Source of the DNA: Patescibacteria group bacterium
GTDB lineage: Bacteria > Patescibacteriota > Patescibacteriia > UM-FILTER-42-10
DNA length: 64,000 nucleotides
Assembly: GCA_018825385.1 (NCBI GenBank)
Contig: JAHJEX010000074.1
Coordinates: 997 to 64,996 of the forward strand
Reading direction: 5' to 3'
Under the pieces are notes generated by a model, which worked only from the letters and a program-made list of their open reading frames with translations, did no database searches and had not been told where the DNA came from. Below are positions 1 through 64,000 of this stretch, one piece after another. How positions within the stretch are numbered: position 1 is the first letter of the stretch; each line of letters starts with the position of its first letter. The position numbers and the translations under genes were made by a program.

Positions 1-1022
1 TATGACATATGACCCCAGTAATTATGTGAAAAGAGAGTAAACATACCCTTTAAATACTGAAAACTAGGAATAGCAATATTTTGTGCTACATAGTAAATAA
101 TTTCACCTGATTTTGTCGAAGGATGAGTGATGATTCTTAGTTTTTCAATCAATGGTTCTTCATTTTCGAAATCACTAAGATTTGTGACGTTCAATTGTTC
201 GTCATAATACCATTTCACGTCTGAATCAGTTATGGGTACAGTTGCTGAAAATCCGTATACAATAGTTCCAGCAATGAATGATGAGAACAGCATTAATAAC
301 AAAATCTTCAAAACATGTGCAAAAGTGAGCTGAGGAATTTTTTTGTGAAGCAGTTTAAGTACTACAAATATTAAGAAGAACGCGTACAAAATAACCGCCG
401 AAAATTTAACAAATTGTGCGATCGCAAATACGACAATAAACTGCAATAGATTCTTCCGCGAAAATGTATGAAAATATTTATCAAGACAATATATCGCCAA
501 AAAGAAAAATAAGGTCGCAGCTAAATCAGTTGTAATATATCGAGAATGCGCTAAGATGTTAGGCTCAAACACATAAAGTACTAATGCAACTAAACCTGTT
601 CCTTGTCCCCAGAGCCTTGCTGCCCACTTGTAGATGAACATTCCAAGGAGTAGACTTAGCAGCATTATGGGCAATCTGCCTAGCAGTAGAATTAAATCCG
701 CATCTACTGTATTATTATAGAGGAACTGGCGGCCAAATTCCCATTGGTTTTGTCCAGTCCAGGAGATGTGATCAAGTGGAGCTTCTATTGGTAAAAAAAG
801 AAGTGGCAGAGCACTAACCTCCTTAATCAATGGTGGGTGTTCAGGATTCAGTCTGAAATCCCCTGTGGTGATGTATGTGTATCCACTAGAGAGATGCGAA
901 CCCTCATCAATTGTTTGGCTTTCTTGTAATGCCGAGGTGAATTCCATAAAAAACATTACTGCTAGCAGTAATACTACAAGAGGAATATAAAATTTATTTG
1001 ATTTTAATAAAGATGTTTTCAT
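1..1022 (-). CDS. GT-C fold glycosyltransferase, ArnT/PMT-like (GT39/83 family). Partial: the C-terminus runs off the window start.
   Basis: Uninterrupted minus-strand frame from position 1 up to an in-frame stop at 1092-1094. The first Met is at 1022-1020, giving MKTSLLKSNKFYIPLVVLLLAVMFFMEF... with an N-terminal TM helix. It is followed by a DEGSH loop, an EHPPLIKE motif and TTDLAATLFFFLAIY, which resemble the ArnT/PMT N-terminal loop and TM pattern. The ORF track does not list it, consistent with the frame having no stop codon before the window edge. Confidence 0.5.
   Translation of the reverse strand, partial: MKTSLLKSNKFYIPLVVLLLAVMFFMEFTSALQESQTIDEGSHLSSGYTYITTGDFRLNPEHPPLIKEVSALPLLFLPIEAPLDHISWTGQNQWEFGRQFLYNNTVDADLILLLGRLPIMLLSLLLGMFIYKWAARLWGQGTGLVALVLYVFEPNILAHSRYITTDLAATLFFFLAIYCLDKYFHTFSRKNLLQFIVVFAIAQFVKFSAVILYAFFLIFVVLKLLHKKIPQLTFAHVLKILLLMLFSSFIAGTIVYGFSATVPITDSDVKWYYDEQLNVTNLSDFENEEPLIEKLRIITHPSTKSGEIIYYVAQNIAIPSFQYLKGMFTLFSHNYWGHMS
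955..972. promoter_or_regulatory. Perfect 18-bp palindrome ATTACTGCTAGCAGTAAT at the 5' end of the divergent gene pair. Candidate operator.
   Basis: The sequence is identical to its reverse complement. It lies within the first ~25 codons of the minus-strand glycosyltransferase and ~30 bp from the plus-strand ORF start. Confidence 0.3.
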
Positions 1023-1444
1023 TAAATAAGAAGTCTGATTCACAGCTAGTAAATGGTGAAGAAAAAATTGTGGACCAGAAGCGAATAAAATTTAAACAAG
1101 CACTCCGTGCTCCTCTGAGCAGCAGAATCATCGGCGTAGGAGTCCTAATATCACTATTGCTTAATCTCGGTATGTGGGTAATTCTTTACATCTTTATTAA
1201 ACCGTCACCCGAGCCGATCTATCTTCATTATAACATTTACTTTGGTATCGATCTAATTGGTGAATGGTATAAAATATATTTAATCCCACTGACAGGCCTT
1301 ATAGTAATTTTGGTGAACTATTTAGCCGGTGTTATAATGTATTCATCAAAAAGAGTGTTAAGTTATTTAGTGGTAATTTTTGCAATACCTGTTAATTTGT
1401 TTCTGGCACTTTCTGCAATCCTATTGGCATTTATTAATAGATAA
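998..1444 (+). CDS. Hypothetical polytopic membrane protein (148 aa) upstream of mraY.
   Basis: Listed ORF with three clear hydrophobic helices and no recognisable domain. Its 5' end overlaps the 5' end of the divergent glycosyltransferase, so the start (998, or Met codons at 1013 or ~1172) is uncertain. Confidence 0.35.
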   Translation: MILIKMFSLNKKSDSQLVNGEEKIVDQKRIKFKQALRAPLSSRIIGVGVLISLLLNLGMWVILYIFIKPSPEPIYLHYNIYFGIDLIGEWYKIYLIPLTGLIVILVNYLAGVIMYSSKRVLSYLVVIFAIPVNLFLALSAILLAFINR

Positions 1445-1450
1445 GATAAT

Positions 1451-2506
1451 ATGGACCTTTCCGCAAATTTTGACATAATCAAGGCACTATTTTTAGGAAC
1501 AGTATCGTTTATAGTTACAATTGCACTAACGCCAATTCTAACGCATTTTTTGTATAAATATAAGCTTGGTAAGCAGATTAGAAGTAGCGACAATGCCCCG
1601 ATATATTCTAAATTGCACGCAAAGAAATCAGGTACTCCTACAATGGGGGGGATCTTAATATGGTTTACTATGCTGGTATTGGCGCTTTTTTTCTTCTACC
1701 TGGCAAAAATAACAGATATCTCGTTTATTGAAAAACTAAATTTTCTTACTCGTGCAGAAACTCTATTGCCACTAGGTGCGCTTGTGGCATCAGCAATTAT
1801 TGGATTATGGGACGATATTTTTAATATTCGAAAGGTTGGTCCACGTGGAGGTGGTCTTACAGTTAAGCATAGACTGCTGTTTTATACTATCATCGCAATT
1901 TTTGGAGCATACTGGTTCTATGCAAAGTTAGATTGGGATGTAATTCATATTCCATTTATGGGAAACTTTGAGATTGGTCTATGGTATGTACCCATAGCAA
2001 TTTTTGTTATTGTAGCAACATCATTTTCCGTCAATGAAACTGATGGTCTGGATGGCTTGGCTGGCGGAGTACTTCTTTCTGCATTCGCGTCGTTTGCTGT
2101 AATTGCATTTATGCAGGGCCGATTCAATCTTGCTTCCTTCTGCGTGGTCATTGTTGGAAGCTTACTGGCATTTTTATGGTTCAATATTCCACCGGCCCGA
2201 TTTATCATGGGAGACACCGGGTCGATGGCACTTGGAACTACTTTGGGAATTGTGGCAATGCTGACAAATTCTGTTTTAGTTCTCCCAATTATTGGTTTTG
2301 TCTTGGTAATAGAATCAATGTCAGTGATCATTCAGTTGACATCAAAGAAGCTTCGAAAAGGAAAAAAAGTTTTCTTGTCCGCACCTATTCATCATCATTT
2401 TGAGGCAAAAGGTTGGCCAGAATCAAAAATTGTTATGAGAATTTGGATTATTTCAGGAGTAACATCTGTACTTGGCTTAATCCTGGTACTTATCGATCAC
2501 ACATAA
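1451..2506 (+). CDS. mraY: Phospho-N-acetylmuramoyl-pentapeptide transferase.
   Basis: 351-aa polytopic membrane protein with the MraY signatures NETDGLDGLAGG and IMGDTGSMALG. It sits in the dcw cluster next to murD. Confidence 0.9.
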   Translation: MDLSANFDIIKALFLGTVSFIVTIALTPILTHFLYKYKLGKQIRSSDNAPIYSKLHAKKSGTPTMGGILIWFTMLVLALFFFYLAKITDISFIEKLNFLTRAETLLPLGALVASAIIGLWDDIFNIRKVGPRGGGLTVKHRLLFYTIIAIFGAYWFYAKLDWDVIHIPFMGNFEIGLWYVPIAIFVIVATSFSVNETDGLDGLAGGVLLSAFASFAVIAFMQGRFNLASFCVVIVGSLLAFLWFNIPPARFIMGDTGSMALGTTLGIVAMLTNSVLVLPIIGFVLVIESMSVIIQLTSKKLRKGKKVFLSAPIHHHFEAKGWPESKIVMRIWIISGVTSVLGLILVLIDHT

Positions 2507-2509
2507 CAC

Positions 2510-3265
2510 ATGTCAACAGTCATTACTTCACAGAAACTAGCTAAGTTCCCCGGAATTAAGGCAGTTGTTTCAACAAGAAGTTTCGGTAATCAATCTTTTC
2601 AGCATTCATCGATTTCAGAAAAAGAAACGATTCTTAACAGGAGACGTTTTTTTGACAAACAAGGTATTAATGCTGATTTCGTTGTAAATACAGGGCTAAG
2701 TCACGAAGACAAAGTTTATTGCGCTAGGATAAGTGACCGAGGACGGGGTGCAATGGCCAAAAAAACAATCATCCCGAACTATGATGGACTGGTGACTAAT
2801 AATAGAAATGTATTCCTAATGGTTACGGTGGCAGACTGTTTCCCAATATTCTATTATGATCCGAAAGCAAACTGTATTGGCATAGCACATGCTGGTTGGA
2901 GGGGAGTGTTAAATGGGATTTCAATAAATGTAATTGATGAAATGAAGAAAGTTGCAGGCAGTAAGCCTGAGGACATAATAGTATTTATTGGCCCTGGGAT
3001 ACAGGCATGTCATTTTGAGGTTAGCATAGATCTCGCAAGTCAATTTGAAAATGCATTTGGTTCTGAAGTAATCGTTTCAAGGGGAGGAAATAGATATGCA
3101 AATCTGAGTATGGCTATCAAGTCTCAACTGGAATCATCTGGAATTAATTCTTGTAACATCGAAATATCGTCGGAATGCACTTACTGTGCCGACGGGATAT
3201 TATCATCATATAGAAGAGATAAAGGTGGGTATATTGCCCAGGCGGCAGTTATTGGAATGATTTAA
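2510..3265 (+). CDS. pgeF: Peptidoglycan editing factor PgeF / YfiH (DUF152, purine-nucleoside-phosphorylase/laccase-like).
   Basis: Motifs VADCFPIFYYD and IAHAGWRG (the Cys/His triad of YfiH). Length 251 aa. Inserted between mraY and murD. Confidence 0.75.
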   Translation: MSTVITSQKLAKFPGIKAVVSTRSFGNQSFQHSSISEKETILNRRRFFDKQGINADFVVNTGLSHEDKVYCARISDRGRGAMAKKTIIPNYDGLVTNNRNVFLMVTVADCFPIFYYDPKANCIGIAHAGWRGVLNGISINVIDEMKKVAGSKPEDIIVFIGPGIQACHFEVSIDLASQFENAFGSEVIVSRGGNRYANLSMAIKSQLESSGINSCNIEISSECTYCADGILSSYRRDKGGYIAQAAVIGMI

Positions 3266-3290
3266 TGCGAAATGATATACTTCTATAGAA

Positions 3291-4670
3291 ATGAAACCAT
3301 CTGATTTTAGAGGAAAAAAAATTACAATAATGGGTCTCGGTACACTTGGGGGCGGTATTGGTGTTGTTCAATATCTAGTAAAACTTGGTGCGAAATTAAC
3401 AGTGACGGATCTGCGGATACAAAAACAGCTGGCCCCAGCACTTAAAAAAATCAAATCAAAAGGAATTATCTATGTTTTGGGAAAACACAGGGAACAGGAT
3501 TTCAAGAATGCTGACCTGATTGTTAAGAATCCAGCAGTCCCCAAAGCATCAAAATATCTTGAAATTGCAAGACAAAATAATGTACCAATAGAAAGTGATG
3601 CAACACTTTTTTTTCAGTTATGCAGGATACCGATTATAGGAGTAACAGGTACGAAAGGAAAAACAACAACTGTAGCTTTGTTAGAAAAAATTATAAAGCG
3701 ATCTGGCAGACATGTTGTTTTAGTCGGTCACAATCAAATATCTGTACTTGACCGTCTTAATCAAATAAAAAAGGATACGATTGTTTTATTTGAATTATCC
3801 AGCTGGCGATTGGAAATACTAAGAGAGCACAAACTTAGTCCTCATGGTGCCATAGTTACAAATATAGCCAAAGATCATCTCAATACTTACAGTGGGATGA
3901 GTGAATATGTAAAAGCAAAGAGTAATATTTTTGCGTTTCAGAACAAAAATGATTTCGTTGTACTAAACAAGCAAAATCCATATACACAACAATTTGGAAA
4001 GTCCGTAATTTCAAGAAGATTTTGGTTTTCAAAAGTTCCCTTCACTGAACAGAATGGAGTTTTTGTTAAAAATTCAAAGATTGTATTTAGGAATATGGGG
4101 AAGGATAACATTGTTTTATCAACAGACACGTTGAAGATAAGAGGGGAACATAATTTGGAAAATGTTTTGGCCGCTGTTTTGACTGCAAAAATTTTGCAAG
4201 TGCCCAATATTTACATTAAGTCGGCAATTGCTGAATTTTCAGGATTAACAGACAGGCTGGAATTTGTAAAGAAGTATAATGGTAAATCATTTTTTAACGA
4301 CACTGCTGCAACCATGCCGGATGCGACAATTGCTGCGCTTAAATCATTTCCTAAAAAGGTTGTTCTCATTGCCGGAGGCGTTGATAAAGAACTATCATAT
4401 TTTCAATTAGCAAATGCAATTAAAAAACACGCTCGTGTTCTTGTTTTGTTGCCAGGCAGTGCGACTGAGAAGCTTAAACTGTACTTGGACAAAAATAAAA
4501 CTAGCTACACTGAATCAAAGACTCTCCAACAAGCGGTTGAGACTGCGTATAACTTGGCAAATGAAACAGATTCGATTCTTTTTTCACCAGGTGCAGCTAG
4601 TTTCAATCTTTTTGAAAACGAATTTGATCGTGGTGAGAAGTTTAGGAAAATTGTTAAAAAACTGACATGA
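3291..4670 (+). CDS. murD: UDP-N-acetylmuramoyl-L-alanine--D-glutamate ligase.
   Basis: Mur ligase P-loop GVTGTKGKTTT. N-terminal Rossmann-like start MGLGTLGGGIG. Canonical position between mraY and ftsW. Confidence 0.85.
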   Translation: MKPSDFRGKKITIMGLGTLGGGIGVVQYLVKLGAKLTVTDLRIQKQLAPALKKIKSKGIIYVLGKHREQDFKNADLIVKNPAVPKASKYLEIARQNNVPIESDATLFFQLCRIPIIGVTGTKGKTTTVALLEKIIKRSGRHVVLVGHNQISVLDRLNQIKKDTIVLFELSSWRLEILREHKLSPHGAIVTNIAKDHLNTYSGMSEYVKAKSNIFAFQNKNDFVVLNKQNPYTQQFGKSVISRRFWFSKVPFTEQNGVFVKNSKIVFRNMGKDNIVLSTDTLKIRGEHNLENVLAAVLTAKILQVPNIYIKSAIAEFSGLTDRLEFVKKYNGKSFFNDTAATMPDATIAALKSFPKKVVLIAGGVDKELSYFQLANAIKKHARVLVLLPGSATEKLKLYLDKNKTSYTESKTLQQAVETAYNLANETDSILFSPGAASFNLFENEFDRGEKFRKIVKKLT

Positions 4671-5806
4671 CATCATCAAGACAACATCCACCAGATTATA
4701 CGTTAATTGCTGTTGTTTTTGTTATTCTGATATTCGGTCTGATTATGCTTTCGTCTGCGAGTTCAGTTGTTGCTTACCAAAAATTCAACGATAGTAATTA
4801 CTTGCTGAAGCATCAACTGTTCTACGGTGTTTCATTGGGTCTCCTTGCTATGTTTATAACATCTCGAATCGCCTATCAAACATGGAAAAAGCTTGCGATA
4901 CCGATGCTAGCAATAACAATATTGGCTCTTTTTATTGTTTTAGTATCTGACGCTGGTCTTACAAGCGGTGGTGCAAGACGTTGGATTGATTTTGGATTCT
5001 TCACGTTTCAGCCGTCAGAATTAACCAAGCTCACTTTTGTCATCTATTTGGCTACGTGGCTTTCAAAAAAAGGGAAAGTTATAAGCAATTTTGCTTATGG
5101 ATTTGTTCCATTTCTTGTGCTTCTGGGCGTAATTACTTTTCTTGTCATGATGCAGCCTGATCTTGGTACGATGACTGTTATAGCGCTTGTGTCTATTGCA
5201 ATTTATTTTATTGCCGGGGGAGGTATTAAACATATTCTATTGATCATTGCCGGAGGAATATCTCTTTTTGCCTTGCTCATAAAAATTGCTCCATACCGTG
5301 CTGCTCGGTTTTCCGTTTTTCTTAATCCTGAACTTGATCCTCAGGGAATTGGGTATCATGTTAACCAAGCTTTACTCGCAATTGGATCGGGAGGAATTTT
5401 GGGACTAGGGTTGGGCCGGTCAAGGCAAAAATACAATTTTCTACCTGAAGTAACAGGTGACTCGATTTTTGCAGTTATCGCAGAGGAACTGGGTTTCATT
5501 ATTTCTTTTGGACTTATAATTTTATTTTTCTTATTAATGATCCGCGGCTTCAAGATTGCTAGAAGCGCACCTGACACATTTGGAAAACTGGTTGCAGCAG
5601 GTATAACTTGTTGGTTTACAATTCAAGCTGTTGTTAATATTGGTTCAATGGTTTCCTTATTACCTCTAACAGGGATACCATTACCATTAGTTAGCTACGG
5701 AAGTTCAGCAATAATAATATCCCTGGCAGCATTGGGTATACTTATTAATATTTCTAGATATACACTGACAACGGAGCCTTCAGCAACGAGAACGCGAAGA
5801 AAATAA
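4667..5806 (+). CDS. ftsW: SEDS-family peptidoglycan glycosyltransferase FtsW/RodA.
   Basis: About 10 TM helices. SEDS motifs (PSELTKL, GSGGILGLGLG, LPEVTGDSIFAVIAEELG). ATGA overlap with the murD stop. Confidence 0.85.
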   Translation: MTSSRQHPPDYTLIAVVFVILIFGLIMLSSASSVVAYQKFNDSNYLLKHQLFYGVSLGLLAMFITSRIAYQTWKKLAIPMLAITILALFIVLVSDAGLTSGGARRWIDFGFFTFQPSELTKLTFVIYLATWLSKKGKVISNFAYGFVPFLVLLGVITFLVMMQPDLGTMTVIALVSIAIYFIAGGGIKHILLIIAGGISLFALLIKIAPYRAARFSVFLNPELDPQGIGYHVNQALLAIGSGGILGLGLGRSRQKYNFLPEVTGDSIFAVIAEELGFIISFGLIILFFLLMIRGFKIARSAPDTFGKLVAAGITCWFTIQAVVNIGSMVSLLPLTGIPLPLVSYGSSAIIISLAALGILINISRYTLTTEPSATRTRRK

Positions 5807-5854
5807 ACTACTATATTTCTTTACCTAACGACTGATTTGGGGTATAGTTGAAAC

Positions 5855-7009
5855 ATGAGAATAGTTTTGACTGGCGGCGGAACCGGTGGATCGGTTGCGC
5901 CGTTATTAGCCATATATCAGGAGATAAAGAGCGTTGAAATAGCTGATTTTTTATTTGTTGGAGGAAAGGGTTCGCTTGAAAGGGAGTTAACTGAAGAAAA
6001 TGATATACCATTTCAGTCAATCACATCGGGAAAGCTGCGAAGGTATTTTGATCCCAGGAATTTTCTAACACCCCTCAACGTTATTGTCGGTTTTTTTCAG
6101 TCGCTAGCGATTTTAGGAAAATGGAAGCCTGATATTGTGATCTCTGCCGGAAGCTTTGTTGCAGTACCCGTTGTATGGGCCGCATGGCTGCTAAGAAAGC
6201 CTATCGTAGTTCATCAGCAAGATCTTTTAAAAGGATTGGCAAATAAACTTATGGCCCCGCTTGCTACGAAAATCACAGTTACTTTCTCTGAGTCGTTAAA
6301 AGATTTCCCTCACAAAAAAGCTGTGGTTACGGGAAACCCAGTACGGAAAGCTATTCTGAGTGGGGATCGGGAGTCTGCGAAACAATTGTTTTCACTTAAT
6401 GATTTGCCAGTTGTTTTAATCCTCGGTGGTGGTACAGGAGCTTTATCTTTGAATAAAGTTGTAACAGAATCACTATCAAAGCTTTTGGAGTTTTGTCAGA
6501 TAATACATATTGCAGGAAAGGGCAAAAACATTTTTCAGGATGCGAATCTGGAAGATACACACCGTCCTGACTCAGTCGAGGCAATGCTTGATGATAAAGT
6601 TACCATCAATTACAAAAAAGGCAATTTTGAGAAATATCATGCCCATGAGTTTCTGAATACTGATGAATTAAAACACGCATTTAGTGTTGCGGATATTGTT
6701 GTTACTCGGGCAGGACTTTCGACACTTTCTGAGTTGGCAATTCTTGCAAAGCCGATCATCATAGTTCCCTTGCCTGATACGCATCAAGAAAAGAATGCGA
6801 AATATTTCGCGTCAAAAAATGCAGCATTAATTCTAAATCAAAAGATTTTCAACACAGAGCTATTCACAAACTTTGTTTACGAATTATTACAAAGCAAATC
6901 TCATAAACACGAGCTTTCTAAAAACATATCAAACATAATGAGTCATGATGCCGGCACAAAGGTCGTTAGCGAGATAAAAAGCATTTTACATAAAGATGAA
7001 TCTAGCTAA
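5855..7009 (+). CDS. murG: UDP-GlcNAc:lipid I N-acetylglucosaminyltransferase.
   Basis: N-terminal MRIVLTGGGTGGSVAPLLAI G-loop typical of MurG, and a GT28 C-terminal domain. Confidence 0.9.
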   Translation: MRIVLTGGGTGGSVAPLLAIYQEIKSVEIADFLFVGGKGSLERELTEENDIPFQSITSGKLRRYFDPRNFLTPLNVIVGFFQSLAILGKWKPDIVISAGSFVAVPVVWAAWLLRKPIVVHQQDLLKGLANKLMAPLATKITVTFSESLKDFPHKKAVVTGNPVRKAILSGDRESAKQLFSLNDLPVVLILGGGTGALSLNKVVTESLSKLLEFCQIIHIAGKGKNIFQDANLEDTHRPDSVEAMLDDKVTINYKKGNFEKYHAHEFLNTDELKHAFSVADIVVTRAGLSTLSELAILAKPIIIVPLPDTHQEKNAKYFASKNAALILNQKIFNTELFTNFVYELLQSKSHKHELSKNISNIMSHDAGTKVVSEIKSILHKDESS

Positions 7010-8402
7010 TATAAAAAATATTCATTTCATTGGGATTGGCGGTGTCGCTATGAGTGCTGTTGCTGTAGTTGCTAAACAGCGAGGATTTATTGTCTCTGGC
7101 AGTGATGGTGATAAAATTTATCCTCCGGCATCTTTAATTCTTGAACAAAACAAAATTGATTACATAGCCGGATACAATGAAGCAAATATAGGAAAACCAG
7201 ATCTGGTTGTTATAAGTGCCGGTGAATCGCCAGAAACAAATCCGGAAGTTGCAGCGATTATTAAAAGAAAAATTCCCTATACATCTTTCCCTGAATTGAT
7301 CTACAGCCTTTTTAATAGTCATCAAAGGATTGTCGTATCTGGAACCCACGGCAAAACTACCACAAGCTCGCTAATTGCTTATGGTCTTAACGCGGCATTA
7401 AAACCTGCCAATTTTATAATTGGTGGTTATGTTCAAGATTTTAAGACCAATTTTTCTCTTAATGATTCGAATACAATTGTCCTAGAAGGTGATGAATATT
7501 ATTCACTTTTTTCTGATAAGAAGCCCAAGTTTCTTCACTACCATCCGCAAATACTTGTTATTACAAACATAGACATGGATCATTTTGACTATTATCGAAG
7601 TATAAATGATGTAATGGAAAAATTCAGAAAATTAGTGAAGACAATACCTCCTAACGGCGTGATAATTGCATGTCATGATGATTCAAATGTAAAAAAGCTA
7701 TTAAAAAAAGTTGACCAACAAATTATTTGGTATGGCTTGAAGGGTATTAATGTTGATTGGAAGGGAGAAAGAATTAAGCATAATGACAGAGGTATGAATT
7801 TCGTTGCAAAAAAGCTCAAAACGACTGATAAATATAACATTGCGCTGTCACTGTCAGGTGATCACAGCGTGTTAAACGTATTAGCAAGCATCACCTTACT
7901 TGACTATCTGGGCTGTGATTTGAAAAGGGTAGCAAAAAAACTTGGTGAGTTTAAAGGGCCAACCAGGCGTTTTGAAATAAAAGGAGTTGCAAAAGGAGTA
8001 ACAATTATTGATGATTACGCTCATCATCCAACAGCGGTGAAAGCAACATTACAGGCCGCGCGCTCAAGATATCCTAAAAGCAAAATATGGGCTGTTTTCG
8101 AGCCACATACTTATAGTCGGACGCAGGCAACAAAATCGGAGTTAGCAGAAGCGTTTGAAACTGCTGATGAGGTAATTATTCCTGATATTTATCCGGCGCG
8201 GGAAAATACAGGTGATTTCAAAATCTCTAGCAAAGACATAGTTGACGAAATCGCAAAAAAGCACCAAAATGCATCTTATATTCCTGAAAAGAAACAAGTA
8301 TTAGAGTACCTCAGTGCAAATGTAAAAGAAGGAGATATTGTTGTGATTATGGCAGTGGGTGATTTCAATAAAATTGCAACAGAGTTAATCGAAAAGCTAT
8401 AA
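6996..8402 (+). CDS. murC: UDP-N-acetylmuramate--L-alanine ligase.
   Basis: HFIGIGGVAMSAVA N-terminus and Mur ligase P-loop SGTHGKTTTSS. Follows murG. Confidence 0.9.
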   Translation: MNLANIKNIHFIGIGGVAMSAVAVVAKQRGFIVSGSDGDKIYPPASLILEQNKIDYIAGYNEANIGKPDLVVISAGESPETNPEVAAIIKRKIPYTSFPELIYSLFNSHQRIVVSGTHGKTTTSSLIAYGLNAALKPANFIIGGYVQDFKTNFSLNDSNTIVLEGDEYYSLFSDKKPKFLHYHPQILVITNIDMDHFDYYRSINDVMEKFRKLVKTIPPNGVIIACHDDSNVKKLLKKVDQQIIWYGLKGINVDWKGERIKHNDRGMNFVAKKLKTTDKYNIALSLSGDHSVLNVLASITLLDYLGCDLKRVAKKLGEFKGPTRRFEIKGVAKGVTIIDDYAHHPTAVKATLQAARSRYPKSKIWAVFEPHTYSRTQATKSELAEAFETADEVIIPDIYPARENTGDFKISSKDIVDEIAKKHQNASYIPEKKQVLEYLSANVKEGDIVVIMAVGDFNKIATELIEKL

Positions 8403-9368
8403 ATGTCCAAAATTAAAGAGTTGAATGAGAAACTAGTTAATCGAGTGAACGAAGACTTTGCCCTGGCTCCGCTCACTGGATACAGAATTGGCGGTCCGGC
8501 AAAGTACTATTTCATTGCGGAAAATACTGATGATGTAAAAAACGCTGTTGGTGCTGCACATGGACTTTCTTTGCCTGTGTTTATTCTGGCAAGGGGCAGT
8601 AATGTTTTAATTTCTGATAAAGGTTTTGACGGTTTAGTTATTCACAATAAGTCAAAAAATATTTCTGTTCGTAATACTGAAATTGAGGCAGATGCAGGAG
8701 TTAATTTAAGTAGCCTTGCTAATTCAGCAAAGGATTTGGGACTATCTGGAATTGAGTTTGTAGCAGGCATACCAGGAAGTGTTGGTGGCGCAATACGTGG
8801 AAACGCTGGGGCCTGGGGAAGTGAAATAAAGAATGTTTTGACAAAAGCTATGGCAGTCACGGAAAACGGTGAAATTATTGAAAGAACCAATAAACAATGC
8901 GATTTTAGGTATCGAGAAAGCATCTTCAAGGTGAATAAAGAGATAATTCTCTCAGCTAGCTTTAGACTAAGCGAATCCACAAAAGAAGATGTTCAAATCA
9001 AGATAAATGAGATAGTAAAAAAGAAGAAAGGTGAACAGGAATTTGAATCGCCAAGCGCCGGATGCGTTTTTAAGAACACTAAAGTAGATTTTAGTAAAGA
9101 AGAGATGGCTAAAAAGGGAATTGATTCATCAGCTGTGAATAATGGTTTAGTTTCTTCCGGCTACCTGATTGATCGGCTGGGGCTAAAAGGATTTACAGTT
9201 GGTGGTGCAATGGTTTCAAAAGTGCATGGCAATTTTATTATAAATTTGGGAAATGCCACAGCAGAGCAAATCGTTATGCTGATCGGGATTATTAAACAGA
9301 AAGTACGAGATAAGTATGGCATTCAATTACAGGAGGAAATACAGTTGGTTGGCTTTGATAATTATTAA
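8403..9368 (+). CDS. murB: UDP-N-acetylenolpyruvoylglucosamine reductase.
   Basis: FAD-binding PCMH-type N-terminus (LAPLTGYRIGGPAKYYF, ILARGSNVL) and MurB C-terminal domain. Start abuts the murC stop. Confidence 0.85.
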   Translation: MSKIKELNEKLVNRVNEDFALAPLTGYRIGGPAKYYFIAENTDDVKNAVGAAHGLSLPVFILARGSNVLISDKGFDGLVIHNKSKNISVRNTEIEADAGVNLSSLANSAKDLGLSGIEFVAGIPGSVGGAIRGNAGAWGSEIKNVLTKAMAVTENGEIIERTNKQCDFRYRESIFKVNKEIILSASFRLSESTKEDVQIKINEIVKKKKGEQEFESPSAGCVFKNTKVDFSKEEMAKKGIDSSAVNNGLVSSGYLIDRLGLKGFTVGGAMVSKVHGNFIINLGNATAEQIVMLIGIIKQKVRDKYGIQLQEEIQLVGFDNY

Positions 9369-9381
9369 ATGATAACTTGAA

Positions 9382-12141
9382 ATGGCAATTCTAGGGAAAC
9401 TGTTTGGAGATCCAAATAAGAAAAATATTTCAAATCTTGAAGCACAAGTTGAGCAGGTGGAAGGATTTAGAGAGGAATTTGCAAAAATTCCAATTGAAGC
9501 CTTTTCTCAGAAATCAGAAAAATTCAAAAACGAATTGCAATCCGGAAAAACGCTGGACGATATTTTGCCGGAGGCTTTTGCTTTGGCTAGAGAGGCGGCA
9601 AAGCGGGCAATCAATCAATTTCCGTACAAGACTCAGGTGATGGGCGGACTCGTATTACATCAAGGTAAAATTTCGGAAATGAAAACCGGTGAAGGAAAAA
9701 CGCTGGCTGCAACCATGCCTCTATATCTAAATGCGCTAGCAGGAAAGGGAGCTCATCTTGTAACAGTTAACGATTATCTTTCAAAAAGAGATACTGCTTG
9801 GATGGGTAGGATATATAACCTGCTTGGAATCTCTGTCGGATGTGTTCAGCATGATGAAGCATTTTTATTTGATCCCTCTGTTAAATCAGATGTAGACTCT
9901 AAAACCGCAATCCAGGTGGATATAGAGTTACTAAGGCCAGTTAGTCGGAGAGAGGCGTATCAGGCTGATATTACATACGGAACTAATAATGAGTTTGGCT
10001 TTGATTATTTACGGGATAATATGGTTCAAATTCGATCACAGATGGTGCAAAGAGAGCTTAATTATGCGATTGTTGACGAAGTCGATAGCATTCTCATTGA
10101 TGAAGCAAGAACTCCGTTGATTATTTCTGCACCGGATGAGGAGGCTACCGACCAGTATTATAAGTTTGCTCAACTAGTAAATAAGTTGGAAGAAGGCCCT
10201 GACTATAATATTGATGAAAAAATGCGAGCAGCCACTTTGACGGAACAGGGGATTACTAGTGTGGAAAAGTCACTTGGAATAGAAAACCTTTATGCTGAAG
10301 GAGGAATCAGTTTAGTGCATCACATAGAGCAGTCACTAAAAGCAAAGGCGCTATTTAAATTGGACCGTGATTATGTAATCAAGGAGGGTGAAATAGTCAT
10401 CGTTGATGAGTTTACCGGTCGGTTAATGCCGGGTCGACGTTATTCAGAGGGGCTACATCAGGCAATTGAAGCAAAAGAAAATGTTGAAATTAAAAAGGAA
10501 AGTAAAACACTTGCTTCTATAACTTTTCAAAATTACTTTAGAATGTTTAAAAAACTGGCGGGAATGACTGGAACCGCAGCAACTGAAGCGGAGGAATTTT
10601 CGAAAATATATGGCCTTGAAGTTATGGTTATTCCGACTAATAAAACATTGATACGTAATGATAAAACAGATCAAATATTTAAAACCGAGGAGGCTAAATT
10701 TAAAGCGATTGTGAATGAAGTGAAACAGCGTAATGAAAAAGGACAACCGGTGCTTATTGGCACGATTTCTATCGAAAAGAATGAGTTATTGGGACAATTG
10801 CTAGATATGGAAGGAGTTCCCCATAAAATGCTAAACGCTAAGCAACATGAGCAAGAAGCAAATATCATTGCCCAGGCTGGTAAAGATGGGGCTGTTACAG
10901 TTGCAACCAATATGGCAGGAAGAGGTGTCGACATTATCCTTGGTGGCAATCCTCCAGACGAAACAGGGACAGAAAAGGTTCTTTCAGCCGGCGGCTTATT
11001 TGTAATTGGCACAGAGCGACACGAATCACGTCGAATAGACAATCAATTAAGAGGACGATCAGGAAGACAGGGCGATCCTGGTGAAACTCAGTTTTTTGTA
11101 TCCATGGAAGATGATTTGATGCGTATATTTGGTTCTGATCGCATGAAGGGGATTATGGAAAGGTTGGGTATTCCTGACGATATGCCAATCCAAAATAAGA
11201 TGATCAGTCGATCCTTGGAATCTGCCCAAAAGAAAGTTGAAGGAAATAACTTTGATATTCGAAAGCACTTAGTGGAATATGATGACGTTATTAATAAACA
11301 TAGAGAAGTAATTTACAAAAAGCGCCACGATGTATTGAACTCAGAGGCAGGTGAAGAAGGCTATAACGGCGAAATATTGAAAATGATTGAGTCAGAAATT
11401 GAACAAGTAGTTTCATTTCACACTGCTTCTGAGGATGAAGATATATGGGATATTGAAGAGATATATGAGGTTGCTGACACTATTTTTCCTGTCACAATGG
11501 AAGCACGGGTAAAAATGGAGGATATTCATAAGGAGGCAGGAACAAAACTTGAGGATGCAGAAAGCAGAACGCATCTGATAAAATATTTAATTGGTCTGGC
11601 ACACAAGGAATACAAAAATCTTGAAACTAGGGTTGGAGATGAGAATTTAATGCGAAATTTGGAGCGAGTAGTTGTTCTGAGAGTTATTGACCGACTATGG
11701 ATTGATCATTTATCACAAATGGAACACTTGAGAACTGGGATTGGCTTGCGTGGATACGGACAGAGAGATCCACTTATAGAATATAAGAAAGAAGCTTACC
11801 AGCTTTTTACAACAATGATGGCTAGTCTTCAGAATAATGTCGCTCATACTATTTACAAAATTGGTTTAGCAAAAGAAATCGCACCATCAATGATGCAGGC
11901 TAATCAGATAACACAGGCACCTTCGAAGACAATGAATGGTCAACACCAGCATTTTACCGTTCCTATGGAGCAGCCACAGGCGGCAAATGACACATTTTCT
12001 CAAACAAAACCACAGGCATTACCCGGGACAAAGGTTACAGAAGGTGGAAAACTCAAAACAATAGATGGAGAAAAAGTCGGAAGGAATGATCCATGTCCTT
12101 GTGGATCAGGAAAAAAATTTAAAAAGTGTCATGGCCAATAA
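9382..12141 (+). CDS. secA: Preprotein translocase ATPase SecA.
   Basis: 919 aa. DEAD-like motor motifs (MKTGEGKT, DEVDSILIDEARTPLIIS, TNMAGRGVDI). C-terminal zinc finger CPCGSGKKFKKCHG. Confidence 0.95.
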   Translation: MAILGKLFGDPNKKNISNLEAQVEQVEGFREEFAKIPIEAFSQKSEKFKNELQSGKTLDDILPEAFALAREAAKRAINQFPYKTQVMGGLVLHQGKISEMKTGEGKTLAATMPLYLNALAGKGAHLVTVNDYLSKRDTAWMGRIYNLLGISVGCVQHDEAFLFDPSVKSDVDSKTAIQVDIELLRPVSRREAYQADITYGTNNEFGFDYLRDNMVQIRSQMVQRELNYAIVDEVDSILIDEARTPLIISAPDEEATDQYYKFAQLVNKLEEGPDYNIDEKMRAATLTEQGITSVEKSLGIENLYAEGGISLVHHIEQSLKAKALFKLDRDYVIKEGEIVIVDEFTGRLMPGRRYSEGLHQAIEAKENVEIKKESKTLASITFQNYFRMFKKLAGMTGTAATEAEEFSKIYGLEVMVIPTNKTLIRNDKTDQIFKTEEAKFKAIVNEVKQRNEKGQPVLIGTISIEKNELLGQLLDMEGVPHKMLNAKQHEQEANIIAQAGKDGAVTVATNMAGRGVDIILGGNPPDETGTEKVLSAGGLFVIGTERHESRRIDNQLRGRSGRQGDPGETQFFVSMEDDLMRIFGSDRMKGIMERLGIPDDMPIQNKMISRSLESAQKKVEGNNFDIRKHLVEYDDVINKHREVIYKKRHDVLNSEAGEEGYNGEILKMIESEIEQVVSFHTASEDEDIWDIEEIYEVADTIFPVTMEARVKMEDIHKEAGTKLEDAESRTHLIKYLIGLAHKEYKNLETRVGDENLMRNLERVVVLRVIDRLWIDHLSQMEHLRTGIGLRGYGQRDPLIEYKKEAYQLFTTMMASLQNNVAHTIYKIGLAKEIAPSMMQANQITQAPSKTMNGQHQHFTVPMEQPQAANDTFSQTKPQALPGTKVTEGGKLKTIDGEKVGRNDPCPCGSGKKFKKCHGQ

Positions 12142-12976
12142 TCCAAAATACAGAAAAGAAAATATTATTATACAGTCTATTGCAAAGGATGCTTTTAGAA
12201 AATATAAGCAATTATTTAAGGTTGTAACTGTTACAAAAACAAAGAGTGGTCCAGCTGATGTTGTTTCTCAAATGGATCTTGTTATGGACCGACTATTGAA
12301 TAGAAGAATTAAAAAGTACTTTCCAAGTGATGCAATATTTAGCGAAGAAGGATCTGGCGTCCTGGATCAAATGATTGCAGATTATGAAAGAGTATGGGTT
12401 TTGGATCCTATTTGCGGTTCGCTGAATGTTAAGAAGGGGATTAATATTGCCGCAACAAATGTTATTTTGCTCGTTCATGGTGAAATTAAGGCTGCATGGG
12501 TCTTTGATTATCCGAGGGAACGGGTATTGTGGAGTACTGGCGGTCGAAAAGTTTACGACGGCAATAAAAAAATACCAAAACTTGGAAAAAACGAAACAGT
12601 TTGGCATATTGAGGCAAGTAAGGGATACTTACATTTGTTTAGTAGTGGATACCAGAATTTGTACGGAAAATTTATTCAGACAATCGCTACTAGAAAATAC
12701 ACTTATTTTGGTAATTCTGGCAGTTCATTAACTTTTGCGTATGTGGCAACCGGTCAGTTTCAAGGAGCAGTAGCTTTTTATGTAAAGTCATGGGATTTAT
12801 TGGCTGCGTGTTTTCTTGTGGAGCAAAATAGTGGTATCGTAAGGAATTTTGATGGATCAAAGTGGGGGATTAATTCTAAAAGCGTGATCGTCGCTGGTAA
12901 CAGAACAGTATATAATGCCCTGCATGCAGGAATCCAACAATTTGGAAAACAAACTATCAAAAAGCTAGTAAAATAA
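12131..12976 (+). CDS. Inositol monophosphatase / 3'(2'),5'-bisphosphate nucleotidase family protein.
   Basis: FSEEG...WVLDPICGSLN matches the IMPase metal-binding motifs. The start was moved from the track's 12065 to the in-frame Met at 12131, which overlaps only the secA stop codon. Confidence 0.7.
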   Translation: MANNPKYRKENIIIQSIAKDAFRKYKQLFKVVTVTKTKSGPADVVSQMDLVMDRLLNRRIKKYFPSDAIFSEEGSGVLDQMIADYERVWVLDPICGSLNVKKGINIAATNVILLVHGEIKAAWVFDYPRERVLWSTGGRKVYDGNKKIPKLGKNETVWHIEASKGYLHLFSSGYQNLYGKFIQTIATRKYTYFGNSGSSLTFAYVATGQFQGAVAFYVKSWDLLAACFLVEQNSGIVRNFDGSKWGINSKSVIVAGNRTVYNALHAGIQQFGKQTIKKLVK

Positions 12977-12980
12977 CCTG

Positions 12981-14639
12981 CTAGATTTTTTTTACCATAT
13001 ACTCATCCTCAAGCTGATATCCTAGCTTTCGATAATAGTCCCTTACTCCAATTCCGGAAATAACGGCTATTTTTTTGTATCCATTTTTTTTGGATAGTTT
13101 TTCGGCCTCATCCATAAGACGTTTCCCGAAACCTATGTGTTGTGTTCTACCTTTTTTTGTTGATAATGGGATCATTTCTCCGTATGTGTGTAATTCTCGT
13201 AAAAGTGATGCATTCTGTAAGGCACAAATGTAATGATCTTTATTTTTGTCTTTTGGAAATCTTAATCTACAAAAAGCAAAGATAGTAGAATAGTCTTTTG
13301 ACTCGTAGCTCAAAAATATTTCAGTGCCACCAGATGCTTTATATACTCTTTTTACCAGTTTTACATTTTTCTGAGATACCTTCATTCCTCTTGCTTCTCG
13401 ACATCTTATACATCGGCAGAATTTTTCCTCATGTTTAAGCTCATTTTGAATTATCTGACGAATATTTGTAATCTTCATTCCTCCGGAAATGCTTTGTTTC
13501 GGTATATCTCTAAAAAGCCGTGCTATACGAACATATGGCGGGCAAAGTAATTTGATTTCCTTTAGCAGTGCTTTTAGCTTGTTGTCTGAATAGGGCTTAT
13601 ATATTCCGTTTTTCCATAAGTCATATAGCTTAGAGTATTTAGAAACTATGGTCGGATAAATTTTTATTTGATCAGGCTGGAAGTCAGGGTTTGTGAAAAT
13701 CTGCTTAAACATCTCAACATCTTCCTTCGTGGTCGCCTTATATAGTCCTGGCATGAGATGATATGTAATCTTGAATCCCGCATCCTTATACAATTGAGTA
13801 GCCCTAATTGTAGCTTCGACTTTATGACCGCGCTTATTAAAATCCAAAATGTGATCATGAATACTTTGTACACCCATCTCAACACGAGTTGCACCCAACT
13901 CACGCATTAGGTGAACCTCTTTTTTACTTACAAAATCCGGTCTAGTCTCAAGCGTTATACCCACAACCCTATCTTTTGCTGTTTCGTTAAGCTTTTGAGC
14001 TCGTTTCAACTTAGCCATTATTTGATTTCTTCTTTTTTTCGTTTCTAATATACTCTTTACCTCTTTTATTTCATTCACATCAGCTCTGCTTCTTCTACTG
14101 CTTGAAATCCCATCATTAAATGCGTCAAAACATCTCTTTAGATACCAAATCTGGTAAAGAGGATTGTGATAAGACCAAGTCCCACCCATTACAATTAATT
14201 CACACTTGTCAGTTGGATGGCCATTTTCATAATAGGCTCTCAATCTTGTCCTTACCATTTTATAGGGATCAAATTTCTGTGCCATGGACCTCATTACAGC
14301 AGGTTGTGTCGAGAGATAGCTTTTTGGCATGTCATTTTCTGTAGGGCAGTAAATACATTTACCCGGGCAAGGAAGCGATTTTGTGTGTACGCCTATTGAA
14401 GCAATCCCAGAAAGTGTTCTAATGTCACGTATCCTTAAAGCGCGAACAAAATTATTGTTCTTCTTAGTTATTCCCTTATTAACCAATTGCCGGTAATGCG
14501 CTAAAATAAGATTATTGGTATAAAAGGGGATTTGATGTTTCTTAGAAAACTGTCTTTTAAATCGATAAAGATCCCGCCTTCCCTTCAGATCGGCTTTAAT
14601 GGCTTCGGTCACAAATTGTGTAATAATTTTTTGAGGCAT
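12981..14639 (-). CDS. elp3: Elp3-like radical SAM + GNAT enzyme (tRNA wobble-uridine carboxymethyl-type modification family).
   Basis: Radical SAM cysteine cluster CPGKCIYCP. ELIVMGGTW. C-terminal GNAT/HAT block VISGIGVRDYYRKLGYQLEDEYMVKKI, close to the Elp3 C-terminus. 552 aa. Confidence 0.8.
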   Translation of the reverse strand: MPQKIITQFVTEAIKADLKGRRDLYRFKRQFSKKHQIPFYTNNLILAHYRQLVNKGITKKNNNFVRALRIRDIRTLSGIASIGVHTKSLPCPGKCIYCPTENDMPKSYLSTQPAVMRSMAQKFDPYKMVRTRLRAYYENGHPTDKCELIVMGGTWSYHNPLYQIWYLKRCFDAFNDGISSSRRSRADVNEIKEVKSILETKKRRNQIMAKLKRAQKLNETAKDRVVGITLETRPDFVSKKEVHLMRELGATRVEMGVQSIHDHILDFNKRGHKVEATIRATQLYKDAGFKITYHLMPGLYKATTKEDVEMFKQIFTNPDFQPDQIKIYPTIVSKYSKLYDLWKNGIYKPYSDNKLKALLKEIKLLCPPYVRIARLFRDIPKQSISGGMKITNIRQIIQNELKHEEKFCRCIRCREARGMKVSQKNVKLVKRVYKASGGTEIFLSYESKDYSTIFAFCRLRFPKDKNKDHYICALQNASLLRELHTYGEMIPLSTKKGRTQHIGFGKRLMDEAEKLSKKNGYKKIAVISGIGVRDYYRKLGYQLEDEYMVKKI

Positions 14640-15383
14640 ATGAATAAGAATACAGCAGATTCAATATTAGAAAAAGTAGCGTCCGACTATAATAACATAG
14701 CGGGCCATTTTTCCCAAACTCGGTATAGAGATTGGGCTGAGTTTTCTGATTTTGAAAAGTTTCTAAAAACAGGTGTATCGGTTCTTGATGTGGGGTGCGG
14801 TAATGGGAGGCTTCTGCATTTCCTGAACAGATACAGAGTTAAGTATGTTGGTATTGATGTGTCATCAAAATTACTAAAGATTGCCAAGCAATTAGTGGAT
14901 GAAAAAATATGCACTTCTATAACAAGCCATAGCTTCATTGAAGCTTCTGCTGAAAAGCTCCCATTTGCTGATAGAACATTCGATATTGCATTTGCAATTG
15001 CGAGTCTATATCATATTCCATCAAAAGAGCTTCGCCAACGCTCAATAAATGAAATATCACGTGTTTTAAAACCAGGCGGTGTGTTTATTATGACTTATTG
15101 GAATATGTGGGAACGATCCAGAAGGACATTGATATACAACAACATTACTGACAAACTTGTCGGCAAATCCAATCTGGATTTCTTTGATGCTAATAAACCT
15201 TGGAAAAATCCAAAAGGTCAGGTGCTTGCTGAGAGGTTTTGCCATGCCTTTACCTTAAGGGAGATTGAGAGACTGTCGAAAAAAAGTAGTTTCAGAACTG
15301 TCGATAAGTATTATATGAAAAAGGGACAAAAATCCAATTCAAAGTATGGCTTTAACGGTGTATATATAGGAAAGAAGTATTGA
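14640..15383 (+). CDS. Class I SAM-dependent methyltransferase (Methyltransf_11), Trm9/ALKBH8-MTase-like.
   Basis: YNNIAGHFSQTRYRDW, SAM motif I VLDVGCGNGRLL, post-I acidic D, AIASLYHIPS...ISRVLKPGG, TYWNMWERSRR. I recall these blocks resembling yeast Trm9. The start was set to the Met at 14640, directly abutting the divergent elp3 start. Confidence 0.65.
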   Translation: MNKNTADSILEKVASDYNNIAGHFSQTRYRDWAEFSDFEKFLKTGVSVLDVGCGNGRLLHFLNRYRVKYVGIDVSSKLLKIAKQLVDEKICTSITSHSFIEASAEKLPFADRTFDIAFAIASLYHIPSKELRQRSINEISRVLKPGGVFIMTYWNMWERSRRTLIYNNITDKLVGKSNLDFFDANKPWKNPKGQVLAERFCHAFTLREIERLSKKSSFRTVDKYYMKKGQKSNSKYGFNGVYIGKKY

Positions 15384-15408
15384 CAGAAGCCGAAAAATAT
15401 GCTAGACT
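15380..15408 (+). promoter_or_regulatory. Sigma70-type promoter (TTGACA-17-TAGACT) for the first L,D-transpeptidase gene.
   Basis: TTGACA at 15380-15385, a 17-nt spacer, TAGACT at 15403-15408. About 150 nt upstream of the ATG at 15563. Confidence 0.4.
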
Positions 15409-15562
15409 AGTACTATAGTTCATTCCAAAACAAAAATAAAAAACAAAACCAGAGGCTAGAGATGGCCTCACAGAAATCATAAAATTCGAAATCAATATCG
15501 AAAAAAATGGGGCTGTCTCTGGCCTATTTCTATATCTCTTAAAAAGGCCAACAAAAACAAAA

Positions 15563-16990
15563 ATGCAAAATCACAGAGTAAAAATTAAAATTTTGGTGTT
15601 GGCAGTACTGGCAAGTACTGTTTTTTTGATACCTAAAATCGTACAAGCAACAGAGTCACGTGCACCAGAACTACGTATTTTTAATTCCAATAGCTATTCG
15701 GTCGACAAGGCATTTATGGTTTTTGATGAAAACTTTCAGGGTGGCGCATCCGTCGCGATAGGTGACCTTCAGGGAAATGGAACAAATGAAATAGTTGTTG
15801 CACCGGGTCCTGGAGGAGGTCCACACATTAAAATTTTTAAATCAGATGGAACTTTTATTTCAAGCTTTTTTGCATATACCTCTGGCTACAGGAAAGGTGT
15901 GAATATTGCAGCGGGAGATTTGGACGGAGATGGCAAGGATGAAATTATTGTTAGCACTCGTTATGGAGCAACGCCTCATGTCAGAGTTTTTGATGGCAAT
16001 GGTATTCCAAAGTTCACATGGGGATTTTTTGCATACCAAGAAAATTTCAGAGGAGGTGTAAATATTGCAGCCTGTGATGTTGACGGTGATGGAGAGAAAG
16101 AAATAGTAACAGGTGCGGGGCCGGGCGGTGGACCACATGCTCGTGTATTTGATAAAGATGGCACTTATGCGGGTCTGGATTATTTTCCGTTTGCATCAGA
16201 TTTTCGAGGAGGAATTTCTGTAACCTGTGGCAATGTAGATGGCGGTGCAGAAGAGGAGGTAATTTTTAGTGTTCAGACCTCAGATGAAGCATGGGTAAAG
16301 GTTTACAAAACAAATTCTGAGCAGACAGTCCTTGGAATGTTTCGTGCATTTCCAGAATCATTTCGTGGTGGCATAAATATAGCGAGTGGCGATGTTGATC
16401 GTGATGGGCTTGATGAGATAATTGTTGCAGCTAATACTGGCGGTGGCTCACATGTAAGATTTTTTGAGGCCTATGGTTTTCCACATCCCGATTCAATTTT
16501 TGCCTATGAAGATGAGTTCAGAGGTGGAGTCTTGGTAACAGCAGGCGATGCAAATAATGATTCTTATGATGAAGTTATCGTATCTCCAAATAGAAGATCT
16601 ACAGAAGGAAGAACTGATTTGGATAAATATATTGAAATAGATATTTCTGACCAACAATTAAACTACTATGAAAATGGGTATCTTGTTGACTCTACTCAGG
16701 TGTCTACAGGAAAGTGGTCAATGCCGACACCGTTAGGAACATTTAGCATTCAAAATAAGCATCCTCGAGCTTATTCTGCCACTTACAATTTGTACATGCC
16801 TTTCTGGATGCAGTTTGAGTCAAGGGGATATGGACTACATGAACTCCCAGAGTGGCCTAGTGGCTACAAGGAGGGTCAGGACCACTTAGGTATAAGAGTT
16901 TCACATGGTTGTGTCCGTTTAGGTGTCGGTCCAGCAGAGAAACTATATAGCTGGGCAGAAGTTGGCACTACTGTGATTGTAAAAGATTAA
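15563..16990 (+). CDS. Secreted FG-GAP/VCBS-repeat beta-propeller protein with C-terminal L,D-transpeptidase (YkuD) domain.
   Basis: Signal peptide. At least six repeats of the type GDLDGDGKDEIIV...GPGGGPHVRVF (Ca-binding DxDxDG). C-terminal LDT catalytic motif SHGCVRL. Confidence 0.75.
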   Translation: MQNHRVKIKILVLAVLASTVFLIPKIVQATESRAPELRIFNSNSYSVDKAFMVFDENFQGGASVAIGDLQGNGTNEIVVAPGPGGGPHIKIFKSDGTFISSFFAYTSGYRKGVNIAAGDLDGDGKDEIIVSTRYGATPHVRVFDGNGIPKFTWGFFAYQENFRGGVNIAACDVDGDGEKEIVTGAGPGGGPHARVFDKDGTYAGLDYFPFASDFRGGISVTCGNVDGGAEEEVIFSVQTSDEAWVKVYKTNSEQTVLGMFRAFPESFRGGINIASGDVDRDGLDEIIVAANTGGGSHVRFFEAYGFPHPDSIFAYEDEFRGGVLVTAGDANNDSYDEVIVSPNRRSTEGRTDLDKYIEIDISDQQLNYYENGYLVDSTQVSTGKWSMPTPLGTFSIQNKHPRAYSATYNLYMPFWMQFESRGYGLHELPEWPSGYKEGQDHLGIRVSHGCVRLGVGPAEKLYSWAEVGTTVIVKD

Positions 16991-17051
16991 TGTTGCCAAA
17001 AGATTATTTACGTGGTATAAGAGAACTATAAATAAGAATTAAGAAATATTT

Positions 17052-17351
17052 ATGCCAGGTGAACCAAAACCAGAACAAGAGTCTCCCCTTGATATTCCAG
17101 GACTTGTTTCAGAATTAGATGCGATTACTGCTCAATGGGGTGTCGAAGATCTAATGGAAAGAAATGAGGTTGCACTAAGGCAACGCGAATCTAAAGTTGC
17201 CACTGTAGTTGATAAACTTCTTAATTCTGACGTGACCGGTGAAAAAGAGCCAGCACTTCTAGAATCTGTAATAGGTGCAATTGGAATGTTCGATGGTCAG
17301 AGTACTACATTTAAACTAAAGGAGTTAAAAGCAAAATTAGAAGGGAAATAG
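17052..17351 (+). CDS. Small hypothetical protein (99 aa), paralog of the next gene.
   Basis: No signal peptide. Shares an N-terminal block (GEPKPEQ.../GEFKPDQ..., LVSELDAITAQW/LVSKIDQINDHW) and a C-terminal block (LLNSD...PELLESV.../LLNSD...PELLASV..., KAKLE) with the 17584 ORF. Confidence 0.5.
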   Translation: MPGEPKPEQESPLDIPGLVSELDAITAQWGVEDLMERNEVALRQRESKVATVVDKLLNSDVTGEKEPALLESVIGAIGMFDGQSTTFKLKELKAKLEGK

Positions 17352-17395
17352 TTAATACCGGCTCACTGGGAATGAGGAAAGAATCCAAGGAAACA

Positions 17396-17424
17396 TTGAC
17401 ATATCAGAAGATGTTTGATAAAAT
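17396..17424 (+). promoter_or_regulatory. Candidate sigma70 promoter TTGACA-17-TAAAAT upstream of the second small paralog.
   Basis: TTGACA at 17396-17401, a 17-nt spacer, TAAAAT at 17419-17424. This implies a ~150-nt leader. Confidence 0.3.
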
Positions 17425-17583
17425 TTCAGAATTGCTAGATTTATATAAAGAACTTTTCAATCTTGAGCGAATGCGAGCATTTGCCCCCCAAAAAAATATA
17501 ATCCACCTAATTAGATATTCTAATTCTAATATTGAGTAATTAATAAAAATTATTCTCTACAATAAACACTAACGATCAAATAT

Positions 17584-17937
17584 ATGACTGGAGAATTTAA
17601 ACCAGATCAAGGCGAACTCAATGTAGATGTACCTGCATTAGTTTCTAAAATCGATCAAATAAATGACCATTGGAAAGCTAAAGATGAAGGTACCGCGGAA
17701 ATTCCAAATGATTTACATGAGCAAGAACGGGAAATAGGTGCTCAATTGGAGCAGTTACTAAATTCAGATATTAGCGCTGAATCAAATCCAGAATTATTAG
17801 CATCTGTAAAAGCCGGTCTAATGTTTTTCGATAATGCAGATATTGCGAAAATCTTGATGAGAGTCGAAGCAAAGCTGGAGAGCAGGGATGTTGATGAAGA
17901 AGCTCTTGAAAAGCTTGGGGAGCTACCTTTACTATAG
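17584..17937 (+). CDS. Small hypothetical protein (117 aa), paralog of 17052..17351.
   Basis: Shares conserved blocks with the preceding small protein (see above). Acidic C-terminus. Confidence 0.5.
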   Translation: MTGEFKPDQGELNVDVPALVSKIDQINDHWKAKDEGTAEIPNDLHEQEREIGAQLEQLLNSDISAESNPELLASVKAGLMFFDNADIAKILMRVEAKLESRDVDEEALEKLGELPLL

Positions 17938-18033
17938 GATTTATAATAACCACCAATATAGAATTATAAAAGAAACATTTAGCCCACTCACAAATCCTGA
18001 GCACGAAGTAGTGAAATAGTATATAAATCAATT

Positions 18034-18058
18034 AAGAGGAGCAAGCTTCCTCTTTTTT
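18034..18058 (+). terminator. Rho-independent terminator after the small-protein pair.
   Basis: AAGAGGA / gcaagct / TCCTCTT hairpin (7 bp) followed by a T-run. Confidence 0.55.
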
Positions 18059-18087
18059 GATTACTCAAATTTTGGTACAATATAGAG

Positions 18088-19497
18088 ATGAAGAAACTTA
18101 TTATATTTGCAGTTGCAATTTTGCTTGCATTTCCACTATCTGTCTTTGCATATACAAAGACGCGTGCACCGGAGATTCGTGTGTTTGATTCAGATGGAGA
18201 GATGAAAAGAAATCTGACTGTGTACCCTGAAGATTTTTATGGAGGGGTTTCCGTTGCTTCGTGTGATATAGATGGAAACGGGAAAGATGAAATTATTGTG
18301 GGCGCAGGCCCGGGCGGTGGACCAAACGTAAAAATTGTCTGGCCCTATTCACTGAAGATAACCGGATTTCTGGCTTATGCAGAAACTTTCAGAAAAGGAG
18401 TAACAGTTGCCTGTGGCGATCTGAATGGTGATGGTGAGATAGAAATAGTTACAGGTTCAGGATCAGGAGGTGGACCACACATCAGAATATTTGATACCGA
18501 GGGAAATCAAAAGTTTACTCCGGGATTCTTTGCGTTTGGTGAAAATATGCGAGGTGGTGTAAACGTAGCTGTGGGTGATGTGGATGGGGATGGGAAAGAT
18601 GATATTGTCGCAGCACCTGGTTCATCCGGAGGATCGCATGTTAGGGTATTTAACTTTCGTGGTGATTATAAGGGGATAGATTTCTTTCCGTTTCGAGAGG
18701 GCGACAGGGGAGGAGTTTCGTTAGCTGTGGGAAACTTTGATGGTGGGCCGGAAGATGAGATAGTAGTAGCAGTAGAAAAGTTTGGCAAAGCTTGGACAAA
18801 GATCTATAAATTTAATGAATCAAGAACTATCCTTGGTGAATTTGATGCCTACCCCGATTACTTTGAAGGTGGAATTAGGGTAGGTGCGGGTGACGTGGAT
18901 AATGATGGATTTGATGAGGTGATTGTCGCTCCGACAAGAGCAGGTGGTCCACATGTTAGAATGTTTGAAGCACACGGTGAATTGATTGATAATTCCATAT
19001 TTGCTTATGAAGAAGATTTTCGAGGGGGCGTGAATCTTGCAAGTGGTGATATTACCGGAAATGGACAAGATGACATTATTACTGCCCCTGCTGGATGGTT
19101 CAGCGAAAACAGGCCTGATCATTATAAATATATTGAGGTTAACCTAACGGAACAGAAGCTCTATGCTTATGAGAATGATAAATTAGTGGATTCTTTTCTT
19201 ATCTCATCAGGAATTAAGGGAAAATATGATACGCCGATAGGAGAATACAGTGTGTTTCTGAAACGTGAATCCACTGATATGAGCTGGTTCTATGGTCCAG
19301 ATGATCCGGATAACTATGACTTAGAGGATGTGCCTCATGTTCTATCATTTTCAGGCGCATATACGATTCATGGAACTTATTGGCACAATAATTTTGGATA
19401 TCGAATGAGCCATGGGTGCGTAAATATGTCACGTGAGGATTCTGCCTGGCTTTATCAATGGGCAAATCTAGGAATTCCAGTTATTGTTCACGACTGA
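18088..19497 (+). CDS. Secreted FG-GAP-repeat beta-propeller + L,D-transpeptidase domain protein (paralog of 15563..16990).
   Basis: Signal peptide. The same repeat architecture (GDLNGDGEIEIV, GDVDGDGKDDIV). C-terminal SHGCVNM LDT motif. Confidence 0.75.
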   Translation: MKKLIIFAVAILLAFPLSVFAYTKTRAPEIRVFDSDGEMKRNLTVYPEDFYGGVSVASCDIDGNGKDEIIVGAGPGGGPNVKIVWPYSLKITGFLAYAETFRKGVTVACGDLNGDGEIEIVTGSGSGGGPHIRIFDTEGNQKFTPGFFAFGENMRGGVNVAVGDVDGDGKDDIVAAPGSSGGSHVRVFNFRGDYKGIDFFPFREGDRGGVSLAVGNFDGGPEDEIVVAVEKFGKAWTKIYKFNESRTILGEFDAYPDYFEGGIRVGAGDVDNDGFDEVIVAPTRAGGPHVRMFEAHGELIDNSIFAYEEDFRGGVNLASGDITGNGQDDIITAPAGWFSENRPDHYKYIEVNLTEQKLYAYENDKLVDSFLISSGIKGKYDTPIGEYSVFLKRESTDMSWFYGPDDPDNYDLEDVPHVLSFSGAYTIHGTYWHNNFGYRMSHGCVNMSREDSAWLYQWANLGIPVIVHD

Positions 19498-19509
19498 TAC
19501 TGTCGTTAT

Positions 19510-19538
19510 TTGATGATTATGTAATTATTGTGTATAAT
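19510..19538 (+). promoter_or_regulatory. Sigma70-type promoter TTGATG-17-TATAAT upstream of secD.
   Basis: TTGATG at 19510-19515, a 17-nt spacer, TATAAT at 19533-19538. Confidence 0.5.
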
Positions 19539-19583
19539 TTTTACAGTGTTTAACTAAACTTTTTTATTTTGATTAAGTAATAT

Positions 19584-21248
19584 ATGGGAATGCGCAAAAA
19601 GCTTTGGGTCAGCCTCCTGCTAATCGCAGTTTTAGCTGGTCTAGCTGGGTTGGTTGATTGGCCAAAAGGTCCTGATATAAGAATTGGGGATTATTTTAAG
19701 GAGATAAAAGTCCATCTCGGATTAGATTTGCAGGGAGGAACTCATTTAGTTTACAAAGCTGATACAGTCGATATTCCTTCCTCTGAAAGGACAGAAGCGA
19801 TAGAAGGAGTTCGTGATGTTATAGAAAGAAGGGTTAACTCTTTTGGTGTTTCAGAACCGGTAGTCCAGACGAATAAATCAGGCGATGAATACAGGGTGAT
19901 CGTTGAACTTCCAGGAGTAACTGATGTAACTCAGGCAATCCAAATGATAGGGGAAACGCCTTTGTTGGAATTCAGAGAGCAGGCGGCACCAGAATTCGAT
20001 GAAGATCAAAACCAGGCAATGGAAGCTTATAATGCTGACGCAAGGATTAGGGCTGAAGAAATATTGTTAGCTGCTTTAGATGATGCAAACGACTTTGCTG
20101 AACTTGCAAAGGAAAAAAGTGAAGGTCCGTCAGCAGAAAGCGGTGGGGATTTAGGTGAATTTGGCCGCGGTGCTATGGTTCCGGAGTTTGATGAGGTAGT
20201 TTTTGAGAAAGCTGAAGTCGGAAAAGTCTATCCAGAATTAGTAGAAACCATGTTTGGCTATCATATTATAAAGGTTGAGAACAGAATAACGAGTGTGAAT
20301 GATGAAGGCGTGGAGGAAGAAAAAGCTACTGCGCGACACATTTTGGTTCAAATACAGTCTGAAGAAGCTGCGGCCTCGACAAATTATGTAAACACAGGTC
20401 TTTCCGGAAAACATCTAGATAGCGCTCAAGTACAGTTTGATCAGTCCACCGGACAGCCGGAAATAAATCTTAGGTTTAATAGTGAAGGAAAAGACTTATT
20501 TGCTGAAATAACAAAGCGTAATTTAGGAAAGCCTGTAGCAATCTATTTAGATCATGCTCCAATAAGTATTCCAATTGTCCAGGCAGAAATAACATCTGGG
20601 GAAGCGGTAATAACTGGCAGCTTCACATTGGAAGAGGCAAAAATACTTACAAGAAGACTTAATTCTGGTGCACTGCCAATTCCGATTTCACTTCTAAATC
20701 AGCAGAATATTGGCGCAACATTGGGACAGGAATCAGTGGAAAGAAGCTTGTTTGCAGGAATACTAGGGCTAGTTCTAGTTGCCATATTTATGATTGCATA
20801 TTATCGACTGCCAGGTTTACTATCAGTAATTGCATTAACTATTTATTCCCTGCTTGTGCTCGCAGTATTTAAACTGTGGCCAGTTACATTAACGCTTGCT
20901 GGAATTGCTGGATTTATATTATCTATCGGTATGGCCGTTGATGCGAATGTACTTATTTTTGAAAGATTAAAGGAGGAATTAAGACGTGGAAAGCCAATAC
21001 TAAGTGCAGTTGAAGATGGATTTAAACGCGCGTGGCCATCAATACGAGATTCAAATGTTTCATCACTCATTACGTGTGTTATTCTTATTTGGTTCGGCAC
21101 AAGCTTAATTAAAGGTTTTGCAATAACATTAGGAATCGGAATACTGCTTAGTATGTTTTCAGCAATTACTGTCACCAGAAATTTCCTAAGAATTTCTGCA
21201 CTCAAGAAATGGAAGGGTTTTTGGTTGTTTGGAGTAAAAAATAAATAG
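19584..21248 (+). CDS. secD: Protein-export membrane protein SecD with an inserted parvulin (PpiC-type) PPIase domain in the periplasmic P1 region.
   Basis: SecD N-terminal and C-terminal TM blocks (LDLQGGTHLVY..., GIAGFILSIGMAVDANVLIFERLKEE). Residues ~140-225, NDFAELAKEKSEGPSAESGGDLGEFGRGAMVPEFDEVVFE...FGYHIIKV, align almost motif-for-motif with E. coli PpiC/parvulin. Confidence 0.85.
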   Translation: MGMRKKLWVSLLLIAVLAGLAGLVDWPKGPDIRIGDYFKEIKVHLGLDLQGGTHLVYKADTVDIPSSERTEAIEGVRDVIERRVNSFGVSEPVVQTNKSGDEYRVIVELPGVTDVTQAIQMIGETPLLEFREQAAPEFDEDQNQAMEAYNADARIRAEEILLAALDDANDFAELAKEKSEGPSAESGGDLGEFGRGAMVPEFDEVVFEKAEVGKVYPELVETMFGYHIIKVENRITSVNDEGVEEEKATARHILVQIQSEEAAASTNYVNTGLSGKHLDSAQVQFDQSTGQPEINLRFNSEGKDLFAEITKRNLGKPVAIYLDHAPISIPIVQAEITSGEAVITGSFTLEEAKILTRRLNSGALPIPISLLNQQNIGATLGQESVERSLFAGILGLVLVAIFMIAYYRLPGLLSVIALTIYSLLVLAVFKLWPVTLTLAGIAGFILSIGMAVDANVLIFERLKEELRRGKPILSAVEDGFKRAWPSIRDSNVSSLITCVILIWFGTSLIKGFAITLGIGILLSMFSAITVTRNFLRISALKKWKGFWLFGVKNK

Positions 21249-21255
21249 CCCAAAT

Positions 21256-22149
21256 ATGTATAATATTATTGGTACAAGAAAAACATGGTTCTCACTTTCA
21301 GCAATATTGATTGTTGCAAGTGTTATATTTCTTGCAATGGGAGGCCTGAAATTAGGAATTGATTTTACAGGTGGGTCGCTTTTGCAAGTGCAGTTTGAAG
21401 ATGTTAGACCTACTGCTCAGGAAGTCCAATCAAATATAGAGAAATTAGAATTGGGTGAGATAGTTGTCCAGCCAGTTAAAGATACTGAGATTATGATCCG
21501 AATGAAGGCTATTGGAAATGATATGAGAGAAAGCATTCTAGCCTCGTTAACTGAGGAATTTGGCGTTGTTCATGAGATGGCGTTTGAATCTATTGGCCCT
21601 ACAATTGGTAAAGAACTAAGACAAAAAGCTATTATTGCCATCCTCATCGTTATGCTAGCAATTATTGCATACGTGTCTTGGGCATTTCGAAAAATTTCAA
21701 GCGGACCGGTTCCCGCATATGTCTTCGGTTTGTGTGCTATTATTGCGCTGGCACATGATATATTGATCGTAACAGGTATATTTGCAGCCCTTGGGTATTT
21801 TCTCGAAGTGGAGATCGGTGCGTTATTTGTGACGGCTTTGTTAACAATTCTCGGTTTTTCTGTGCACGACACAATAGTTGTCTATGATCGGATAAGAGAG
21901 GGAATTCTAAGGGGGTCAACTACCGATTTCAGAACTATATTAAACACCGCGATCAATGCGACCTTGGTTCGATCCCTAAATACCTCTATTACAACACTGT
22001 TTGTTTTAGTTGCTTTGTATTTGTTTGGTGGGGAATCAATTAAATATTTTGTTCTTGCCTTGATTTTAGGCATTATACTAGGTACTTACTCATCAATATT
22101 TATTGCCAGCCCACTTTTGTTGCTCTGGAAGCGTTTCTTCTCAAAATAG
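21256..22149 (+). CDS. secF: Protein-export membrane protein SecF.
   Basis: 297 aa with 6 TM helices. SecF motifs (GIDFTGGS, FSVHDTIVVYDRIRE). Immediately downstream of secD. Confidence 0.85.
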   Translation: MYNIIGTRKTWFSLSAILIVASVIFLAMGGLKLGIDFTGGSLLQVQFEDVRPTAQEVQSNIEKLELGEIVVQPVKDTEIMIRMKAIGNDMRESILASLTEEFGVVHEMAFESIGPTIGKELRQKAIIAILIVMLAIIAYVSWAFRKISSGPVPAYVFGLCAIIALAHDILIVTGIFAALGYFLEVEIGALFVTALLTILGFSVHDTIVVYDRIREGILRGSTTDFRTILNTAINATLVRSLNTSITTLFVLVALYLFGGESIKYFVLALILGIILGTYSSIFIASPLLLLWKRFFSK

Positions 22150-22165
22150 CTGATTATAGTGCCGT

Positions 22166-22196
22166 AACTGCATTATTAGAAATGGCAGTTTTTTGT
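22166..22196 (+). terminator. Weak candidate intrinsic terminator after secF.
   Basis: AACTGC / 13-nt loop / GCAGTT followed by TTTTGTT. The loop is large, so confidence is low. Confidence 0.25.
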
Positions 22197-22209
22197 TACT
22201 ACCATTTTC

Positions 22210-22238
22210 TTGACACATATTCAAGGTTATGCTATACT
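22210..22238 (+). promoter_or_regulatory. Canonical sigma70 promoter TTGACA-17-TATACT driving the 22277-26603 operon.
   Basis: Perfect -35 TTGACA at 22210-22215, a 17-nt spacer, TATACT at 22233-22238. About 35 nt upstream of the ATG at 22277. Confidence 0.6.
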
Positions 22239-22276
22239 AAAATTAGTTAAATTGTGAATTCAAATGCTCTCAAAAT

Positions 22277-23431
22277 ATGAGCGACCAAAGTTCAATTCTA
22301 GATAAAGTTATTAACTCAAAACAAGAGGCAGAAATTGAGGGATTCAGTCCTAGCGAGACCGTTTCTTTATTGTTGAAGTATCTAACAAACAAGGAAGAAG
22401 ACGTTCTAAGACGTCGATTTGGGTTAAACGGTCAAGCAAAAGAGACGTTGGAGGCTATTGGGAAGGCATATAACGTTACTCGTGAGAGGATTCGGCAGAT
22501 AGAAAGCTCTGCGATCAAAAAAATTAAGGGATTAAGAGAATTTGGAGGAGTATCTACAGATTTTGAGCACACCATTTCAAATGTACTTGCTCGCAACGGC
22601 GGGATTATGGATGAAAATTCGCTTTTGCGGGAGTTACTAAATTTTGCCTCAGACAATCCGCTAAATAATAATTGTGCGGTATTTATTTTGGAGGAACTAG
22701 TTTCTAAAAAAATAGTCCGTGTGCCAGCATCGACTAGCGTTGAAAAGTCATGGAGCCTTCCCCATGTTTCAATGGATTTTGTTAATGAAACAATTGGACA
22801 ATTGATTCGAATTCTTGAGAATGATGACAAGCCACTAAAGCTTGATGAGCTTTTAGAAAAGTTTCACCAAACTGACTATTATGCAGGCAAGAATGAAGCT
22901 CTGACAGATGAAGGTAATCATTCTTACATAAATTTAAGTAAAAAGATTGATAATAATCCATTTGATGAATATGGATTAGCAAAGTGGGGATCAATCAACC
23001 CTAAGCGGATGAAAGATAAAATATACCTGGTTTTGAAGAAAGAAAAAAAGCCATTACACTTTAATAAAATTACTGATCTAATAAACAAGGTTAAGTTTGA
23101 TAGACGAAAGGCATATCCACCAACTGTTCATAACGAATTAATTCTGAATAATGATTTTGTCCTAGTTGGTAGAGGAATATATGCGCTTAAAGAATGGGGC
23201 TATAAACCTGGCGTTGTTTCGGATGTGCTGATAAAAATCCTCGAAAAAGCTGATAATCCATTATCAAGAGACGAGCTAGTCAAACGCGTGCTTGAACAGA
23301 GGGTTGTTAGGAAAAATACGATTCATTTGGCGCTTACGGATAAAACCAAGTTTACGAAACTTCCTGATAAACGCTATTCCCTAAATAGCGAAACGCCTGA
23401 TCAGGAAGTTGTAGAGCCAACATCTATTTAA
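22277..23431 (+). CDS. Sigma-70 region 4 (HTH) domain protein with C-terminal HARE-HTH-like winged helix. Putative DNA-binding regulator.
   Basis: Residues ~30-85, EEDVLRRRFGLNGQAKETLEAIGKAYNVTRERIRQIESSAIKKIKG, closely match RpoD region 4.2. The C-terminal block KIYLVLKKEKKPLHFNKITDLI...FVLVGRGIYALKEWGY matches the HARE-HTH / RpoE-delta N-terminal pattern. Confidence 0.6.
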   Translation: MSDQSSILDKVINSKQEAEIEGFSPSETVSLLLKYLTNKEEDVLRRRFGLNGQAKETLEAIGKAYNVTRERIRQIESSAIKKIKGLREFGGVSTDFEHTISNVLARNGGIMDENSLLRELLNFASDNPLNNNCAVFILEELVSKKIVRVPASTSVEKSWSLPHVSMDFVNETIGQLIRILENDDKPLKLDELLEKFHQTDYYAGKNEALTDEGNHSYINLSKKIDNNPFDEYGLAKWGSINPKRMKDKIYLVLKKEKKPLHFNKITDLINKVKFDRRKAYPPTVHNELILNNDFVLVGRGIYALKEWGYKPGVVSDVLIKILEKADNPLSRDELVKRVLEQRVVRKNTIHLALTDKTKFTKLPDKRYSLNSETPDQEVVEPTSI

Positions 23432-23440
23432 TATTCAAAA

Positions 23441-24883
23441 ATGGAAATTTCTATAGATCTTACATCATTGGTTGAACGTGGTGTACAGAATCCGCTTGCA
23501 CTTGCATGGTGGATTTTTGTAAAAGGTGGCTGGGTCGTTTTTTTGATAATTTTTATGGTGGGATTGTATTTTGCGAAGCTTGAGCATGCAAGGAGAAAAT
23601 ACCGAGAGACCGCAGAGCCAGTTTTACTAGCGCTGGATATTCCAAAGGAAAACGAGCAAAGTCTGAAAGCCATTGAACAAATATTTGCGCAGTTACATGC
23701 AAATGAATCCCATGCCAATAAGCTACAGCGATTTTGGCAGGGAAAGGTCCAGAGTCGGTATTCCCTTGAATTGGTAAGCATTGATGGATATATTCAGTAT
23801 TTGATCAGGTCTGATAAAGATAATAGAGATTTAGTTGAAGCAGCAATATATGCTCAATACCCAGATGCGGAGATTACAGAGGTTGGCGACTACACTGACT
23901 CTGTGCCAAATCAATTTCCAAACAAGGATTATGATTTGTGGGGAGCAGAGTTTGTGCTAGCAAAAAATGACGCATATCCCATTCGTACTTATCGTAATTT
24001 TGAGCATACTTTAACTCAAAAATTTGCTGATCCAATGGCTTCGCTACTTGAGGCTCTATCGCGTCTACAGCCTGGGGAACAGACGTGGTTACAGATAATA
24101 ATTACACCTACAGGGTCCGGATGGACCAAAAATGCGGATCGCCTGGTAAAAAAACTAATAGGAGAAAAAACTGCGAGAAAAAAGGGAATGCTTTCTCCGC
24201 TTGCTGACTCTGCAAAAGGTTTTGGCAATGAAGCGGTAAATCAATTGTTGGGGGGAAGTACAGGCTCAACAGAAAAAAGCAGTTCCGAAAAGGAGGAGCA
24301 GAACAAAATAAAATTTCTAACTGCTGGTGCTCAAAGTGTTGTCGAGGCAATTGAAGAAAAAATGGCAAAAATTGCATTTCGAACAAAAATTCGTTTGGTC
24401 TATATTGCAAAGAAGGAAATCTTTGATAAAAATCGAGGCGTGAGACCTGTAAGAGGAGCTATCCTACAGTATAACACTCAAAATCTCAATGCATTTGAAA
24501 CTCATAAAAAAACTAAAACAAAGGCTGATTACATAAGAGTTGATAAGCGAATTGCCCATAAGCAGAGAAAAATTTTACGAGCATATAAAATGCGAGCAAA
24601 TCACTTAGGGATTGGTGAAGGATTCATTATGAATATTGAGGAATTAGCAAGTATATTTCACTTTCCAATTGCAGAAATCACAGTTCCACCTGTTCAAAGA
24701 ACTGAAGTGCGTAAAGGAGGAGCGCCAACGACATTACCGCGTGAATTTATGTCCACATCCGGGATACCTCTCCAAACTCCAGGTGCAAAAATTGCAACTG
24801 ATCAGCCTATGCCAAGAGCAGGTATACCTGAAAATCTTCCTATAGAGATTAATAATACTGACGAATCAAAAGATGGTGAATAG
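23441..24883 (+). CDS. Bitopic membrane protein (one N-terminal TM, large soluble domain), function unknown. Candidate membrane partner of the downstream ATPase.
   Basis: Single ~25-aa hydrophobic segment near the N-terminus. No recognisable catalytic motif. Begins 10 nt after the upstream gene and overlaps the downstream ATPase by 11 nt. Confidence 0.5.
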   Translation: MEISIDLTSLVERGVQNPLALAWWIFVKGGWVVFLIIFMVGLYFAKLEHARRKYRETAEPVLLALDIPKENEQSLKAIEQIFAQLHANESHANKLQRFWQGKVQSRYSLELVSIDGYIQYLIRSDKDNRDLVEAAIYAQYPDAEITEVGDYTDSVPNQFPNKDYDLWGAEFVLAKNDAYPIRTYRNFEHTLTQKFADPMASLLEALSRLQPGEQTWLQIIITPTGSGWTKNADRLVKKLIGEKTARKKGMLSPLADSAKGFGNEAVNQLLGGSTGSTEKSSSEKEEQNKIKFLTAGAQSVVEAIEEKMAKIAFRTKIRLVYIAKKEIFDKNRGVRPVRGAILQYNTQNLNAFETHKKTKTKADYIRVDKRIAHKQRKILRAYKMRANHLGIGEGFIMNIEELASIFHFPIAEITVPPVQRTEVRKGGAPTTLPREFMSTSGIPLQTPGAKIATDQPMPRAGIPENLPIEINNTDESKDGE

Positions 24884-26603
24884 TAATGAAATAACAGTTT
24901 TCGCGGAAACTAATTTTCGTAACAAGAAAGTCAGATTTGGCATCAAAGAAGATGACCGAAGACGACATATATATTTGATTGGGAAAACTGGTGTAGGTAA
25001 ATCAAACTGTATCGAAAATATGGTGATTTCAGATATACAAAGAGGTCGTGGCGTTGCTCTTGTGGATCCGCACGGAGAATCAGTTGAAAAAGTAGTTAAG
25101 TATATCCCATCAAATAGAGTTAATGATGTTGTTTACTTTAATCCGTCTGATACAGAGCATCCTATTGCGTTTAATATACTTGAGGAGGTTAATCCTCAAT
25201 ATAAAAATTTGATTGCATCTGGGTTAGTTGGCGTGTTTAAAAAGATATGGGCGGACTCGTGGGGACCTAGGCTTGAGTACATTCTGATGAATACTATCTT
25301 AGCATTGCTAGAGAATCCTGGAAGCACTCTTTTAGGTATTACAAGATTATTGGTTGATAAGACTTACCGCAAAAAAATTGTTTCTAACCTCACTGACCCG
25401 ATTGTTAAGGCATTTTGGATTGATGAGTATGCAAACTATAATGAACGATTCAGAACGGAGGCAATTTCTCCAATACAGAATAAGGTTGGTCAGTTTCTTT
25501 CTAGCGCAATAATTAGGAATATAGTTGGACAGCCAAAAAGCACGATTGACATGAGAAACATAATGGATAAGAAGAAAATTCTTCTGATGAACCTTGCAAA
25601 AGGAAGGATTGGGGAAGAAAATTCTGCTCTTCTTGGCGCAATGATGATCACTAAGCTTCAATTAGCAGCAATGAGCCGAGTGGATGTCGCAGAGGAAGAT
25701 CGAGAGGATTTCTATTTATACGTTGATGAGTTTCAAAATTTTTCTACAGAAAGTTTTGCAAATATATTGTCTGAGGCGAGAAAATATAGATTGAATCTTA
25801 CTATTGCTCACCAATATATTGAGCAATTAGGTGACGTAGTAAAAGCAGCTGTGTTTGGTAATGTTGGTACCATTGTTTGTTTCAGGGTCGGCGCAGAAGA
25901 CGCTGAATTCCTCGAAAAAGAATTTGAGCCGTATTTTCTTCTGAATGATTTAGTAAATCTTCCAAAATATAATGTTTATATGAAACTGATGATTGATGGT
26001 ATTGCCTCAGCGCCATTCAGTGCAACAATTCTTCCGCCAATCCAGGGAGAAACTGGCAACCTGGAAAAAATTATTACATCATCACGTGAAAGATATGCTA
26101 GACCATTAAAAGTTGTTGAAGAGAAAATACTCAGATGGAGTGGCGTTGAGGAGATGTACAGAGGTGACGCTAATGAAGAAACTGTAACGAAGCCAGCTCC
26201 ACAGTACAAAAAGCCAGTTAGCAGTAGCAATAAAATCACTGAAAACAATGAACGTGTACCTAACGAAAGTAAATCAAAACCAAAATCTGTGGTAAAGATT
26301 TCGGAAGGTCCGGTCGAGCCTGAGATTGATCTGCCACCGACGGAAATCCGCCTAAATGATGCACTACAACAAGGTCCTGTTTCTTTTAGTGAATCAAGAA
26401 AAAGAAATCCAGTATCAACTCAAAATAGTAACAGAAAGCAAGGGGATAGAAACAGAAAGAAAAAACGTCGCAAACCGAAACCTCATCATGCTAAAGAACA
26501 AATTCCACGGTTAGAGCCAAAATCAGATAATGATCAAACCCTACAGCAACAATCTAACAATTATATCCTAGAGCAAGGAAAAAGTGTAAAGTTTGATAAG
26601 TAG
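24873..26603 (+). CDS. TraD/TrwB/VirD4-family (type IV coupling-protein-like, FtsK/HerA superfamily) P-loop ATPase, with no TM anchor and a basic C-terminal tail.
   Basis: Walker A LIGKTGVGKS and Walker B LYVDEFQNF. Overall ~400-aa NTPase core. No N-terminal TM helices. The last ~150 aa are K/R/S/P/Q-rich (NRKQGDRNRKKKRRKPKPHH). Confidence 0.7.
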   Translation: MVNSNEITVFAETNFRNKKVRFGIKEDDRRRHIYLIGKTGVGKSNCIENMVISDIQRGRGVALVDPHGESVEKVVKYIPSNRVNDVVYFNPSDTEHPIAFNILEEVNPQYKNLIASGLVGVFKKIWADSWGPRLEYILMNTILALLENPGSTLLGITRLLVDKTYRKKIVSNLTDPIVKAFWIDEYANYNERFRTEAISPIQNKVGQFLSSAIIRNIVGQPKSTIDMRNIMDKKKILLMNLAKGRIGEENSALLGAMMITKLQLAAMSRVDVAEEDREDFYLYVDEFQNFSTESFANILSEARKYRLNLTIAHQYIEQLGDVVKAAVFGNVGTIVCFRVGAEDAEFLEKEFEPYFLLNDLVNLPKYNVYMKLMIDGIASAPFSATILPPIQGETGNLEKIITSSRERYARPLKVVEEKILRWSGVEEMYRGDANEETVTKPAPQYKKPVSSSNKITENNERVPNESKSKPKSVVKISEGPVEPEIDLPPTEIRLNDALQQGPVSFSESRKRNPVSTQNSNRKQGDRNRKKKRRKPKPHHAKEQIPRLEPKSDNDQTLQQQSNNYILEQGKSVKFDK

Positions 26604-26695
26604 CGCACAATCACAAAAACCCAATTGCAATGTCTGTGAGTTTTTGATATACCTTGGTTCTTAATATCGCGTTAATGTCATATACTAGTAATAAG

Positions 26696-27796
26696 ATGAA
26701 AACAAGGAAAAAAATTTTTGTCGCAATGAGTGGTGGCGTCGATTCCTCAGTAGCAGCCTACTTATTAAAAAAGCAAGGACATGATGTTGTTGGTGTCTTT
26801 ATGAAAAACTGGACAGAGACTCTAAATAGCGAAAAAAACGGCTTTACTAAGGACTCAGAGCTTTGTCCTTGGGTTAATGACCAGGAAGACATGAGAATGG
26901 TTTGCAATAAACTACGAATTCCATTTTATACTTTCGATTTTGAGAAGGAATATAAGGATAGAGTAATTGAGTATTTTTATAGCAGCTATGAAAAGGGGAT
27001 CACTCCAAATCCTGATATAATGTGTAATAAGGAGATAAAGTTTAATTTATTTTTGAAAAAGTGCATTTTACTTAGAGCGGATTTTATAGCAACCGGACAC
27101 TATGCTCAGATAAGGAAGATTAGCACTGCCGGAGAGCAAAAATATGAGTTATTAAAAGGCAAAGACAAGACCAAGGATCAATCATACTTCCTCTGTACCC
27201 TCACACAAGCCCAGCTGGCAAAAACGTTGTTTCCTGTTGGGAAATATGAAAAAATTCATATTCGATCAATTGCTAAAAGAATTAAATTGCCAACACACGA
27301 CAAGAAGGACAGCCAGGGGATTTGTTTTATTGGTGAAGTTGATTTACGCGACTTTCTTAAAAAGCGTCTAAAGGAAAAACCGGGGGAAATTGTTGCCACT
27401 ACCGGTGAAACAATTGGTAATCATATTGGACTAGCGTTCTATACAATTGGACAGAGAAAAGGAATAAATATCGGTGGTGGAATCCCTTACTACGTCGTAG
27501 GCAAAGAGACTAATAGTAATCAGCTAATTGTTGCACGGGGAAGTCATGATCCAAATCTGTTTAGCAAAACACTATCTGCGAGTCAGATTCATTGGGTTGG
27601 CGACACACCAAAATTTCCACTGAAGTGCGCGGCAAAAATTAGATACCGTCAATCTGACCAGAAAGTTACTATTAATCTGCTTACTAAAAATGTAATCAGC
27701 GCTGTTTTTGAGGAACCTCAAAGAGCTATTACCCCAGGTCAATCGATTGTGTTATATAAGGGCGCAGTTCTGTTAGGCAGCGCAGTGATTACTTGA
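26696..27796 (+). CDS. mnmA: tRNA-specific 2-thiouridylase.
   Basis: PP-loop AMSGGVDSSVAA and the C-terminal MnmA fold. The start was taken at the third Met of the track ORF (MKTRKKIFVAMSGG). Confidence 0.85.
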   Translation: MKTRKKIFVAMSGGVDSSVAAYLLKKQGHDVVGVFMKNWTETLNSEKNGFTKDSELCPWVNDQEDMRMVCNKLRIPFYTFDFEKEYKDRVIEYFYSSYEKGITPNPDIMCNKEIKFNLFLKKCILLRADFIATGHYAQIRKISTAGEQKYELLKGKDKTKDQSYFLCTLTQAQLAKTLFPVGKYEKIHIRSIAKRIKLPTHDKKDSQGICFIGEVDLRDFLKKRLKEKPGEIVATTGETIGNHIGLAFYTIGQRKGINIGGGIPYYVVGKETNSNQLIVARGSHDPNLFSKTLSASQIHWVGDTPKFPLKCAAKIRYRQSDQKVTINLLTKNVISAVFEEPQRAITPGQSIVLYKGAVLLGSAVIT

Positions 27797-27828
27797 AACT
27801 ACCCGTATCATAATGTACAATTAGTTGT

Positions 27829-29592
27829 ATGACAGAACTTGAATTAAGAAATAAATTTTTAGAATACTTTCGAAAAAAGAAGCATGCAATAATTGCACCT
27901 GCTTCTTTGATTCCTGAAAATGATTCCTCTGTTTTGTTCACGACCGCCGGCATGCATCCTTTGGTGCCGTATTTATTGGGTGAGATACATCCTGAAGGGA
28001 AGCGTTTGGCGAATTTCCAGAAATGCATAAGAACTGGTGATATTGATGAAGTCGGTGATGATTGGCACCTTACTTTTTTTGAAATGCTTGGCAATTGGTC
28101 ACTGGGCGACTATTTCAAAAGTGAGTCTATTAAGTGGAGTTATGAATTCTTAACTAAGGAACTTGGAATTCCAAATGAAAAACTGGCTATTACAGTGTTT
28201 AAGGGAAACGACGATGCTCCTTTTGATAAGGAAAGTTTTGAGCTATGGAAGGACCAGGGAATTAGTGAAGACAAGATATACATGTATGGGAAAAGTGAAA
28301 ATTGGTGGGGCCCAGCCGGCATTACTGGTCCTTGCGGTCCTGATACGGAAATATTTTACATTACTAACAGAAATCCATGCAGCAAGGATTGCCAGCCAAG
28401 TTGCAACTGCGGAAAGTATAACGAGATCTGGAATAATGTATTTATGGAATACAACAAAATAAGTAATGGTGACTATGAACCCTTATCACAAAAAAATGTT
28501 GATACAGGAATGGGATTAGAAAGGACTGTTGCTATTTTGAATGGGAGGAACTCAGTATATGACATAGACTTATTTAAGCCCGTTTTTCAGAAACTGAGAC
28601 AACTATCTTCTATAACAGATTTAGTGGCAGAGCGCGTAGTTATTGACCATGTTCGATCAGCCTGTTTTTTGCTACTAGAAGATATTGTTCCTTCCAATGT
28701 TGATCAAGGCTATGTATTGAGAAGACTGATTAGACGTGCGATAAGGCAAGCGCGTAAACTTGGTATAAATACTAAGTTTACTCAAGATATTGCAAACGCA
28801 ATCTTCGAATCGCATATTGAATTATACCCCGAAATTAGCAAGAAGAAAGAATTTATTTTGACGGAAATGCAGAATGAAGAGGAAAAATTTGCAAGAACTT
28901 TGCAAAAAGGTTTAAAGGTGTTCGAAAAAGAGTTAGAAATATTTAAAAATTCAAAGAAAAAGGAAGATAAGTTCTCTGGTAAAGCTGCTTTTTACCTGTA
29001 TCAAACATACGGATTCCCAATCGAAATGATTGAGGAAGAGCTTAAGGATAATGACATTGAGCTAAATCGAAAGCAATTTGATACAGAGTCTAAAAATCAT
29101 CAGAAGCTTTCCCGAAATGGTGCGAAAAAAAAATTCGCAGGCGGATTAGCAGACCATTCTGATGAGACAATAAAACTTCATACGGCAACACATTTACTTC
29201 ATCAAGCTCTTCGATTAGTTTTAGGGGAACATGTAATGCAAAAGGGGAGCAATATAACAACTGAGCGTTTGAGGTTTGATTTCACGCATCCTCAAAAGTT
29301 GACTCCCGATGAGATTATCAAAGTTGAGACCCTTGTTAATGAACAGATACAACGAGCTTTGCCAGTAACTGTTACTGAAATTACGGTAGAAGAGGCTAAG
29401 CGGAAAAATGCGATCGGTTTGTTTGAAAAAAAATACGGTACGAAGGTCAAAGTCTATAAGGTAGGAGATTTTAGTATAGAAATATGTGGCGGTCCCCATG
29501 TAAGCACTACAAAAGAGCTAAATAGCTTTAGAATTATAAAAGAACAAGCTGTCTCCGCTGGAATTAGAAGGATTAAAGCAAAAGTGCAGTAA
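27829..29592 (+). CDS. alaS: Alanine--tRNA ligase, short form (catalytic + tRNA-recognition + editing domains, no C-Ala domain).
   Basis: N-terminus FLEYFRKKKHAIIAPASLIPENDSSVLFTTAGMHPLVPYLLGE. Editing-site HTATHLLHQALRLVLGEHV. Only 587 aa. Confidence 0.85.
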   Translation: MTELELRNKFLEYFRKKKHAIIAPASLIPENDSSVLFTTAGMHPLVPYLLGEIHPEGKRLANFQKCIRTGDIDEVGDDWHLTFFEMLGNWSLGDYFKSESIKWSYEFLTKELGIPNEKLAITVFKGNDDAPFDKESFELWKDQGISEDKIYMYGKSENWWGPAGITGPCGPDTEIFYITNRNPCSKDCQPSCNCGKYNEIWNNVFMEYNKISNGDYEPLSQKNVDTGMGLERTVAILNGRNSVYDIDLFKPVFQKLRQLSSITDLVAERVVIDHVRSACFLLLEDIVPSNVDQGYVLRRLIRRAIRQARKLGINTKFTQDIANAIFESHIELYPEISKKKEFILTEMQNEEEKFARTLQKGLKVFEKELEIFKNSKKKEDKFSGKAAFYLYQTYGFPIEMIEEELKDNDIELNRKQFDTESKNHQKLSRNGAKKKFAGGLADHSDETIKLHTATHLLHQALRLVLGEHVMQKGSNITTERLRFDFTHPQKLTPDEIIKVETLVNEQIQRALPVTVTEITVEEAKRKNAIGLFEKKYGTKVKVYKVGDFSIEICGGPHVSTTKELNSFRIIKEQAVSAGIRRIKAKVQ

Positions 29593-29630
29593 TTACTAAT
29601 ATTGCTAAAGTTAGCTAAATACTAGCTTTC

Positions 29631-29658
29631 TTGACAGTTTTTCAACTCATGTTATAAT
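29631..29658 (+). promoter_or_regulatory. Sigma70 promoter TTGACA-16-TATAAT (extended -10 TGT) for the infA-ribosomal operon.
   Basis: TTGACA at 29631-29636 and TATAAT at 29653-29658, preceded by TGT. It leaves a ~115-nt leader before infA. Confidence 0.5.
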
Positions 29659-29776
29659 GAGTCATACTTATGCAAACAGATGAGTTACTGCAGAACAAGG
29701 CAAATAAAATACAAATGTATTAATTCTTGTCCTATATGCAGGGGGCAAAGATTTTATTTTAGGTCTAAAACATAAT

Positions 29777-30055
29777 ATGCCTGAAAACGGTACACAAAAT
29801 ACAGATTCTGCTGAGGACAAAGGAAAGTCAAAAGCTTCAACAAATAAAAAAGGTTTTATTGAAGTTACTGGTGTGGTGGAAGAGCTTCTGCCCAGTACAA
29901 CTTTTAAAGTTAAACTTGAAAACGGCCATGAAATATTGGCTCATTTATCAGGAAAAATGCGCATGCATAGGATAAGAATTCTACCTGGTGACGAGGTAAC
30001 GGTGGAAATAACTCCGTATGACCTGACTAAGGGTAGAATAACTTATAGAAAATAA
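29777..30055 (+). CDS. infA: Translation initiation factor IF-1 (with ~20-aa N-terminal extension).
   Basis: S1-like core [42 protein letters not shown]. Confidence 0.85.
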
Positions 30056-30066
30056 ATCGGTTCTAC

Positions 30067-30180
30067 ATGAAAGTACGTGCTTCCGTAAAAAAAATGTGTA
30101 AAAAATGTAAAGTAACTCGACGAAAAGGCCGAGTCGTTGTGATATGTGAGAATCCCAAACATAAGCAGCGACAAGGATAA
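30067..30180 (+). CDS. rpmJ: 50S ribosomal protein L36.
   Basis: Unlisted 37-aa [40 protein letters not shown] with the zinc-ribbon C..C..C..H pattern, in the conserved position between infA and rpsM. Confidence 0.85.
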
Positions 30181-30186
30181 AAAGAT

Positions 30187-30576
30187 ATGGCAAGAATAGC
30201 AGGGGTAACTCTCCCGAAGGAAAAAACAATAGAGACAGCGCTAACATATATTTTTGGAATTGGAATAGTTTCATCTCAAAAGATTTTGAAGCAGGCAAAC
30301 ATTAAGCCCGGAATAAGGACCGGAGAGCTATCTGATGATCAGGCTAATGCATTGAGAGAAATTATTGAAAAAAACCACAAGGTAGAAGGTGATTTAAAAC
30401 GCGAAATTCTAACTAATATTAAAAGGCTGAAAGAGACAAACAGTTATCGTGGGTCCCGTCATGCCAAGGGGCTACCTGTGCGTGGTCAGAGAACAAAGAC
30501 AAATACACGCACTGTTCGTGGAAATGTCCGCAAAACTGTTGCTAGTGGTAGAAAACAAGCTGATCAAAAAACATAA
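30187..30576 (+). CDS. rpsM: 30S ribosomal protein S13.
   Basis: [26 protein letters not shown] start. Basic C-terminus. Confidence 0.9.
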
Positions 30577-30590
30577 GATTAAATTAAAAT

Positions 30591-30980
30591 ATGGCTACAG
30601 CAAAACCAGCAAAAAGAAAGAAGAAAAATAGGGTACTTACCAGTGGGCAAGTTCATGTGCAAGCAACTTATAATAATACCATTGTTACGCTTTGTGATAT
30701 GAATGGTGATGTTGTTGCTTGGGCCTCTGCTGGAGTTGCTGGATTTAAGGGACCAAAAAAAGCAACCCCATATGCAGCAGGTGTCATTGTGCGAAATTTG
30801 CTTGATAAAGTCGCTGACTGTGGCCTTCGCGAAGTGAATGTATTTATCAAAGGTGTTGGTAGTGGCCGAGAAGCAGCAATTCGAGCCCTAAGCGCCCAGG
30901 GTATAAATATTTTGTCAATTAAAGACGTAACTCCAATTCCTCATAATGGACCACGTCCACGTAAACCAAGGAGAGTATAG
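30591..30980 (+). CDS. rpsK: 30S ribosomal protein S11.
   Basis: VHVQATYNNTIVTLCDMNGDVVAWASAG...KGPKKATPYAA. Confidence 0.9.
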   Translation: MATAKPAKRKKKNRVLTSGQVHVQATYNNTIVTLCDMNGDVVAWASAGVAGFKGPKKATPYAAGVIVRNLLDKVADCGLREVNVFIKGVGSGREAAIRALSAQGINILSIKDVTPIPHNGPRPRKPRRV

Positions 30981-30982
30981 CT

Positions 30983-31609
30983 ATGGCCCGAAATCTTGAT
31001 CCAAAATGCAAAAGATGCAGAAGAGAGGGTGAAAAGCTCTTTTTAAAAGGTGAGAAATGTTTTTCGCCAAAATGTCCGATGGTTAAAAGGAACTATCCTC
31101 CTGGAATGCATGGACCGAAGCAGCATAGAGCTCGTCGAACACAATATGGTATTCAGCTAAGGGAAAAACAAAAGGTCAAAACTATTTACGCGGTTCTAGA
31201 GCGACAATTCAGAAATTATGTACTTAAGGCGATGAAAAATGATGGTGACAGCGGTGAAAACCTGATGAAAATGTTAGAATCTAGGCTTGATAATGTTGTT
31301 TATAGATTTGGCTTTGCAATGTCGAGGGGCGTAGCTCGCCAATTAGTTTCGCATAATCATATCTTAATCAATGGAAAGTCAGTAAATATTCCTTCTTATA
31401 ACGTGAAGATGGGCGATAAAGTTTCAATTAGAGAAAAAAGTAAGAAGATGTTTGAAAATTTGGATAAAAGTACGCAGAAGAGCGAAACTCCTACCTGGCT
31501 AGAATGTGATTTGAAAGGGCTGGAAGGCAAGGTCTTGGGTGCCCCTGCTTATGATGATATAAAACAAAATATTAATATCCCATTAATTATAGAATTTTAT
31601 TCTCGATAA
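30983..31609 (+). CDS. rpsD: 30S ribosomal protein S4.
   Basis: N-terminal Zn-ribbon CKRCRREGEKLFLKGEKCFSPKC and an S4 RNA-binding domain. Confidence 0.9.
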   Translation: MARNLDPKCKRCRREGEKLFLKGEKCFSPKCPMVKRNYPPGMHGPKQHRARRTQYGIQLREKQKVKTIYAVLERQFRNYVLKAMKNDGDSGENLMKMLESRLDNVVYRFGFAMSRGVARQLVSHNHILINGKSVNIPSYNVKMGDKVSIREKSKKMFENLDKSTQKSETPTWLECDLKGLEGKVLGAPAYDDIKQNINIPLIIEFYSR

Positions 31610-31637
31610 CTATTTGATAACTTAATTATCTAGACAC

Positions 31638-32432
31638 ATGATAGAAATCCAACTTCCTCAACAAATAAAATATACTGAAACGGACGAAAAATCTGGAATT
31701 ATAGTGGTTGAACCACTACATCCTGGATATGGTTTAACAATAGGAAATGCACTCCGCAGAGTACTCATATCATCACTGCCGGGATCTGCTGTAACAGGCA
31801 TTAAGATCAAGGGTGCTGACCATGAATTCTCGACTATTGATCATATAAAAGAGGATGTAGTAGATATAATTTTGAATATCAAGCAGTTGCACCTCAAGCT
31901 AATAAGCGGGGACATCGCAACAATAAACTTGAAGGTTAAGGGTGAAAAAATTGTTACTGCCGCAGACATTAAGGAGACAGCAGATGTCGAAATTACTAAC
32001 AAAGAACTCGTAATAGCGACCCTAACTGATAAAACTGCTGAACTAGATATGGAGCTAACCGTAGAGAACGGACTTGGATATTTTCCTGTGGAATCACGAG
32101 AGAAAGAAAAATCTGAAATTGGGGTAATTGCAATAGATGCAATATTTACCCCGGTTTTGAAAGCACGTTTTGATATTGAGAATGTCCGTGTAGGTAAAAT
32201 TACCAACTACGACAAATTAACGCTTGAGATTGTAACCGATGGAACTCTAACACCAACAGAAGTGTTCAAAAGCGCTTCTGCGATACTGGTAGATCACTTT
32301 GATTTTCTTAAAACCTATGACAAGAAAAAAGAAACAAAGAAAGTCAAAGAAGAAAAGGGTAGTGAGGACGATAAAGACACAGAGCAGTTGGAGGAAGATG
32401 AGAAAAAAGATAAAGATGTAGCTAAAAAGTAG
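31638..32432 (+). CDS. rpoA: DNA-directed RNA polymerase alpha subunit (N-terminal domain only, charged tail instead of alpha-CTD).
   Basis: Alpha-NTD motifs GYGLTIGNALRRVLISSLPGSAVTGIKI. 264 aa, ending in the K/E/D-rich tail KKKETKKVKEEKGSEDDKDTEQLEEDEKKDKDVAKK. Confidence 0.85.
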   Translation: MIEIQLPQQIKYTETDEKSGIIVVEPLHPGYGLTIGNALRRVLISSLPGSAVTGIKIKGADHEFSTIDHIKEDVVDIILNIKQLHLKLISGDIATINLKVKGEKIVTAADIKETADVEITNKELVIATLTDKTAELDMELTVENGLGYFPVESREKEKSEIGVIAIDAIFTPVLKARFDIENVRVGKITNYDKLTLEIVTDGTLTPTEVFKSASAILVDHFDFLKTYDKKKETKKVKEEKGSEDDKDTEQLEEDEKKDKDVAKK

Positions 32433-32440
32433 ATTGTAGT

Positions 32441-32809
32441 ATGAGACACAAAAAATCAAAAGGAATTTTAGATAGAAAAAAGGCTTCGAGAAAAGCTTTG
32501 ATGAGAAGTCTCGCCGAGAGTCTTGTTGTACAAGAAAAAATAACAACTACACATGCAAAGGCAAAGAATCTGAGGTCTTATGTAGAAAAACTGATCACTT
32601 TGGCCAAGGATGAAAATGTTTTGAATAGAAGGACTGTAATTAAATCATTATATACCGAACGTGCTATAAAAAAGTTATTTGTTCTGGGCACAAGATTTAA
32701 GGATAGACCGGGCGGTTATACAAGAATCACAAAGATTGGGAATAGAAAAGGAGATAACGCATCTATGGTAAAAATTGAATTAGTATCTCAAAATGAAAAG
32801 CAAAAATAG
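32441..32809 (+). CDS. rplQ: 50S ribosomal protein L17.
   Basis: MRHKKSKGILDRKKASRKALMRSLAESL...TRITKIGNRKGDNA. Confidence 0.9.
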   Translation: MRHKKSKGILDRKKASRKALMRSLAESLVVQEKITTTHAKAKNLRSYVEKLITLAKDENVLNRRTVIKSLYTERAIKKLFVLGTRFKDRPGGYTRITKIGNRKGDNASMVKIELVSQNEKQK

Positions 32810-33170
32810 TAACGTGGCTCCAAAACCACATGTATATAGAATCGATGCTGAAGGTAAGCCTTTAGGTAGAGTGGCGTCTGACATTGCCTTTTCTGTGCAG
32901 GGAAAGCGACTTGTTGAATATTCACCAGAAAAGCTATCGAATGTTGTTGTAGTTGTTTCAAACGCGAATAAAATTGTAACTACTGGAAATAAATTAGCGT
33001 CAAAACTTTATCATAAATATAGTGGATATCCAGGCGGGATAACAACAAGAAACATGGAAGAGTTATTTACTAAAGACCCTGAACAGTTTTTATTAAAAGT
33101 TGTGAGAAATATGCTGCCAAAAAATAAATTGCGCCCAAGAATGTTAAAAAAAATTCAGTTTAAAAAATAG
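32793..33170 (+). CDS. rplM: 50S ribosomal protein L13.
   Basis: HVYRIDAEGKPLGRVAS start pattern and RNMLPKNKL. Confidence 0.85.
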   Translation: MKSKNSNVAPKPHVYRIDAEGKPLGRVASDIAFSVQGKRLVEYSPEKLSNVVVVVSNANKIVTTGNKLASKLYHKYSGYPGGITTRNMEELFTKDPEQFLLKVVRNMLPKNKLRPRMLKKIQFKK

Positions 33171-33176
33171 ATCTGT

Positions 33177-33680
33177 ATGACTCCTACTAAAAAAACTACG
33201 GCAAAAACTACTGCTACAAAAAAAAGAGGGAGGCCTCGAAAAAGAGTAGTAGAGAAAAAAGTGACAGAACCAAAGAAAAAGAATGTCATAAAGCGTGATT
33301 ATCTTTTTGCTGTGGGAAGAAGAAAGGAATCAGTTGCCAGAGTAAGACTGTATCAGAAGAAGCAGGGAGATATCGAAATAAACACTAAGAAATTTGAGGA
33401 TTATTTTCCGACTTTAAATTTGCAAAAAATTGTAAAAATGCCTATAGAACTTGTTTCTCAGGAACCTGGCAAAATTACCGTAAAAGTGTCAGGTGGAGGA
33501 AAGCACGGTCAGGCGGAAGCTGTTCGACTGGGGATTGCAAGAGTTTTAGAAAAATTCAATCCGGAGCTCAGAGTACAATTAAAAAAAGCGGGGTTTCTAA
33601 AACGTGACCCTCGAGTTAAAGAAAGAAAGAAATACGGCCTAAAGAAGGCAAGAAGAGCTCCGCAATGGGCAAAACGATAA
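33177..33680 (+). CDS. rpsI: 30S ribosomal protein S9 (with Lys-rich N-terminal extension containing an AT-hook-like RGRPRKR).
   Basis: S9 core GGGKHGQAEAVRLGIARVL...KKAGFLKRDPRVKERKKYGLKKARRAPQWAKR. Confidence 0.9.
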   Translation: MTPTKKTTAKTTATKKRGRPRKRVVEKKVTEPKKKNVIKRDYLFAVGRRKESVARVRLYQKKQGDIEINTKKFEDYFPTLNLQKIVKMPIELVSQEPGKITVKVSGGGKHGQAEAVRLGIARVLEKFNPELRVQLKKAGFLKRDPRVKERKKYGLKKARRAPQWAKR

Positions 33681-33690
33681 TGCAATTTCA

Positions 33691-35145
33691 ATGGAGAAAT
33701 CCTCAAATGGCAAAATAGCCCGAAATACAACCTTTTTGACAGGAGCCTTTATTTTTCAAAAGGTTCTGTCTTTTTTTTATTTTGCATATATTTCACGACA
33801 GTTAGGTAGCGAAAGTATAGGAAAATATGTTTGGGCACTATCTTTCGCAGGAATTTTCGCACTCTTTATTGAGTTTGGATTAGGCCCGGTGCTTACGCGC
33901 GAAATATCCAGAGACTATAGCAAGGCAAGAGAATATTTATCTTCTGTCCTCGGCATTAAAATAGTTTTTTCCTTAATAACCGTTACTGCTCTTCTAATTT
34001 CAGCATATGCAATCGGCAGAGATGCTCTTACAATGCAAATTATTTGTATTGCTGTAGCAATAATCGTCCTGGATTCATTTACTTTTTCATTTTATTCTAT
34101 TTTCAGAGCCTACCAAAAATTGCATTTTGAGGCTATCGGGTTAACAATTTATCAAGCGTTAATTGTAGGATCAGGTGTCGCTGGTATTGTGTATGGACTT
34201 TCTGTAAAAGGTGTTGTTTTGGCAGTTTTGATTGGAAGTGTATTCAATTTTGCTTATTCACTTTCTCTGGTTGTTTTTAAAGCTAAGCTTCGTCCAAGGA
34301 TACGCTGGAATACTAAAGTAGTGAAGCTTCTTTTGAAAATTGCTATTCCGTTTGCTATAGCAGGAATATTTTTCAAATTGAATAATGAGATAGACAAAGT
34401 TTTACTTGGTATATTGGCAGGGGATAAGTATGTAGGATGGTATTCGATTGCTTCGAAATTCAATATGTCGCTAACATTTATTCCGGGTGCTTTTGCGACG
34501 AGTTTTTTTCCTGCTATGAGCCGATATTACCTGACTTCAAAAAGTGAATTGGCGCACACTTTCGAAAAAGCTATGATATATCTTATGGCAGTTAGCTTAC
34601 CGATTGCCGCGGGTTCTTTTGTTCTTGCAGATAGAATAATATTGAAGCTCTATGGGCCAGCATTTGAAGCATCAATTTTGGCATTTCAAATAATTATATC
34701 CGGTCTTGTATTTGTCTTCTTGAATTATCCTGTAGGAAATTTTCTTAACGCGTGCAACAAGCAAAAATTAAACACGATTAATATGGGAATCGCTACTGCT
34801 GTTAATATTATTCTAAATGTTGTACTAATCCCAAGATATACATATATTGGTGCAAGTATCGCTGCAGTAACAAGTGCAGTTGTGCTAGTCTCACTTGGCA
34901 TGCCATGGGTGAGCAAGATCGCACCATACAGCAAGAAGCTTCTATTATCAAAATTTATAAAGCTTGTATTTTCGAGTGGTTCAATGGGAATTCTGCTTTA
35001 CCTCTTTCGGGATACATTCTCAGTCTTATTGCTTATGCCAATTGGCATGGTAATCTATTTCGTACTAATTTTTGCTGTCCGAGCAGTCACAATAAAAGAT
35101 GTGACGGCAGTTTTTCGTGCAGTGTTTAGAAAGCAAAATGCTTAA
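33691..35145 (+). CDS. MOP-superfamily oligosaccharide/lipid-linked glycan flippase (Wzx/MurJ-like).
   Basis: 484 aa with ~14 TM helices. The N-terminal pattern resembles Wzx polysaccharide-biosynthesis proteins. Followed by GT4 and GT2 genes. Confidence 0.7.
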   Translation: MEKSSNGKIARNTTFLTGAFIFQKVLSFFYFAYISRQLGSESIGKYVWALSFAGIFALFIEFGLGPVLTREISRDYSKAREYLSSVLGIKIVFSLITVTALLISAYAIGRDALTMQIICIAVAIIVLDSFTFSFYSIFRAYQKLHFEAIGLTIYQALIVGSGVAGIVYGLSVKGVVLAVLIGSVFNFAYSLSLVVFKAKLRPRIRWNTKVVKLLLKIAIPFAIAGIFFKLNNEIDKVLLGILAGDKYVGWYSIASKFNMSLTFIPGAFATSFFPAMSRYYLTSKSELAHTFEKAMIYLMAVSLPIAAGSFVLADRIILKLYGPAFEASILAFQIIISGLVFVFLNYPVGNFLNACNKQKLNTINMGIATAVNIILNVVLIPRYTYIGASIAAVTSAVVLVSLGMPWVSKIAPYSKKLLLSKFIKLVFSSGSMGILLYLFRDTFSVLLLMPIGMVIYFVLIFAVRAVTIKDVTAVFRAVFRKQNA

Positions 35146-36268
35146 AACACTTTTAATTACAACTGATTTTCCACCGCGCATTGGTGGTGTGGCAGAATAT
35201 CTTTCACAAATTTCTTCGCGTTTACCCTCATCAAGCATTTCAGTTTTTGCTCAGCCAGAAAAAGACTCTGGAAAGTTTGATAGTGAGCAGCATTATAGAA
35301 TATATAGAGAAAATTTTTATTTTACCAGTCATTTTATTTGGCCAAAATGGCTTTTGCTACTATTTAGTGCGCGGAAACTGATAAAAAAAGACGGTTTTCA
35401 GCAAATACTAGTAGGTCAGATTTTGCCAGTTGGGACAGTTGCTTTGTTAATTAATCTTTTTTTTGGCATCCCATATGTTGTCTCAACACACGCGATGGAT
35501 ATTACTATCTTGTCAAACTCACGAAAAAAAACTAGGCTCGCAAAAGAAATTTTAAAACATAGCAGGCAAATTGTTACGGTAAGTCATTTTACAAAGAAAA
35601 AACTGACTGAACTTGGCGTAGAGGAGGAAAAGATTTGCATAATTTCACCTGGCACGGATTTATTGGAGCGCAATACTGAAGATTTTCAGGATAGGATAAT
35701 TGAAGAGTTTGGCCTAAATGGAAAGCGGATACTTCTCACCGTTGGTAGAATTGTTGAAAGAAAGGGTCATATTGAGGTACTAAAATCACTTCCTTTTATA
35801 ATAAAAAAAATCCCGAATACCCATTATATAATAACTTCAAATGGACCGTATAAAAAAGATTTGGAAATATTCATTGACAAAAACCACCTTCGCAATTATG
35901 TCACATTTGTAGGAGAAGTTTCAAGAGATCAGTTGTCTAGCTTCTATCGTCTGGCTGAAGTATTTGTTATGCCAACTATCATGTTAGCTAATAGTGATGT
36001 TGAGGGTTTTGGGATTGTCTATCTTGAAGCAAATGCATTTGGAAAACCTGTTGTCGGCTATGATACAGGGGGCGTGGGTGATGCGATTGTAAACAGAAAA
36101 ACAGGCATTTTAATTGAGCCAAGGAACCCGAGTGAAATCGCAAAAAATATTATCAGACTATTCGAAGATACAAATTACGCAAATAAGCTTGGAAAGCAGG
36201 GCAGGATCCGAGTGGAAAGCGAATTTACATGGGAAGTAAGGGCTGAAAAATTTAAGGATATATTGTAA
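35138..36268 (+). CDS. Family 4 glycosyltransferase (GT-B, GT4).
   Basis: C-terminal EGFGIVYLEANAFGKPVVGYDTGGVGDAI (EX7E-type GT4 motif). Confidence 0.75.
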   Translation: MLKTLLITTDFPPRIGGVAEYLSQISSRLPSSSISVFAQPEKDSGKFDSEQHYRIYRENFYFTSHFIWPKWLLLLFSARKLIKKDGFQQILVGQILPVGTVALLINLFFGIPYVVSTHAMDITILSNSRKKTRLAKEILKHSRQIVTVSHFTKKKLTELGVEEEKICIISPGTDLLERNTEDFQDRIIEEFGLNGKRILLTVGRIVERKGHIEVLKSLPFIIKKIPNTHYIITSNGPYKKDLEIFIDKNHLRNYVTFVGEVSRDQLSSFYRLAEVFVMPTIMLANSDVEGFGIVYLEANAFGKPVVGYDTGGVGDAIVNRKTGILIEPRNPSEIAKNIIRLFEDTNYANKLGKQGRIRVESEFTWEVRAEKFKDIL

Positions 36269-36282
36269 ATCACTCAATATAG

Positions 36283-36312
36283 CCTGAGGACACTACTTAC
36301 CTCGGGTTTTTG
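36283..36312 (+). terminator. Rho-independent terminator after the GT4 gene.
   Basis: CCTGAGG / 11-nt loop / CCTCGGG stem (7 bp, one G-U) followed by TTTTTGCTTTTT. Confidence 0.45.
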
Positions 36313-36365
36313 CTTTTTAGTTTTCCCCTTCTCAAACATTGAGTTTCGATTTATGATAGTTATGT

Positions 36366-37076
36366 ATGAACAATGAAGCTATGATCAGTATAATAGTTCC
36401 AGCTTATCAGCACGGGAATTCAATAAAAGAGTGTTTAGATGCTCTATATGCTCAAACTTATGATGATTTTGAAGTCATTGTTGTTAATGATGGCTCAACG
36501 GATCACACAGCAGCGATTTTGCAGGCCTATGAGCATCCTGTACGGATTATTTATCAAGAGAATTCAGGTGCAAATATTGCAAGGAATCGAGGTTTTCGGG
36601 AAGCACAAGGCAAATATCTTCTGTTCTGTGATGCAGATGTTGTTGCCAATCCTGAAATGCTGATAAAAATGAAAACTGCCCTTGATAATGATCAGAAAGC
36701 AGCTTATTCTTATTGTGATTTTATGTGGGGAATTAAAGCTTTTAAACTTTTTCCATTTAGTTCAGATGAATTACGGAATAAGAATTATATTCATACAACA
36801 TCGCTTATTAGGAAAATATACTTTACGGGTTTTGATGAGTCAATAAAGCGATTGCAAGATTGGGATTTGTGGCTAACTATGATGGAAGCAGGGCATACTG
36901 GAACACATATTCCTGAAACACTTTTTACTGTTAAACCAAGAAAAAGTGGAATGTCAGGATGGTTACCTTCACTTGTATACAAAATTCCTTGGCAAAAAAT
37001 CGGAATAAAAATTAAGCGTCTTGAGAGTTTTAGAATTGCTGAGGAGGTTATTAAGAAAAAGCATTCACTGTTTTAG
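36366..37076 (+). CDS. Family 2 glycosyltransferase (GT-A).
   Basis: ISIIVPAYQ...VIVVNDGSTD and a DAD motif (CDADV). Confidence 0.75.
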   Translation: MNNEAMISIIVPAYQHGNSIKECLDALYAQTYDDFEVIVVNDGSTDHTAAILQAYEHPVRIIYQENSGANIARNRGFREAQGKYLLFCDADVVANPEMLIKMKTALDNDQKAAYSYCDFMWGIKAFKLFPFSSDELRNKNYIHTTSLIRKIYFTGFDESIKRLQDWDLWLTMMEAGHTGTHIPETLFTVKPRKSGMSGWLPSLVYKIPWQKIGIKIKRLESFRIAEEVIKKKHSLF

Positions 37077-38039
37077 GAATCGGTTAATCATGCTTTCCAC
37101 TTCGAGTGCATTCTGCGCCTTCATTAATTCAATGCGCAGTTTTTTTGAATCAGTAAAGTCCGATACATAGGATGAATAGAACTTTCTAATATTGTAGAAA
37201 TTTTTTATCCCTTTGAATGTTTTTTCAAAAAGATGAGAATGCCTAATCAGAAGTTGAAGGCGATCATTATATGTTATCTGATCCGCGCTTTTTCCTGAGA
37301 AAAACCACGGATCATTCATAGCCGCTCTGCCAATCATAACACCATCAACACCAAATTCCTGTGCTTTATCCTTGGCATCCTGAATGCTTTTAACGTCGCC
37401 ATTGCCGATAAAAATCGTTTTCGGACTACTTGCTTTAACAATAGCACCGATACTTTTGATTATATCCCAGTGAGCAGGCACTTTTGACTTCTCTTTTTGC
37501 GTTCTTCCATGGATTATTAATGCTGCCGGTTTCATTTCTAATATCTTTGGAATCCACGACTTAGAAACATCCTTATTGTAACCAATTCTGGTCTTTACTG
37601 AAACAGCCATTTCACCAGCTCCATCTACAGTCGCAGTTATGATTTCCTTAGCTAATAACGGAGTCTTTATGAGGGCTGCGCCGGCACCTTGTTTTTCAAT
37701 TGCTTTGAACGGGCACCCCATATTAATATCAATACCATCAAATCCAAGTTTTTCTATTAGCTTAGCGCTTTTGTAGAAATTAGCAGGGTTGCTTCCAAAA
37801 ACCTGGGCAACAATCGGTTTCTCATTTTCATGGAATTTCAAATCATAGAGCAAACGCTTCCTGCCTGCAGAACACATTCCATCAGCTGAAACAAATTCAG
37901 TAAACATAACATCTGGACCACCACATTGTATTACCATTTGTCTATATGGAAAATCAGTTACGTCATCCATTGGTGCCATTACAAAAAATGGTCTTTTTAA
38001 GCTTTTCCAAAAGTTTCTAGTATTCTTACTATTTCGCAT
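37065..38039 (-). CDS. dus: tRNA-dihydrouridine synthase.
   Basis: FVMAPMDDVTDFPYRQ, IDINMGCP and the FMN-binding TIM-barrel pattern. The start was set to the Met at 38039 (MRNSKNT...) rather than 38099. Confidence 0.8.
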   Translation of the reverse strand: MRNSKNTRNFWKSLKRPFFVMAPMDDVTDFPYRQMVIQCGGPDVMFTEFVSADGMCSAGRKRLLYDLKFHENEKPIVAQVFGSNPANFYKSAKLIEKLGFDGIDINMGCPFKAIEKQGAGAALIKTPLLAKEIITATVDGAGEMAVSVKTRIGYNKDVSKSWIPKILEMKPAALIIHGRTQKEKSKVPAHWDIIKSIGAIVKASSPKTIFIGNGDVKSIQDAKDKAQEFGVDGVMIGRAAMNDPWFFSGKSADQITYNDRLQLLIRHSHLFEKTFKGIKNFYNIRKFYSSYVSDFTDSKKLRIELMKAQNALEVESMINRFLKQ

Positions 38040-38076
38040 ATATTGATTATAGCAGATCAAAATAAAAAGGGAGCAT

Positions 38077-38394
38077 TTAGAATCCTCCCTTCTTCGCAAG
38101 TAGAACTAGGCGGGGAAAAATGCTCCAAGTGTCAGGCTCTTCGGGCTCTGACTTGTCTTCAAGTTGTTCGGAATCCGGATGATCTTTCGCAGCATCTTCT
38201 TCAGCCATCTTCCGTGTCAGAAAGAATTCTGAGTGTAGAGTGTGATGCTCTGTACATAGCATACGAATTTCGAAGACACATAGGTATTTTCCCAGTTCCG
38301 TTGCTATTACCTCAACCACTCGGTCCTCTGATAAATATTCGAAGAGGTCCAGAATGTCCAAACAACCTAGACGTTTCGGCTTTTTTTTAGCCAT
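38077..38394 (-). CDS. Hypothetical 105-aa protein with acidic centre.
   Basis: Perfect Shine-Dalgarno TAGGAGGTGAGAC immediately 5' of the ATG on the minus strand. Chosen over the overlapping + strand ORF 38043..38390. Confidence 0.5.
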   Translation of the reverse strand: MAKKKPKRLGCLDILDLFEYLSEDRVVEVIATELGKYLCVFEIRMLCTEHHTLHSEFFLTRKMAEEDAAKDHPDSEQLEDKSEPEEPDTWSIFPRLVLLAKKGGF

Positions 38395-38478
38395 GTCTCA
38401 CCTCCTAAAATGTGCAAACGTGACTATATAAACTACTATAGTAATTCAATTTTGTCAATACTAGCTACATTTAGGTAT

Positions 38479-38635
38479 AAAAAAAGCCAGGCTGGTTAAA
38501 ACCCTGGCGTATAGTGAGAGGGGATCCGCCCGAATGTCCGTAGCGGTGCCAGGCGGCTGTTCTCTTGCCCGAATTTATGCTCGAAACCTCGAGTGTATCC
38601 CCTCAAAATGTACGGAATAAAGAACCTAAGGATAA
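38479..38635 (-). ncRNA. Unclassified structured element (~150 nt) ending in an intrinsic terminator. Either a small RNA or an attenuating leader.
   Basis: Minus-strand candidate promoter (TTGACA at 38665-38660, TATTTT at 38642-38637). GC-rich core with an 8-bp long-range stem GAGGGGAU...AUCCCCUC (38525-38518 / 38604-38597) and an internal hairpin CUCGA-GGUU-UCGAG. It ends in GCCAGG-11nt-CCTGGC plus U7 (38508-38479). I could not assign it to SRP RNA, 6S RNA or any riboswitch class by eye. Confidence 0.35.
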
Positions 38636-38749
38636 TAAAATATCATATATGCAGATCCTTGTCAAGTCCTAAGCTGAAAATTGGTTACTCAACATAATAT
38701 TCAATTAAGTGTATAATAACACCATAATTTAGAAATAAATGTATATCAT

Positions 38750-41533
38750 ATGAACAGATCACAGAGAGTAATTTTAGCAACTGTAGCTGCGATATTTGTT
38801 ATCGCTGTTTTACTTACTGGTGCAGTTAGCACTGTTACTGACTGGTTATGGTTTAGCGAGATTGGCCATCAGCAGTTATTCATCACCCCGCTTGTCGCAA
38901 AACTCTCAATGGGATTTGGTGTCGCTATTGTAGCTTTCATATTATTAATGACAATTTTCTCACTAGCCAGAAAATTTTCACCATCCTCCAAATCTTTTAA
39001 TGTTCGAATCAACACTTCGCAAGGTCCAAAAATGAAAGTGGTAGACGCGGGTCCAATTATTCGACGAATTACTGCTCCCATAGTGGCTATTCTTTCAGTT
39101 ATCACTGGAATTATAGCAGCGACAAATTGGGAAACAGTGCTTCTTTATTTTAACAGTACTTCTTTTAATTCTGTTGACCCACTATTTCAGAAGGATATTT
39201 CCTACTATTTTTTCTCTCTTCCCTTTATTGAACTGATATTGAACTTCTCTGTAGGGATCGTACTTGTTGGAATTATCGGATCATTTGTCATTTATCTTTC
39301 ATTGGGAGTGGTGCAGCTGAGAGGAGGGTTGCGCAATTTATTTAGAACTACTGGCCCAAGTATTGTACATGCGGCAAAAAGATTTATTTCTATTCTTTTG
39401 GCAATTTTATTCTTCATCATTGCTGCCAAAACATACTTCATAGAAATGCCGTCTTTGCTTTACAGCACGACTGGATCATTCTTAGGCGCTGGTTATACTG
39501 ATATTCACATTACAGTCCCCATATTGCAAATTTCAGCTATTGTAGCGCTTCTGGTAGGACTACTGCTACTCATACATGCGTTCAAAAGTGTGACAAGAAT
39601 GGTCACATCAGGCATTACTATTTATTTATTAATAGTGATTGTAGGCGGTTGGGCAATTCCTGGAATTGTGCAAAGATTTATTGTTCTTCCAAACGAACTT
39701 GTAAAAGAAACGCCATATATCGAACACAATATAGCTGCAACTCAGAAAGCGTATGGAATTGATAAGGTTGAGAAAAGAGATCTGACGGGGGAAACTACTT
39801 TAACAAATGAAGATATACAAAACAATCAACTAACTATTCAAAACATTCGGCTATGGGACCGTGAACCGTTGTTGGACACATTCAGTCAGTTGCAGGAAAT
39901 ACGAACGTATTATGATTTTGTTTCAGTAGATAATGATCGATACATTATCGACGGAAATTTGCGACAAATTTTGTTGTCTGTGCGCGAGTTAAATGCTGCT
40001 AATCTCCCCCAGAGGAACTTTATCAATGAGCATTTAACATTTACACACGGGTACGGTTTAACAGTTAGTCCGGTAAATGAAGTTACTCCCGAGGGTTTAC
40101 CCGTGCTATTTGTAAAAGACCTGCCTCCAGAATCCTCACTGGCTGAACTGAAAATTGAAACGCCAGAAATTTACTATGGTGAGTTGGCAAATGACTACGT
40201 AATTGTAAACTCAGACGCGAACGAATTCGACTACCCTTCTGGTGAGGAAAATGTATATTCGAATTACACAGGCAACGGGGGGGTTGAAATGTCATCTATG
40301 CTAAATAAATTACTATTTGCACTAAGATTCAAGTCAACAAAGTTGTTTTTGTCTGATGATATTAACAACGAATCTCGTCTGATGATGTATCGTGATATAG
40401 ATCAGCGCGTTAGAAAAGTAGCTCCATTTTTAAAGTTTGATTTAGATCCATATTTGATTATTTCTGAAAGTGGAAATTTGGTTTGGATGTATGATGCATA
40501 TACAACAAGTGACAGATATCCGTATGCAGAGAGAGTTTCAGACCAACGCCTAAAAGACTACACTACTGATGAAACGCCGTTTGCAGACTCAAAGCTGAAT
40601 TACATAAGAAACTCCGTAAAGATCACAATTGATGCTTATACAGGAAAAATGCAGCTTTATGTTTCAGACCCTAACGATCCTATAATTCAGACATATCAGA
40701 AAGTGTTCCCAGAAACTTTCAAGTCGCTTAATGAGATGCCACAAGATCTAAGAGACCATATTCGATATCCAGAGGATTTATTTGTCTTCCAAACAAATTT
40801 ATATTCTGTTTACCACATGGATGACCCGCAGATTTTCTATAATAAAGAAGATCAATGGCAAATCCCCATTAAGCCAGGAAAGGATACTTCTGATCCAATG
40901 ATGCGTCATATGATTATGAAGCTGCCGGAAGAAGAAAAAGAAGAGTTTATACTAATGTTGCCGTTTACACCAAGGGGCAAGGACAATCTGGCTGCGTGGA
41001 TGGTTGTTAGAAATGACAATGAGCATTACGGACAGATAGTTGTGTATAGATTTCCAAAACAGAAACTTGTATTTGGACCTCAGCAGATTATGAACAGAAT
41101 TAATCAGGACCCCGATATTTCAAGACAGATTTCGCTTTGGGACCAAAGAGGATCGCAGGTTGTAGCGGGAAATTTGCTGGTAATTCCTATTGAAGGGTCT
41201 CTGATCTATGTTCAACCAATATATATTCGTGCAGAAGGTGGAAGGATTCCTGAGCTTAAACGCGTAATTGTTGCATATGAAAACAGAATTGCAATGGAAA
41301 CAACATTGGAACAAGCATTAGCAAGATTGTTTGGTGAAATTGACGAAAACTCAGACCAAACAATTACCGCACCGACTGTTGACACCCAGGAATCTGATGA
41401 AAACCTTCTACAGCAGGCAACAGATCTATACAACTCTGCACTGGAAGCTCAAAGGGGCGGTGATTGGACGACATACGGTACGAAAATTGATCAACTCGGA
41501 AGCGTACTTAATAAACTACTACTAGAACAATAA
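38750..41533 (+). CDS. UPF0182-family large membrane protein (COG1615).
   Basis: 927 aa. The N-terminus TDWLWFSEIGHQQLF followed by ~7 TM helices and a large extracytoplasmic domain is typical of UPF0182. Confidence 0.7.
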   Translation: MNRSQRVILATVAAIFVIAVLLTGAVSTVTDWLWFSEIGHQQLFITPLVAKLSMGFGVAIVAFILLMTIFSLARKFSPSSKSFNVRINTSQGPKMKVVDAGPIIRRITAPIVAILSVITGIIAATNWETVLLYFNSTSFNSVDPLFQKDISYYFFSLPFIELILNFSVGIVLVGIIGSFVIYLSLGVVQLRGGLRNLFRTTGPSIVHAAKRFISILLAILFFIIAAKTYFIEMPSLLYSTTGSFLGAGYTDIHITVPILQISAIVALLVGLLLLIHAFKSVTRMVTSGITIYLLIVIVGGWAIPGIVQRFIVLPNELVKETPYIEHNIAATQKAYGIDKVEKRDLTGETTLTNEDIQNNQLTIQNIRLWDREPLLDTFSQLQEIRTYYDFVSVDNDRYIIDGNLRQILLSVRELNAANLPQRNFINEHLTFTHGYGLTVSPVNEVTPEGLPVLFVKDLPPESSLAELKIETPEIYYGELANDYVIVNSDANEFDYPSGEENVYSNYTGNGGVEMSSMLNKLLFALRFKSTKLFLSDDINNESRLMMYRDIDQRVRKVAPFLKFDLDPYLIISESGNLVWMYDAYTTSDRYPYAERVSDQRLKDYTTDETPFADSKLNYIRNSVKITIDAYTGKMQLYVSDPNDPIIQTYQKVFPETFKSLNEMPQDLRDHIRYPEDLFVFQTNLYSVYHMDDPQIFYNKEDQWQIPIKPGKDTSDPMMRHMIMKLPEEEKEEFILMLPFTPRGKDNLAAWMVVRNDNEHYGQIVVYRFPKQKLVFGPQQIMNRINQDPDISRQISLWDQRGSQVVAGNLLVIPIEGSLIYVQPIYIRAEGGRIPELKRVIVAYENRIAMETTLEQALARLFGEIDENSDQTITAPTVDTQESDENLLQQATDLYNSALEAQRGGDWTTYGTKIDQLGSVLNKLLLEQ

Positions 41534-41534
41534 A

Positions 41535-42371
41535 GTGACGCAATATTACAATCCTCATCGTACAAAATACTTATTTGATCCTAAATCCAAAACCCCATTT
41601 AATCTGAGCCGGTCTAAAATTGATTTGTTTATAGCATGCCCTAGATGTTTCTATTTGGATAGACGGTTGGGCGTCGGAAGGCCACCCGGATTTCCGTTCA
41701 ATCTGAACTCCGCAGTAGATACTTTGCTGAAAAAGGAATTCGATATACATCGTGCTAAAGGCACTCCGCATCCATTTATGAAATCGTATGGAATTGATGC
41801 CATCCCGTTTGCTCATCAGGATATTGACCATTGGCGAAATGCATTGAGAGGGGGAGTAGCTTACTTACATAAATCAACAAATTTCATGGTGAAGGGTGCT
41901 ATTGATGATCTCTGGATTAATACTAAAGAAGAGTTGCTAGTTGTTGACTACAAGGCAACCTCAAAAGAGGGAGAAATTTCGATTGATGCTGAATGGCAGG
42001 AGAGTTATAAGCGCCAAATGGAAATTTATCAGTGGCTTTTGAGAAGAAATGGATTTAGTGTCTCTGATACTGGCTATTTTGTATATTGCAATGGCAAGAC
42101 TGATAAACAAGCTTTTGATCAAAAACTTGAGTTTGAGGTTTTTCTTTTGCCATATACAGGTAATGATTCCTGGGTAGAAACCGCAATTACAGAAGCACAT
42201 CAGTGCCTATCAACCAATGTACTACCCGAAGCAAATATGGATTGCGACTATTGTCGATATCGTGATGCAGTCATTAAGGTTACACCAAGGACTAATAAGA
42301 AAAGAATTACGCAAACTAAGAATAAAACCGCCAGGAAAAAGCCAACGTCAAAGAATGCAACATTATTTTAG
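41535..42371 (+). CDS. PD-(D/E)XK nuclease with Cys cluster (Cas4/RecB-like, DUF83-type).
   Basis: N-terminal CPRC, catalytic-type block IDDLWINTKEELLVVDYK (D...E.K), and C-terminal C...CDYC cysteines consistent with an Fe-S cluster. Confidence 0.65.
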   Translation: MTQYYNPHRTKYLFDPKSKTPFNLSRSKIDLFIACPRCFYLDRRLGVGRPPGFPFNLNSAVDTLLKKEFDIHRAKGTPHPFMKSYGIDAIPFAHQDIDHWRNALRGGVAYLHKSTNFMVKGAIDDLWINTKEELLVVDYKATSKEGEISIDAEWQESYKRQMEIYQWLLRRNGFSVSDTGYFVYCNGKTDKQAFDQKLEFEVFLLPYTGNDSWVETAITEAHQCLSTNVLPEANMDCDYCRYRDAVIKVTPRTNKKRITQTKNKTARKKPTSKNATLF

Positions 42372-42468
42372 AAACAAATAAGTAATTTACTGCAGGTTTA
42401 TAGACCCAAAATTAGAAATATTGTATAATCAAGTAAACACAACTAAGAAAACTAACAATAATATTTAA

Positions 42469-43347
42469 ATGCCAAAATTCGACGAAAATTCCAAACCATT
42501 TCAAAAACAAGTATTTCGTTATACTGCTATTACATTTATAGGCGTTCTATTAATTATAAATCTCGTTGTTTATTTTACAGAAATTGCTACAACGATGAGC
42601 AATACAAAATCTACACTGAAGGAAATCGCAACAAATGTTGCGGTAAATGTTTCAAATGTGACGCATGATGAAATTATTACAAATGACCAACAAGACTCCC
42701 AAGAATATATTGAAATCGAAAGTTATTTTCAAAATATTATAGCGGCAAACCCAATAATTGATGACATATACACCCTTCGGACAACGTCTGATCCAAATGT
42801 AATGACATTTGTAGTCGCTGGCAAAGAAACCTATGATGCAAACGGCGACAATTTTATAGATGACACCGAGATTCGGCCTGAGGTTGGCGAAGAATACGAT
42901 GTTACTGGTTTAGATGATCTTAAAAATGGTTTAATAGCTCCTTCAGTAGATAAAGCTATTACTACTAATAAGTGGGGTCAGTGGCTATCTGGCTACGCAC
43001 CAATAGTGGATGATAAGAAACAAACTGTTGCTATACTTGGCGTTGATCAAGCAGCATCAGATATTGCGGATCAAAGCCAGGGGATATTGTATTCTCTGTT
43101 ATATATGGACATTGTACTCTTGCCATTAATGCTTATGCTTGCTTATTTTATGGCAAGAATTGTCAGCAGACCATTCAGAATCTTGGCTAAAGGAATGCAA
43201 AGGATTTCACACGGTGAATTGGATTATAGGTTACCTATTGGTGAGAGGGGTCCACAGGCAATGTTCGTAAGTTTGTTTAACAACATGTTGGGAATGTTTC
43301 AAAATGCAGAGAAGCATGAGAGAAAACATCACGATCTTAATGAGTAA
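42469..43347 (+). CDS. Membrane sensor with extracytoplasmic Cache-like domain and cytoplasmic HAMP domain, but no output domain.
   Basis: TM1 (ITFIGVLLIINLVVYF), a ~170-aa periplasmic domain, TM2, then HAMP (RPFRILAKGMQRISHGELDYRLP). The protein ends ~40 aa later with no HisKA, GGDEF or MCP signalling domain. Confidence 0.6.
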   Translation: MPKFDENSKPFQKQVFRYTAITFIGVLLIINLVVYFTEIATTMSNTKSTLKEIATNVAVNVSNVTHDEIITNDQQDSQEYIEIESYFQNIIAANPIIDDIYTLRTTSDPNVMTFVVAGKETYDANGDNFIDDTEIRPEVGEEYDVTGLDDLKNGLIAPSVDKAITTNKWGQWLSGYAPIVDDKKQTVAILGVDQAASDIADQSQGILYSLLYMDIVLLPLMLMLAYFMARIVSRPFRILAKGMQRISHGELDYRLPIGERGPQAMFVSLFNNMLGMFQNAEKHERKHHDLNE

Positions 43348-43358
43348 GGAAAACAACC

Positions 43359-44228
43359 ATGAGTGTTATCGATGTTAAAAAACTAAAGAAATACTTCGGG
43401 AAAACAAAAGCGGTGGATGATATATCATTCACTGTAGAAAAGGGGGAAATTTTTGGTTTCTTGGGTCCAAATGGTGCGGGGAAAACAACAACAATTCGCT
43501 GTATGATGGATTTTATCCGGCCAACTGAAGGAACTGTAAATATACTCGGTCTTGATGCACAGAAAGACTCTGTAGAGTTAAAAAAGAAAATCGGCTACCT
43601 TTCTGGTAATCTGCGCCTTTATAATAAGTGGACTGGACGGGAGCACATTGATTTTGTTAGTAAGCTAAATGGCAAAGACGATATTGCCAAAGAAATAATT
43701 GAAAAATTTCATTTCAATCCCGATCAAAAGGTTAAATCACTTTCTTCTGGCAACAAGCAAAAGCTAGGAATAATAATGGCGTTTATGACTAACCCAGAAA
43801 TTTTGATAATGGATGAACCAACAAATGCCCTGGACCCGCTACTTCAAAATACGATGTATGAACTCATAGAGGAATCTGCAAAAAACGGCACAACAGTATT
43901 TATGTCATCCCATAATTTGTCTGAAGTTGATAGAGTATGTCACAAAGTCGGAATTATTAAAGATGGAAAAATGGTCGCGACTGAAAGCATCCGTAATTTG
44001 AAAGAAAAACGTTTGTATACGGTAACAGCATATTTTTCTGATATTTTTGATAAAAATGAATTTGTTATGGAAGGCGTTGGGATAACAAAAGAAATACCAG
44101 GCGGCTTATTATTAACTGCTAAGGGCGATATTAATGAGCTTGTCGCAAAACTCAGCGGTCATAATTTAAAGGATCTCCAAATAGAGCATGCATCATTAGA
44201 AGATATATTTCTTGAGTTTTACGAATAA
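43359..44228 (+). CDS. ABC transporter ATP-binding protein.
   Basis: Walker A GPNGAGKTTT, signature LSSGNKQKL, Walker B IMDEPTNALD. Confidence 0.9.
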   Translation: MSVIDVKKLKKYFGKTKAVDDISFTVEKGEIFGFLGPNGAGKTTTIRCMMDFIRPTEGTVNILGLDAQKDSVELKKKIGYLSGNLRLYNKWTGREHIDFVSKLNGKDDIAKEIIEKFHFNPDQKVKSLSSGNKQKLGIIMAFMTNPEILIMDEPTNALDPLLQNTMYELIEESAKNGTTVFMSSHNLSEVDRVCHKVGIIKDGKMVATESIRNLKEKRLYTVTAYFSDIFDKNEFVMEGVGITKEIPGGLLLTAKGDINELVAKLSGHNLKDLQIEHASLEDIFLEFYE

Positions 44229-45031
44229 TGTTTACTATACTTTGGCGAACAATTAAAGATAGAAAATACTCTTTGTTGATTTATTGTCTTTCAGCGCTTG
44301 CCTTAATATGGATGTATATTGCGCTATTGCCGGCAATGGAGAGAATGGCAGATAGTATGATAGAGCTGCTAAGTGGATATCCAGATGCATTTGTTAGTAT
44401 GTTTCCAATAAATGCTGAAAGTTTTGCTAATATAGAAAATTTTCTTGCAATTGAGAATTATAGTTTCATGGTTCCGATTTTGATGATCTTTATGCTAACC
44501 GCAATTGCAGGAGTAAGTTTAGCAGGGGAAGTTGAGACGGGAACTGCCGAGATTATTCTGTCGACTCCTATTTCAAGAGTTAAAATATTTTTTGGCAAAT
44601 ACATATACGGAATAATTGCTATTGCATTTTTTTCATTGTGTTCAACGCTTTCAGTAATACCAGTAGCAAAAATTTATGATGTTTCATATATAGCAGCGAA
44701 CTATTTTACTATGTTTGGTATGTGCTTACTATTTGGCTGGATAACATTTAGTCTAGCAATGTTTCTTTCGGCAATTTTTTCTGAGAAAAGTAGAGTGTAT
44801 ATGTTTCTTGGAGGAATATACATAATGATGTATGTAGTGCAGATCGTGTCAACACTCAGTGAACAGTGGTCTGACGTGAAGTACATCTCATTTTTCCACT
44901 ACTATGATTATGAGGCGGCAATTATTAATAACTCAATCGGTGCGTCAAGTATTTGGGTTTTTGGCATATTAGCAATAATATTCACTGTAGCTGGCGCATA
45001 TTGGTATAATAGGCGAGATTTTGCAATATAA
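44228..45031 (+). CDS. ABC-2 family transporter permease.
   Basis: 6-TM permease immediately after the ABC ATPase. Paralogous to the next gene. Confidence 0.65.
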   Translation: MFTILWRTIKDRKYSLLIYCLSALALIWMYIALLPAMERMADSMIELLSGYPDAFVSMFPINAESFANIENFLAIENYSFMVPILMIFMLTAIAGVSLAGEVETGTAEIILSTPISRVKIFFGKYIYGIIAIAFFSLCSTLSVIPVAKIYDVSYIAANYFTMFGMCLLFGWITFSLAMFLSAIFSEKSRVYMFLGGIYIMMYVVQIVSTLSEQWSDVKYISFFHYYDYEAAIINNSIGASSIWVFGILAIIFTVAGAYWYNRRDFAI

Positions 45032-45033
45032 GT

Positions 45034-45837
45034 ATGTTTACAATATTCATTTCAATTGTTAAGGATAGAAAAAAAGCACTACTCATTTATTGTCTGACAG
45101 GAATTCTTTTTCTGTGGTTATTCATTGCATTCTTTCCTCTCATGCAGGAGCAAACAGCAAGCGTTGTAGAATTAATGGAGGGTATGCCTGAAGGTTTCAT
45201 GAAAGCTTTTGGTGTTGAGAAGGAAAGTTTTACAACTGTCGAAGGGTTTTTAGCAGCAAAACAGTACAGTGCAACTTGGCCGCTGATGGTAATCTTGTTA
45301 TTAGTTGCTATTGCTGGCACGACAATTGCTGGTGAAATTGAAAAAGGGTCCATTGAAATCACATTAGCTAGGCCAGTATCGAGAGAAAAAATATTTTTTG
45401 GCAGATACATGGCCGGGACAGCCATGCTGCTTGTTTTCACGTTTTTTTCAATTTATTCTGTGCTGCCGCTTTCAGTAATTTATGATGTCGATATCCAGTT
45501 ATCCAGTATTGTTAAACTATCTGTAATTGCTTTTCTATTTGGATTAGCAGTTTTGAGTCTATCTATGTTTATGTCCGCATTGCTATCAGAAAAAAGTAAA
45601 GTGTATATGATAGTTGGCGCACTTTTGATAAGTATGTACATAATGAATACTGTAGCTTTAATTAAAGTCGAGTTAGAGAACATAAGGTATGCATCATTTT
45701 TCAATTATCTAGACACGAACGGTGCATTAATACTAAATGAAATGAGTGCATTATCTATTTGGGTATTTATTGGTTCCGCAATAGCATTTACTTCAGTTGG
45801 AGCTTACATATTTAACAGACGCGATATTGCAGCTTAG
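45034..45837 (+). CDS. ABC-2 family transporter permease (paralog).
   Basis: Same length (267 aa) and topology as 44228..45031. Shared N-terminal MFTI...RKYSLLIYCL pattern. Confidence 0.65.
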   Translation: MFTIFISIVKDRKKALLIYCLTGILFLWLFIAFFPLMQEQTASVVELMEGMPEGFMKAFGVEKESFTTVEGFLAAKQYSATWPLMVILLLVAIAGTTIAGEIEKGSIEITLARPVSREKIFFGRYMAGTAMLLVFTFFSIYSVLPLSVIYDVDIQLSSIVKLSVIAFLFGLAVLSLSMFMSALLSEKSKVYMIVGALLISMYIMNTVALIKVELENIRYASFFNYLDTNGALILNEMSALSIWVFIGSAIAFTSVGAYIFNRRDIAA

Positions 45838-45853
45838 TTACTAACAAAATAGC

Positions 45854-46594
45854 ATGCGAATTGAACCAAGCGTGGCCACTGTAAATCCTAAACCAGAGAT
45901 TAAGAAAGAGAAAAAGCCGCGAAGAAAAAAGAAAAAATGGGTGAAATGGCTTATTATTTTATTAGTCGTTCTTAGCTTACCGATTTTGTTGCTTGGCGCA
46001 TCTGGGATTTTCAATATCCCAATTCTCTCTCACATATTCGGTGCAAATAGCCCAAAAGACCTGGGAATTGAGGTAAGTGAGCAAGCATTGCAATCAGGTT
46101 TAAAAAAGTTTCCAGTTGAACTGAAGAGTGAGCCGGGAACTTTTACTGGCATAGGTAAAAAAGAATTTGAAGGTAAAGTTGCCATAGATGCTGAATACAC
46201 TTCAGAAGAGATAACATCAGCACTAGATAATTTATTTTCAAATGCTCCTCATGTAAGCAACGTGCAAGTTAAATATATTGAAGGAGGAATGGAGGTATCT
46301 GCATTTGTCAAGACATATTTAAACGCTCCAGTTTACGCAAAAGTTGGTGTAGAAAGAGTTAGTGATAAATCAATTGATATAAATATTGAAAAAATAAAGA
46401 TCGGAATAGTGCCTATTCCGGAAAAATATTATGAAGATGTTGGGAAGGCCGTCGAGGATATTGTGAATGACAGAATGCAGGCGGTGGAAAGCTTTTCTAT
46501 GGATCTGTTAGAGTATCATGATGGCTATTCGTATCTAAAAGGAACATTTCCAAAATCTGTCAAAATGCTACCGGGAGAGGAAGATATATTTTAA
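45854..46594 (+). CDS. Hypothetical membrane-anchored protein (Lys-rich N-terminus, single TM, extracytoplasmic domain).
   Basis: KKEKKPRRKKKK followed by a TM helix. No known motif. Confidence 0.45.
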   Translation: MRIEPSVATVNPKPEIKKEKKPRRKKKKWVKWLIILLVVLSLPILLLGASGIFNIPILSHIFGANSPKDLGIEVSEQALQSGLKKFPVELKSEPGTFTGIGKKEFEGKVAIDAEYTSEEITSALDNLFSNAPHVSNVQVKYIEGGMEVSAFVKTYLNAPVYAKVGVERVSDKSIDINIEKIKIGIVPIPEKYYEDVGKAVEDIVNDRMQAVESFSMDLLEYHDGYSYLKGTFPKSVKMLPGEEDIF

Positions 46595-46597
46595 AAT

Positions 46598-46879
46598 ATG
46601 AAGAAGACTTTATATATAATATTATCAACGGTTTTAGGAATCATAGTCAGTTTTTTATTTCACGCAATCATTGAATACATATTTATTAGGTCAACCGAAG
46701 ATAGTGCAATAACTTGGAATAGTAGCTTTGGAATTGGTAGTTGTGCACTACCTGAATGGCTCCAATATTCTTTGCTGGGGATCGGAATTGTTAGTGGTAT
46801 AATAGTTGGTTTTTGCTGGTGGAATATCGTATATATTCAAAAACGTCATTGGCGGAATAAAAAACATAAAGCAGACTGA
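46598..46879 (+). CDS. Small 2-TM membrane protein.
   Basis: 93 aa with two hydrophobic helices. Sits between the hypothetical and the SPFH gene. Confidence 0.4.
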   Translation: MKKTLYIILSTVLGIIVSFLFHAIIEYIFIRSTEDSAITWNSSFGIGSCALPEWLQYSLLGIGIVSGIIVGFCWWNIVYIQKRHWRNKKHKAD

Positions 46880-46904
46880 TTTACTTATAATTAACATTAA
46901 ATAA

Positions 46905-47681
46905 ATGGACTTTTTTACCACATTTCTAAGTTTTGCGATAGCGTTTAGTTTTATACTTGGTTTCATTCTATTGATATCGATCCGACAAGTGAATCAGTAC
47001 GAACGCGGATTGAAGTTTATGCTTGGAAAGTACAGACTAACAGCAATGCCGGGATGGCGACTGATCATTCCTGTTATTCAGTCAATGACCAAGGTTGATA
47101 TTAGAGTAAAAGCTGTAGATGTACCTGACCAGGATGCCATTACAAAAGATAACGTTTCGGTTAATGTGAATGCTGTACTTTACTACAAAGTTATTAGTGC
47201 AGAAAAGGCAATTTTGGAAGTCGAAAATTTCTATTACGCGGTCTCTCAACTAGCACAAACAACCATGCGGGATGTGGTAGGAGAGGTTGATCTAGATGAA
47301 CTTCTAACAAAGAGGGATCAAATTTCAGATAGAATTCAACAAATCGTGGACGAAGCAACTGACCCATGGGGTATTCAAGTTGTTTCCGTTGATTTGAAGC
47401 ACATTGAACTTCCAAAAGACATGCAGCGCACAATTGCAAAGCAAGCAGAAGCTGAGCGTGAAAGAAGAGCAGTGATAATAAAAGCCGAAGGAGAGGTGGC
47501 TGCTGCGGATAATATGTCAAAAGCAGCAAAAGTACTTGCAGAGTCGGACGGTGCACTACATTTAAGAACTCTTCAATCGATAAATGATCTTTCCTCAGAT
47601 CAGTCAAATACAGTCATTTTTGCTCTTCCGCTTGAAGTATTAAGAGCATTTGAATCTATGTCTAAAGATAAGAATAAATAG
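46905..47681 (+). CDS. SPFH/Band-7 (stomatin/prohibitin-like) domain protein.
   Basis: N-terminal TM, SPFH core, and the coiled region HIELPKDMQRTIAKQAEAERERRAVIIKAEGE. Confidence 0.85.
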   Translation: MDFFTTFLSFAIAFSFILGFILLISIRQVNQYERGLKFMLGKYRLTAMPGWRLIIPVIQSMTKVDIRVKAVDVPDQDAITKDNVSVNVNAVLYYKVISAEKAILEVENFYYAVSQLAQTTMRDVVGEVDLDELLTKRDQISDRIQQIVDEATDPWGIQVVSVDLKHIELPKDMQRTIAKQAEAERERRAVIIKAEGEVAAADNMSKAAKVLAESDGALHLRTLQSINDLSSDQSNTVIFALPLEVLRAFESMSKDKNK

Positions 47682-47704
47682 AATAACAATAAAGTTAGCT
47701 AAGA

Positions 47705-49411
47705 ATGAAAAAGCTTATTACAATTGTAATATTTGTTTGCATAGTCGTGCTGATGCCATCGGTCACATACTCGGTTTATGACAATATAAGCAATTTTGAT
47801 GCGCAAATATTCGTTAATAAAGACTCAAGCATAACAGTCCAGGAAACAATAATATACGATTTTGGTGACGAGAATCGCCATGGCATTTATAGAGACATCC
47901 CAATTCAGTATAAAGCTCGAGGAGGTAATTATAAACTTAGAGTATCAAATACATCAGTAACTGATGAAAACGGAAGCGCATATAATTATGAAATATCATA
48001 TCCCGGAGAATATATTAGGCTAAAAATTGGCGACGCTGACATTTATATCACTGGGGAGCATGAATATGTAATAACATACAGCGTAAAACGGGCTCTCAAC
48101 TATTTTGAGGAGTGGGATGAACTATATTGGAATGTAACAGGAAATGAGTGGCCTGGTCCAATTGATAGTGCTACGGCAACAATATATTTTGAGGATGCTG
48201 TTGCATCAAACGACATAAAGACAGACTGTTTTGCCGGATATTTGGGCTATGATGATAAATGTTTTTCTGAACGAATTGTTGAAGAAACTGATGGAACTCT
48301 TTTGGGTATAGAATTCGTGCACAAAAACCTTTCCGTAAGTGAGGGATTGACAATTGTTGTAGGATTTCCTAAGGGCTTAGTAACTCCACCAACAACTTAT
48401 GAAAAATTAATTGATTATTTTCGTGATAATGGAATTCTTTTTCTACCGATATTCGTATTGGGATTAATGATTTATTTATGGAGAGCAAAAGGCCGAGATC
48501 CCAAAGGTAGAGGAACGGTAGTAGCGCAGTATGAAGCGCCGGATAATCTAACTGCTGCTGAAGTAGGTATAATAATAGATGAAAAAGTACAAAGAAAGGA
48601 TGTATCTGCTCAGATAATTCAATTCGCTGTAAATGGCAACCTAAAAATAGTTAAAGGCGACAAAAAAGATGACTATACGTTTGTAAAACTTACGGATAAA
48701 GGAGTTTTGAAAACAAAGTTTGAAAGAGATTTGTATGAAGGAATATTTGGTAAGGATACCAAGGTAAAACTATCTAAGCTAAAAAATAGCTTCTACAAAG
48801 ATTATCCGAAAGTCACGGATAAACTATATAAAGAAACTGTAGAAAAGGGATATTTTTCAAAAAACCCAAAAAATGTAAGATCATCTTATAACGGCACTGG
48901 AGCGCTATTGTTCATTATTGGTTTCTTTACCGGTTTCCTTGGAGCATTCTACAGCATAGCATTTATTACATCAGGAATAATTGTGATGATTTTCAGTTTA
49001 TTTATGCCTTCAAAAACACTTAAAGGAACTCATGCGCGTGAGCATATATTAGGACTTAAGACCTATCTATCAGTTGCAGAAAAAGATAGGATAAAGTTCC
49101 ATAATGCACCGGAAAAGAATCCTGAACATTTTGACAAACTCCTTCCATATGCAATGGTGCTTGGAGTTGAAAAAGAATGGGCTAATCAGTTTGAGGATAT
49201 ATACAAACAACCGCCATCTTGGTATGAAGGACCAGCAGGATCACATTTTGGGGCATTATATTTAGTAAATAGTTTAAATAGTTTTCAGACGAGTGCCAAT
49301 ACTACGCTCACCTCAAGACCGTCGTCCGCATCAAGTGGAGGAAGTGGTTTTTCCGGTGGCGGTGGTTTTTCTGGCGGTGGATTTGGAGGCGGCGGAGGCG
49401 GTAGCTGGTAA
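47705..49411 (+). CDS. DUF2207-like membrane protein with Gly-rich C-terminal tail.
   Basis: Signal peptide, large N-terminal domain, two C-terminal TM helices, and a tail SGGSGFSGGGGFSGGGFGGGGGGSW typical of DUF2207 proteins. Confidence 0.55.
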   Translation: MKKLITIVIFVCIVVLMPSVTYSVYDNISNFDAQIFVNKDSSITVQETIIYDFGDENRHGIYRDIPIQYKARGGNYKLRVSNTSVTDENGSAYNYEISYPGEYIRLKIGDADIYITGEHEYVITYSVKRALNYFEEWDELYWNVTGNEWPGPIDSATATIYFEDAVASNDIKTDCFAGYLGYDDKCFSERIVEETDGTLLGIEFVHKNLSVSEGLTIVVGFPKGLVTPPTTYEKLIDYFRDNGILFLPIFVLGLMIYLWRAKGRDPKGRGTVVAQYEAPDNLTAAEVGIIIDEKVQRKDVSAQIIQFAVNGNLKIVKGDKKDDYTFVKLTDKGVLKTKFERDLYEGIFGKDTKVKLSKLKNSFYKDYPKVTDKLYKETVEKGYFSKNPKNVRSSYNGTGALLFIIGFFTGFLGAFYSIAFITSGIIVMIFSLFMPSKTLKGTHAREHILGLKTYLSVAEKDRIKFHNAPEKNPEHFDKLLPYAMVLGVEKEWANQFEDIYKQPPSWYEGPAGSHFGALYLVNSLNSFQTSANTTLTSRPSSASSGGSGFSGGGGFSGGGFGGGGGGSW

Positions 49412-49413
49412 AT

Positions 49414-49441
49414 TTGTCAGAATCAATCCTAAAGTTATACT
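49414..49441 (+). promoter_or_regulatory. Sigma70-type promoter TTGTCA-16-TATACT for the microprotein unit.
   Basis: TTGTCA at 49414-49419, a 16-nt spacer, TATACT at 49436-49441. It starts immediately after the DUF2207 stop. Confidence 0.45.
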
Positions 49442-49477
49442 GACCGAGCATTTAAATACTAATCCTACGGAGGTTAT

Positions 49478-49531
49478 ATGACAGACGCATGTCCATCATG
49501 TGGAAACAATCCTTGCACCTGCGGTAGTTAG
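49478..49531 (+). CDS. 17-aa Cys-rich microprotein MTDACPSCGNNPCTCGS (CPxCG-type minimal zinc-finger-like peptide).
   Basis: Strong SD GGAGGT at 49469-49474 about 4 nt before the ATG. Four Cys arranged as CxxC-x4-CxC. Its own promoter lies upstream and a terminator immediately downstream. Too short to appear in the ORF track. Confidence 0.4.
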   Translation: MTDACPSCGNNPCTCGS

Positions 49532-49543
49532 TTTAAGTAAAGA

Positions 49544-49566
49544 CCCCCCAAAAATGGGGGTTTTTA
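49544..49566 (+). terminator. Rho-independent terminator following the microprotein ORF.
   Basis: CCCCC(C) / aaaaat / GGGGG hairpin followed by TTTTT. Confidence 0.6.
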
Positions 49567-49614
49567 CTATACATACAATTGCCAGAAGCAGCAAAATACC
49601 GTAAAATATGGATT

Positions 49615-50499
49615 ATGAAAGAAGATGTTGATCTATCCATATGCATTGTTACTTGGAATTCTGAGAATGATATAGCTGAATGCTTATCATCTATAGAACA
49701 CGCTAAAAAAAATCTCAATATCGAGGTTTTTGTTGCTGATAATGCCTCCTCAGATAACACTGCCAAAATTGTTAGTACTTCATTTCCGGAGATAATTCTT
49801 ATCCAAAATAGTAAGAATTATGGATTTGCTAAAGCAAATAATCAGGCGATCAGACGATCCAGCGGACGCTATGTTTTGCTTTTAAATCCTGACACTAGGG
49901 TCAGAAAATGCACATTCAAAGATGCAATTGACTATATGGAAGTTCGTAGCAAAATTGGGATTGTAGGATGTGCAATTAGTAATCTGGATGGCTCGCGGCA
50001 ATACTCTGTCAGAAAGTTCCCGTCGCTGACATCTCAAATTCTTATCCTTTGTAAGCTACATAACTTTTTCCCTAGCTTACCACCGCTAAAAAAATATTTT
50101 GCTCTTGACTTTGACTACGCAAAAGAACAAAGTGTAGACCAAGTAATGGGAGCGTTTATGTTAATACGTCGCAAATGTTTAGAGCAGGTGGGTTTGCTAG
50201 ACGAAAAATTCTGGATCTGGTTTGAAGATGTTGACTACTGCAAGCGCGCTATTAACCTCAATTGGAAAGTAATGTACACACCGAAATTCGAAATTGCTCA
50301 TAATCAAAGCCAGAGTTTCGCAAAACTATGGGCAGTGCAAGAACAAAGAGTATTTAACAAAAGCTTGCTATACTATATTCGAAAACACCGGGGTAATTTA
50401 TCATACAGGGTTTTGTTAATATTTGTACCGATTAGCATTATTCTTTCTACAATCGTCGGAATATTTGAGCCAAAAACCAGTAAAATAAAAGTTCAATGA
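49615..50499 (+). CDS. Family 2 glycosyltransferase.
   Basis: LSICIVTWNSENDIAECLSSI...VFVADNASSDNT. The start was set to the Met at 49615 (MKEDVDL). Confidence 0.75.
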   Translation: MKEDVDLSICIVTWNSENDIAECLSSIEHAKKNLNIEVFVADNASSDNTAKIVSTSFPEIILIQNSKNYGFAKANNQAIRRSSGRYVLLLNPDTRVRKCTFKDAIDYMEVRSKIGIVGCAISNLDGSRQYSVRKFPSLTSQILILCKLHNFFPSLPPLKKYFALDFDYAKEQSVDQVMGAFMLIRRKCLEQVGLLDEKFWIWFEDVDYCKRAINLNWKVMYTPKFEIAHNQSQSFAKLWAVQEQRVFNKSLLYYIRKHRGNLSYRVLLIFVPISIILSTIVGIFEPKTSKIKVQ

Positions 50500-52010
50500 A
50501 ATCAATTAGGATATTAGGAAGAACATTTGGCTATACGCTCCTATTTATAGCTTTGATTGAAACAATTTCTTATGCTGCGTACTTTTTTCCTGTGATTAAT
50601 ATGGCAGGATTTTTTGTACTAATTCTTGTTGCAGTGGGTTTAGCGATATGGAAAATCGAATATGGGGTCTATTTTATTTTGGCGGAATTAATTATTGGGT
50701 CGAAGGGTTATCTTTTCTTTTATGAAGTTGCCGATACATCTATTTCGCTCCGACTCGGATTATTTCTGTCGATTTTTGTTGTTTGGTTAATCCGTGAATT
50801 GATTAGCAGGAAGTTTAAATTTAAAAATATAGGACTTATTAAGTGGTACGGTGTTTTGTTATTTTTTGTTATAGTCGGAATTTTGGTCGGTTATTTTAAT
50901 GACAACCCGATAAAGGATATTTTTTATGATGTAAATGGCTGGTTATTTTTTGCACTATTACCAGTTTTTATTACAGCCATATCGAATGCAGGGCAGATAC
51001 AAAAAGTTCTTCAAGTTGCTTCGGCTGCAGTATCTGCAATGTTGTTCAAGACGGTACTGCTACTATTTGTGTTTTCACATCAGATCGAGTTTGTACTACC
51101 TAGTTTATACAAATGGGTGCGAACAACAGGTGTAGGGGAAATCACAAAAATGGATAACAATTTTTATAGAATATTTTTCCAAAGCCACATCTTTGCGCTA
51201 TTTGCATTTTTCATAGTTGCTATAATTATCATTAATGTCTCTAAAAAGCAGTTTAAAACTGGTGACTATATATTGTACTGGAGTCTCGGTTTTTTCTCTG
51301 CGCTGGTCACATTTATCAGTTATTCTAGAAGCTTTTGGGCGGCCGGTGTAGTGGGACTTGCATTTCTTATGTATACAGTACTTTTTATCATGAAGCTTTC
51401 GAAGAAAAAAACATTTCAAGTAGCTTTCGCATTTGTTGTTGTATTTTTTTCTGTTTATCTAGCTGCTCTGGTAATTATTAAATTCCCATGGCCTAATCCA
51501 TCAACTTTCAGTGGTGGGCTCATTGAAGAGAGAACAACGGGTGTTACTGAGGAATCAGCATCAGCAAGTCGGTTTAAATTATTGGGCCCGCTAGCCGACA
51601 AAATCCGCGAAAATCCGCTACTAGGATCTGGATTTGGGACATCTATTACTTACGAGACTTCAGATCCCAGAGCGTTAGAGGCAAGCCCGGACGGACTATT
51701 TACAACTTATTCATTTGAATGGGGATATTTGGATACCTGGATTGAAATGGGGATATTCGGACTAATTGCATATTTGTCATTATTAGTTGCGCTTTTCAGG
51801 TATGGATTAAAATTGTACAAAGAATATGTTCAAAACCCATTAGAAAGCTCCTTGATTCTTGGATTACTTACCGGATTAGTTGTATTGGCCGCTATTAATG
51901 TAACTACACCTTATTTAAATCACCCGTTGGGAATAGGATATATATTGCTTGCAACTGCAATTTTTGTTTCACTAAAAAAAAGTATTTCCACTGGGCAGGA
52001 TCAAACGTAA
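50496..52010 (+). CDS. O-antigen ligase-like (Wzy_C domain) polytopic membrane protein.
   Basis: About 12 TM helices with a central periplasmic loop (YSRSFWAAGVVGLAF region), typical of Wzy/WaaL-type proteins. Embedded in the GT cluster. Confidence 0.6.
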   Translation: MKSIRILGRTFGYTLLFIALIETISYAAYFFPVINMAGFFVLILVAVGLAIWKIEYGVYFILAELIIGSKGYLFFYEVADTSISLRLGLFLSIFVVWLIRELISRKFKFKNIGLIKWYGVLLFFVIVGILVGYFNDNPIKDIFYDVNGWLFFALLPVFITAISNAGQIQKVLQVASAAVSAMLFKTVLLLFVFSHQIEFVLPSLYKWVRTTGVGEITKMDNNFYRIFFQSHIFALFAFFIVAIIIINVSKKQFKTGDYILYWSLGFFSALVTFISYSRSFWAAGVVGLAFLMYTVLFIMKLSKKKTFQVAFAFVVVFFSVYLAALVIIKFPWPNPSTFSGGLIEERTTGVTEESASASRFKLLGPLADKIRENPLLGSGFGTSITYETSDPRALEASPDGLFTTYSFEWGYLDTWIEMGIFGLIAYLSLLVALFRYGLKLYKEYVQNPLESSLILGLLTGLVVLAAINVTTPYLNHPLGIGYILLATAIFVSLKKSISTGQDQT

Positions 52011-52013
52011 CTC

Positions 52014-53024
52014 ATGATAAGTAAAACGCCTCGAGTTTCAATAGTTATTGTGACATGGAATAGTATAAAATATCTTCCGCCACTTTTTGATTCTATAGAA
52101 AATCAGACAAAAAGAGATTTTGAAATTATTGTAGTAGACAATGGATCTAGTGATAATTCTGTATCGTGGATTGAAAAAAATTATCCTGCAGCAAGAATTC
52201 TACGCAACAAAGCTAACCTAGGTTTTGCCGCAGCAAATAATCAAGGCATAAGAATGTCAGCAGCTCCGTATATTGTTTTGTGTAATACGGATATTGTAAT
52301 GGCTAAAAACTTTCTGGAAGAATTACACAAGGCTATGGATAATAACTCGAAGGCTGGATCAGTTGGCGGTAAACTATTAAAGTCTAGCTTAGACTTGAAT
52401 AACATAGGTGATTCTGATACTATTGACTCAACTGGAATTGTTCTTTATAAAAGCAGAAGGGCTATTGATCGTGGAGAGAATGATAAAGATACAGGTCAAT
52501 TTGATAACACAGGGGAAGTGTTTGGTATTTCTGCGGCCCTCATTATGTATCGCAAAGATGCTCTCGATGCAGTTGCCTTGAGTGGTCAATACTTTGATGA
52601 GAGCTTTTTTTCGTATAAGGAGGACGTTGATCTTGCGTGGCGACTTCGATTAGCTGGTTTTACTTCAGTCTATATTTCCACAGCTAAAGCATTGCATGCC
52701 AGGAATGCTGCCAGAAAGACTGATTTATCCGATATCGGAACAATAAAGAATAGGCAAGGAAAGTCTCCAACGGCAAAATATTTGTCCTATAGAAACCACC
52801 TCTACATATTAGTTAAGAATGAGGAGTGGAAAAATGTATTCTTAAACCCGGCTCTTGCTTGGTATGAATTGAAGAAGTTTATTTATTTGCTGTTTCGCGA
52901 ACCAACTTCACTGAAAGGGATATTAAGTTTTTATGCAAACCTTCCACAAATGCTAAAAAAGAGAAGGAGAATAAGAGACAAAACGATAATTAATCGAAAA
53001 ACTCTATCAAAGTGGTTCCAATGA
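52014..53024 (+). CDS. Family 2 glycosyltransferase.
   Basis: VSIVIVTWNSIKYLPPLFDSI...EIIVVDNGSSDNS and a DXD region. Confidence 0.8.
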   Translation: MISKTPRVSIVIVTWNSIKYLPPLFDSIENQTKRDFEIIVVDNGSSDNSVSWIEKNYPAARILRNKANLGFAAANNQGIRMSAAPYIVLCNTDIVMAKNFLEELHKAMDNNSKAGSVGGKLLKSSLDLNNIGDSDTIDSTGIVLYKSRRAIDRGENDKDTGQFDNTGEVFGISAALIMYRKDALDAVALSGQYFDESFFSYKEDVDLAWRLRLAGFTSVYISTAKALHARNAARKTDLSDIGTIKNRQGKSPTAKYLSYRNHLYILVKNEEWKNVFLNPALAWYELKKFIYLLFREPTSLKGILSFYANLPQMLKKRRRIRDKTIINRKTLSKWFQ

Positions 53025-53827
53025 AGCTATCTATAGTTATTCTTAATTACAAGTCTGAAGGGTTGGTTAGATATTGTTTAACGAACATTATTAAAGCTGA
53101 ATTGCGGATTAATTACGAGATTATAGTCGTTGATAATGCATCACCACACAGCGGGGTTCAGGAATTAAAAAATGAGTTTAAAACTGTTCGTTTTATAGAA
53201 CTTGAAACGAATAGGGGATTTAGTGCGGGTAATAATGCCGGAATGAAAGTAGCAAGGGGAGAATATGTTTCAATAATGAACCCTGATATTGTAGTTGCAC
53301 CTGGTTCACTAGAAAAATTAGTTAGTTTTATGGACGATAACCCTGATGTTGGTTGCGCTGGACCGAAATTAATGAATCCAGATGGAACAGTCCAAAATTC
53401 TTGTCTCAGATTTCCAATTGGGATTATGCCTTTTTATAGAAGAAGCCCATTAGGGAAGACAAAAAAAGGTCAACGATACCTTGAAAATTACTTGATGCAT
53501 GATTTTGACCATAATAGTAATATCCCAGTTGACTGGCTTTTTGGCGCATGTATTTTAGCAAGGAAATCGGCAATCGAAGATGTGGGCCTTTTGGATGAGG
53601 GATATTTCCTATATATTGGAGACACAGACTGGTGTAGGATGTTTTGGGAAAAGGGTCATAGGGTTTATTATGTTGCAGATTCAAAAATGATTCATTATCA
53701 TCATCGTGAATCTGCCACAAATCCCGGCATAACAGGGATATTCAATTACGTAACTAGGATTCATATTAAAGATTTTTTGCATTATGCCAGAAAATTCAAG
53801 GGAAAACCATTACCAACAAAAAACTAA
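53012..53827 (+). CDS. Family 2 glycosyltransferase.
   Basis: LSIVILNYKSEGLVRYCL...EIIVVDNASPHSG. Confidence 0.8.
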   Translation: MVPMKLSIVILNYKSEGLVRYCLTNIIKAELRINYEIIVVDNASPHSGVQELKNEFKTVRFIELETNRGFSAGNNAGMKVARGEYVSIMNPDIVVAPGSLEKLVSFMDDNPDVGCAGPKLMNPDGTVQNSCLRFPIGIMPFYRRSPLGKTKKGQRYLENYLMHDFDHNSNIPVDWLFGACILARKSAIEDVGLLDEGYFLYIGDTDWCRMFWEKGHRVYYVADSKMIHYHHRESATNPGITGIFNYVTRIHIKDFLHYARKFKGKPLPTKN

Positions 53828-53843
53828 AAAGAAGAACAGCCAC

Positions 53844-55802
53844 ATGTCGAAAAAAAAACATTCAATGAACTTTGCAGGTAGAACCCGAAAGACAAAAAAA
53901 GGAAAGAACTTTTCAAAAAAATGGCTTTATTACGCTGGCGGAATTGTTGCTCTGATCGCAGTTCTTTTTGCGTTCCATTATCCATACGTTAAATCTGCTT
54001 ATGAATATGCCTTGGCCGGTCAAGAAGATTTTGTTAAAGCTCAAGGTGCTATTGGTGCACAGGATTTTAGTGGAGCAAAGAAAGCTTTAATTACTGCAGA
54101 AGAAAAGCTTAATAGTGCGAAAGACGATTTAAAAAAACTTGGTAAGTTTAAATTCATACCAATTGTTGGCAGGCAAATTAGGGCTGTAGAGAATATTTTA
54201 ACAGCAACAATTCAGCTAGGAACCGGTTTACAGGACCTCGCAGATTTAGGTGATGCTGTTTTTTCACCTCTAAACGAGAATGGCACGGCTGTTAGTTTAG
54301 CAAAAATCTCACCTGAACAAACTGAAGCAATTTTGAAAACAATTTATGAATCTCCGCCATTACTTCAGGGCGTAAAGGCTGATATAGATTTGGCTGTTGA
54401 TGCGATTAATAATATTCCAGATACCGGATTAATTGGATCAATCAAAAAGATTGTAACTCCGTTGAAGGAGCAATTACCTGCAATTCAGACAGGACTCGAA
54501 TTAGCAGTGCCTGCTGCAGAGGCAATCCCGCAAATAGCTGGTTATCCATCTGGAAAGACATATTTATTCTTACTGCAAAACAATACAGAATTAAGACCAA
54601 CAGGAGGTTTTATCGGGACATATGGAATATTGAAACTTGAAAATGGAGCAATAGAGCAGTTCAATACTGACAACATATATAATCTAGATACCCCATATCA
54701 TGGAACATTTCTTGCTGAGCCACCATGGCAGCTGGAAAAATATCTAAGTGCTGACAAATGGTTTATGCGTGACTCAAACTGGTCGCCGGACTTTCCAACA
54801 GCTGCCGAACAAGCTGAATGGTTCTATCATAAAGAGGGAGGCACTGAAGAAAAAATTGATGGTGTCATCGCCGTTACGCCAACATTTATTGAATCACTTA
54901 TCGCTTTGACAGGAGAAATTGAAGTAAATGGTGTAACTTTTACGTCTGACAATTTCATTGATACTCTTCAATATCAGGTTGAGCAGGGTTATTACCGACA
55001 AGGAATATCAGAATCAGAGAGAAAAGAAATAATCGGTGATTTGGCATCCAAATTATTGGACCAAGTCCTTGAATTGCCTTCTGACCGATGGTCTGATATG
55101 TGGGAAACATTTCAGAAGGATATAGCATCAAAACATATTCTTCTATACCTCAAAGACCAAGCTGTTCAGCAGTTAATTACCAAACAGGGCTGGGGTGGAA
55201 GCGTGCGTTCAGTTGACGGTGATTATTTTCTAGTAGTTGACGCAAATATGGCGAGCCTCAAATCTGATCCAGGAGTGTTAAGAACAATAAATTATGCGGT
55301 TGAGAAAAATGATGATGGCGATTATGTTGCCACATTGAAAATTCACTACAATAATCAAGGTACGTTTAATTGGAAATCAACTCGGTATCGAACATACACA
55401 AGAGTTTACGTGCCTCTAGGGAGTGAGTTAATAAATTATGAAGGTGTCATGGAGAATGATAAATTGCATGGCGGGGGATCTGGCGACGTCGAAATAGCTG
55501 AGGAATTTGATAAAACGATGTTTGGAGGATTTATATCCATCGAACCGCAAGAGCAAGGTGAACTGGTTTACACCTACAAGCTCCCGACTATAGTTTCGAA
55601 CCAAATCGATAATGATGAGTATACGCTATTTGCTCAAAAGCAAGCTGGAACAGCAGCATACGAACTTGTTGTAAATCTAGACTTTGACAAAAAGATTGAT
55701 TCATACACTCCTATTGACAAAGCAGTGCAAGATGGGCAAAATAGAGTGACTTTCCCAATTGATCTTGGGCAAGATCGTGAATTTAAGGTAATATTTAAGT
55801 AA
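53844..55802 (+). CDS. DUF4012-like cell-envelope protein (N-terminal TM, large extracytoplasmic domain).
   Basis: YLFLLQNNTELRPTGGFIGTYG motif, which as I recall is characteristic of DUF4012 proteins found in cell-wall polysaccharide loci. The start was moved to the Met at 53844. Confidence 0.55.
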   Translation: MSKKKHSMNFAGRTRKTKKGKNFSKKWLYYAGGIVALIAVLFAFHYPYVKSAYEYALAGQEDFVKAQGAIGAQDFSGAKKALITAEEKLNSAKDDLKKLGKFKFIPIVGRQIRAVENILTATIQLGTGLQDLADLGDAVFSPLNENGTAVSLAKISPEQTEAILKTIYESPPLLQGVKADIDLAVDAINNIPDTGLIGSIKKIVTPLKEQLPAIQTGLELAVPAAEAIPQIAGYPSGKTYLFLLQNNTELRPTGGFIGTYGILKLENGAIEQFNTDNIYNLDTPYHGTFLAEPPWQLEKYLSADKWFMRDSNWSPDFPTAAEQAEWFYHKEGGTEEKIDGVIAVTPTFIESLIALTGEIEVNGVTFTSDNFIDTLQYQVEQGYYRQGISESERKEIIGDLASKLLDQVLELPSDRWSDMWETFQKDIASKHILLYLKDQAVQQLITKQGWGGSVRSVDGDYFLVVDANMASLKSDPGVLRTINYAVEKNDDGDYVATLKIHYNNQGTFNWKSTRYRTYTRVYVPLGSELINYEGVMENDKLHGGGSGDVEIAEEFDKTMFGGFISIEPQEQGELVYTYKLPTIVSNQIDNDEYTLFAQKQAGTAAYELVVNLDFDKKIDSYTPIDKAVQDGQNRVTFPIDLGQDREFKVIFK

Positions 55803-56806
55803 TGTCCAGAAAAATTGGAATAGATCTTGGAACAGCAAATACGCTGGTTTATGTACCAAAGCGCGGTATTGTAATTAATGAACCATCGGTTGTTGCTATT
55901 TCTATTTCCGATAAAAAGGTTTTGGCAGTTGGCGTTGAAGCAAATGAAATGCTTGGTAGAACTCCCGATACCATCGTTGCATCTAGACCCCTAAAGGACG
56001 GCGTGATAGCTGATTATAAGACAACTGAAAGTATGCTGAGGTATTTTATTAACAAGGCGCTTGGTGGTGTCCGACTAGTCAGACCAGAGGTTATGATTGC
56101 AGTGCCGGCCGATATCACTTCGACTGAACGTCGTGCTGTAATTGATGCAACACTACAGGCTGGCGCTAAAGCAGCATATATTATTAAAGAACCAATTGCA
56201 GCAGCAATTGGATCAAATATACCTATTGGCTCTGCGTCTGGGCACATGATTATTGATATTGGGGGTGGTACCTCGGAAATTGCCGTAATTTCATTAGGAG
56301 GAATAGTTGCAAATAATTCGACGCGAACTGGTGGAAATAGATTTGACTATGCTATCGCAGAATATATTCGAAAAAAGTATAACTTAGCAATTGGGGAAAA
56401 AACTGCGGAGTTGTTAAAAATAAATATTGGATCCGCACTTCCATTAGACGATAAACTAACTAGTGATATTAGAGGCAGAGATATGGTAACAGGTCTGCCT
56501 CGCACTATTACTGCAACTAGTGACGATGTAACTGAAGCAATACAGGAGGAACTGAGAGCAATTGTTCTGGCTGTAAAAGATGTATTACAGGATACTCCAC
56601 CAGAGTTGGCTGCTGATATAATTGATAGAGGCATGGTGATTAGTGGTGGGGGAGGTTTGCTACGCAATATTGATAAACTTTTTGCGCGAACCACGGGTGT
56701 TCCGTCATACGTTGCAGATGATCCACTACTTGCAGTCGCTAAAGGTACGGGCATTGCACTGGAAAACCTGGAGTCCTATAAGCGCAGTATTTTAGAAACA
56801 AAATAA
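55802..56806 (+). CDS. mreB: Rod shape-determining actin homolog MreB/Mbl.
   Basis: IGIDLGTANTLVYV phosphate-1 motif, DIGGGTSEIAVISLGG, VISGGGGLLRNID. Confidence 0.85.
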   Translation: MSRKIGIDLGTANTLVYVPKRGIVINEPSVVAISISDKKVLAVGVEANEMLGRTPDTIVASRPLKDGVIADYKTTESMLRYFINKALGGVRLVRPEVMIAVPADITSTERRAVIDATLQAGAKAAYIIKEPIAAAIGSNIPIGSASGHMIIDIGGGTSEIAVISLGGIVANNSTRTGGNRFDYAIAEYIRKKYNLAIGEKTAELLKINIGSALPLDDKLTSDIRGRDMVTGLPRTITATSDDVTEAIQEELRAIVLAVKDVLQDTPPELAADIIDRGMVISGGGGLLRNIDKLFARTTGVPSYVADDPLLAVAKGTGIALENLESYKRSILETK

Positions 56807-56823
56807 ATTCATTCTTAAAAAGC

Positions 56824-58038
56824 ATGGTTATTGGTATTGATGCTTCGCGGGCAAACGAGGTAAAGAAAACCGGCACAGAATGGTATGCGTATCATCTGAT
56901 CCAGGAATTTAAGAAAATCGCTGATCCAAATGATCAGTTTATTTTGTATTCGAAGGAACCTCTGCGGGGGGAACTAGCAGAACTACCATCAAACTTTGTA
57001 AGCAAAGTTTTAAATTGGCCACCTAAATTTCTTTGGACTCAAGTTAGGCTTTCATTAGAAATGCTGCTTAAAAGGCCAAGTATCTTATTTGTCCCTGCAC
57101 ATACTATTCCTTTTATCCATCCCAAAAACACAGTCACAACCCTTCATGATGTAGGGTTTGAAAGATTTAGCAAACTTTATTCCAAAAAGATAATTGGGTA
57201 TCAATCATCATTTATAAAATTTCTCTTAAATATTTTAATAAGGCTTCTAACTTTGGGCAAATATGGAAGTAATGAATATGATTACCATCGATTTTCTGCT
57301 CGATTTGCACTTAAGCATGCAAAAACAGTTCTAACTATTTCAAAATTTTCGAAAAAAGAAATAGTTGAACTATTTGGCGTAAAATATGACCGGAAAATTA
57401 ATGTGATCCCATTGGCTCATGATAAATCCATATTAGAATTTGATTATTCTAGTGCGCGCATTAATCAAGTACTGAAGCAATACCATATTAGTCAACCGTT
57501 TATTTTATATATCGGAAGACTGGAGGAGAAAAAAAATATAGCTGGGCTTATTGATGCATTCCATAGTCTAAGAAGTGACTATGTATTTGATGGCCAGCTG
57601 GTATTAATTGGCAAGTCGGGATATCGTTTCGATGCCGTGATGCAAAACATAAAAAAATACAATTTAGAAAACTTTGTTATACTTCCAGGCTGGGTTACAG
57701 AGGAAGAAAGAGTTATCCTGCTCAGATCTGCGGCTGTTTTCATTTTTCCAAGCTTCTACGAGGGATTTGGCATTCCACTGCTTGAAGCAATGGCAGTAGG
57801 CGTTCCTGTAGTCGCATCAAATGTTGCATCGATTCCTGAGGTAGTAGGGGATGCTGCTGTACTAGTAGACCCTAATAGTCCAGAAGACCTGGCAAAATCA
57901 ACCTATAATGTCCTATGTAATCAAAATTCCCTGCGAGATAGCCTAGTGAATAGAGGATATAATCGTGCTAAAAATTTCAGTTGGGAAAAAACCGCTATTG
58001 CAACGCTAAAACAGATAATGAGTAGCATTAATAGTTGA
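56824..58038 (+). CDS. Family 4 glycosyltransferase.
   Basis: [38 protein letters not shown]. Confidence 0.8.
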
Positions 58039-58085
58039 CAAAATGCATCTTGAATGGTCCTTTAAATTGTGGTATCATTGGCTTG

Positions 58086-58107
58086 TCCTCAAATATGAGG
58101 ATTTTTT
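58086..58107 (+). terminator. Rho-independent terminator after glycan cluster II.
   Basis: TCCTCA / aata / TGAGGA hairpin followed by TTTTTT. Confidence 0.5.
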
Positions 58108-58138
58108 AAAATAATGCAGCTATAGCAAAATCACATAA

Positions 58139-59152
58139 ATGGGAAAAGGTACTTTTATCGGAAACAATCAGGTTGTTGAATTTCTGAAACGCGCTGTCCG
58201 TGACCAATTTTTTGTCCACGCATATCTTTTTGCAGGACCAAGCAAAATTGGTAAGTTTAGTCTCGCCAAAGATTTTGCAAAATCTGTTCTTTGCCAAAAT
58301 ATAAATAGAACCCGGGCAAATAAATTCTGCGGCAAGTGTGATGGATGCTTACAGTTTGACAAAGGTCTTCATGCCGATTTTCATTTGTTGCAAAAAGATG
58401 ACGATAAAAAGAATATACCTATTGAAGCAATTCGCTCGTTTCAGGAAAAGTTTTACAGAACATCACTTTTAACTGACAGAAAAGTTGGCATTATTGATAC
58501 GGCAGATACCTTAAATATTGAAGGTGCAAATGCACTTCTTAAAACATTGGAAGAGCCGCCAGGAAAATCTATTATTATACTGATTTCTGATAATTTAGAT
58601 TCGCTTCCTTCAACCGTAATTTCTCGCTGCCAAGTACTCCCTTTCACCATAGTGTCACGCTCAGAGATTGTAGCAATGCTCGAAGACATCGGCTGCAGTA
58701 GATCAACAGCAAACACTATTAGTCCATTATCTTTGGGAAGACCTGGTATTGCAGTAGAATTTTATAAAAACTCTAATAAACTTGAAAGGTACACAAAAGC
58801 CGTTCGCGAATTAATTAAAATTTATGATAATAGCATCGCAGAAAAGTTTAGCTTCATACAACATTTCCTTGGATCAAGAAAGTACCAAGAAAAATTAGAA
58901 GGCGCAACAGAATTATTGAGCCAGATTAGCATTATTATTCGCGATTGCGTGCTTATAAAAAGTGAGCTGGAAAAACAGATAGTAAATATTTCAGAGTTGA
59001 GCGCTCTTAAAAAGCTTTCGTTGGTATTTACATATTCTGACCTAATAAGCCAGCAAAAAAAAGTACAGTCCATTAAGGACAAACTGGTAAATAATATCAA
59101 CCCTCAATTGGCATTAGAAAATTACTTTTTAACTATGAAGGCCTATGCGTAA
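58139..59152 (+). CDS. holB: DNA polymerase III subunit delta'.
   Basis: AAA+ clamp-loader pattern HAYLFAGPSKIGK, Zn module CGKCDGC, and the SRC-like region. Confidence 0.75.
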   Translation: MGKGTFIGNNQVVEFLKRAVRDQFFVHAYLFAGPSKIGKFSLAKDFAKSVLCQNINRTRANKFCGKCDGCLQFDKGLHADFHLLQKDDDKKNIPIEAIRSFQEKFYRTSLLTDRKVGIIDTADTLNIEGANALLKTLEEPPGKSIIILISDNLDSLPSTVISRCQVLPFTIVSRSEIVAMLEDIGCSRSTANTISPLSLGRPGIAVEFYKNSNKLERYTKAVRELIKIYDNSIAEKFSFIQHFLGSRKYQEKLEGATELLSQISIIIRDCVLIKSELEKQIVNISELSALKKLSLVFTYSDLISQQKKVQSIKDKLVNNINPQLALENYFLTMKAYA

Positions 59153-60212
59153 ATCATATTTTTTCATTATAGTGCTATTACTTGCTTTTGTCGTAACGGG
59201 TGCAGGATGTATTAGTATATCTTCTACAAAATCCGTAGATGGTGGAGTTTTTCGCTCTGATGACAGTGCTGAAACATGGGCACAAAAGGCTTTTGTTCGA
59301 CAGGAAAAAAAGGACACAATTGCTATCAATAATGTAAATGTAATAACTATGCTTTTTCATCCTGACGATGAAGATACAATCTATTTAGGTACAGAGCGGA
59401 ATGGAATCTGGCGCACAAAAAACAGAGGAGAACAATGGGAGGCATTTGGTATTACCTCTGGCAACTACTCAACTATCAGCATTGACCCTCAATCACCAGA
59501 GATAGTGTACACTGCTACGGGATCTACTATCATAAAAACGACTGATGATGGGAAAAATTGGGAAACAATATATCTTGAACCAAGAAATCAAAATATTGTG
59601 TCAGTAAACATAGATAATTATGAACCTTCACGTTTACTTGCAGCTACACAAGACGCGCAAATAATCGAGAGTGCGGATTACGGTGAAACATGGACAACAA
59701 TTAATCCTGATATTCCATTGAAAACAACGCTTAAGCGATTGTACATTAACCCCTCAGATACTAGAGTTGTCTATGCAGTAACATTTAGCGATGGTATATA
59801 CAAATCAACGGACAAAGGAGCTAATTGGACATTGATAACTGAAGCTTTTATAGAATATCCAGGAGCAAATACAATAAACTGGTTCACATTTACTGAAAAG
59901 GATCCAAATATACTATATGTCGCAACAAATTATGGAATTCTAAAAAGTCCTGACGCCGGGGCAACATGGCTGCCAATTGAAACGCTTTTTCCTTTCGGTT
60001 CAGTTCCAATCTCAACTATTGATGTAAATCCAGACAACCATGATGAAATATATTTCACTATTGGTAAAGTAGTTCATAAAACTACAGATGCAAGTACTAC
60101 CTGGAAAACTATTGAAACATTTCCTTCGGGCCGAGGAATTACCAGTATTCTAGTTGATCGTGAAACACCTGGAACTATATACGCAGGAACGTATGCACCA
60201 AAGAAGAAATAA
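59145..60212 (+). CDS. BNR/Asp-box-repeat beta-propeller lipoprotein (sialidase/Ycf48-like fold).
   Basis: Lipobox VTGAGC after the signal peptide. At least five repeats of the xDxGxxW type (DDGKNWETI, DYGETWTTI, DKGANWTLI, DAGATWLPI, DASTTWKTI). Confidence 0.55.
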   Translation: MRKSYFFIIVLLLAFVVTGAGCISISSTKSVDGGVFRSDDSAETWAQKAFVRQEKKDTIAINNVNVITMLFHPDDEDTIYLGTERNGIWRTKNRGEQWEAFGITSGNYSTISIDPQSPEIVYTATGSTIIKTTDDGKNWETIYLEPRNQNIVSVNIDNYEPSRLLAATQDAQIIESADYGETWTTINPDIPLKTTLKRLYINPSDTRVVYAVTFSDGIYKSTDKGANWTLITEAFIEYPGANTINWFTFTEKDPNILYVATNYGILKSPDAGATWLPIETLFPFGSVPISTIDVNPDNHDEIYFTIGKVVHKTTDASTTWKTIETFPSGRGITSILVDRETPGTIYAGTYAPKKK

Positions 60213-60228
60213 TAACTAACAAAATTAC

Positions 60229-60780
60229 ATGGAATATATTGACGAATTCAAATTAAATGCCGAAAAGGCAATAGAGCATCTAAAAGCCGAACTTTCAAAA
60301 ATTCGATCGGGAAGAGCTATGCCTAGTTTGGTTGAAAATATCCCAGTGGAGTGTTATGGCAATATATCTCCACTAGTCCAACTAGCAACTATTACAGCAC
60401 CCGATCATGGATCATTGCTTATCCAGCCTTGGGATAAAGCTGTAATGAAGGAAATTGAGAAGGCAATTTACGCTTCTAATATTGGATTGTCTCCTGTTAA
60501 CGAAGGCCAGCATATTCGGGTCAGTATTCCTTCTTTAACAGAGGAAAAGCGACTGGAATTAGTAAAACTAATAAATGAGAGAGTTGAAGCTGCAAGGATT
60601 GCCGTTCGAAATACTAGAGAAATAGCAAATAACGATTTACGTACTCAAGAAAAGGACAAGACAATATCTAAAGATGATCTATTTGCCTCACAGAAAGATC
60701 TACAGAAAGAAACTGATTCATTTATTGAACAGATAAAAGTAATCGCCGAGAAAAAAGAAAAAGAAATAATGACCATTTAG
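60229..60780 (+). CDS. frr: Ribosome recycling factor.
   Basis: 183 aa with the classic RRF pattern (LSKIRSGRAMPSLVENIPVE...). Confidence 0.9.
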   Translation: MEYIDEFKLNAEKAIEHLKAELSKIRSGRAMPSLVENIPVECYGNISPLVQLATITAPDHGSLLIQPWDKAVMKEIEKAIYASNIGLSPVNEGQHIRVSIPSLTEEKRLELVKLINERVEAARIAVRNTREIANNDLRTQEKDKTISKDDLFASQKDLQKETDSFIEQIKVIAEKKEKEIMTI

Positions 60781-60783
60781 AAT

Positions 60784-61890
60784 ATGTTCACCATCCTTAT
60801 TTTAGTTGTAGTATTAGGGCTAATAATATTTGTCCACGAAGCTGGGCACTATTTTGCTGCAAAAAAGCTAGGCGCAACTGTCGAGGAATTTGGTTTTGGC
60901 TTCCCACCTCGAATCTTTGGGATAAAACGAAAAGGAACAATATATTCAATAAACTGGATTCCGTTTGGTGGTTTTGTGAAAATAAAGGGAGAAGCAGGAG
61001 AACATAAAGCAGATGCGGATAGTTTTGCATATCAAAAAATTTGGAAAAGAGCTGTTATTCTTTCTAGTGGCGTGTTTATGAATTTCGTTTTAGCTGTAGT
61101 TCTGCTGAGTATTGGGTTCTTTATCGGACTTCCTTCGGTCGTAACAGATGATATTCCTAAAGACAGAATGCATGATGAAAAGATCCAGGTCTTATCAGTA
61201 TTAGAAGAATCTCCTGCTTTTGAGGCGGGATTTGAAGTAGGAGATAATATTTTATCAGTCGATGGAAATGAATTCGCAACTGTTGACGATCTAATTGCTT
61301 ATACCACACCTAGATTGAACGAAACAGTGCACATCGAAACATCAAGAGGAAAAGAAATAATTCCGTATGATTTGACTCTAAAGGATTTGCAGGAGAATGG
61401 CGAGGCGAAAATGGGCGCAGGGCTTGTAGAAACCGCAATAGTTTCGTATCCATGGTATGAGGCAATATACCAAGGGATCAAAACATCAATTTCTGTAACG
61501 TGGCAAATTCTGATGGCATTTTATGAGCTATTAAAAAATCTAATTGTTGCACAAACAGTGCCTGCAGATATTTCTGGCCCGATAGGGATAGCTGTGATGA
61601 CATCAAGGGTTGCAAAGCTAGGGTTCATATATCTGCTCCAGTTTACCGCATTACTTTCAATTAATCTCATGATTTTAAATTTCTTGCCTTTCCCTGCACT
61701 AGATGGAGGACGCGTTTTGTTTTTACTGATTGAAAAACTTCGCGGTAAACCAGTAGGGCAAAAAGTGGAGTCAATGATACATACTGTTGGTTTCTTTATT
61801 CTGATAGGTCTTGTTGTGTTGGTCAGTGTGCGTGATGTTTCTCGATTCAAGGATAGTATTTTTGGATTTATGAAAAATTTAATAGGATAA
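60784..61890 (+). CDS. rseP: RIP site-2 metalloprotease RseP (M50 family) with PDZ domain.
   Basis: HEAGHY zinc motif, PDZ-like middle domain, and the C-terminal LDGG motif (FPALDGGRVLF). Confidence 0.85.
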   Translation: MFTILILVVVLGLIIFVHEAGHYFAAKKLGATVEEFGFGFPPRIFGIKRKGTIYSINWIPFGGFVKIKGEAGEHKADADSFAYQKIWKRAVILSSGVFMNFVLAVVLLSIGFFIGLPSVVTDDIPKDRMHDEKIQVLSVLEESPAFEAGFEVGDNILSVDGNEFATVDDLIAYTTPRLNETVHIETSRGKEIIPYDLTLKDLQENGEAKMGAGLVETAIVSYPWYEAIYQGIKTSISVTWQILMAFYELLKNLIVAQTVPADISGPIGIAVMTSRVAKLGFIYLLQFTALLSINLMILNFLPFPALDGGRVLFLLIEKLRGKPVGQKVESMIHTVGFFILIGLVVLVSVRDVSRFKDSIFGFMKNLIG

Positions 61891-61894
61891 CAAT

Positions 61895-63124
61895 ATGAAA
61901 CAATCCAAACTATTCCCAAAAACTAGCAAAACTGTATCTCGAGAGGAAATAAGTACAAATGCACAGTTCTTAGTGAAAGGCGGCTTTATAAATAAACTTA
62001 TGGCCGGCGTTTATACTTATATGCCACTTGGACTACGAGTCTTAAAGAAAATTGAAAACGTTATTCGGGAGGAAATAAATGCAATTGATGGACAGGAAAT
62101 TTTTATGCCGGCACTTCATCCCCATGAAAACTATGTTACAACCGGTCGCGAAAACATTGATGTACTATTTCATCCTGAATCGGTCTCAGGAAAAAAGTAC
62201 GTGCTTGGTCAAAGCCATGAGGAAGTAATTGTACCATTAGTTAAACAGTATATTAGCTCATACAAAGACCTCCCTTTATATCTGTATCAGATTCAGACAG
62301 AATTCAGAAATGAGCTAAGAGCCAAATCCGGCATTCTGCGGGGAAGAGAGTTTATGATGAAAGACTTGTATTCTTTCCATCGTGATGACAAGGACTTTGA
62401 TGAATACTACGAAAAAGCAAAGCTAGCATATATGAGTATATTCAGGCGCGTTGGGATTGGAAATTCTACCTATCTTACTTTTGCTTCGGGCGGAACTTTC
62501 TCTAAATATTCACACGTGTTTCAAACAATAACACATTCTGGAGAGGACACGATTTATTTGTGCAGGAAATGCCGAATTGCTGTTAATAAAGATATAGTTA
62601 ACGAGCAAAAGTCATGTCCCGAATGCCAAAGTACAGATTTAGAACCAGAAAAGTCAATTGAAGTCGGAAACATATTTCCACTGAAGACAAAGTTTTCAAA
62701 TGCGTTTCATTTATCCTACACTGATGAAAATGGGAACAGCCGAGAAGTAGTAATGGGATGCTATGGAATAGGACTAGGAAGAGTGCTGGGAACAGTTGTC
62801 GAGGTAAATAATGATGATAACGGTATTATCTGGCCAGACGAAATAGCCCCATTTGATGTTCACCTTATTAGTATTGACGCAGACAAAAATGGTAATGATA
62901 TTTACTCCACTTTACAGAAAAATGGAGTTGACGTATTATATGATGACCGAAAAGAATCAGCGGGTTCTAAGCTAAAGGATGCTGATTTGATTGGTATACC
63001 CATACGGCTCGTGGTAAGTAAAAAAACCGGAGATAAAGTTGAGATGAAGAAAAGGAAGGATAGTAAAGCCACGATATGCAGTTTAAATGAAGTGCTAGAT
63101 ACAATAAGTAAACAAAATGTTTAA
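61895..63124 (+). CDS. proS: Proline--tRNA ligase, short bacterial-type without INS editing domain. Contains a C4 zinc-ribbon-like insertion.
   Basis: Class II motifs (FLVKGGFINKLMAGVYTYMPLGLRVLKKIENVIREE, FRNELRAKSGILRGREFMMKD). 409 aa. Insertion CRKC-x14-CPEC at residues ~223-244. Confidence 0.85.
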   Translation: MKQSKLFPKTSKTVSREEISTNAQFLVKGGFINKLMAGVYTYMPLGLRVLKKIENVIREEINAIDGQEIFMPALHPHENYVTTGRENIDVLFHPESVSGKKYVLGQSHEEVIVPLVKQYISSYKDLPLYLYQIQTEFRNELRAKSGILRGREFMMKDLYSFHRDDKDFDEYYEKAKLAYMSIFRRVGIGNSTYLTFASGGTFSKYSHVFQTITHSGEDTIYLCRKCRIAVNKDIVNEQKSCPECQSTDLEPEKSIEVGNIFPLKTKFSNAFHLSYTDENGNSREVVMGCYGIGLGRVLGTVVEVNNDDNGIIWPDEIAPFDVHLISIDADKNGNDIYSTLQKNGVDVLYDDRKESAGSKLKDADLIGIPIRLVVSKKTGDKVEMKKRKDSKATICSLNEVLDTISKQNV

Positions 63125-64000
63125 TTCAATTTTCGGAAGATTCTCTCAAGATCTTGGAATTGACCTAGGAACGGCCAATACTTTGGTTTATGTGAAAGAT
63201 AAAGGTATTGTTATTAATGAACCGTCAATTGTTGCAATCAATACAAGAACTGACCAGATTCTTGCTGTTGGGACCGATGCAAAAAATATGATCGGGAAAA
63301 CTCCTGCCCATATTGTTGCAACTCGTCCACTCGCAGACGGTGTTATTTCTGATTTTGAGGTTACAGAAAAAATGCTTAAGCACTTCATTGAAAAGGTACA
63401 TAGAGAATCTTTTTCAATTCTCCCAAGACCACGAATTGTAATTGGAATCCCAATGAGTATTACCGAAGTCGAACGTAAAGCAGTTGAAGATGCTGCGTTG
63501 AATGCAGGTGCCCGTCAAGTTTTCTTAATCGAAGAGCCGATAGCAGCCGCTGTTGGTGCTAGACTCCCAATTCAAACCTCTACAGGAAGCCTTGTTGTTG
63601 ATATCGGGGGTGGGACAACCGAAATAGCGGTTATTTCTTTGGGTGGCATAGTCACTTGGAAGTCCTTGAGAGTTGCAGGAAATGAGCTAGATAGTAACAT
63701 TATTCAATACGCAAGAGATAAGTTTAACTTGCTACTTGGGGAGCGTACTGCAGAGCAAATAAAAATGGAAATCGGTTCAGCATTTCCTGATAAGGAAATC
63801 AAAGAAACAAAGATGCGTGGTAGAGACCTAATTACTGGTCTGCCGAAAGAGGTGACTATTAATTCTGCTCAACTTCAGGAAGCGCTTGCCAGAACCGTAA
63901 GATTATTTATAGAGAATATTAAATCGACAGTAGAAGCTACACCACCTGAATTAGTTGCAGATATTTATGAAAGAGGTTTGATTCTAACTGGTGGTGGAGC
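63117..64000 (+). CDS. mreB: Second MreB/Mbl-family actin homolog (paralog). 3'-partial at the window end.
   Basis: GIDLGTANTLVYV, DIGGGTTEIAVISLGG and LTGGG patterns. The ATG overlaps the proS stop. The frame runs open to position 64000. Confidence 0.8.
   Translation, partial: MFNSIFGRFSQDLGIDLGTANTLVYVKDKGIVINEPSIVAINTRTDQILAVGTDAKNMIGKTPAHIVATRPLADGVISDFEVTEKMLKHFIEKVHRESFSILPRPRIVIGIPMSITEVERKAVEDAALNAGARQVFLIEEPIAAAVGARLPIQTSTGSLVVDIGGGTTEIAVISLGGIVTWKSLRVAGNELDSNIIQYARDKFNLLLGERTAEQIKMEIGSAFPDKEIKETKMRGRDLITGLPKEVTINSAQLQEALARTVRLFIENIKSTVEATPPELVADIYERGLILTGGG

Follow-up and report, generated by a model that had tools for sequence, protein, structure and literature searches.

Does a bacterium of the Patescibacteria (CPR) carry, in two abutting genes, a tRNA wobble-uridine modification module of the kind known from other domains of life? 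In archaea and eukaryotes, mcm5U on the wobble base of tRNA is built by Elp3 and Trm9. The question is raised by a 64-kb stretch of DNA (the window) in which a gene for an Elp3 homologue lies head to head with a gene for a Trm9-like methyltransferase (Table 1). Reviews of the field confine bacterial Elp3 to Dehalococcoides, state that bacterial relatives of the Trm112-dependent methyltransferases, Trm9 included, are not detectable (PMC5372719), and note that direct evidence for xcm5U derivatives is lacking in Elp3-bearing bacteria (a 2020 review, PMC7663514). Literature searches for a bacterial Elp3-Trm9 pair or for wobble modification in CPR bacteria returned nothing relevant. The data presented here run counter to these reviews, in that Elp3 has a Trm9-family enzyme as its constant neighbour in many lineages of bacteria. 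Judging from the sequences, the locus is probably a two-gene module of the archaeal/eukaryotic (Elongator) type; the pathway is a known one, and its host range is new to the literature.

The two proteins and their conserved residues

Table 1. Positions of the elp3/trm9-like gene pair, its motifs and mnmA within the window.
Feature	Position	Strand	Remarks
elp3, radical-SAM + GNAT/KAT tRNA uridine(34) carboxymethyl synthase homologue	12981..14639	minus	552 aa; TIGR01211 match
trm9-like gene, class I SAM-dependent methyltransferase, Trm9/ALKBH8 family	14640..15383	plus	247 aa
Head-to-head start-codon junction CATATG	14637..14642	no strand	read off the sequence; the two ATGs abut
Radical-SAM [4Fe-4S] cysteine motif CPGKCIYC, residues 91-98	14346..14369	minus	C91, C95, C98 invariant in a 16-sequence Elp3 alignment
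C-terminal KAT/GNAT domain, approximately residues 420-552	12984..13382	minus	QHIGFG 500-505 and GIGVRDYY 529-536
N-terminal Trm9 signature YNNIAGHFSQTRYRDW, residues 17-32	14688..14735	plus	includes R28 = ScTrm9 R29
SAM-binding motif I VLDVGCGNGR, residues 48-57	14781..14810	plus	D50, G52, C53, G54 invariant
Substrate-pocket residues H125, W154, W188, R199, N239; C201 at yeast Y243	15012..15356	plus	profile mapping
mnmA, tRNA 2-thiouridine(34) synthase	26654/26696..27796	plus	NCBIfam NF001138, 451 bits (cut-off 284)

The minus-strand gene encodes an Elp3 orthologue. Its product matches the NCBIfam ELP3 model TIGR01211 with 556.2 bits (cut-off 350), residues 10-552 covering positions 3-522 of the 522 in the model, and its best relatives in the PDB are the Elp3 proteins of the archaeon M. 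infernus (6iaz, 1e-125) and of Dehalococcoides (5l7j, 8.5e-109). These matches bear out the original prediction of an Elp3 with radical-SAM cysteines and a C-terminal GNAT block, and the two motifs on which that prediction drew, CPGKCIYC and GIGVRDYY, are both present. The expected Pfam architecture was recovered in its radical-SAM part (Radical_SAM and Radical_SAM_C above threshold) but not in its acetyltransferase part, for which the stand-alone GNAT models fell slightly under threshold (21.3 versus 23.6). The KAT/GNAT domain aligns residue by residue to the C-terminus of M. infernus Elp3, through residue 551, and Q500, H501, G503 and G505 of its QHxGxG acetyl-CoA binding motif are at least 90% conserved in the 16-sequence alignment. 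The protein also carries cysteines of the prokaryote-type CRCIRC motif, and its first 80 residues are basic (18 K/R versus 4 D/E), resembling the tRNA-binding basic N-terminus of archaeal Elp3 (PMC6367351). The protein is most likely a cm5U34 synthase acting on tRNA. Elp3 homologues had been described as sporadic in bacteria, which understates their distribution: at least 598 confirmed Elp3 relatives were found in a metagenome scan.

The plus-strand gene encodes a Trm9 orthologue whose family comprises at least 1,801 clusters (50% identity, E <= 1e-30). A resemblance to Trm9/ALKBH8 had been predicted from several blocks of the protein (HFSQTRYRDW, VLDVGCGNGRLL, IASLYHIPS...RVLKPGG and TYWNMWERSRR, all of which are present), and it was confirmed by three kinds of profile comparison. 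In hhalign, the family aligns to 20 fungal Trm9 sequences with a probability of 100% (E 3.7e-43) over 205 columns, from the YxxIAxHFSxTR motif, which is matched to fungal VYxQIAsHFSxTRYKPW, to the C-terminal Asn. A fungal Trm9 HMM, applied as a reciprocal check to 93 ORFs of the window, has this methyltransferase as its sole match (1.8e-28). A search of the PDB with the family profile places Trm9 (5cm2_Z) on top (2.1e-25), and when the profile is cut down to the C-terminal 100 positions, Trm9 is the only PDB match with E < 0.1.

Identity to fungal Trm9 is 28-31%. Against the fungal Trm9 HMM, methyltransferases adjacent to Elp3 reach a median score of 88.8 bits, and those with a match confined to the Rossmann core, no signature motif and no Elp3 beside them do not exceed 47 bits; three other non-adjacent methyltransferases without a motif match (L072 and the archaeal L043 and L051) score 70-82 bits. 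Pfam models Methyltransf_11/25/31 match the protein, and its AF2 model has a pLDDT of 95.7. In a Foldseek comparison of this model with the PDB, Trm9 ranked fourth among many generic class I methyltransferases, yet had the best target TM-score (0.82); because of this rank, fold comparison cannot decide family membership, and profiles and residues were relied on instead. A single-sequence phmmer search of the PDB placed Trm9 eighth and by itself says little.

Seven of the eight residues that mutant data define as essential in yeast Trm9 (PMC4678810) are present in the window methyltransferase. Its N-terminal signature covers residues Y18 and R29 of the Trm9 N-terminal helix (HFSxTR motif), and R29 is required for activity in yeast (PMC4678810). 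Among 43 family members, Y17 and R28 are each conserved in 43 and T27 in 39; the motif occurs in all full-length family loci and is missing from the methyltransferases that share only the Rossmann core. The essential pocket residues D72, H116, W145, W168, R241 and N271 of ScTrm9 all have counterparts, conserved in the same 43 members as D73 (43), H125 (38), W154 (43), W188 (38), R199 (42) and N239 (40). The residue not matched is Y243, where the window protein has C201 and the family has C in 16, Y in 13 and L in 7 of the 43 members; the yeast mutant Y243A retains approximately 10% of activity (PMC4678810).

Conservation of the pair and of its junction

The genes for Elp3 and the Trm9-like protein are inherited as a unit, very often start codon to start codon. 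The original prediction counted on finding the two genes together in related genomes, and they were so found from both directions and across phyla. Elp3 lies within the flank of the methyltransferase gene at 50 of 53 assessable loci in species-representative genomes, nearly always divergent and adjacent; conversely, the methyltransferase is present at 62 of 72 assessable Elp3-centred metagenome loci, divergently in 61. The exceptions are 10 Elp3 loci with full flanks and no methyltransferase, and 3 methyltransferase loci without Elp3. Carriers of the pair belong to the Patescibacteria, Chloroflexota, Acidobacteriota and Fermentibacteria, and the wider neighbourhoods vary between loci. Pairwise distances of the two proteins are correlated (r = 0.845, n = 84, Mantel 0/2000). 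The same two genes are arranged in tandem in a member of the Gracilibacteria (L018) and in a Crenarchaeote (L038), and one locus (L065) encodes a fusion of a Trm9-like domain with a TrmB-type tRNA methyltransferase domain. Clustering of the ORFs of approximately 160 loci, in which a conserved third gene such as one for Trm112 or a thiolase was looked for, found nothing in more than 23 loci.

At the junction in the window, the Elp3 ATG, read as CAT at 14637..14639 (minus strand), is followed directly by the methyltransferase ATG at 14640..14642 (plus strand), leaving zero intergenic bases, as the original prediction had it. Both starts are backed by comparison: M1 of the methyltransferase is invariant and falls in the same column in 43 homologues, and Elp3 aligns from residue 1 with relatives L001 and L088 (78% and 99% identity), in which the gap is likewise zero. 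A census of 109 related pairs on opposite strands places an Elp3 ATG in frame at offset 0 in 10 pairs (start codons abutting, CATATG) and at offset -2 in 25 pairs (start codons overlapping by two nucleotides, CATG), 35 pairs in all; any other offset occurs at most 5 times. Chance alone thus does not explain the abutment. With zero spacing, the promoter and translation-initiation region of each gene would have to lie inside the partner gene or at its border, and the predicted location of both promoters within the partner's coding sequence follows logically from this spacing. Scans for promoters and terminators around the junction and at the 3' end of elp3 gave chance-level matches only (three sigma-70-like matches near the junction, versus 2.0 +/- 1.2 expected), which support no promoter assignment. 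No tRNA genes were found in the 64-kb window. The recurrent overlap of divergent start codons provides a compact natural case for the study of face-to-face promoter interference.

Proposed pathway and alternative readings

In the pathway proposed here, the stand-alone Elp3 would use a SAM-derived radical and acetyl-CoA to attach a carboxymethyl group to C5 of U34, yielding cm5U. The divergently encoded Trm9-family methyltransferase would then esterify the carboxylate with SAM to form mcm5U, and mcm5s2U could result from thiolation of this base by a bacterial MnmA. The predicted mnmA gene at 26696 was confirmed by its NCBIfam match; it lies outside the pair, approximately 11 kb away, and its product is a likely source of the s2 group. 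An NCBIfam scan of 20 of the larger ORFs of the window, which represents 64 kb of a genome of approximately 1 Mb, found no mnmE and no mnmG. Inspection by eye of the window's small ORFs revealed no Trm112-like candidate, and four of nine mapped Trm112-interface positions are polar or charged in the family instead of hydrophobic or Yarrowia-like: those equivalent to V59, F78, E100 and R115 of YlTrm9 are mostly K/S/R, D/K/E/N, K/S/N and S/E/N, respectively. The Trm9-like methyltransferase therefore probably works without a Trm112 activator, although the gene for a Trm112 homologue could lie in another part of the genome.

A broader scenario is put forward tentatively. Several phyla (much of the Patescibacteria, parts of the Chloroflexota, the Thermoanaerobaculia within the Acidobacteriota, and the Fermentibacteria) may have an Elp3/Trm9 route to mcm5(s2)U34 instead of, or beside, MnmEG, with a Trm112-independent Trm9, a thio group supplied by MnmA, and a head-to-head CATG/CATATG unit in which promoters and initiation regions lie in each other's coding sequence, such that expression of the two genes may be coupled or mutually limited.

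The database names of the methyltransferase invite another explanation, namely that extreme compaction of a CPR genome has by chance brought a generic, UbiE-like Methyltransf_11 enzyme to lie beside Elp3 and that the adjacency is meaningless. Its Pfam and NCBIfam names are generic or UbiE-like, all under family cut-offs and uninformative alone, and NCBI calls its relatives 'class I SAM-dependent methyltransferase'; some family members are already labelled TRM9 in automatic annotation by JGI. Chance adjacency is contradicted, however, by the pairing counts, hhalign and the fungal Trm9 HMM, and is scarcely credible. The pairing extends to the Chloroflexota and Acidobacteriota in differing neighbourhoods, while in the same scan Elp3 was never found near methyltransferases whose match is confined to the Rossmann core and does not extend to the signature motif. 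Clustering with UbiE or other clades would have spoken against the original prediction; the comparison came out for Trm9, with UbiE/MenG models well below their cut-offs (TIGR01934, 66.5 bits versus 158; PRK00216 models, 39-66 bits versus 216-378). It is also very unlikely that the pair is a variant of bacterial MnmL/MnmM (YtqA/YtqB), finishing an MnmEG-dependent mnm5(s2)U pathway. In Gram-positive bacteria, the genes for MnmL and MnmM often lie side by side or form a single fused gene (bioRxiv 10.64898/2026.05.18.725915), and the window Elp3 partly matches the MnmL/YtqA model TIGR01212, but this match amounts to 78.4 bits against a cut-off of 180 and is restricted to residues 221-398, whereas the Elp3 model is matched over its full length, including the acetyltransferase domain that MnmL is missing. 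The methyltransferase, for its part, matches Trm9 over its whole length, and the absence of mnmE and mnmG from the scanned ORFs of the window also argues against a role downstream of MnmEG.

A third possibility, unlikely but deserving more weight, is that the methyltransferase is derived from Trm9 and acts on another substrate (a different side chain that depends on Elp3, a tRNA position other than U34, or a carboxylate outside tRNA), so that the end product is not mcm5U. The variability of position 201 (yeast Y243), the low identity to fungal Trm9, the divergence of the Trm112 interface and the fact that bacterial mcm5U is not reported in the literature found are all compatible with such a change. 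Against it, the yeast residues to which binding of the cm5U carboxylate and uracil ring has been ascribed (R29, H116, W145, R241 and N271) are kept in 38-43 of the 43 family members, the gene stays beside Elp3 across phyla, and the TrmB fusion points to a tRNA substrate. Synthesis of mcm5U by the Elp3/Trm9 module is the reading preferred here. If this chemistry is true, a pathway regarded as 'eukaryotic/archaeal' spans three domains, there is a concrete product to seek for the function of bacterial Elp3, biochemists gain a Trm9 that is naturally independent of Trm112 as well as small Elp3 enzymes that act alone, and CPR bacteria may decode codons differently from model bacteria.

Comparison with known systems

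Among bacterial systems, Dehalococcoides mccartyi has a stand-alone, structurally characterised Elp3 with the same domains as the window protein, which differs in its long basic N-terminus, missing in DmcElp3 (PMC6367351). In the Dehalococcoides Elp3 literature examined, which excludes the original structure paper (PMC5018218), no methyltransferase partner is discussed. The MnmL/MnmM (YtqA/YtqB) system of Bacilli likewise places an Elp3-related radical-SAM enzyme beside, or fused to, a SAM-dependent methyltransferase, and both of its enzymes modify the substituent at C5 of U34. MnmL, however, has no acetyltransferase domain and works downstream of MnmEG, and the window Elp3 scores far below the MnmL cut-off (78 versus 180 bits); MnmM N-methylates nm5U, whereas the window methyltransferase is Trm9-like and, by family, a carboxylate O-methylase.

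The eukaryotic pathway to mcm5(s2)U34, consisting of Elongator and Trm9/ALKBH8-Trm112, draws on the same pair of catalytic families, presumably acting in the same order, with the radical-SAM and KAT domains of Elp3 and with the YxxIAxHFSxTR motif and seven of the eight essential residues of the methyltransferase in common. It differs in that the window Elp3 stands alone, without Elp1, Elp2 and Elp4-6, and is of the prokaryotic CRCIRC type; that no Trm112 is found near a methyltransferase whose family has polar or charged residues at Trm112-contact positions; that this methyltransferase, unlike ALKBH8, has no AlkB or RRM domain; that a bacterial MnmA, rather than Ncs6/Urm1, is in view for thiolation; and that the two genes of the window are physically joined.

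The archaeal system, represented by Elp3 and Trm9 of Haloferax volcanii (HVO_2888 and HVO_1032), shares the stand-alone Elp3 with the window, whose Elp3 has its best PDB match in M. infernus. The modification mcm5U has been demonstrated in H. volcanii, where Trm9 needs Trm112 in vivo (PMC6144793), in contrast to what is proposed for the window enzyme. Clustering of the genes for Elp3 and Trm9 has been noted for Sulfolobus solfataricus (PMC6144793, PMC5372719), and the crenarchaeal locus L038 has a member of the same methyltransferase family beside Elp3. This archaeal cluster is arranged in tandem, whereas the bacterial pairs, including that of the window and its bacterial host, are overwhelmingly divergent, often with overlapping start codons.

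Gene identities and the shared start-codon junction

The minus-strand gene of the pair encodes Elp3, as the original prediction had proposed: its product matches NCBIfam TIGR01211 (ELP3) from end to end (556 bits; cut-off, 350), carries the Pfam Radical_SAM and Radical_SAM_C domains, and contains the radical-SAM cysteines C91, C95 and C98 and the QHxGxG acetyl-CoA motif. Its closest solved structures are Elp3 of M. infernus (6iaz, 1e-125) and of D. mccartyi (5l7j, 8.5e-109), with the mouse, human and yeast proteins ranking after them, and it has CRCIRC cysteines of the prokaryotic Elp3 type. Residues 1-80 include 18 K/R against 4 D/E, a basic N-terminus resembling the tRNA-binding extension of archaeal Elp3, which is absent from Dehalococcoides Elp3 (PMC6367351).

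The genome is of low GC content (37.6%) and belongs to the Patescibacteria/CPR. The head-to-head junction claimed to have zero spacing was read as such, every motif previously quoted was found in the two ORFs, and the presence of mnmA in the same window was confirmed. The methyltransferase start is supported by M1, which all 43 homologues have in one alignment column, and the Elp3 start by alignment from residue 1 with Elp3 of two related zero-gap loci, L001 (78% identity) and L088 (99%). In a census of 109 opposite-strand pairs, with the in-frame Elp3 ATG scored at offsets of -40 to +80 from the methyltransferase ATG, the offset was -2 in 25 pairs (CATG, its middle AT being common to both start codons) and 0 in 10 (CATATG, the window type), and no other offset occurred more than five times. 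Start codons overlap or abut in about one-third of these pairs, from lineages with only 35-45% protein identity. With start codons this close, the initiation region of either gene would lie in the opening codons of the other, and, leaderless mRNAs apart, each promoter would have to be within the partner gene. Sigma-70-like sequences around the window junction (plus strand, 14479-14507; minus strand, 14717-14689) were no commoner than in shuffled sequence.

Strand bias in the window (1..64000) is extreme: of the 48 ORFs that reach 150 aa, 46 are on the plus strand, and the remaining two encode Elp3 and a DusB-like dihydrouridine synthase, both tRNA-modification enzymes, so Elp3 opposes the prevailing gene direction. 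The longest ORF of the inositol-monophosphatase-family gene beside Elp3 shares 77 nt with the 3' end of secA, and its true start is therefore probably further downstream. The FG-GAP/YkuD pair that comes after the methyltransferase is present in the same position in L001. Both aminoacyl-tRNA synthetases listed are short forms, and the proline-tRNA ligase appears to be without the inserted editing domain.

Coordinates of the gene pair and of other features in the window
Feature	Position	Strand	Description
Inositol-monophosphatase-family gene	12065..12976	plus	PF00459; convergent with Elp3 stop, 4-nt gap
Elp3	12981..14639	minus	ORF, 552 aa
Start-codon junction CAT/ATG	14637..14642	both	ORFs begin at adjacent bases
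Trm9-like methyltransferase	14640..15383	plus	ORF, 247 aa
FG-GAP/YkuD paralogues	15563..16990, 18088..19497		~470 aa each; FG-GAP repeats, C-terminal YkuD L,D-transpeptidase domain
Paralogous small acidic ORFs	17052..17351, 17584..17937		between FG-GAP/YkuD paralogues (region 15563..19497); no Pfam match
secF-mnmA ORF 1	within 22277..26603		384 aa; only a sigma-70 region-4-like N-terminus
secF-mnmA ORF 2	within 22277..26603		480 aa; no family match
secF-mnmA ORF 3	within 22277..26603		576-aa VirD4/TraD-like coupling ATPase; weak matches
mnmA	26696..27796		451 bits (cut-off 284)
Alanine-tRNA ligase	27829..29592		587 aa; PRK01584 type, 867 bits
DusB-like dihydrouridine synthase	37065..38099	minus	215 bits, below cut-off of 293
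Proline-tRNA ligase	61895..63124		409 aa; bacterial model matched in two stretches

Assignment of the methyltransferase to the Trm9 family

Judging from sequence comparison, the methyltransferase is a Trm9-family enzyme, and it falls with Trm9 rather than with the UbiE clade against which the original prediction was to be checked (UbiE/MenG, 66 bits, far under the cut-off of 158). Pfam and NCBIfam library models yielded generic names only, and a single-sequence PDB search placed Trm9 only 8th. With a profile of 43 family members, Yarrowia Trm9 (5cm2_Z) ranked first in the PDB (2.1e-25) in an alignment spanning nearly the whole chain; the runner-up covered the Rossmann core only. When the profile was cut to its C-terminal 100 positions, which exclude the SAM-binding core, Trm9 was the only one of 177,635 PDB sequences with E <0.1. 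Alignment of the family profile to 20 named fungal Trm9 sequences by hhalign gave a probability of 100 (E 3.7e-43; 205 columns, 28% identity), and the reciprocal search with a fungal Trm9 HMM matched exactly one of the 93 window ORFs that are 80 aa or longer, the methyltransferase (1.8e-28). The same HMM scored a median of 88.8 bits for Elp3-adjacent methyltransferases, 70-82 bits for archaeal loci L043 and L051 and for L072 (not adjacent to Elp3, no motif match), and at most 47 bits for Rossmann-core-only methyltransferases lacking both the signature motif and a neighbouring Elp3 gene.

The segment YNNIAGHFSQTRYRDW aligns to the fungal Trm9 consensus VYEQIASHFSxTRYKPW. Activity of yeast Trm9 needs R29, D72, H116, W145, W168, R241, Y243 and N271 (PMC4678810); seven of these have counterparts (R28, D73, H125, W154, W188, R199 and N239), kept in 38-43 of the 43 family members, and the eighth, Y243, corresponds to C201 (Tyr in 13 of 43). 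An AF2 model of high confidence (pLDDT 95.7) was not discriminating in a fold search, where Trm9 ranked 4th despite the best target TM-score (0.82). The family comprises at least 1,801 clusters at 50% identity (E <=1e-30); NCBI names its members 'class I SAM-dependent methyltransferase', and automatic JGI labels on some read 'TRM9' or 'alkB family protein 8'.

Trm112 is required by eukaryotic and H. volcanii Trm9 (PMC4678810, PMC6144793). No Trm112-like ORF was recognised among the window's small ORFs by eye (inspection without a profile scan), nor was a conserved small neighbour gene found across ~160 clustered loci. When the Trm112-interface residues of Yarrowia Trm9 were mapped through the hhalign alignment, hydrophobic V59 and F78, which Trm112 shields, corresponded to K/S/R and D/K/E/N, and E100 and R115 to K/S/N and S/E/N; F116 and D117 were kept. 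These polar interface positions, with no Trm112-like ORF seen in the 64-kb window, suggest but do not prove that the window-type methyltransferase works without Trm112.

Conservation of the pair

The pairing is conserved in related genomes, as anticipated. Of the methyltransferase-centred loci (one genome per species), 53 were assessable, having a full-length, motif-bearing enzyme and enough upstream sequence; 50 of these had Elp3 in the flank, nearly always as the gene directly upstream and in the opposite orientation. Elp3 was never found near Rossmann-core-only methyltransferases without the F[SDNA]x[TS]R motif. Among 72 assessable Elp3-centred loci from metagenomes, 62 had the methyltransferase (61 divergent, 1 convergent), and 10 with full flanks did not. 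According to record titles, the carriers are Patescibacteria of many lineages (Kuenen-, Portnoy-, Komeili-, Falkow-, Peregrini-, Gracili- and Dojkabacteria, WWE3, Paceibacterota), Chloroflexota (Anaerolineae, Caldilineaceae, Aggregatilineales, Limnocylindria), Acidobacteriota (including the Thermoanaerobaculia order Multivoradales) and Fermentibacteria. Six MAGs from binchicken and SRP co-assemblies (L009, L025, L033, L034, L044, L050), titled 'uncultured Gammaproteobacteria' or 'Saccharibacteria', carry the CPR-type pair, with identities to the window proteins of 33-41% for the Trm9-like enzyme and 45-48% for Elp3; the taxonomy given in these titles may not be reliable.

The two proteins have correlated pairwise distances (r = 0.845, n = 84; Mantel, 0 of 2000), which shows co-inheritance, although the correlation alone does not tell vertical descent apart from transfer of both genes together. 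A tandem arrangement of the genes is seen in one Gracilibacteria locus (L018) and one Crenarchaeota locus (L038). In an Aggregatilineales MAG (L065:5953-7677, plus strand), a single 574-aa ORF fuses the Trm9-like domain to a TrmB-type (tRNA m7G46-type) Methyltransf_4 domain (PF02390, 138.8 bits); Elp3 is encoded ~1.5 kb upstream, on the other strand.

Neighbourhoods outside the pair vary, and clustering of all ORFs of ~160 loci revealed no further gene common to them, the most frequent other families being present in at most 23 loci. In ~20 loci of one Patescibacteria sublineage (e.g. L125:2009-2926, L147:1921-2789, L017:2643-3491), two ORFs come after the methyltransferase on its strand, one for a ~185-aa SLOG cluster-4 protein (PF18306) and one of ~88 aa with a weak EF-Tu domain-2-like match, a lineage-specific synteny. 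Serine hydroxymethyltransferase adjoins Elp3 in 13 loci (among them L131, L136, L138, L165, L102, where it is downstream of Elp3, and L006:2106-3392, where FolD accompanies it), including several without a Trm9-like neighbour.

Predicted pathway and comparison with known systems

Orthology of both proteins, the pocket residues and synteny, all read from sequence, point to cm5U to mcm5U chemistry. Elp3 would make cm5U34 from acetyl-CoA and SAM, the Trm9-like enzyme would methylate its carboxylate to give mcm5U34, and MnmA could add s2, in a putative hybrid of an archaeal/eukaryotic C5 branch and a bacterial thiolation branch. Neither mnmE nor mnmG was among the 20 larger ORFs scanned in these 64 kb, and the 64-kb window contains no tRNA genes.

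That the methyltransferase acts on a diverged substrate is unlikely, given the conserved carboxylate- and uracil-binding residues. A system of the MnmL/MnmM type is very improbable: the window Elp3 scores 78 bits with the MnmL model (cut-off 180), in contrast to its full-length match, acetyltransferase domain included, to the Elp3 model. Chance adjacency deserves still less credence, being countered by the frequency with which either gene has its partner (50/53 and 62/72 loci). The preferred reading is a cm5U-to-mcm5U pair.

Reviews describe Trm9-like genes as not detectable in bacteria (PMC5372719) and bacterial Elp3 as restricted to Dehalococcoides, evidence for its products being lacking (PMC7663514). 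The searched literature mentions Elp3-Trm9 clustering for Sulfolobus only (PMC6144793, PMC5372719), which the tandem Crenarchaeota pair matches, and contains no paper combining Trm9 with CPR bacteria. The pathway itself is known and some members are already auto-annotated TRM9, and it is the host range that appears to be unreported; a predicted independence from Trm112, and divergent start codons that overlap, are possibly distinctive traits of the bacterial pair.

Follow-up and report, generated by a model that had tools for sequence, protein, structure and literature searches.

A Patescibacterial envelope locus with two propeller-bearing L,D-transpeptidases, a clade-restricted small gene and a conserved folded leader

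The L,D-transpeptidases (LDTs) Ldtfm, LdtMt2 and YkuD differ in their N-terminal domains, which are mixed alpha/beta in Ldtfm, Ig-like in LdtMt2 and LysM in YkuD. The propellers of Bap1, YesW and YesX are described as eight-bladed. Much of bacterial diversity belongs to Patescibacteria, yet to our knowledge experiments have established almost nothing about the building and remodelling of their envelope. The closest known catalytic systems to the enzymes considered here are Ldtfm of Enterococcus faecium (PDB 1ZAT, 3ZG4, 6FJ1), LdtMt2 and Bacillus subtilis YkuD. A search of the accessible literature found no paper that pairs FG-GAP with D-transpeptidase or FG-GAP with Patescibacteria.

The present locus lies within a 64,000-nucleotide stretch of Patescibacterial DNA (the window, meaning the whole stretch analysed) and comprises four open reading frames, for which the positions given in an earlier note on this DNA proved exact:

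15563-16990, + strand: LDT1, ORF of 475 aa
17052-17351, + strand: s1, small gene, ORF of 99 aa
17584-17937, + strand: s2, small gene, ORF of 117 aa
18088-19497, + strand: LDT2, ORF of 469 aa

The block is flanked by MraY-MurD-FtsW-MurG-MurC-MurB-SecA genes on one side and by SecD/SecF on the other, an order that is kept in relatives. Its proteins are already deposited, P0004 being 100% identical to a window protein and KKB10_02005 and KKB10_02010 corresponding to the small proteins. The four-gene block is an unremarkable example of a family that is already catalogued, with an orphan gene of doubtful relevance inserted into it, and the more unusual feature of the block is the conserved folded leader of LDT1, the enzymes themselves being ordinary for the group. 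As a whole, the account set out below, in which a secreted LDT pair from a widespread family is targeted by its propellers, accompanied by a bystander small gene and controlled at LDT1 by the leader, is considered reasonably likely.

Propeller-YkuD enzymes of two subtypes

The two large proteins align over their full length with 44% identity (E 2e-124) and are built from the same parts:

LDT1: putative signal peptide, about aa 1-29; six-bladed FG-GAP propeller, about aa 33-346; YkuD domain, aa 354-473
LDT2: putative signal peptide, about aa 1-21; six-bladed FG-GAP propeller; YkuD domain, aa 347-467

That FG-GAP repeats precede a YkuD domain in both, as the earlier note had it, is borne out by Pfam scores far above threshold: YkuD (PF03734), for which the cutoff is 23.4, reaches 83.1 and 89.7 bits with the full profile covered, FG-GAP 57 and 65 bits, and FG-GAP_3 58 and 69 bits. 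Secretion by way of Sec signal peptides may be read from the N-termini, where inspection reveals a positively charged n-region together with a hydrophobic h-region and a site resembling AxA (VQA|T and VFA|Y); the LDT1 model has a helix at N-terminal residues 2-22. Alignment likewise upheld the proposed catalytic residues. The His and the SHGC motif are invariant among 106 family members (H426 and S447-H448-G449-C450 in LDT1) and align to the GIHD and SHGC of Ldtfm, while LDT2 reads IHG, 15 residues, then SHGC. With this His/Cys centre intact, both proteins are predicted to act as L,D-transpeptidases. Purifying selection on them is strong, with approximate omega values of 0.03-0.12 from comparisons in which dS is almost always saturated.

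An AlphaFold model of LDT1 (pLDDT 93.9, pTM 0.84) places 24 propeller strands ahead of the YkuD fold, in keeping with the propeller that had been proposed from the repeats. There are six of these repeats in each enzyme, 51-53 aa long. The integrin likeness put forward at the same time did not extend to blade number, since integrin alpha has seven and neither LDT1 nor LDT2 reaches the seven blades of an integrin-alpha-type FG-GAP propeller. LDT1 has strict DxDxDGxxD/E loops of the Ca type in three blades and LDT2 has them in four, and across the family the acidic loop residues are conserved in blades 1, 2, 3 and 5.

The architecture had been called unusual, a description that the size of the family contradicts. 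Among 8,000 candidates scored there were 4,299 matches at E <= 1e-5, a yield of more than 4,000 protein clusters, and in genomes representative of their species the propeller-YkuD architecture of about 470 aa is carried by at least 551 loci. Nearly all belong to Patescibacteria, in entries already named 'L,D-transpeptidase family protein', and more than 100 of the listed matches have the identical Pfam set at 94-100% query coverage and 40-87% identity. Nor are LDT1 and LDT2 the products of a recent duplication. LDT1, in which 23 residues separate the catalytic His from the Cys and the motif is SHGCxR (SHGCVR), is of an R-type; LDT2, with 15 residues and SHGCxN (SHGCVN), is of an N-type. Loop length correlates perfectly with the residue after the catalytic Cys, dividing the 106 sequences into 56 R-type and 50 N-type with zero exceptions, so that by their sequences the pair represents two old subtypes into which the whole family divides. 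The R-N tandem is confined to the clade of the window; distant tandems are N-N. The subtypes differ in the active-site lid, and on the cell's own wall the R-type and N-type may each have an L,D-transpeptidase reaction or a substrate of their own.

Elsewhere the homologous propeller is fused to Peptidase_S8 (subtilase), Peptidase_M14 carboxypeptidase and Polysacc_deac_1 domains, and more weakly, below the Pfam threshold, to a GDSL-like domain; some of these fusion genes adjoin propeller-LDT genes. Its occurrence on a subtilase, a carboxypeptidase and a polysaccharide deacetylase therefore points to a modular wall-targeting domain, which would bind a wall or surface polymer and position the attached enzyme, as LysM, PG_binding_1 or Ig-like domains do in other LDTs. 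The predicted ligand is a polymer of the wall or surface. The fusion partners would suit a target on a host surface no less than one on the cell's own wall.

Two small genes between the enzymes

The small proteins are paralogs (36% identity, E 1e-17) without a recognisable domain, as had been claimed: s1 is acidic (pI 4.6), all-helical and devoid of a signal peptide, and s2 (pI 4.3) has a predicted fold of four to five helices. Searches against Pfam, NCBIfam, PHROGs and PADLOC, including WXG100 and toxin-antitoxin families, gave nothing above cutoffs for either, the best profile matches being sub-cutoff (E 0.0013-0.1) and each limited to one of eight members. Two long repetitive proteins returned by profile searches, P0128 and P0130, were rejected as low-complexity artefacts, and a 55-aa ORF in the s1-s2 spacer (17372-17539) is not taken as a gene, having no support in relatives. 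To judge from these properties, the family consists of helical, acidic, cytoplasmic-looking orphans limited to one clade. Its six firm members among 1.8 billion representatives all occupy one slot, between LDT1 and a conserved terminator, in a single genus-level clade. A scan with a four-sequence alignment recovered the syntenic locus only and no new relatives, and s2 by itself gave no match in metagenome and viral contigs.

Conservation of the small ORFs, on which the earlier note made its reading depend, holds in part: the frame stays open across homologs, but the gene is absent in some close relatives. That they are not genes at all was rejected, given the open frame across homologs of 28-42% identity, conserved helix-phase motifs and omega below 1. 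They evolve quickly, with 28-42% identity across relatives whose LDTs share 69-92%, and in the least saturated pair an approximate omega of 0.29 for the small gene compares with 0.078 for LDT1. Copy number among close relatives is 0, 1 or 2, with two in the window genome. Loci L001, L006 and L007 have none, and L006 lacks the gene where L008 carries it despite 92% identity between their LDT1 proteins. Rather than forming part of a duplicated module, the small genes are thus a separate insert in one clade, missing from relatives with LDT1 about 74-92% identical.

It is in this light that the functional pairing of small proteins and LDTs proposed in the earlier note has to be viewed. The proteins could be dedicated partners of LDT1, acting in the cytoplasm as a holdase or export chaperone for the propeller precursor before Sec translocation, or as a regulator of LDT1 expression, which would make the block a functional unit. 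The gene does always sit inside the LDT1 transcription unit ahead of the common terminator, SecA, SecD and SecF are in the neighbourhood, and an omega of about 0.3 indicates purifying selection. Nevertheless, three close relatives have both LDTs (74-90% identity) and no small gene in the locus, the 80 propeller-LDT loci that are more distant all lack it, and the tandem LDTs of distant loci L015, L019, L023 and L036 have no analogous small genes between them. The linked copies, moreover, are all positional orthologs and count as a single evolutionary event, and homologs, weak distant ones and one 85% identical, occur in unrelated contexts; a dedicated partnership is therefore rather unlikely. 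Conflict-related or mobile cargo (anti-defence, immunity or host-interaction) turning over quickly in a permissive slot would account for the patchy presence among near relatives, the variable copy number and the fast divergence. It would also suit the s2 homolog of L095 (85% protein and 77% DNA identity), whose similarity does not extend past the coding core into the flanks, which are unrelated, and the weak homologs on contigs of 60-63% GC beside ParB_N, RuvC and RNase J genes. Against this stand the PHROG and PADLOC matches, none of them above noise, and the lack of any relative in viral contigs. A search around the insert for flanking repeats, integrase or other mobile-element signatures found nothing beyond short chance matches, and the occupation of one slot clade-wide favours vertical descent with losses, so that a cargo origin is quite improbable. 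Most likely the small gene is a dispensable accessory in the LDT1 transcription unit rather than a partner that the enzymes require, dispensability being judged from absence within 13-kb loci, which allows for copies elsewhere in those genomes. In the ancestor of the clade it would have settled behind the LDT1 stop codon and ahead of the terminator, to be lost repeatedly thereafter while evolving fast, and it has two copies in the window genome.

A conserved leader ahead of LDT1 and other expression signals

Candidate expression signals of the block, all on the + strand, are as follows:

15380..15408, + strand: promoter-like site of LDT1 (TTGACA, 17 nt, TAGACT, TG extended -10; 10/12 consensus matches)
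15412..15537, + strand: structured leader upstream of LDT1, supported by conservation and folding
17396..17424, + strand: promoter-like site in the s1-s2 spacer (TTGACA, 17 nt, TAAAAT, TG; 11/12, a consensus match only)
18034..18060, + strand: intrinsic terminator closing the LDT1/s1/s2 unit (hairpin 18034-18054 and T-run)
18073..18081, + strand: LDT2 extended -10 promoter, TGGTACAAT, ending 6 nt ahead of the ATG

Promoter-like sites are no more numerous in the region than in shuffled sequence. Upstream of LDT1 the extended -10, TGCTAnnnT, is invariant in 8 related loci, and the 180-nt region there outconserves the coding sequence, mean identity being 84% in the spacer and 43-57% at the third positions of LDT1 codons. 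The leader consists, in order, of an A/C-rich tract, a long-range helix and a U-rich tail, and it folds with an MFE of -32.4 kcal/mol (z = -5.1). In the helix, 15453-15470 pairs with 15508-15525 to enclose a small TTCGA hairpin, and all 15 pairs are kept in 8 sequences (120/120 cells paired); covariation is weak, 55 of 500 shuffles being equally good. Two local hairpins of the leader, h1 and h2, considered as separate terminators, fit the variation worse than the long-range helix, which leaves no broken pairs. Rfam 15 covariance models yielded no match to the leader over 15300-19700 at E <= 1. The sole hit in that interval is a chance snoRNA match within the LDT1 coding sequence. With a covariance model built from the leader, LDT genes in L014 and L100 prove to have weaker copies upstream, and the model also matches plain terminators (L050). 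Judging from position, conservation and fold, the leader probably controls LDT1 expression.

Each unit was earlier credited with its own terminator. The hairpin at 18034-18054, followed by a T-run, proved genuine (-13 kcal/mol, z = -3.6; 0/200 shuffles fold as well) and recurs in like position and shape in L001, L004, L006, L007 and L009, but it is the sole terminator found between LDT1 and LDT2, lying 3' of s2, so that the wider statement was inaccurate. Beyond it, TTTTGnTACAAT with identical 6-nt spacing to the ATG is present in the window, L001, L004 and L009. A promoter ending so close to the start codon makes it probable that the LDT2 mRNA is leaderless and made from its own extended -10 promoter.

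Own wall or host surface, and relation to known systems

The propeller-LDTs might instead act on a host in episymbiosis, the YkuD domain remodelling host peptidoglycan or forming a link to it and the propeller serving as a lectin-like adhesin. Patescibacteria are largely episymbionts (PMC11665869). The closest solved relatives of the propeller, Bap1 and YesW, bind surface or matrix polysaccharides, and the propeller is also fused to secreted hydrolases. The genes, however, lie in a conserved housekeeping envelope neighbourhood running from dcw genes and SecA to SecDF, are under the strong purifying selection noted above, and share their propeller with enzymes typical of the maturation of a cell's own wall, among them a deacetylase and a carboxypeptidase, which together leave a host-directed role very unlikely. 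A broader combination would have a Patescibacteria-specific propeller direct several envelope enzymes (the LDT subtypes, subtilase, carboxypeptidase and deacetylase) to the wall or a host surface, the R and N reactions differing as, for instance, 3-3 cross-linking does from surface-protein anchoring, the R-type gene standing under a hitherto undescribed structured leader RNA that acts as an attenuator or riboswitch and the small orphans acting as fast-evolving modulators. In all its parts jointly, such a scheme is rather unlikely.

The wider meaning of the locus is threefold. One propeller type reused on several wall-active enzymes hints at how Patescibacteria position enzymes on the wall. The clean split of the LDTs into two subtypes provides concrete, testable hypotheses for the envelope biology of an uncultivated group, and the LDT1 leader is a candidate new regulatory RNA tied to a cell-wall gene.

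Compared with Ldtfm, LdtMt2 and YkuD, the enzymes described here differ in their accessory N-terminal domain, a six-bladed FG-GAP propeller, and LDT1 in a His-Cys lid longer by 8 or more residues. The integrin alpha-type FG-GAP beta-propeller has in common with LDT1 and LDT2 the Ca-binding DxDxDGxxD loops. Bap1 of Vibrio cholerae (PDB 6MLT) and YesW/YesX of Bacillus (PL11) are bacterial secreted proteins, as LDT1 and LDT2 are predicted to be, with Ca-binding FG-GAP-like propellers, and their activity is to bind or cleave polysaccharides of surfaces. Among solved structures only Bap1 is related to the propeller by sequence (E 7.5e-6), and all three are also Foldseek matches, with low TM-scores of 0.22-0.29 to the whole LDT1 model; unlike those of LDT1 and LDT2, their propellers are not fused to a wall-crosslinking enzyme. 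The nearest likeness is to the Patescibacterial 'L,D-transpeptidase family protein' (e.g. Candidatus Kerfeldbacteria A3F54_04785), with which length, architecture and full-length alignment agree without difference, and it is to that family that LDT1 and LDT2 belong.

Four genes in a conserved envelope and secretion neighbourhood

The earlier note had described two large proteins, LDT1 and LDT2, each joining propeller-type repeats to a YkuD L,D-transpeptidase domain, with two small paralogous genes of no known domain, s1 and s2, between them. The four open reading frames lie exactly where it placed them, all on the forward strand:

15563-16990, +, LDT1, 475 aa
17052-17351, +, s1, 99 aa
17584-17937, +, s2, 117 aa
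18088-19497, +, LDT2, 469 aa

Pfam finds a full-length YkuD domain in LDT1 and LDT2 (83.1 and 89.7 bits, respectively, for a cutoff of 23.4) and four to five FG-GAP or FG-GAP_3 repeats in each, and the two proteins are 44% identical from end to end. The s1 and s2 proteins share 36% identity (E 1e-17), and neither has a significant match among the Pfam, NCBIfam, PHROGs and PADLOC profiles. Taken together, the positions, domains and paralog identities confirm that observation. The genes stand in the following order in the window:

MraY, a PgeF-like protein, MurD, FtsW, MurG, MurC, MurB and SecA
an inositol-monophosphatase-like protein
12981-14639, -, an ELP3-like protein (Radical_SAM and Radical_SAM_C), 552 aa
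a methyltransferase
LDT1, s1, s2 and LDT2
SecD, with an inserted PPIC rotamase domain, and SecF
22277-26603, +, a Sigma70_r4 and HARE-HTH protein, a 480-aa protein with no Pfam domain and a TrwB/HerA-like ATPase
MnmA, AlaRS, S4 and RpoA

Counterparts of the 480-aa protein carry DUF8128 in relatives, and every close relative fetched keeps the stretch that begins at the radical SAM gene and ends at the DUF8128 gene. A more distant genome retains the order from SecA through a single LDT to SecD, SecF and the sigma gene. From this conserved order, the LDTs occupy a stable housekeeping neighbourhood devoted to envelope and secretion.

Several features of the flanks deserve record. The PPIC-type peptidyl-prolyl isomerase (parvulin/PrsA-like) is inserted at residues 145-233 of SecD (19584-21248, +), an architecture also found in every fetched relative and in the more distant locus L099. 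The trio downstream of SecF is likewise kept in relatives, and the ELP3-like gene adjoins the methyltransferase in all of them. As listed, the methyltransferase frame begins with TTG at 14532 and overlaps the ELP3-like gene by 108 nt; since a 247-aa product is called in relatives, the true start is probably an ATG about 36 codons inward, near 14640.

A narrow family of small genes

Profile searches covering 5.8 billion and 1.8 billion proteins recovered only six firm members of the small family, all of them between LDT1 and LDT2 at one syntenic locus. When all open reading frames of at least 45 aa in the fetched loci were scanned by HMM, no additional copy appeared.

Small-gene copies at the syntenic locus (identity of LDT1 to that of the window in brackets)
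Window: 2
L004: 1
L008/L098: 1
L009/L096: 1
L011: 1
L001: 0 (87%)
L006: 0 (76%)
L007: 0 (74%)

L006, which has no small gene, and L008, which has one, are 92% identical in LDT1. Among 80 distant LDT loci no homolog was found, and where such loci hold tandem LDTs no analogous small gene lies in between. The slot itself always runs from the LDT1 stop codon to a conserved terminator hairpin (18034-18054 in the window, -13 kcal/mol, z = -3.6), after which come TTTTGnTACAAT and, 6 nt on, the LDT2 start codon. In four loci, namely the window (18070-18090), L001 (7478-7500), L004 and L009, exactly 6 nt separate the end of this promoter from the ATG, a proximity that implies a leaderless LDT2 mRNA. 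With a carrier in every subclade and the same insertion point throughout, parsimony favours a single ancestral gain and three or more later losses. The proposal of a duplicated module is not borne out: the gene order is LDT1-s1-s2-LDT2, and the small genes are absent from the locus in close relatives.

Identity among the small proteins is 28-42%, against 69-92% for the LDTs and 83-93% for SecD in the same comparisons. For the pair least affected by saturation, dN/dS is roughly 0.29 in the small gene and 0.078 in LDT1, the former value being approximate because dS is saturated in the other pairs. By these comparisons, the small proteins change far more rapidly than the proteins encoded next to them. 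The genes themselves are real, but their link to the LDTs rests on one positional event, with close relatives lacking them here; they form a narrow orphan family that is probably dispensable, and any tie to the enzymes is putative.

Other contexts were also encountered. Three weak homologs (P0127, P0129 and P0132), scoring E 1e-5 to 1e-4 with a 3-sequence profile, come from contigs of 60-63% GC (L012 3151-3459; L093 249-572; L094 1007-1330) and adjoin RNase J or ParB_N/RuvC genes, not LDTs. A low-GC contig of 1 kb (L095 1-1053) holds an s2 homolog with 85% protein and 77% DNA identity, a different N-terminus and some 75 additional residues at the C-terminus. Similarity does not extend beyond the coding core: the flanking DNA is unrelated and includes a gene for a membrane protein on the other strand, which suggests movement of the small gene from one context to another. 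The s1-s2 spacer (17352-17583, 232 nt) contains the region's top sigma-70-like match (17396-17424, 11/12 with TG) and an unsupported 55-aa frame (17372-17539). Seven in-frame codons (LIPAHWE) and a second stop follow the s1 stop codon; as this ending resembles the C-terminal tails of the homologs (...EWME), s1 may have been truncated by a nonsense change.

A candidate leader upstream of LDT1

The least expected element of the region is a conserved leader, a candidate folded RNA in the spacer between the methyltransferase and LDT1:

15384-15562, the spacer, 179 nt
15398-15408, +, conserved extended -10 (TGCTAnnnT), with TTGACA 17 nt upstream
3' of the extended -10, an A/C-rich tract
15412-15537, +, leader core
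15453-15470 pairing with 15508-15525, +, long-range helix enclosing a small TTCGA hairpin
last element of the leader, a U-rich stretch

Across five loci the spacer has a mean identity of 84%; in the same loci the third codon positions of LDT1 are 43-57% identical and the other spacers 68% and 74%. Folding of the window sequence gives -32.4 kcal/mol (z = -5.1), a stability reached by none of 200 shuffles. RNAalifold proposes 15 pairs, with 120 of 120 cells paired across eight sequences; the pairs survive four changes on one side only, each compatible with wobble pairing on the forward strand, and one double change. The shuffle control for covariation is weak (55 of 500 shuffles equal the result), so the covariation does not prove constraint at the RNA level. 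No Rfam family matches the leader. Searching with a covariance model of these eight sequences recovers weaker versions immediately 5' of propeller-LDT genes in two distant genomes, L014 (35.6 bits) and L100 (20.3 bits, with several double changes). The model also matches an ordinary terminator at L050, and the weak matches in L014 and L100 are therefore not specific. The conserved spacer and its fold make the element a candidate leader or attenuator that would regulate LDT1 in cis, possibly a new regulatory RNA.

Propeller transpeptidases and their relatives

The AlphaFold prediction for LDT1, based on 106 homologs, is confident (pLDDT 93.9, pTM 0.84) and runs from an N-terminal helix through 24 beta-strands to a YkuD fold. 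The catalytic domain comes closest to E. faecium Ldtfm (E 4e-14), and the catalytic His and SHGC of the two align. Conservation of the catalytic Cys and His, a point raised by the earlier note, holds throughout: H426 and S447-H448-G449-C450 do not vary among the 106 aligned sequences, and by this alignment the catalytic centre is intact. By inspection, the N-terminus of one large protein reads MQNHRVKIK-ILVLAVLASTVFLIP-KIVQA/TE and that of the other MKK-LIIFAVAILLAFPL-SVFA/YT; both are read as predicted Sec signal peptides.

In the 106 sequences the catalytic His and Cys are separated by 15 residues or by 23-27, with no other spacing. The short loop carries SHGCxN in 50 of 50 cases (N type) and the long loop SHGCxR in 56 of 56 (R type). 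LDT1 is of the long R type and LDT2 of the short N type; they are thus two subtypes and not a recent duplication. Distant loci hold 16 R and 48 N genes, both across many lineages. The R-then-N tandem is seen only within the clade of the window, and the few tandems of distant genomes are all N-N. Inside the clade, purifying selection on both genes is strong (omega ~0.03-0.12). The paralogs would differ in lid geometry, and hence, we infer, in substrate or reaction.

Homologous propellers, 39-47% identical over the propeller region, are fused to other enzymes in other Patescibacteria:

Peptidase_S8 subtilases
M14 zinc carboxypeptidase
polysaccharide deacetylase
a GDSL-like domain, weak and below the Pfam threshold

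Fusions to M14, deacetylase and S8 occur at L023 2448-4181, L045 3184-4818, L058, L067, L073 and in P0063, and the M14 and deacetylase fusions (L023, L045) directly adjoin a propeller-LDT gene. Such shuffling would be expected if the propeller were a modular domain that targets extracytoplasmic envelope enzymes; its putative ligand could be either a polymer of the cell's own wall or the surface of a host.

The architecture is not the unusual one it had been taken for. A search covering 5.8 billion proteins, with 8,000 candidates scored, gave 4,299 matches at E <= 1e-5; among the 120 matches listed, nearly all are ~470 aa with the same Pfam set and, where named, are 'L,D-transpeptidase family protein' from Patescibacteria group or Kerfeldbacteria. 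Scanning one genome per species gave at least 551 loci, spanning Kerfeld-, Falkow-, Uhr-, Kuenen-, Doudna- and Buchananbacteria as well as unclassified Patescibacteria. The window proteins are themselves already deposited at NCBI. With such database entries, and no paper found in the literature search pairing FG-GAP with D-transpeptidase or with Patescibacteria, the family is catalogued but uncharacterised. The six-blade propeller count, the clean R/N subtype split and the modular reuse of the propeller are additions of this analysis; LDT1 and LDT2 themselves are ordinary members of a very large, unstudied Patescibacterial LDT family.

Follow-up and report, generated by a model that had tools for sequence, protein, structure and literature searches.

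Results

Organisation of the locus

Between secDF and mnmA the window, by which we mean the whole 64,000-nucleotide stretch of Patescibacteria DNA that was analysed, carries three packed genes on the plus strand, the strand to which all coordinates below refer. The open reading frame calls confirmed this arrangement, which a first-pass annotation had already described, and placed ORF1 (384 aa) at 22277..23431, ORF2 (480 aa) at 23441..24883 and ORF3 (576 aa) at 24873..26603. The gap between ORF1 and ORF2 is 9 nt rather than the 10 nt originally given; the 11 nt overlap of ORF2 and ORF3 was correct. The genes secD and secF lie upstream of the trio and mnmA and alaS downstream, and the order secD-secF-(ORF1)-ORF2-ORF3...mnmA-alaS is found repeatedly across classes.

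Downstream of secF the sequence reads as a weak hairpin (ACTGC/GCAGT) with a T-run (22167..22195), which is likely the secF terminator. The hairpin was missed by the terminator scan because its stem is just 5 bp and its loop long; its ACTG...CAGTTTTTTGTTA element is kept in five related genomes. It is followed at 22210..22238 by a sigma-70-type promoter, TTGACA-17-TATACT with an extended -10 TG (TGcTATACT). This site is the sole 11/12 match within 21-28 kb, in a promoter scan that overall returned 23 sites against 20.9 expected and so showed no enrichment. The block GTTTTTTGTTA..ACCA.TTTCTTGACAC.TATTCAA..TT.TGCTATACT is identical in five related genomes, with the hexamers and most of the spacer unchanged across the window, L089, L090, L091 and L006. 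As this block is invariant while the flanking DNA has diverged, the promoter is more than a chance match, in line with the sigma70 promoter first proposed.

We observed no tRNA, no Rfam match, no meaningful flanking repeats and no anomaly or shift in composition. The large ORFs annotated over 1.4-59 kb of the window include no T4SS or integrase gene and no relaxase/T4SS mating-pair-formation cluster. Relaxase and T4SS genes were also absent from the 6-8 kb flanks of those loci whose genes carried Pfam calls, and in none of the 80+ loci examined was comEC or a pilus gene linked. An integrative/conjugative or other mobile element was considered and rejected, given the lack of a tRNA, repeats or composition shift and a position between secDF and mnmA/alaS that is fixed across classes. 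The locus is part of the core chromosome, as had been proposed.

ORF1 combines sigma region 4 with a HARE-HTH domain

ORF1 contains a group-1 sigma region 4 (aa 26-90; nt 22352-22546) and a HARE-HTH domain (aa 245-309; nt 23009-23203), identified through Pfam and NCBIfam matches. Pfam places Sigma70_r4 at aa 33-84 (8e-12) and HARE-HTH at aa 245-307 (9.5e-11), and the family profile matches RpoD/SigA region 4 structures at 7e-18. Neither sigma region 2 nor region 3 was detected with Pfam, NCBIfam or the family profile. In the alignment of all homologues, conservation begins at residue 6, which shows that the N-terminus is complete and that no domain ahead of it was overlooked. The domain content is therefore that of the first-pass annotation, and a conventional ECF sigma factor, which would have undone that reading, is excluded. 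In total the protein carries several HTH or winged-helix domains; its middle region is variable and its C-terminal domain conserved.

Two known families were tried and rejected. Region 4 of ORF1 is nearly identical to the group-1 sigma consensus, but the protein lacks sigma regions 1-3, and with region 2 absent and TIGR02937 scoring 29 bits against a cut-off of 42.9 it is not a sigma-70 family sigma factor. The RNA polymerase delta subunit (RpoE) shares the delta-type HARE-HTH, although TIGR04567 reaches only 33.2 bits against a cut-off of 42; in RpoE this domain is N-terminal and followed by a long acidic C-terminal region, whereas in ORF1 it is internal and there is no such tail. ORF1 also has extra middle and C-terminal domains compared with both. 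All 5,953 homologues are Patescibacteria-type and carry the NCBI name 'sigma factor-like HTH DNA-binding protein'; the combination of sigma region 4 with HARE-HTH is a Patescibacteria-specific family.

ORF2 is a probable DUF8128 protein with a predicted VirB4-like domain

ORF2 had been described as a bitopic membrane protein. A single hydrophobic segment does form one TM helix (aa 23-45; nt 23507-23575), but the description falls short of what the protein contains. Precomputed Pfam matches to DUF8128 (PF26449) exist for the 98%-identical protein P0001, for 118 of 120 listed homologues and for syntenic genes, and on this basis ORF2 very likely belongs to DUF8128. The best structural match of its predicted model is VirB4/TrwK, and in this predicted structure a cytoplasmic domain (~aa 58-417; nt 23612-24691) has the fold of the VirB4 N-terminal domain that precedes the ATPase. 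A search for sequence-profile similarity between ORF2 and the VirB4 N-terminal domain found nothing, and the resemblance is structural only, from a predicted model. Compared with the N-terminal domain of VirB4/TrwK in the R388 T4SS (PDB 7o42, 8rtb), ORF2 forms a protein by itself and carries a TM helix of its own, and its partner is a T4CP-like ATPase and not one of the AAA_10 type. EccE, which flanks the FtsK-like EccC in ESX type VII secretion, gave a much weaker match; EccE has a pair of TM helices, and further ESX components are absent here. The disordered C-terminal tail of ORF2 holds two copies of a short motif, GAPTTLP (aa 427-433) and IPENLP (aa 462-467; nt 24824-24841).

ORF3 is an anchorless motor of the VirD4/VirB4 clade

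The core of ORF3 (aa 1-425; nt 24873-26147) is a VirD4/VirB4-clade ATPase with Walker A GKTGVGKS (aa 37-44; nt 24981-25004), Walker B YLYVDEFQNF (aa 281-290; nt 25713-25742) and, in the predicted model, a helical insertion at aa 108-232. The Walker and catalytic motifs are invariant among homologues, and core identity is 58-85% over the top matches. ORF3 exceeds the Pfam thresholds for TrwB_AAD_bind (37.3 bits, GA 20.5; aa 26-339, whole domain aligned), DUF87 and T4SS-DNA_transf (23.7 bits, GA 20.1), whereas AAA_10 stays below threshold (14.6 bits, GA 27.5) and covers the P-loop only. No hydrophobic segment was found, and Walker A already begins at residue 37. The earlier assignment of ORF3 as a T4CP-like FtsK/HerA-superfamily ATPase without its own anchor is therefore well founded.

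The canonical coupling proteins TrwB, VirD4, TraD and DotL share with ORF3 the RecA-like nucleotide-binding domain with its helical insertion, as well as the two Pfam domains TrwB_AAD_bind and T4SS-DNA_transf. Identity to solved T4CP structures is just 12-15%, and the NCBIfam TraD, VirD4, CD1115 and CedD equivalogs all score far below cut-off (best conju_CD1115, 48 bits against 250). Canonical T4CPs carry a two-helix N-terminal TM domain on the same polypeptide and associate with a relaxase and T4SS; ORF3 has no TM helix and neither of these partners linked to it, and its anchor would lie on the separate VirB4-NTD-like ORF2, which has one helix.

The tail of ORF3 (aa 426-576; nt 26148-26600), first described as basic over ~150 aa, is disordered over this length, but its basic character (pI 10.7) is confined to the second half, the first half being acidic (pI 4.95). 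It contains a conserved motif, EIRLNDALQQGPVSF (nt 26343-26387), a polybasic patch, RKKKRRKPKPHH (aa 528-539; nt 26454-26489), and a terminal motif, LEQGKSVKF (nt 26568-26594). In other lineages the tail carries a CxxC-x17-CxxC zinc finger.

ORF2 and ORF3 have homologues in the coupling-protein slot of conjugative plasmids

Among the 75 Patescibacteria species loci that could be evaluated, 55 have ORF2 and ORF3 side by side, separated by a median of 6 nt, and in ~20 of the 75 DUF8128 occurs without an adjoining ATPase. Conservation of the neighbourhood, which had been put forward as a check on the trio, thus holds for this pair but only in part for ORF1, which lies directly upstream of ORF2 in just 40 of 78 loci, from many classes, with a median gap of 108 nt.

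In B. subtilis plasmid NZ_CP032854 both modules are fused in an 886-aa 'DUF87 domain-containing protein' (WP_121549396), in the N-to-C order ORF2 then ORF3; it matches the DUF8128 profile with a probability of 96.2 (E 2e-9) and the ATPase profile with a probability of 99.9 (E 5.5e-34). Its gene adjoins those of a Replic_Relax relaxase and TcpE. The true VirB4 of this plasmid is a different protein (AAA_10, 389 bits) that matches neither profile, its alignment probability to the ORF3 profile being 0.8%. In Natrinema pNVE500 the corresponding proteins (WP_138247052 and WP_229504813; profile probabilities 95 and 99.8) are encoded by two overlapping genes, so that this haloarchaeal version is split in the same way as ORF2 and ORF3. 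Neither the Bacillus nor the Natrinema homologues matched a named NCBIfam family, and no ORF1 homologue was found beside them. Every non-CPR homologue that we found with interpretable context lies in a conjugation cluster.

As the plasmid homologues occur fused or split, ORF2 would be the missing N-terminal module of ORF3. Together with its conservation as a translationally coupled partner, this upholds the proposal that ORF2 could provide the anchor that ORF3 lacks, and ORF2 very plausibly does so. At the level of profile homology, the presence of both modules in conjugation clusters argues that the pair is a coupling ATPase of the monoderm type that is encoded on the chromosome and split in two. 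The view that the combination fits no known system can accordingly be set aside, since Bacillus and haloarchaeal conjugation clusters contain a homologue of the pair, their second (T4CP-slot) ATPase. There are also differences. The plasmid ATPases have a relaxase, VirB4 and TcpE nearby, whereas the pair in the window stands alone in a housekeeping chromosomal context, and the Patescibacteria proteins have tail motifs of their own (PPxNLP, ISLxEAL...F and LxPGQVVxF).

Discussion

On balance we lean towards ORF2 and ORF3 forming a two-polypeptide, membrane-tethered ATPase of the T4CP kind, most likely working in trans with the chromosomal, relaxase-less T4SS of these bacteria. ORF3 would be the catalytically intact motor, with a RecA-like core and helical insertion in the predicted model, and presumably hexameric like TrwB, VirB4 and HerA. 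ORF2 is modelled with one N-terminal TM helix and a large VirB4-NTD-like domain facing the cytoplasm; it may hold the ORF3 ring at the membrane and dock it to a channel, for which the tethered C-terminal PPxNLP peptide is a likely docking motif. The disordered tail of ORF3 could recruit a nucleic-acid or nucleoprotein substrate. The module appears to have been domesticated into the Patescibacteria core chromosome and inherited vertically, and in this genome ORF1 would be co-transcribed with it. Set against this reading are the single TM helix of ORF2, where canonical T4CPs have two, the purely structural nature of its likeness to VirB4, the ~20 of 75 loci in which no ATPase adjoins DUF8128, and the lack of a T4SS gene among the large annotated ORFs of the window.

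A precedent for such an arrangement, by analogy, may be CedD/TedD of the archaeal Ced/Ted DNA import systems (PMC11823120), a chromosomal VirD4-like ATPase unlinked to its relaxase-less T4SS-like apparatus. In some orthologues the TM domain is missing, and a partner has been proposed to anchor them, much as we suggest for ORF3. The families are different, as the CedD model scores 32 bits on ORF3 against a cut-off of 600, at P-loop level only; and the role of CedD in DNA import has been shown genetically (PMC11823120), whereas the ORF2/ORF3 family is known here from sequence and predicted structure. In Patescibacteria, 5,713 VirD4-type homologues were counted in 2,918 of 3,035 genomes, orphan T4CP homologues among them (PMC12102498). 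Just 148 of the 5,713 lie near virB4. Relaxase homologues number 109 in 103 genomes, and most T4SS clusters have no associated relaxase.

These distributions also bear on an alternative that we regard as unlikely but worth weighing, in which ORF2 and ORF3 act alone, or with another channel such as ComEC, as a housekeeping translocase moving DNA or RNA in or out independently of a T4SS. Nucleotide scavenging and transformation are example uses, and the motor would be unrelated to the VirB4/VirB6 apparatus. T4CP homologues are commoner (96% of genomes) than VirB4 (80%) and almost never near virB4, which speaks for this alternative. In Southlakia the T4SS is essential and has no recognisable coupling protein in cis, while the ATPase SEML1_0293, which only Pfam architecture and synteny identify as the ORF3 orthologue, is not required in co-culture, and neither is comEC; a second ATPase paralogue, SEML1_0142, is essential. 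This argues that the SEML1_0293 family is not the obligate T4SS partner. The polybasic patch or zinc finger of the ORF3 tail would suit nucleic-acid binding, and the very strong conservation of the core implies strong selection in nature. However, an ORF2 hexamer would place just six single TM helices in the membrane without forming an obvious pore, and a separate channel would therefore be needed; comEC and pilus genes show no linkage, and the non-CPR homologues point to conjugation. The more specific proposal that the pair is a near-universal, T4SS-independent translocase, descended from a conjugative coupling protein and importing or exporting host-derived DNA or RNA, strikes us as rather doubtful.

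The first-pass annotation treated all three genes as one functional unit, in which ORF1 might be a DNA-binding adaptor delivering DNA to the motor or a specific regulator of the operon. The single conserved promoter, the 9-nt gap, the several HTH or winged-helix domains of ORF1 and its place upstream of ORF2 in half of the loci, apparently including SEML1_0294-0293 in Southlakia, agree with this. But the wide median gap elsewhere (~100 nt, compared with 6 nt for ORF2-ORF3) and the lack of ORF1 beside the plasmid homologues do not, and its best-conserved parts, sigma region 4 and the delta-like HARE-HTH, contact RNA polymerase in known contexts. The secDF...mnmA order is kept regardless, so the ORF1-ORF2 adjacency may be mere inherited gene order. 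The Southlakia phenotypes are moreover opposite: SEML1_0294, the apparent ORF1 orthologue by Pfam architecture and synteny only, is essential and the adjoining SEML1_0293 is not. We therefore consider a three-protein system improbable and the functional unit to be two genes; given its adjacency in about half of the loci and these phenotypes, ORF1 is probably an independent, essential RNA-polymerase-associated or DNA-binding factor that does not form part of the machine.

A split VirB4, the assembly and pilin-dislocation ATPase, with ORF2 as its N-terminal domain and ORF3 as its C-terminal ATPase, is suggested by the top structural match of ORF2 to VirB4/TrwK. We think this very unlikely, because ORF3 aligns over the whole of TrwB_AAD_bind and to AAA_10 only at the P-loop, the Bacillus plasmid has its own VirB4 besides a fused homologue that sits in the T4CP position beside the relaxase, and Patescibacteria possess a separate VirB4 clade of their own. 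An anti-phage defence ATPase (HerA, DptH or MADS-like) or a decayed conjugative element, hinted at by weak PADLOC matches to mad8 (48.9 bits) and HerA, is scarcely credible for a gene with intact catalytic motifs, a fixed housekeeping position, no partner defence genes, nuclease, methylase, integrase, tRNA or repeats, and a near-universal distribution and very high conservation unlike those of patchy defence islands or decaying elements. The nucleoid or partition device also floated at first is left unsupported; in Saccharibacteria a canonical FtsK is retained and is essential.

The ultra-small Patescibacteria account for a sizeable part of bacterial diversity and rely on hosts to supply nucleotides along with further building blocks. 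The chromosomal T4SS of these bacteria, essential in the single species tested, is accompanied in cis by neither a recognisable coupling protein nor a relaxase, and orphan VirD4-like genes have been counted in thousands by published work and left unexplained. Our analysis adds that one such orphan family consists of two parts, a DUF8128 anchor with a predicted VirB4-N-domain-like fold and an anchorless motor; that conjugative plasmids of Gram-positive bacteria and archaea carry the same parts, fused or split, in the T4CP position; and that the upstream sigma4/HARE-HTH gene is separable and probably encodes an essential transcription-associated factor. DUF8128 thereby gains a concrete, testable role, and the pair becomes a candidate for a motor that acts in trans, either with the T4SS of Patescibacteria or in DNA uptake. 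Were the T4SS-independent reading true, the pair could serve, for example, nucleotide scavenging in organisms unable to make nucleotides. The pair also informs the relationship between the VirB4 and VirD4 architectures, and if a VirB4-type N-domain is indeed combined here with a VirD4-type motor, it would preserve an intermediate bearing on the divergence of VirB4 and VirD4.

Gene organisation and promoter of the locus

The three genes of the locus are closely spaced. ORF1 (22277-23431), the sigma region 4 and HARE-HTH gene, is separated by 9 nt from ORF2 (23441-24883), encoding the DUF8128 protein, which in turn overlaps ORF3 (24873-26603), encoding the VirD4/VirB4-clade ATPase, by 11 nt. The first-pass annotation had reported the same overlap and a 10-nt gap, and the sequence details it quoted were all found. 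Upstream the gene order is mraY-murD-ftsW-murG-murC-murB-secA, two FG-GAP/YkuD proteins, secD and secF, and downstream mnmA, alaS, rpsD and rpoA are followed farther on by glycosyltransferases, mreB and holB. This gene content is that of a typical Patescibacteria core chromosome, and near-identical proteins in the databases carry the label 'Patescibacteria group bacterium'. The GC content of the window is low (~37%) with uniform composition, and we found no tRNA and no Rfam match within it. With no tRNA, flanking repeat or composition anomaly, and with synteny conserved, a mobile element was rejected, in agreement with the first-pass annotation.

Residues 145-233 of SecD (19584-21248) are an inserted peptidyl-prolyl isomerase domain of the PPIC type (Rotamase), an architecture shared by the syntenic SecD proteins of other Patescibacteria loci (L001 and L089-L091 in our comparison set). 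The paralogous secreted proteins upstream of secDF (15563-16990 and 18088-19497) each have FG-GAP repeats and, at the C-terminus, a YkuD L,D-transpeptidase domain, and the two keep this position in related genomes. Only two large ORFs (≥150 aa) in the window lie on the minus strand, a radical-SAM, Radical_SAM_C and GNAT acetyltransferase protein of Elp3-like architecture (12981-14639) and a Dus gene (37065-38099). A UPF0182 membrane protein of 927 aa (961 bits) and, directly after it, a PD-(D/E)XK nuclease-family protein occupy 38750-42371.

Upstream of ORF1 sits a TTGACA-17-TATACT promoter with TG in front (22210-22238). A consensus scan returned 23 promoter-like sites against 20.9 expected, so the significance of this one does not come from the scan alone. 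We aligned the secF-ORF1 spacer of five genomes in which ORF1 shares 81-87% identity with the window protein. The promoter is real, because the stretch that starts at the T-run behind secF and takes in both hexamers is invariant in the alignment, against divergent DNA around it. The 17-nt promoter spacer, CATATTCAAGGTTATGC (22216-22232), is conserved in the five genomes to nearly the same degree as the hexamers, which hints at an operator or other protein-binding site overlapping the promoter. Autoregulation by ORF1, through its own -35-reading sigma region 4, is conceivable.

ORF2 and ORF3 encode a predicted membrane anchor and its ATPase

Nearly all ORF2 homologues match Pfam PF26449 (DUF8128). 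We observed no significant sequence link from DUF8128 to any other family in Pfam, NCBIfam, PADLOC or the PDB; a literature search for 'DUF8128' returned no papers, nor is it mentioned in PMC12102498, a survey of type IV secretion systems (T4SS) in Patescibacteria. Searched with a profile, a set of 1.84 billion representative proteins yielded 3,384 clusters, the best 150 all 366-691 aa long. ORF2 contains a single transmembrane helix (residues 23-45), and the positively charged flank on its C-terminal side predicts an N-out/C-in topology. Beyond the helix, a well-predicted alpha/beta region (approximately residues 58-417, pLDDT mostly above 85) leads into a disordered tail with a conserved PPxNLP at its end. 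The motif, EPPxxLP or PPxNLP[FIV], is duplicated in the family and usually lies right at the C-terminus. In the window the first copy (EPPxxLP, 24719-24739) immediately follows the folded domain, and the PPxNLP copy (24824-24841) is followed by 13 extra acidic residues. Only the predicted structure of ORF2, and hhalign comparison with plasmid proteins, link it to known proteins. The best twelve Foldseek matches were all TrwK chains. Since a VirB4 structure comprising only the C-terminal domain was matched by ORF3 and not by ORF2, we infer that ORF2 matches the VirB4 N-terminal domain; its predicted structure would give it a fold of that kind, and its topology is likewise a prediction.

ORF3 scored above the Pfam gathering thresholds for TrwB_AAD_bind (aligned over the whole domain), DUF87 and T4SS-DNA_transf, and slightly below that for TraG-D_C. 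The VirB4-type AAA_10 model matched at the P-loop only, below threshold, and matches to the VirD4-like, TraD and CedD models of NCBIfam were likewise sub-threshold. ORF3 has more than 8,000 homologues, of which the best 120 come from many Patescibacteria lineages with 58-85% core identity. Walker A, Walker B and the downstream motifs are invariant in the family. The tail is variable and its charge is not uniform; residues 426-500 are acidic and residues 500-576 basic, so that the poly-basic tail described at first pass holds for the second half only. Two short tail motifs are kept, ISLxEALxxxPxSF (26343-26387) and the terminal LxPGQVVxF (26568-26594), and tails across the family add to these either a polybasic stretch or a zinc finger, CxxC-x17-CxxC (PF23477). 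The disordered tails at the ends of ORF2 and ORF3 thus both contain short linear motifs that recur throughout their families.

The ORF2-ORF3 pair is the conserved module

To examine the gene unit we kept 80 DUF8128-seeded loci, one genome per GTDB species, every one from a MAG of Patescibacteria type, some under a wrong label. DUF8128 is directly followed by the ATPase gene in 55 of 75 evaluable loci, at a median distance of 6 nt (n=51), and directly preceded by ORF1 in 40 of 78, at a median of 108 nt (n=39). On these figures ORF2 and ORF3 form the robust module, with ORF1 often next to them as part of a conserved order of housekeeping genes. The three-gene system originally proposed therefore stands for the pair, and ORF1 is probably functionally separate from it. 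DUF8128 has other downstream neighbours in about 20 loci (among them L031, L035, L036, L049, L050, L064 and L083; also L038, L045, L051, L052, L063 and L082). In one group of these (Magasanikbacteria-like) the C-terminal PPxNLP is replaced by ...EEYG or ...FG; another keeps PPxNLP, and downstream of it lie a glycosyltransferase-like gene and two genes for large unknown proteins.

We found no DUF8128-ATPase fusion among more than 80 Patescibacteria loci, nor among the top 150 of the 3,384 representative clusters, where the extra length of longer members lies only in disordered linkers. Loci from MAGs labelled Saccharibacteria also have the two as separate genes. Many locus records (L007, L008, L017, L019, L028, L039 and others) are titled 'uncultured Gammaproteobacteria bacterium' (or Binatia) in GenBank. 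Their gene content is that of Patescibacteria and their chromosomes, where complete, are ~0.9-1.1 Mb; these organism labels look wrong.

ORF1 carries modules that elsewhere contact RNA polymerase

Residues 26-90 of ORF1 match the region 4 structures of RpoD/SigA with E 7e-18 and are in sequence an unmistakable sigma region 4 of group 1, and residues 245-309 form a HARE-HTH domain, the most conserved portion of the protein. ORF1 qualifies neither as a sigma factor nor as the delta subunit. Its N-terminus is complete and we detected no sigma region 2 or 3, which rules out an ECF or conventional sigma factor after start reassignment. Sigma region 4 contacts the beta-flap and the -35 element, and the delta N-terminal domain is an RNA polymerase-contacting module. 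A literature search for 'HARE-HTH' with 'region 4' returned no papers. In Southlakia (Saccharibacteria), SEML1_0294 is essential and has four HTH-type domains, including Sigma70_r4 at 27-72 and HARE-HTH at 225-283 (PMC10633639 supplementary tables). SEML1_0294 and the gene directly downstream on the same strand, SEML1_0293, are putative orthologues of ORF1 and ORF3 on architecture and synteny. Given the known contexts of these modules and the essential Southlakia counterpart, our inference is that ORF1 is probably a general factor, RNA polymerase-associated or promoter-binding, that in this lineage has no more than its promoter in common with the pair.

Relatives of the pair on conjugative plasmids

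A tblastn search of plasmids with the ORF3 core returned 604 records, including Bacillus (309), Streptomyces (118), haloarchaea and Sulfolobus, and weak ORF2 matches fell in or beside the ORF3-matching genes. An 886-aa 'DUF87' protein encoded on B. subtilis plasmid NZ_CP032854 (24.7 kb) matches the two profiles, DUF8128 at residues 40-161 (hhalign probability 96.2, E 2e-9) and the ATPase at residues 316-719 (probability 99.9, E 5.5e-34). A Replic_Relax relaxase lies directly downstream, and the operon also encodes a member of the TcpE family and, separately, a true VirB4 (AAA_10, 389 bits), which as a negative control matched neither profile. In Natrinema pNVE500 the arrangement is split; a 395-aa hypothetical protein matches DUF8128 (probability 94.9, residues 67-358), and its gene overlaps that of a 1,027-aa TraM-recognition ATPase (probability 99.8), the pair adjoining another conjugal-transfer protein. 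Both parts are thus homologous to plasmid proteins in the type IV coupling protein (T4CP) slot, one a fusion. Because the fused Bacillus and split Natrinema homologues match both profiles, the window pair is, as judged from sequence, a split form of the coupling-slot ATPase of monoderm bacterial and archaeal conjugation systems. This fits the derivation of the Patescibacteria T4SS from the MPF-FATA class (PMC12102498), and places a combination that the first-pass annotation could assign to no known system.

The nearest non-Patescibacteria relative of ORF3 found, by a wide margin, is a 395-aa core homologue (40% identity, E 1e-93) on the alphaproteobacterial Sulfitobacter mediterraneus plasmid NZ_CP081110 (locus L088, 5935-7122). 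It lies by itself between a DUF3768 gene and transposases and lacks anchor and tail, which suggests that the motor alone passed by horizontal transfer.

A coupling-type ATPase on the chromosome

VirD4-type homologues number 5,713 in 2,918 of 3,035 Patescibacteria genomes, only 148 of them near virB4; VirB4 is present in 2,417 genomes, only 109 relaxase homologues, from 103 genomes, were counted, most T4SS clusters being without one, and the authors left open the possibility of T4CP exaptation (PMC12102498). Wang et al. 2023 found the Southlakia T4SS essential, with no recognisable coupling or relaxase proteins in cis (PMC10633639). By analogy, the motor would work in trans with the chromosomal T4SS. 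A domesticated coupling ATPase that acts in trans has a functional precedent in CedD, some orthologues of which have no transmembrane domain (PMC11823120). Predicted structures suggest that ORF3 would form a hexameric ring, and by analogy ORF2 would tether and dock the ring, the tails would act as docking and substrate-recruiting elements and the substrate would be nucleic acid or nucleoprotein.

There is real room for a T4SS-independent role of the pair, which is left by the wider distribution of T4CP homologues than of VirB4 and by the Southlakia data. SEML1_0293 (921 aa) has, from residue ~402 on, the same three Pfam families as ORF3 and is non-essential, though its read counts fall over time (PMC10633639 supplementary tables). 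Its ATPase domain starts at about residue 361-402, and the N-terminal extension (~380 residues) is of the size expected of a fused DUF8128, making it a candidate DUF8128-ATPase fusion. SEML1_0142, the other long T4CP-like paralogue in Southlakia (1,019 aa, P-loop domain 381-800, no Pfam match), is essential (PMC10633639) and preceded by a small essential hypothetical gene (SEML1_0141; PMC10633639 supplementary tables); it could be what truly partners the T4SS, or else another fusion of the DUF8128-like type. A functional link to SecDF was considered, with secF upstream in 46 of 70 loci, and was set aside since secA...secDF...mnmA-alaS has the look of a core gene order passed on by inheritance and no sec genes accompany the plasmid homologues. 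FtsK replacement or chromosome partition, the latter raised in the first-pass annotation as a nucleoid/partition device, is ruled out by the essential canonical FtsK of Southlakia, where ComEC is present and non-essential. A defence system was rejected.

The original observation of the locus is confirmed and its interpretation supported in part, with ORF1 probably separate. What the locus encodes is a type IV coupling-type ATPase in a split, chromosomal variant, with DUF8128 as its predicted and previously unannotated anchor subunit.

Follow-up and report, generated by a model that had tools for sequence, protein, structure and literature searches.

A candidate protein-binding small RNA with a covarying rod-shaped hairpin, encoded between dus and a divergent UPF0182 gene in Patescibacteria

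Introduction

In a 64-kb stretch of DNA (hereafter the window) from a metagenome-assembled Patescibacteria (CPR) genome, a GC-rich patch on the minus strand probably constitutes an independently transcribed gene for a protein-binding, trans-acting small non-coding RNA of ~150 nt. Its core is a rod-shaped hairpin of 87 nt, the lower part of which is maintained by compensatory changes among seven lineages. A near-consensus promoter precedes the rod, and an intrinsic terminator follows it. We infer the transcription, the abundance and the protein binding of this RNA from the comparison of sequences.

To our knowledge, the Patescibacteria, which have tiny genomes, offer almost no experimentally studied regulatory RNAs. 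With the element described here, a specific and hitherto undescribed candidate for a protein-binding RNA becomes available in this group, and its characterization corrects the reading of a GC-rich patch in front of a tRNA-modification gene as a riboswitch. As a by-product, the analysis indicates that in this clade the gene for tRNA-dihydrouridine synthase (dus) is leaderless and has a promoter with an extended −10. For now, the impact of the finding is modest, given that the family is narrow and was found in seven lineages. In the following, we describe the locus, the structure of the element and its transcription signals, and discuss what kind of RNA it may be.

The locus and its relatives

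The element stands out by its composition: between 38500 and 38599 the GC content is 0.57, compared to 0.27–0.32 in the flanks. A GC-rich patch in an AT-rich gap was also what a first-pass annotation, based on the letters of the DNA, had described, and all of its coordinates agree with a minus-strand reading of 38300–38800. Next to the patch lie a 105-aa open reading frame (ORF) and the gene for the Dus-family tRNA-dihydrouridine synthase, and divergently from these, on the plus strand and with its start at 38750, the gene for a 927-aa UPF0182 membrane protein, whose nearest named relative is a Kerfeldbacteria protein (63% identity). Nearly all other genes of the window are on the plus strand, which makes the small RNA gene, the 105-aa gene and dus an isolated minus-strand island. 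The UPF0182 promoter, which stands back to back with that of the small RNA (Table 1), falls in a region of high conservation in the homologue alignments. Throughout the 64 kb, no tRNA, no tmRNA and no Rfam family scored at the gathering level. Copies of the locus identical to the window are present in the metagenome-assembled genome (MAG) GCA_018813665.1 and in several metagenome assemblies. Directly 3' of UPF0182, at 41535–42371 on the plus strand, the window also encodes a PD-(D/E)XK protein, which keeps this position in all close relatives and bears a weak, sub-cut-off similarity to Cas4 and to the AddA/RecB nuclease domain.

To find homologues of the element, we turned to contigs with genes for relatives of the three proteins encoded next to it. 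This yielded seven distinct versions of the element, namely that of the window and those of the lineages L001, L008, L010, L011, L013 and L033, and every one of them sits between dus and the divergent UPF0182 gene, on the dus strand. The UPF0182 proteins of L001, L008, L010, L011 and L013 are 69–84% identical to that of the window. For L033, the identities are 63% for Dus and 59% for the N-terminus of UPF0182; this homologue, which had not gone into the first covariance model, came to light solely through that model (33 bits, E 2e-7), and its sequence conforms to the same basal helix. With both covariance models, the element was found neither at the syntenic positions of the Kerfeldbacteria contig L015, where four genes separate dus from UPF0182 and only a promoter lies upstream of the homologous 97-aa ORF and dus, nor around UPF0182 in the more distant Patescibacteria L016–L018.

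Larger collections were scanned with exact patterns. Among 185,579 species genomes, two Patescibacteria MAGs of the L010 and L011 lineages matched, each once and at the syntenic site, along with one chance hit that the covariance model rejects. The JGI metagenomes gave three known lineages and seven chance hits, again rejected by the model, and viral contigs gave no match. As far as scans with exact patterns can tell, the family has a narrow distribution and occurs as a single copy. A repeated palindrome of the MITE/REP type is ruled out by the single copy and the syntenic position. Since the element was never found away from dus among the seven lineages, the RNA may be functionally tied to this gene.

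Two further RNAs came to light near UPF0182 in distant relatives. In L018 (Nomurabacteria CP060223.1), at ~3690–3913 on the strand opposite UPF0182, we noticed a GC-rich structured RNA candidate of ~190 nt. It has a promoter of the form TTGACG-17-TAGCTT (preceded by TG) and a strong terminator, and the pairing of GGGAUGG with CCGUCCC closes its rod of 140 nt. The distance from this promoter to the ATG of UPF0182 is ~88 nt, and the two stand back to back as they do in the window; the fold of the candidate has a z-score of −4.1, and Rfam holds no match to it. We rejected it as a homologue of the window element, as there is no convincing alignment and no model match. Furthermore, an RNase P RNA gene (RF00010) is located ~1.1–1.2 kb downstream of UPF0182 in L017 (7880–8358, 194 bits) and L018 (7983–8395, 165 bits).

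Table 1. Features of the small RNA locus; positions refer to the window unless a lineage is named.
Feature	Positions	Strand	Basis or remark
UPF0182 divergent promoter, TCAACA-17-TATAAT	38689–38717	+	Promoter scan; in a highly conserved region
Small RNA −35 hexamer, TTGACA	38660–38665	−	Promoter scan; invariant in 7 of 7 homologues
Small RNA extended −10, TGATATTTT, consensus TGnTAnnnT	38637–38645	−	Promoter scan
Predicted 5' leader, ~26 nt	38605–38630	−	Poorly conserved; no sequence conservation in the alignment
Rod-shaped hairpin, 87 nt, conserved core	38518–38604	−	Fold and covariance model R1
Basal helix, 5' strand, GAGGGGAUACACUCGAGGUUUCG	38582–38604	−	Alignment, covariation
Apical part of the rod	38541–38581	−	Comparison of homologues; sequence and length vary by lineage
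Basal helix, 3' strand, CGGACAUUCGGGCGGAUCCCCUC	38518–38540	−	Alignment, covariation
Intrinsic terminator: GCCAGG, 11-nt loop, CCUGGC, U7	38479–38508	−	Fold, −11.2 kcal/mol
Promoter of the 105-aa gene, TTGACA, 17-nt spacer, TAGTTT	38430–38458	−	Between terminator and gene
105-aa ORF, strong Shine-Dalgarno	38077–38394	−	Neighbour, not part of the RNA
dus promoter, TGCTATAAT, 6 nt, ATG	38037–38054	−	Arrangement in 6 of 7 lineages
ORF family of 97–108 aa	Window 38077–38394; L001 6001–6327; L008 2320–2643; L015 1096–1389	− (window)	

The rod and its basal helix

The 87-nt hairpin folds with a minimum free energy of −35 kcal/mol (z = −3.5), which none of 200 shuffled sequences equalled, and the covariance model R1 recovers it with 81 bits and finds no second copy in the window. 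It is closed by the pairing of GAGGGGAU (38604–38597) with AUCCCCUC (38525–38518), the same 8-bp terminal helix that had been recognized at first pass. The internal hairpins that the first-pass annotation had placed inside this helix did not survive the comparison, in which all seven sequences form one continuous, unbranched rod of 87–102 nt. The internal loops of the rod measure 1–6 nt, and in L010 and L011 it is near-perfect, with helices of 40–45 bp that would be expected to be substrates of RNase III.

In the seven-sequence alignment, the consensus structure is made up of the lower 18 pairs of the rod. Within this basal helix, 94.4% of the cells form standard pairs, and a shift of the 3' partner by 1–3 columns lowers this to 36–51%. 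Seven of the 18 pairs, in 12 cells, have changed on both sides, which bears out the covariation that the first-pass annotation had suggested looking for in related genomes; the covariation score was reached in none of 500 column shuffles, a statistic limited by its basis of seven sequences from one narrow clade. The outer helix illustrates the compensation, with GAGGGGA/UCCCCUC in the window versus UUGGGGA/UCCCCAA in L001 and L008. Given the z-score of the fold, the rarity of the promoter described below and the compensatory conservation in six other lineages, the hairpin of the window is more than a product of chance.

The basal helix is also conserved in sequence, in the form of ACU.G..G.U..G on its 5' strand and of CGG and GG on its 3' strand, together with small conserved bulges. 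Two U·G wobble pairs are invariant (alignment columns 18/94 and 25/86) and lie 7 bp apart, and three G-C or C-G pairs are invariant as well; between them are pairs that covary freely (U-A/C-G, A-U/U-A and C-G/U-A). Above the basal helix, the rod extends in every lineage, with differing sequence and length: one strand of the basal helix is separated from the other by 39 nt in the window and by 53 nt in L011 and L013. The comparison indicates that selection is on the lower ~18–20 bp of the rod and that the apex is free to change.

A local hairpin of CUCGA and UCGAG was considered and rejected: 77% of its cells are paired, with no compensatory pairs and a result no better than that of shuffles. 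This hairpin (CUCGA-GGUU-UCGAG) was thereby also discarded as a D-arm-like mimic of a tRNA or Dus substrate; its GG/UU loop is missing in L010, L011, L013 and L033.

Several observations bear on the strand. Roughly one in four paired cells of the pair table is G·U, which would be C·A on the opposite strand; in each of the seven lineages, the fold of the dus strand is more stable than that of its complement, by 3.3–10.1 kcal/mol; and the covariance model assigns 81–87 bits to the sense versus 10–13 bits to the antisense direction. The promoter and the U-tract agree with the minus strand as the RNA strand. On the plus strand, the element would lie upstream of the UPF0182 promoter and outside the UPF0182 transcript. 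Fold energy, model scores, promoter and U-tract thus all favour the minus-strand RNA that had been proposed at first pass.

Promoter, leader and terminator

The −35 hexamer TTGACA at 38665–38660 had been picked out as a candidate promoter before. It is indeed present and is followed, after a 17-nt spacer, by TATTTT (38642–38637) with TG in front, that is, by an extended −10. The arrangement is conserved, with ATGMTA located exactly 13 nt past the −35 (TTGACA-N13-ATGMTA) in all seven homologues. It is also rare: the pattern TTGACA-N14-TGnTAnnnT occurs four times in the 64 kb, compared to an expectation of 0.06, which places the small RNA promoter among the best matches of the window. The only three other perfect sites are on the plus strand, at 15380–15408, 17396–17424 and 22210–22238, the first two of which precede AT-rich leaders of ~150 nt without obvious structure, in front of ORFs at 15563 and 17584.

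From this promoter, transcription is predicted to start near 38630. The resulting 5' leader region folds into a small hairpin in L010, L011, L013 and L033, and the leaders of L001 and L008 are U-rich and single-stranded in their folds. The RNA would measure ~150 nt in the window genome and ~120–135 nt in its relatives. It appears to be non-coding, since the homologues differ by indels whose lengths are not divisible by three, which argues against a conserved ORF; two short frames, one of 38 codons that begins with UUG (minus strand) and one of 29 codons (plus strand), were rejected as not conserved by eye.

The window RNA ends at a terminator built of GCCAGG (38508–38503), CCUGGC (38491–38486) and a run of seven U (38485–38479), with a GC-rich 6-bp stem (z = −2.7; for its energy, see Table 1). 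Stem, loop and U7 are all in place at the site where a clean intrinsic terminator had been annotated at first pass; a simple terminator scan missed it because of the 11-nt loop. A 9-nt linker separates it from the rod. L001 and L008 have a terminator of 9 bp with a UGCG loop and compensatory changes. In L010, L011, L013 and L033, a U-run follows directly after the rod, so that the rod itself is the terminator, and it ends 10–45 nt before the dus ATG. The group of the window, L001 and L008 has lost the U-run of the rod and has its separate terminator ~10 nt further downstream, and the rod was kept nevertheless. This suggests that the rod is selected for something besides termination.

The 105-aa gene and dus have promoters of their own

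Downstream of the terminator, at a distance of 84 nt, the 105-aa ORF begins at 38394 behind AGGAGGTGA, much as anticipated in the first-pass annotation, which had put it at about 85 nt and noted its perfect Shine-Dalgarno sequence. Its promoter (Table 1) is conserved in −35, spacing and TAnnnT −10 in the three lineages that have the gene, i.e. the window, L001 and L008. The remaining four lineages with the RNA (L010, L011, L013 and L033) lack the gene, and the Kerfeldbacteria contig L015 has a homologue of the gene without the RNA upstream; the presence of the RNA therefore does not track that of the 105-aa gene.

The ORFs of 97–108 aa upstream of dus appear to represent a real but orphan protein family. 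It consists of a single homologue cluster among 5.8 billion proteins, plus the homologue on the Kerfeldbacteria contig, and its members share the motifs HS..FLTR, KDHP and WS.FPRL. No Pfam or NCBIfam family matches the 105-aa protein, and its AlphaFold model is unusable (pLDDT 44.5).

For dus, the pattern TGnTATAAT-N6-ATG is found in the window, L001, L008, L010, L011 and L013, and in these six of the seven lineages the gene appears to be leaderless with an extended −10. Because TGnTATAAT is exactly 6 nt in front of this ATG, the true start of dus in the window appears to be at 38039 and not at the upstream TTG at 38099. L033 is the exception: 10 nt separate the end of its U-run from the dus ATG, a good −10 for a leaderless start cannot be seen there, and dus could depend on read-through.

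Proposed mode of action

We propose that a near-consensus promoter of the sigma-70 type with an extended −10 would drive transcription of a short 5' leader, followed by the unbranched rod of 87–102 nt, which would be closed by the pairing of both ends; transcription would stop at the intrinsic terminator, and the presumably strongly expressed RNA would bind a protein partner in trans via its structure-specific basal helix. All conserved nucleotides are inside the basal double helix, and neither the 5' leader nor the apical loop is conserved. It is this conserved basal helix, combined with a free apex and the absence of a conserved single-stranded stretch, that points to a protein-binding, trans-acting RNA. 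By analogy, invariant wobbles, small bulges and a free apex would be expected where a protein recognizes an RNA by its structure. Examples of such recognition are the G3·U70 identity pair of tRNA-Ala and the Ro-binding stem of Y RNAs.

The neighbouring genes, which encode an ABC transporter, a HAMP-like protein, the PD-(D/E)XK nuclease, UPF0182, Dus, glycosyltransferases and ribosomal proteins, yielded no candidate for the partner. A more specific proposal, to which we give little credence, is that of an abundant lineage-specific RNA whose U·G-marked helix is bound by a partner tied to the fixed neighbours. The RNA could then possibly be a decoy, a regulator or a dihydrouridine-modified substrate of the downstream Dus; alternatively, it could possibly be a partner of the UPF0182 membrane protein, with which its gene shares the back-to-back promoters. 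If this specific proposal were true, the RNA would represent a new class of ribonucleoprotein in the reduced-genome CPR bacteria.

Alternative explanations

The first-pass annotation had left two readings side by side, a stand-alone small RNA and a termination-based leader of the 105-aa gene and dus. The former is favoured by what we found in silico: a conserved promoter and a terminator of its own, downstream genes that are separately promoted, a structure with compensatory changes and no match in Rfam. The leader reading, according to which a signal sensed by the RNA in cis would set the choice between stop and read-through into the 105-aa gene and dus, draws on the constant orientation and position of the element, directly in front of dus or of the 105-aa/dus pair, on the proximity of rod and U-run to the dus ATG in L010, L011, L013 and L033 and on the L033 dus gene, which has no obvious leaderless −10. 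In the window, moreover, the sequence CCUGGC at 38551–38546 repeats the 3' half of the terminator and could pair with its 5' half as an antiterminator. This repeat, however, is confined to the window and is lost in L001 and L008, and L010, L011, L013 and L033 do not even have a separate terminator; hence there is no conserved antiterminator pairing. An attenuator would also require that no promoter intervenes, whereas here the 105-aa gene has a conserved promoter behind the terminator, and dus has one 6 nt before its ATG in six of the seven lineages, L033 being the one ambiguous case. Since, in addition, the rod is a plain helix without an aptamer-like junction or pocket and without an Rfam riboswitch match at E ≤ 10, and since nothing of this kind precedes the 97-aa gene and dus of Kerfeldbacteria, we consider the leader reading unlikely.

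It is more doubtful still that the element acts merely as a long transcription terminator or insulator, or as a palindrome at the DNA level, and gives rise to no functional RNA product. The four lineages with a U-run directly after the rod do suggest that the rod terminates transcription, and an insulator would suit the position immediately in front of a leaderless promoter, which might have to be shielded. Yet such an element would not need a dedicated near-consensus promoter with the RNA as its only product, nor would the rod have to be retained in the window, L001 and L008, where another hairpin terminates. The primary sequence of the stem is conserved although termination does not need this, and the invariant U·G pairs and the strand asymmetry indicate selection on RNA rather than on duplex DNA. 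If the product is an RNA, it might instead regulate mRNAs elsewhere in trans by base-pairing through its 5' leader or apical loop. Such RNAs typically have this stand-alone architecture from promoter to terminator, and the U-rich single-stranded leaders of L001 and L008 would be suited to pairing; still, leader and apical loop are precisely the parts that vary, the conserved nucleotides being all in the helix, and the complementarity to the translation starts of dus and UPF0182 is no better than that to shuffled targets (z from −1.9 to +1.0). We therefore see only a small chance for such a base-pairing regulator. A resemblance of the 3' strand of the rod to the 5' end of dus, seen in L010 and L011, was rejected because it fails in the other lineages.

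Comparison with known RNA families

At first pass, no known class could be fitted to the element by eye, and the database comparison led to the same result: Rfam 15 gave no match at gathering score in the whole window, and a search at E ≤ 10 with the element and four homologous loci returned noise only. Our search of the literature on non-coding RNAs, 6S RNA and SRP RNA in CPR/Patescibacteria produced nothing relevant. The sequence UGGCACCGC resembles a T-box, but this resemblance was dismissed, as it is found in the window only and partly in L001, and as Rfam shows no T-box match.

One might still suspect a highly divergent housekeeping RNA of the SRP/4.5S, 6S or Y type that Rfam misses in CPR genomes. 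An end-closed rod of ~100 nt behind a very strong promoter has the general look of 4.5S and Y RNAs, and a conserved base with a variable apex is reminiscent of Y RNA. Nonetheless, we regard this as highly improbable. No homologue among the four searched comes close to these families even at the permissive threshold, and the element is confined to one small clade, whereas housekeeping RNAs are universal. The apex of SRP RNA bears the universally conserved Ffh-binding motif; in the present rod, the apex is the least conserved part, with no loop motif common to the lineages and no SRP helix-8 motif (a GNRA loop with symmetric and asymmetric loops), and neither RF00169 nor RF01854 gives a match. 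6S RNA is a rod of ~150–200 nt with a large central bubble, which the shorter rod described here (87–102 nt) does not have, and its model RF00013 does not match either.

Attenuators and riboswitch leaders resemble the element in being structured, GC-rich RNAs with a terminator, co-oriented upstream of coding genes. They differ from it in that both downstream genes here have promoters in front, and in that the element neither matches a known class nor contains a multi-helix aptamer or a conserved alternative pairing.

The closest architectural analogy, summarized as 'conserved base, variable apex', would be Y RNA, with its conserved, bulged basal stem and variable apical part. Like Y RNA, the element is a rod formed by the pairing of its 5' and 3' ends; unlike it, the element has no Rfam match, and in the immediate surroundings of the locus there is no rsr/TROVE (Ro) gene among its neighbours. 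With the generic trans-encoded small RNAs, the element shares its intergenic position, its own promoter and intrinsic terminator, its length of 120–150 nt, its non-coding nature and its single copy. It differs from them in that its conserved part is double-stranded, not a single-stranded seed, and in that its sequence matches no described family. Judged by these sequence features, the element is best filed as a new family among the stand-alone bacterial small RNAs.
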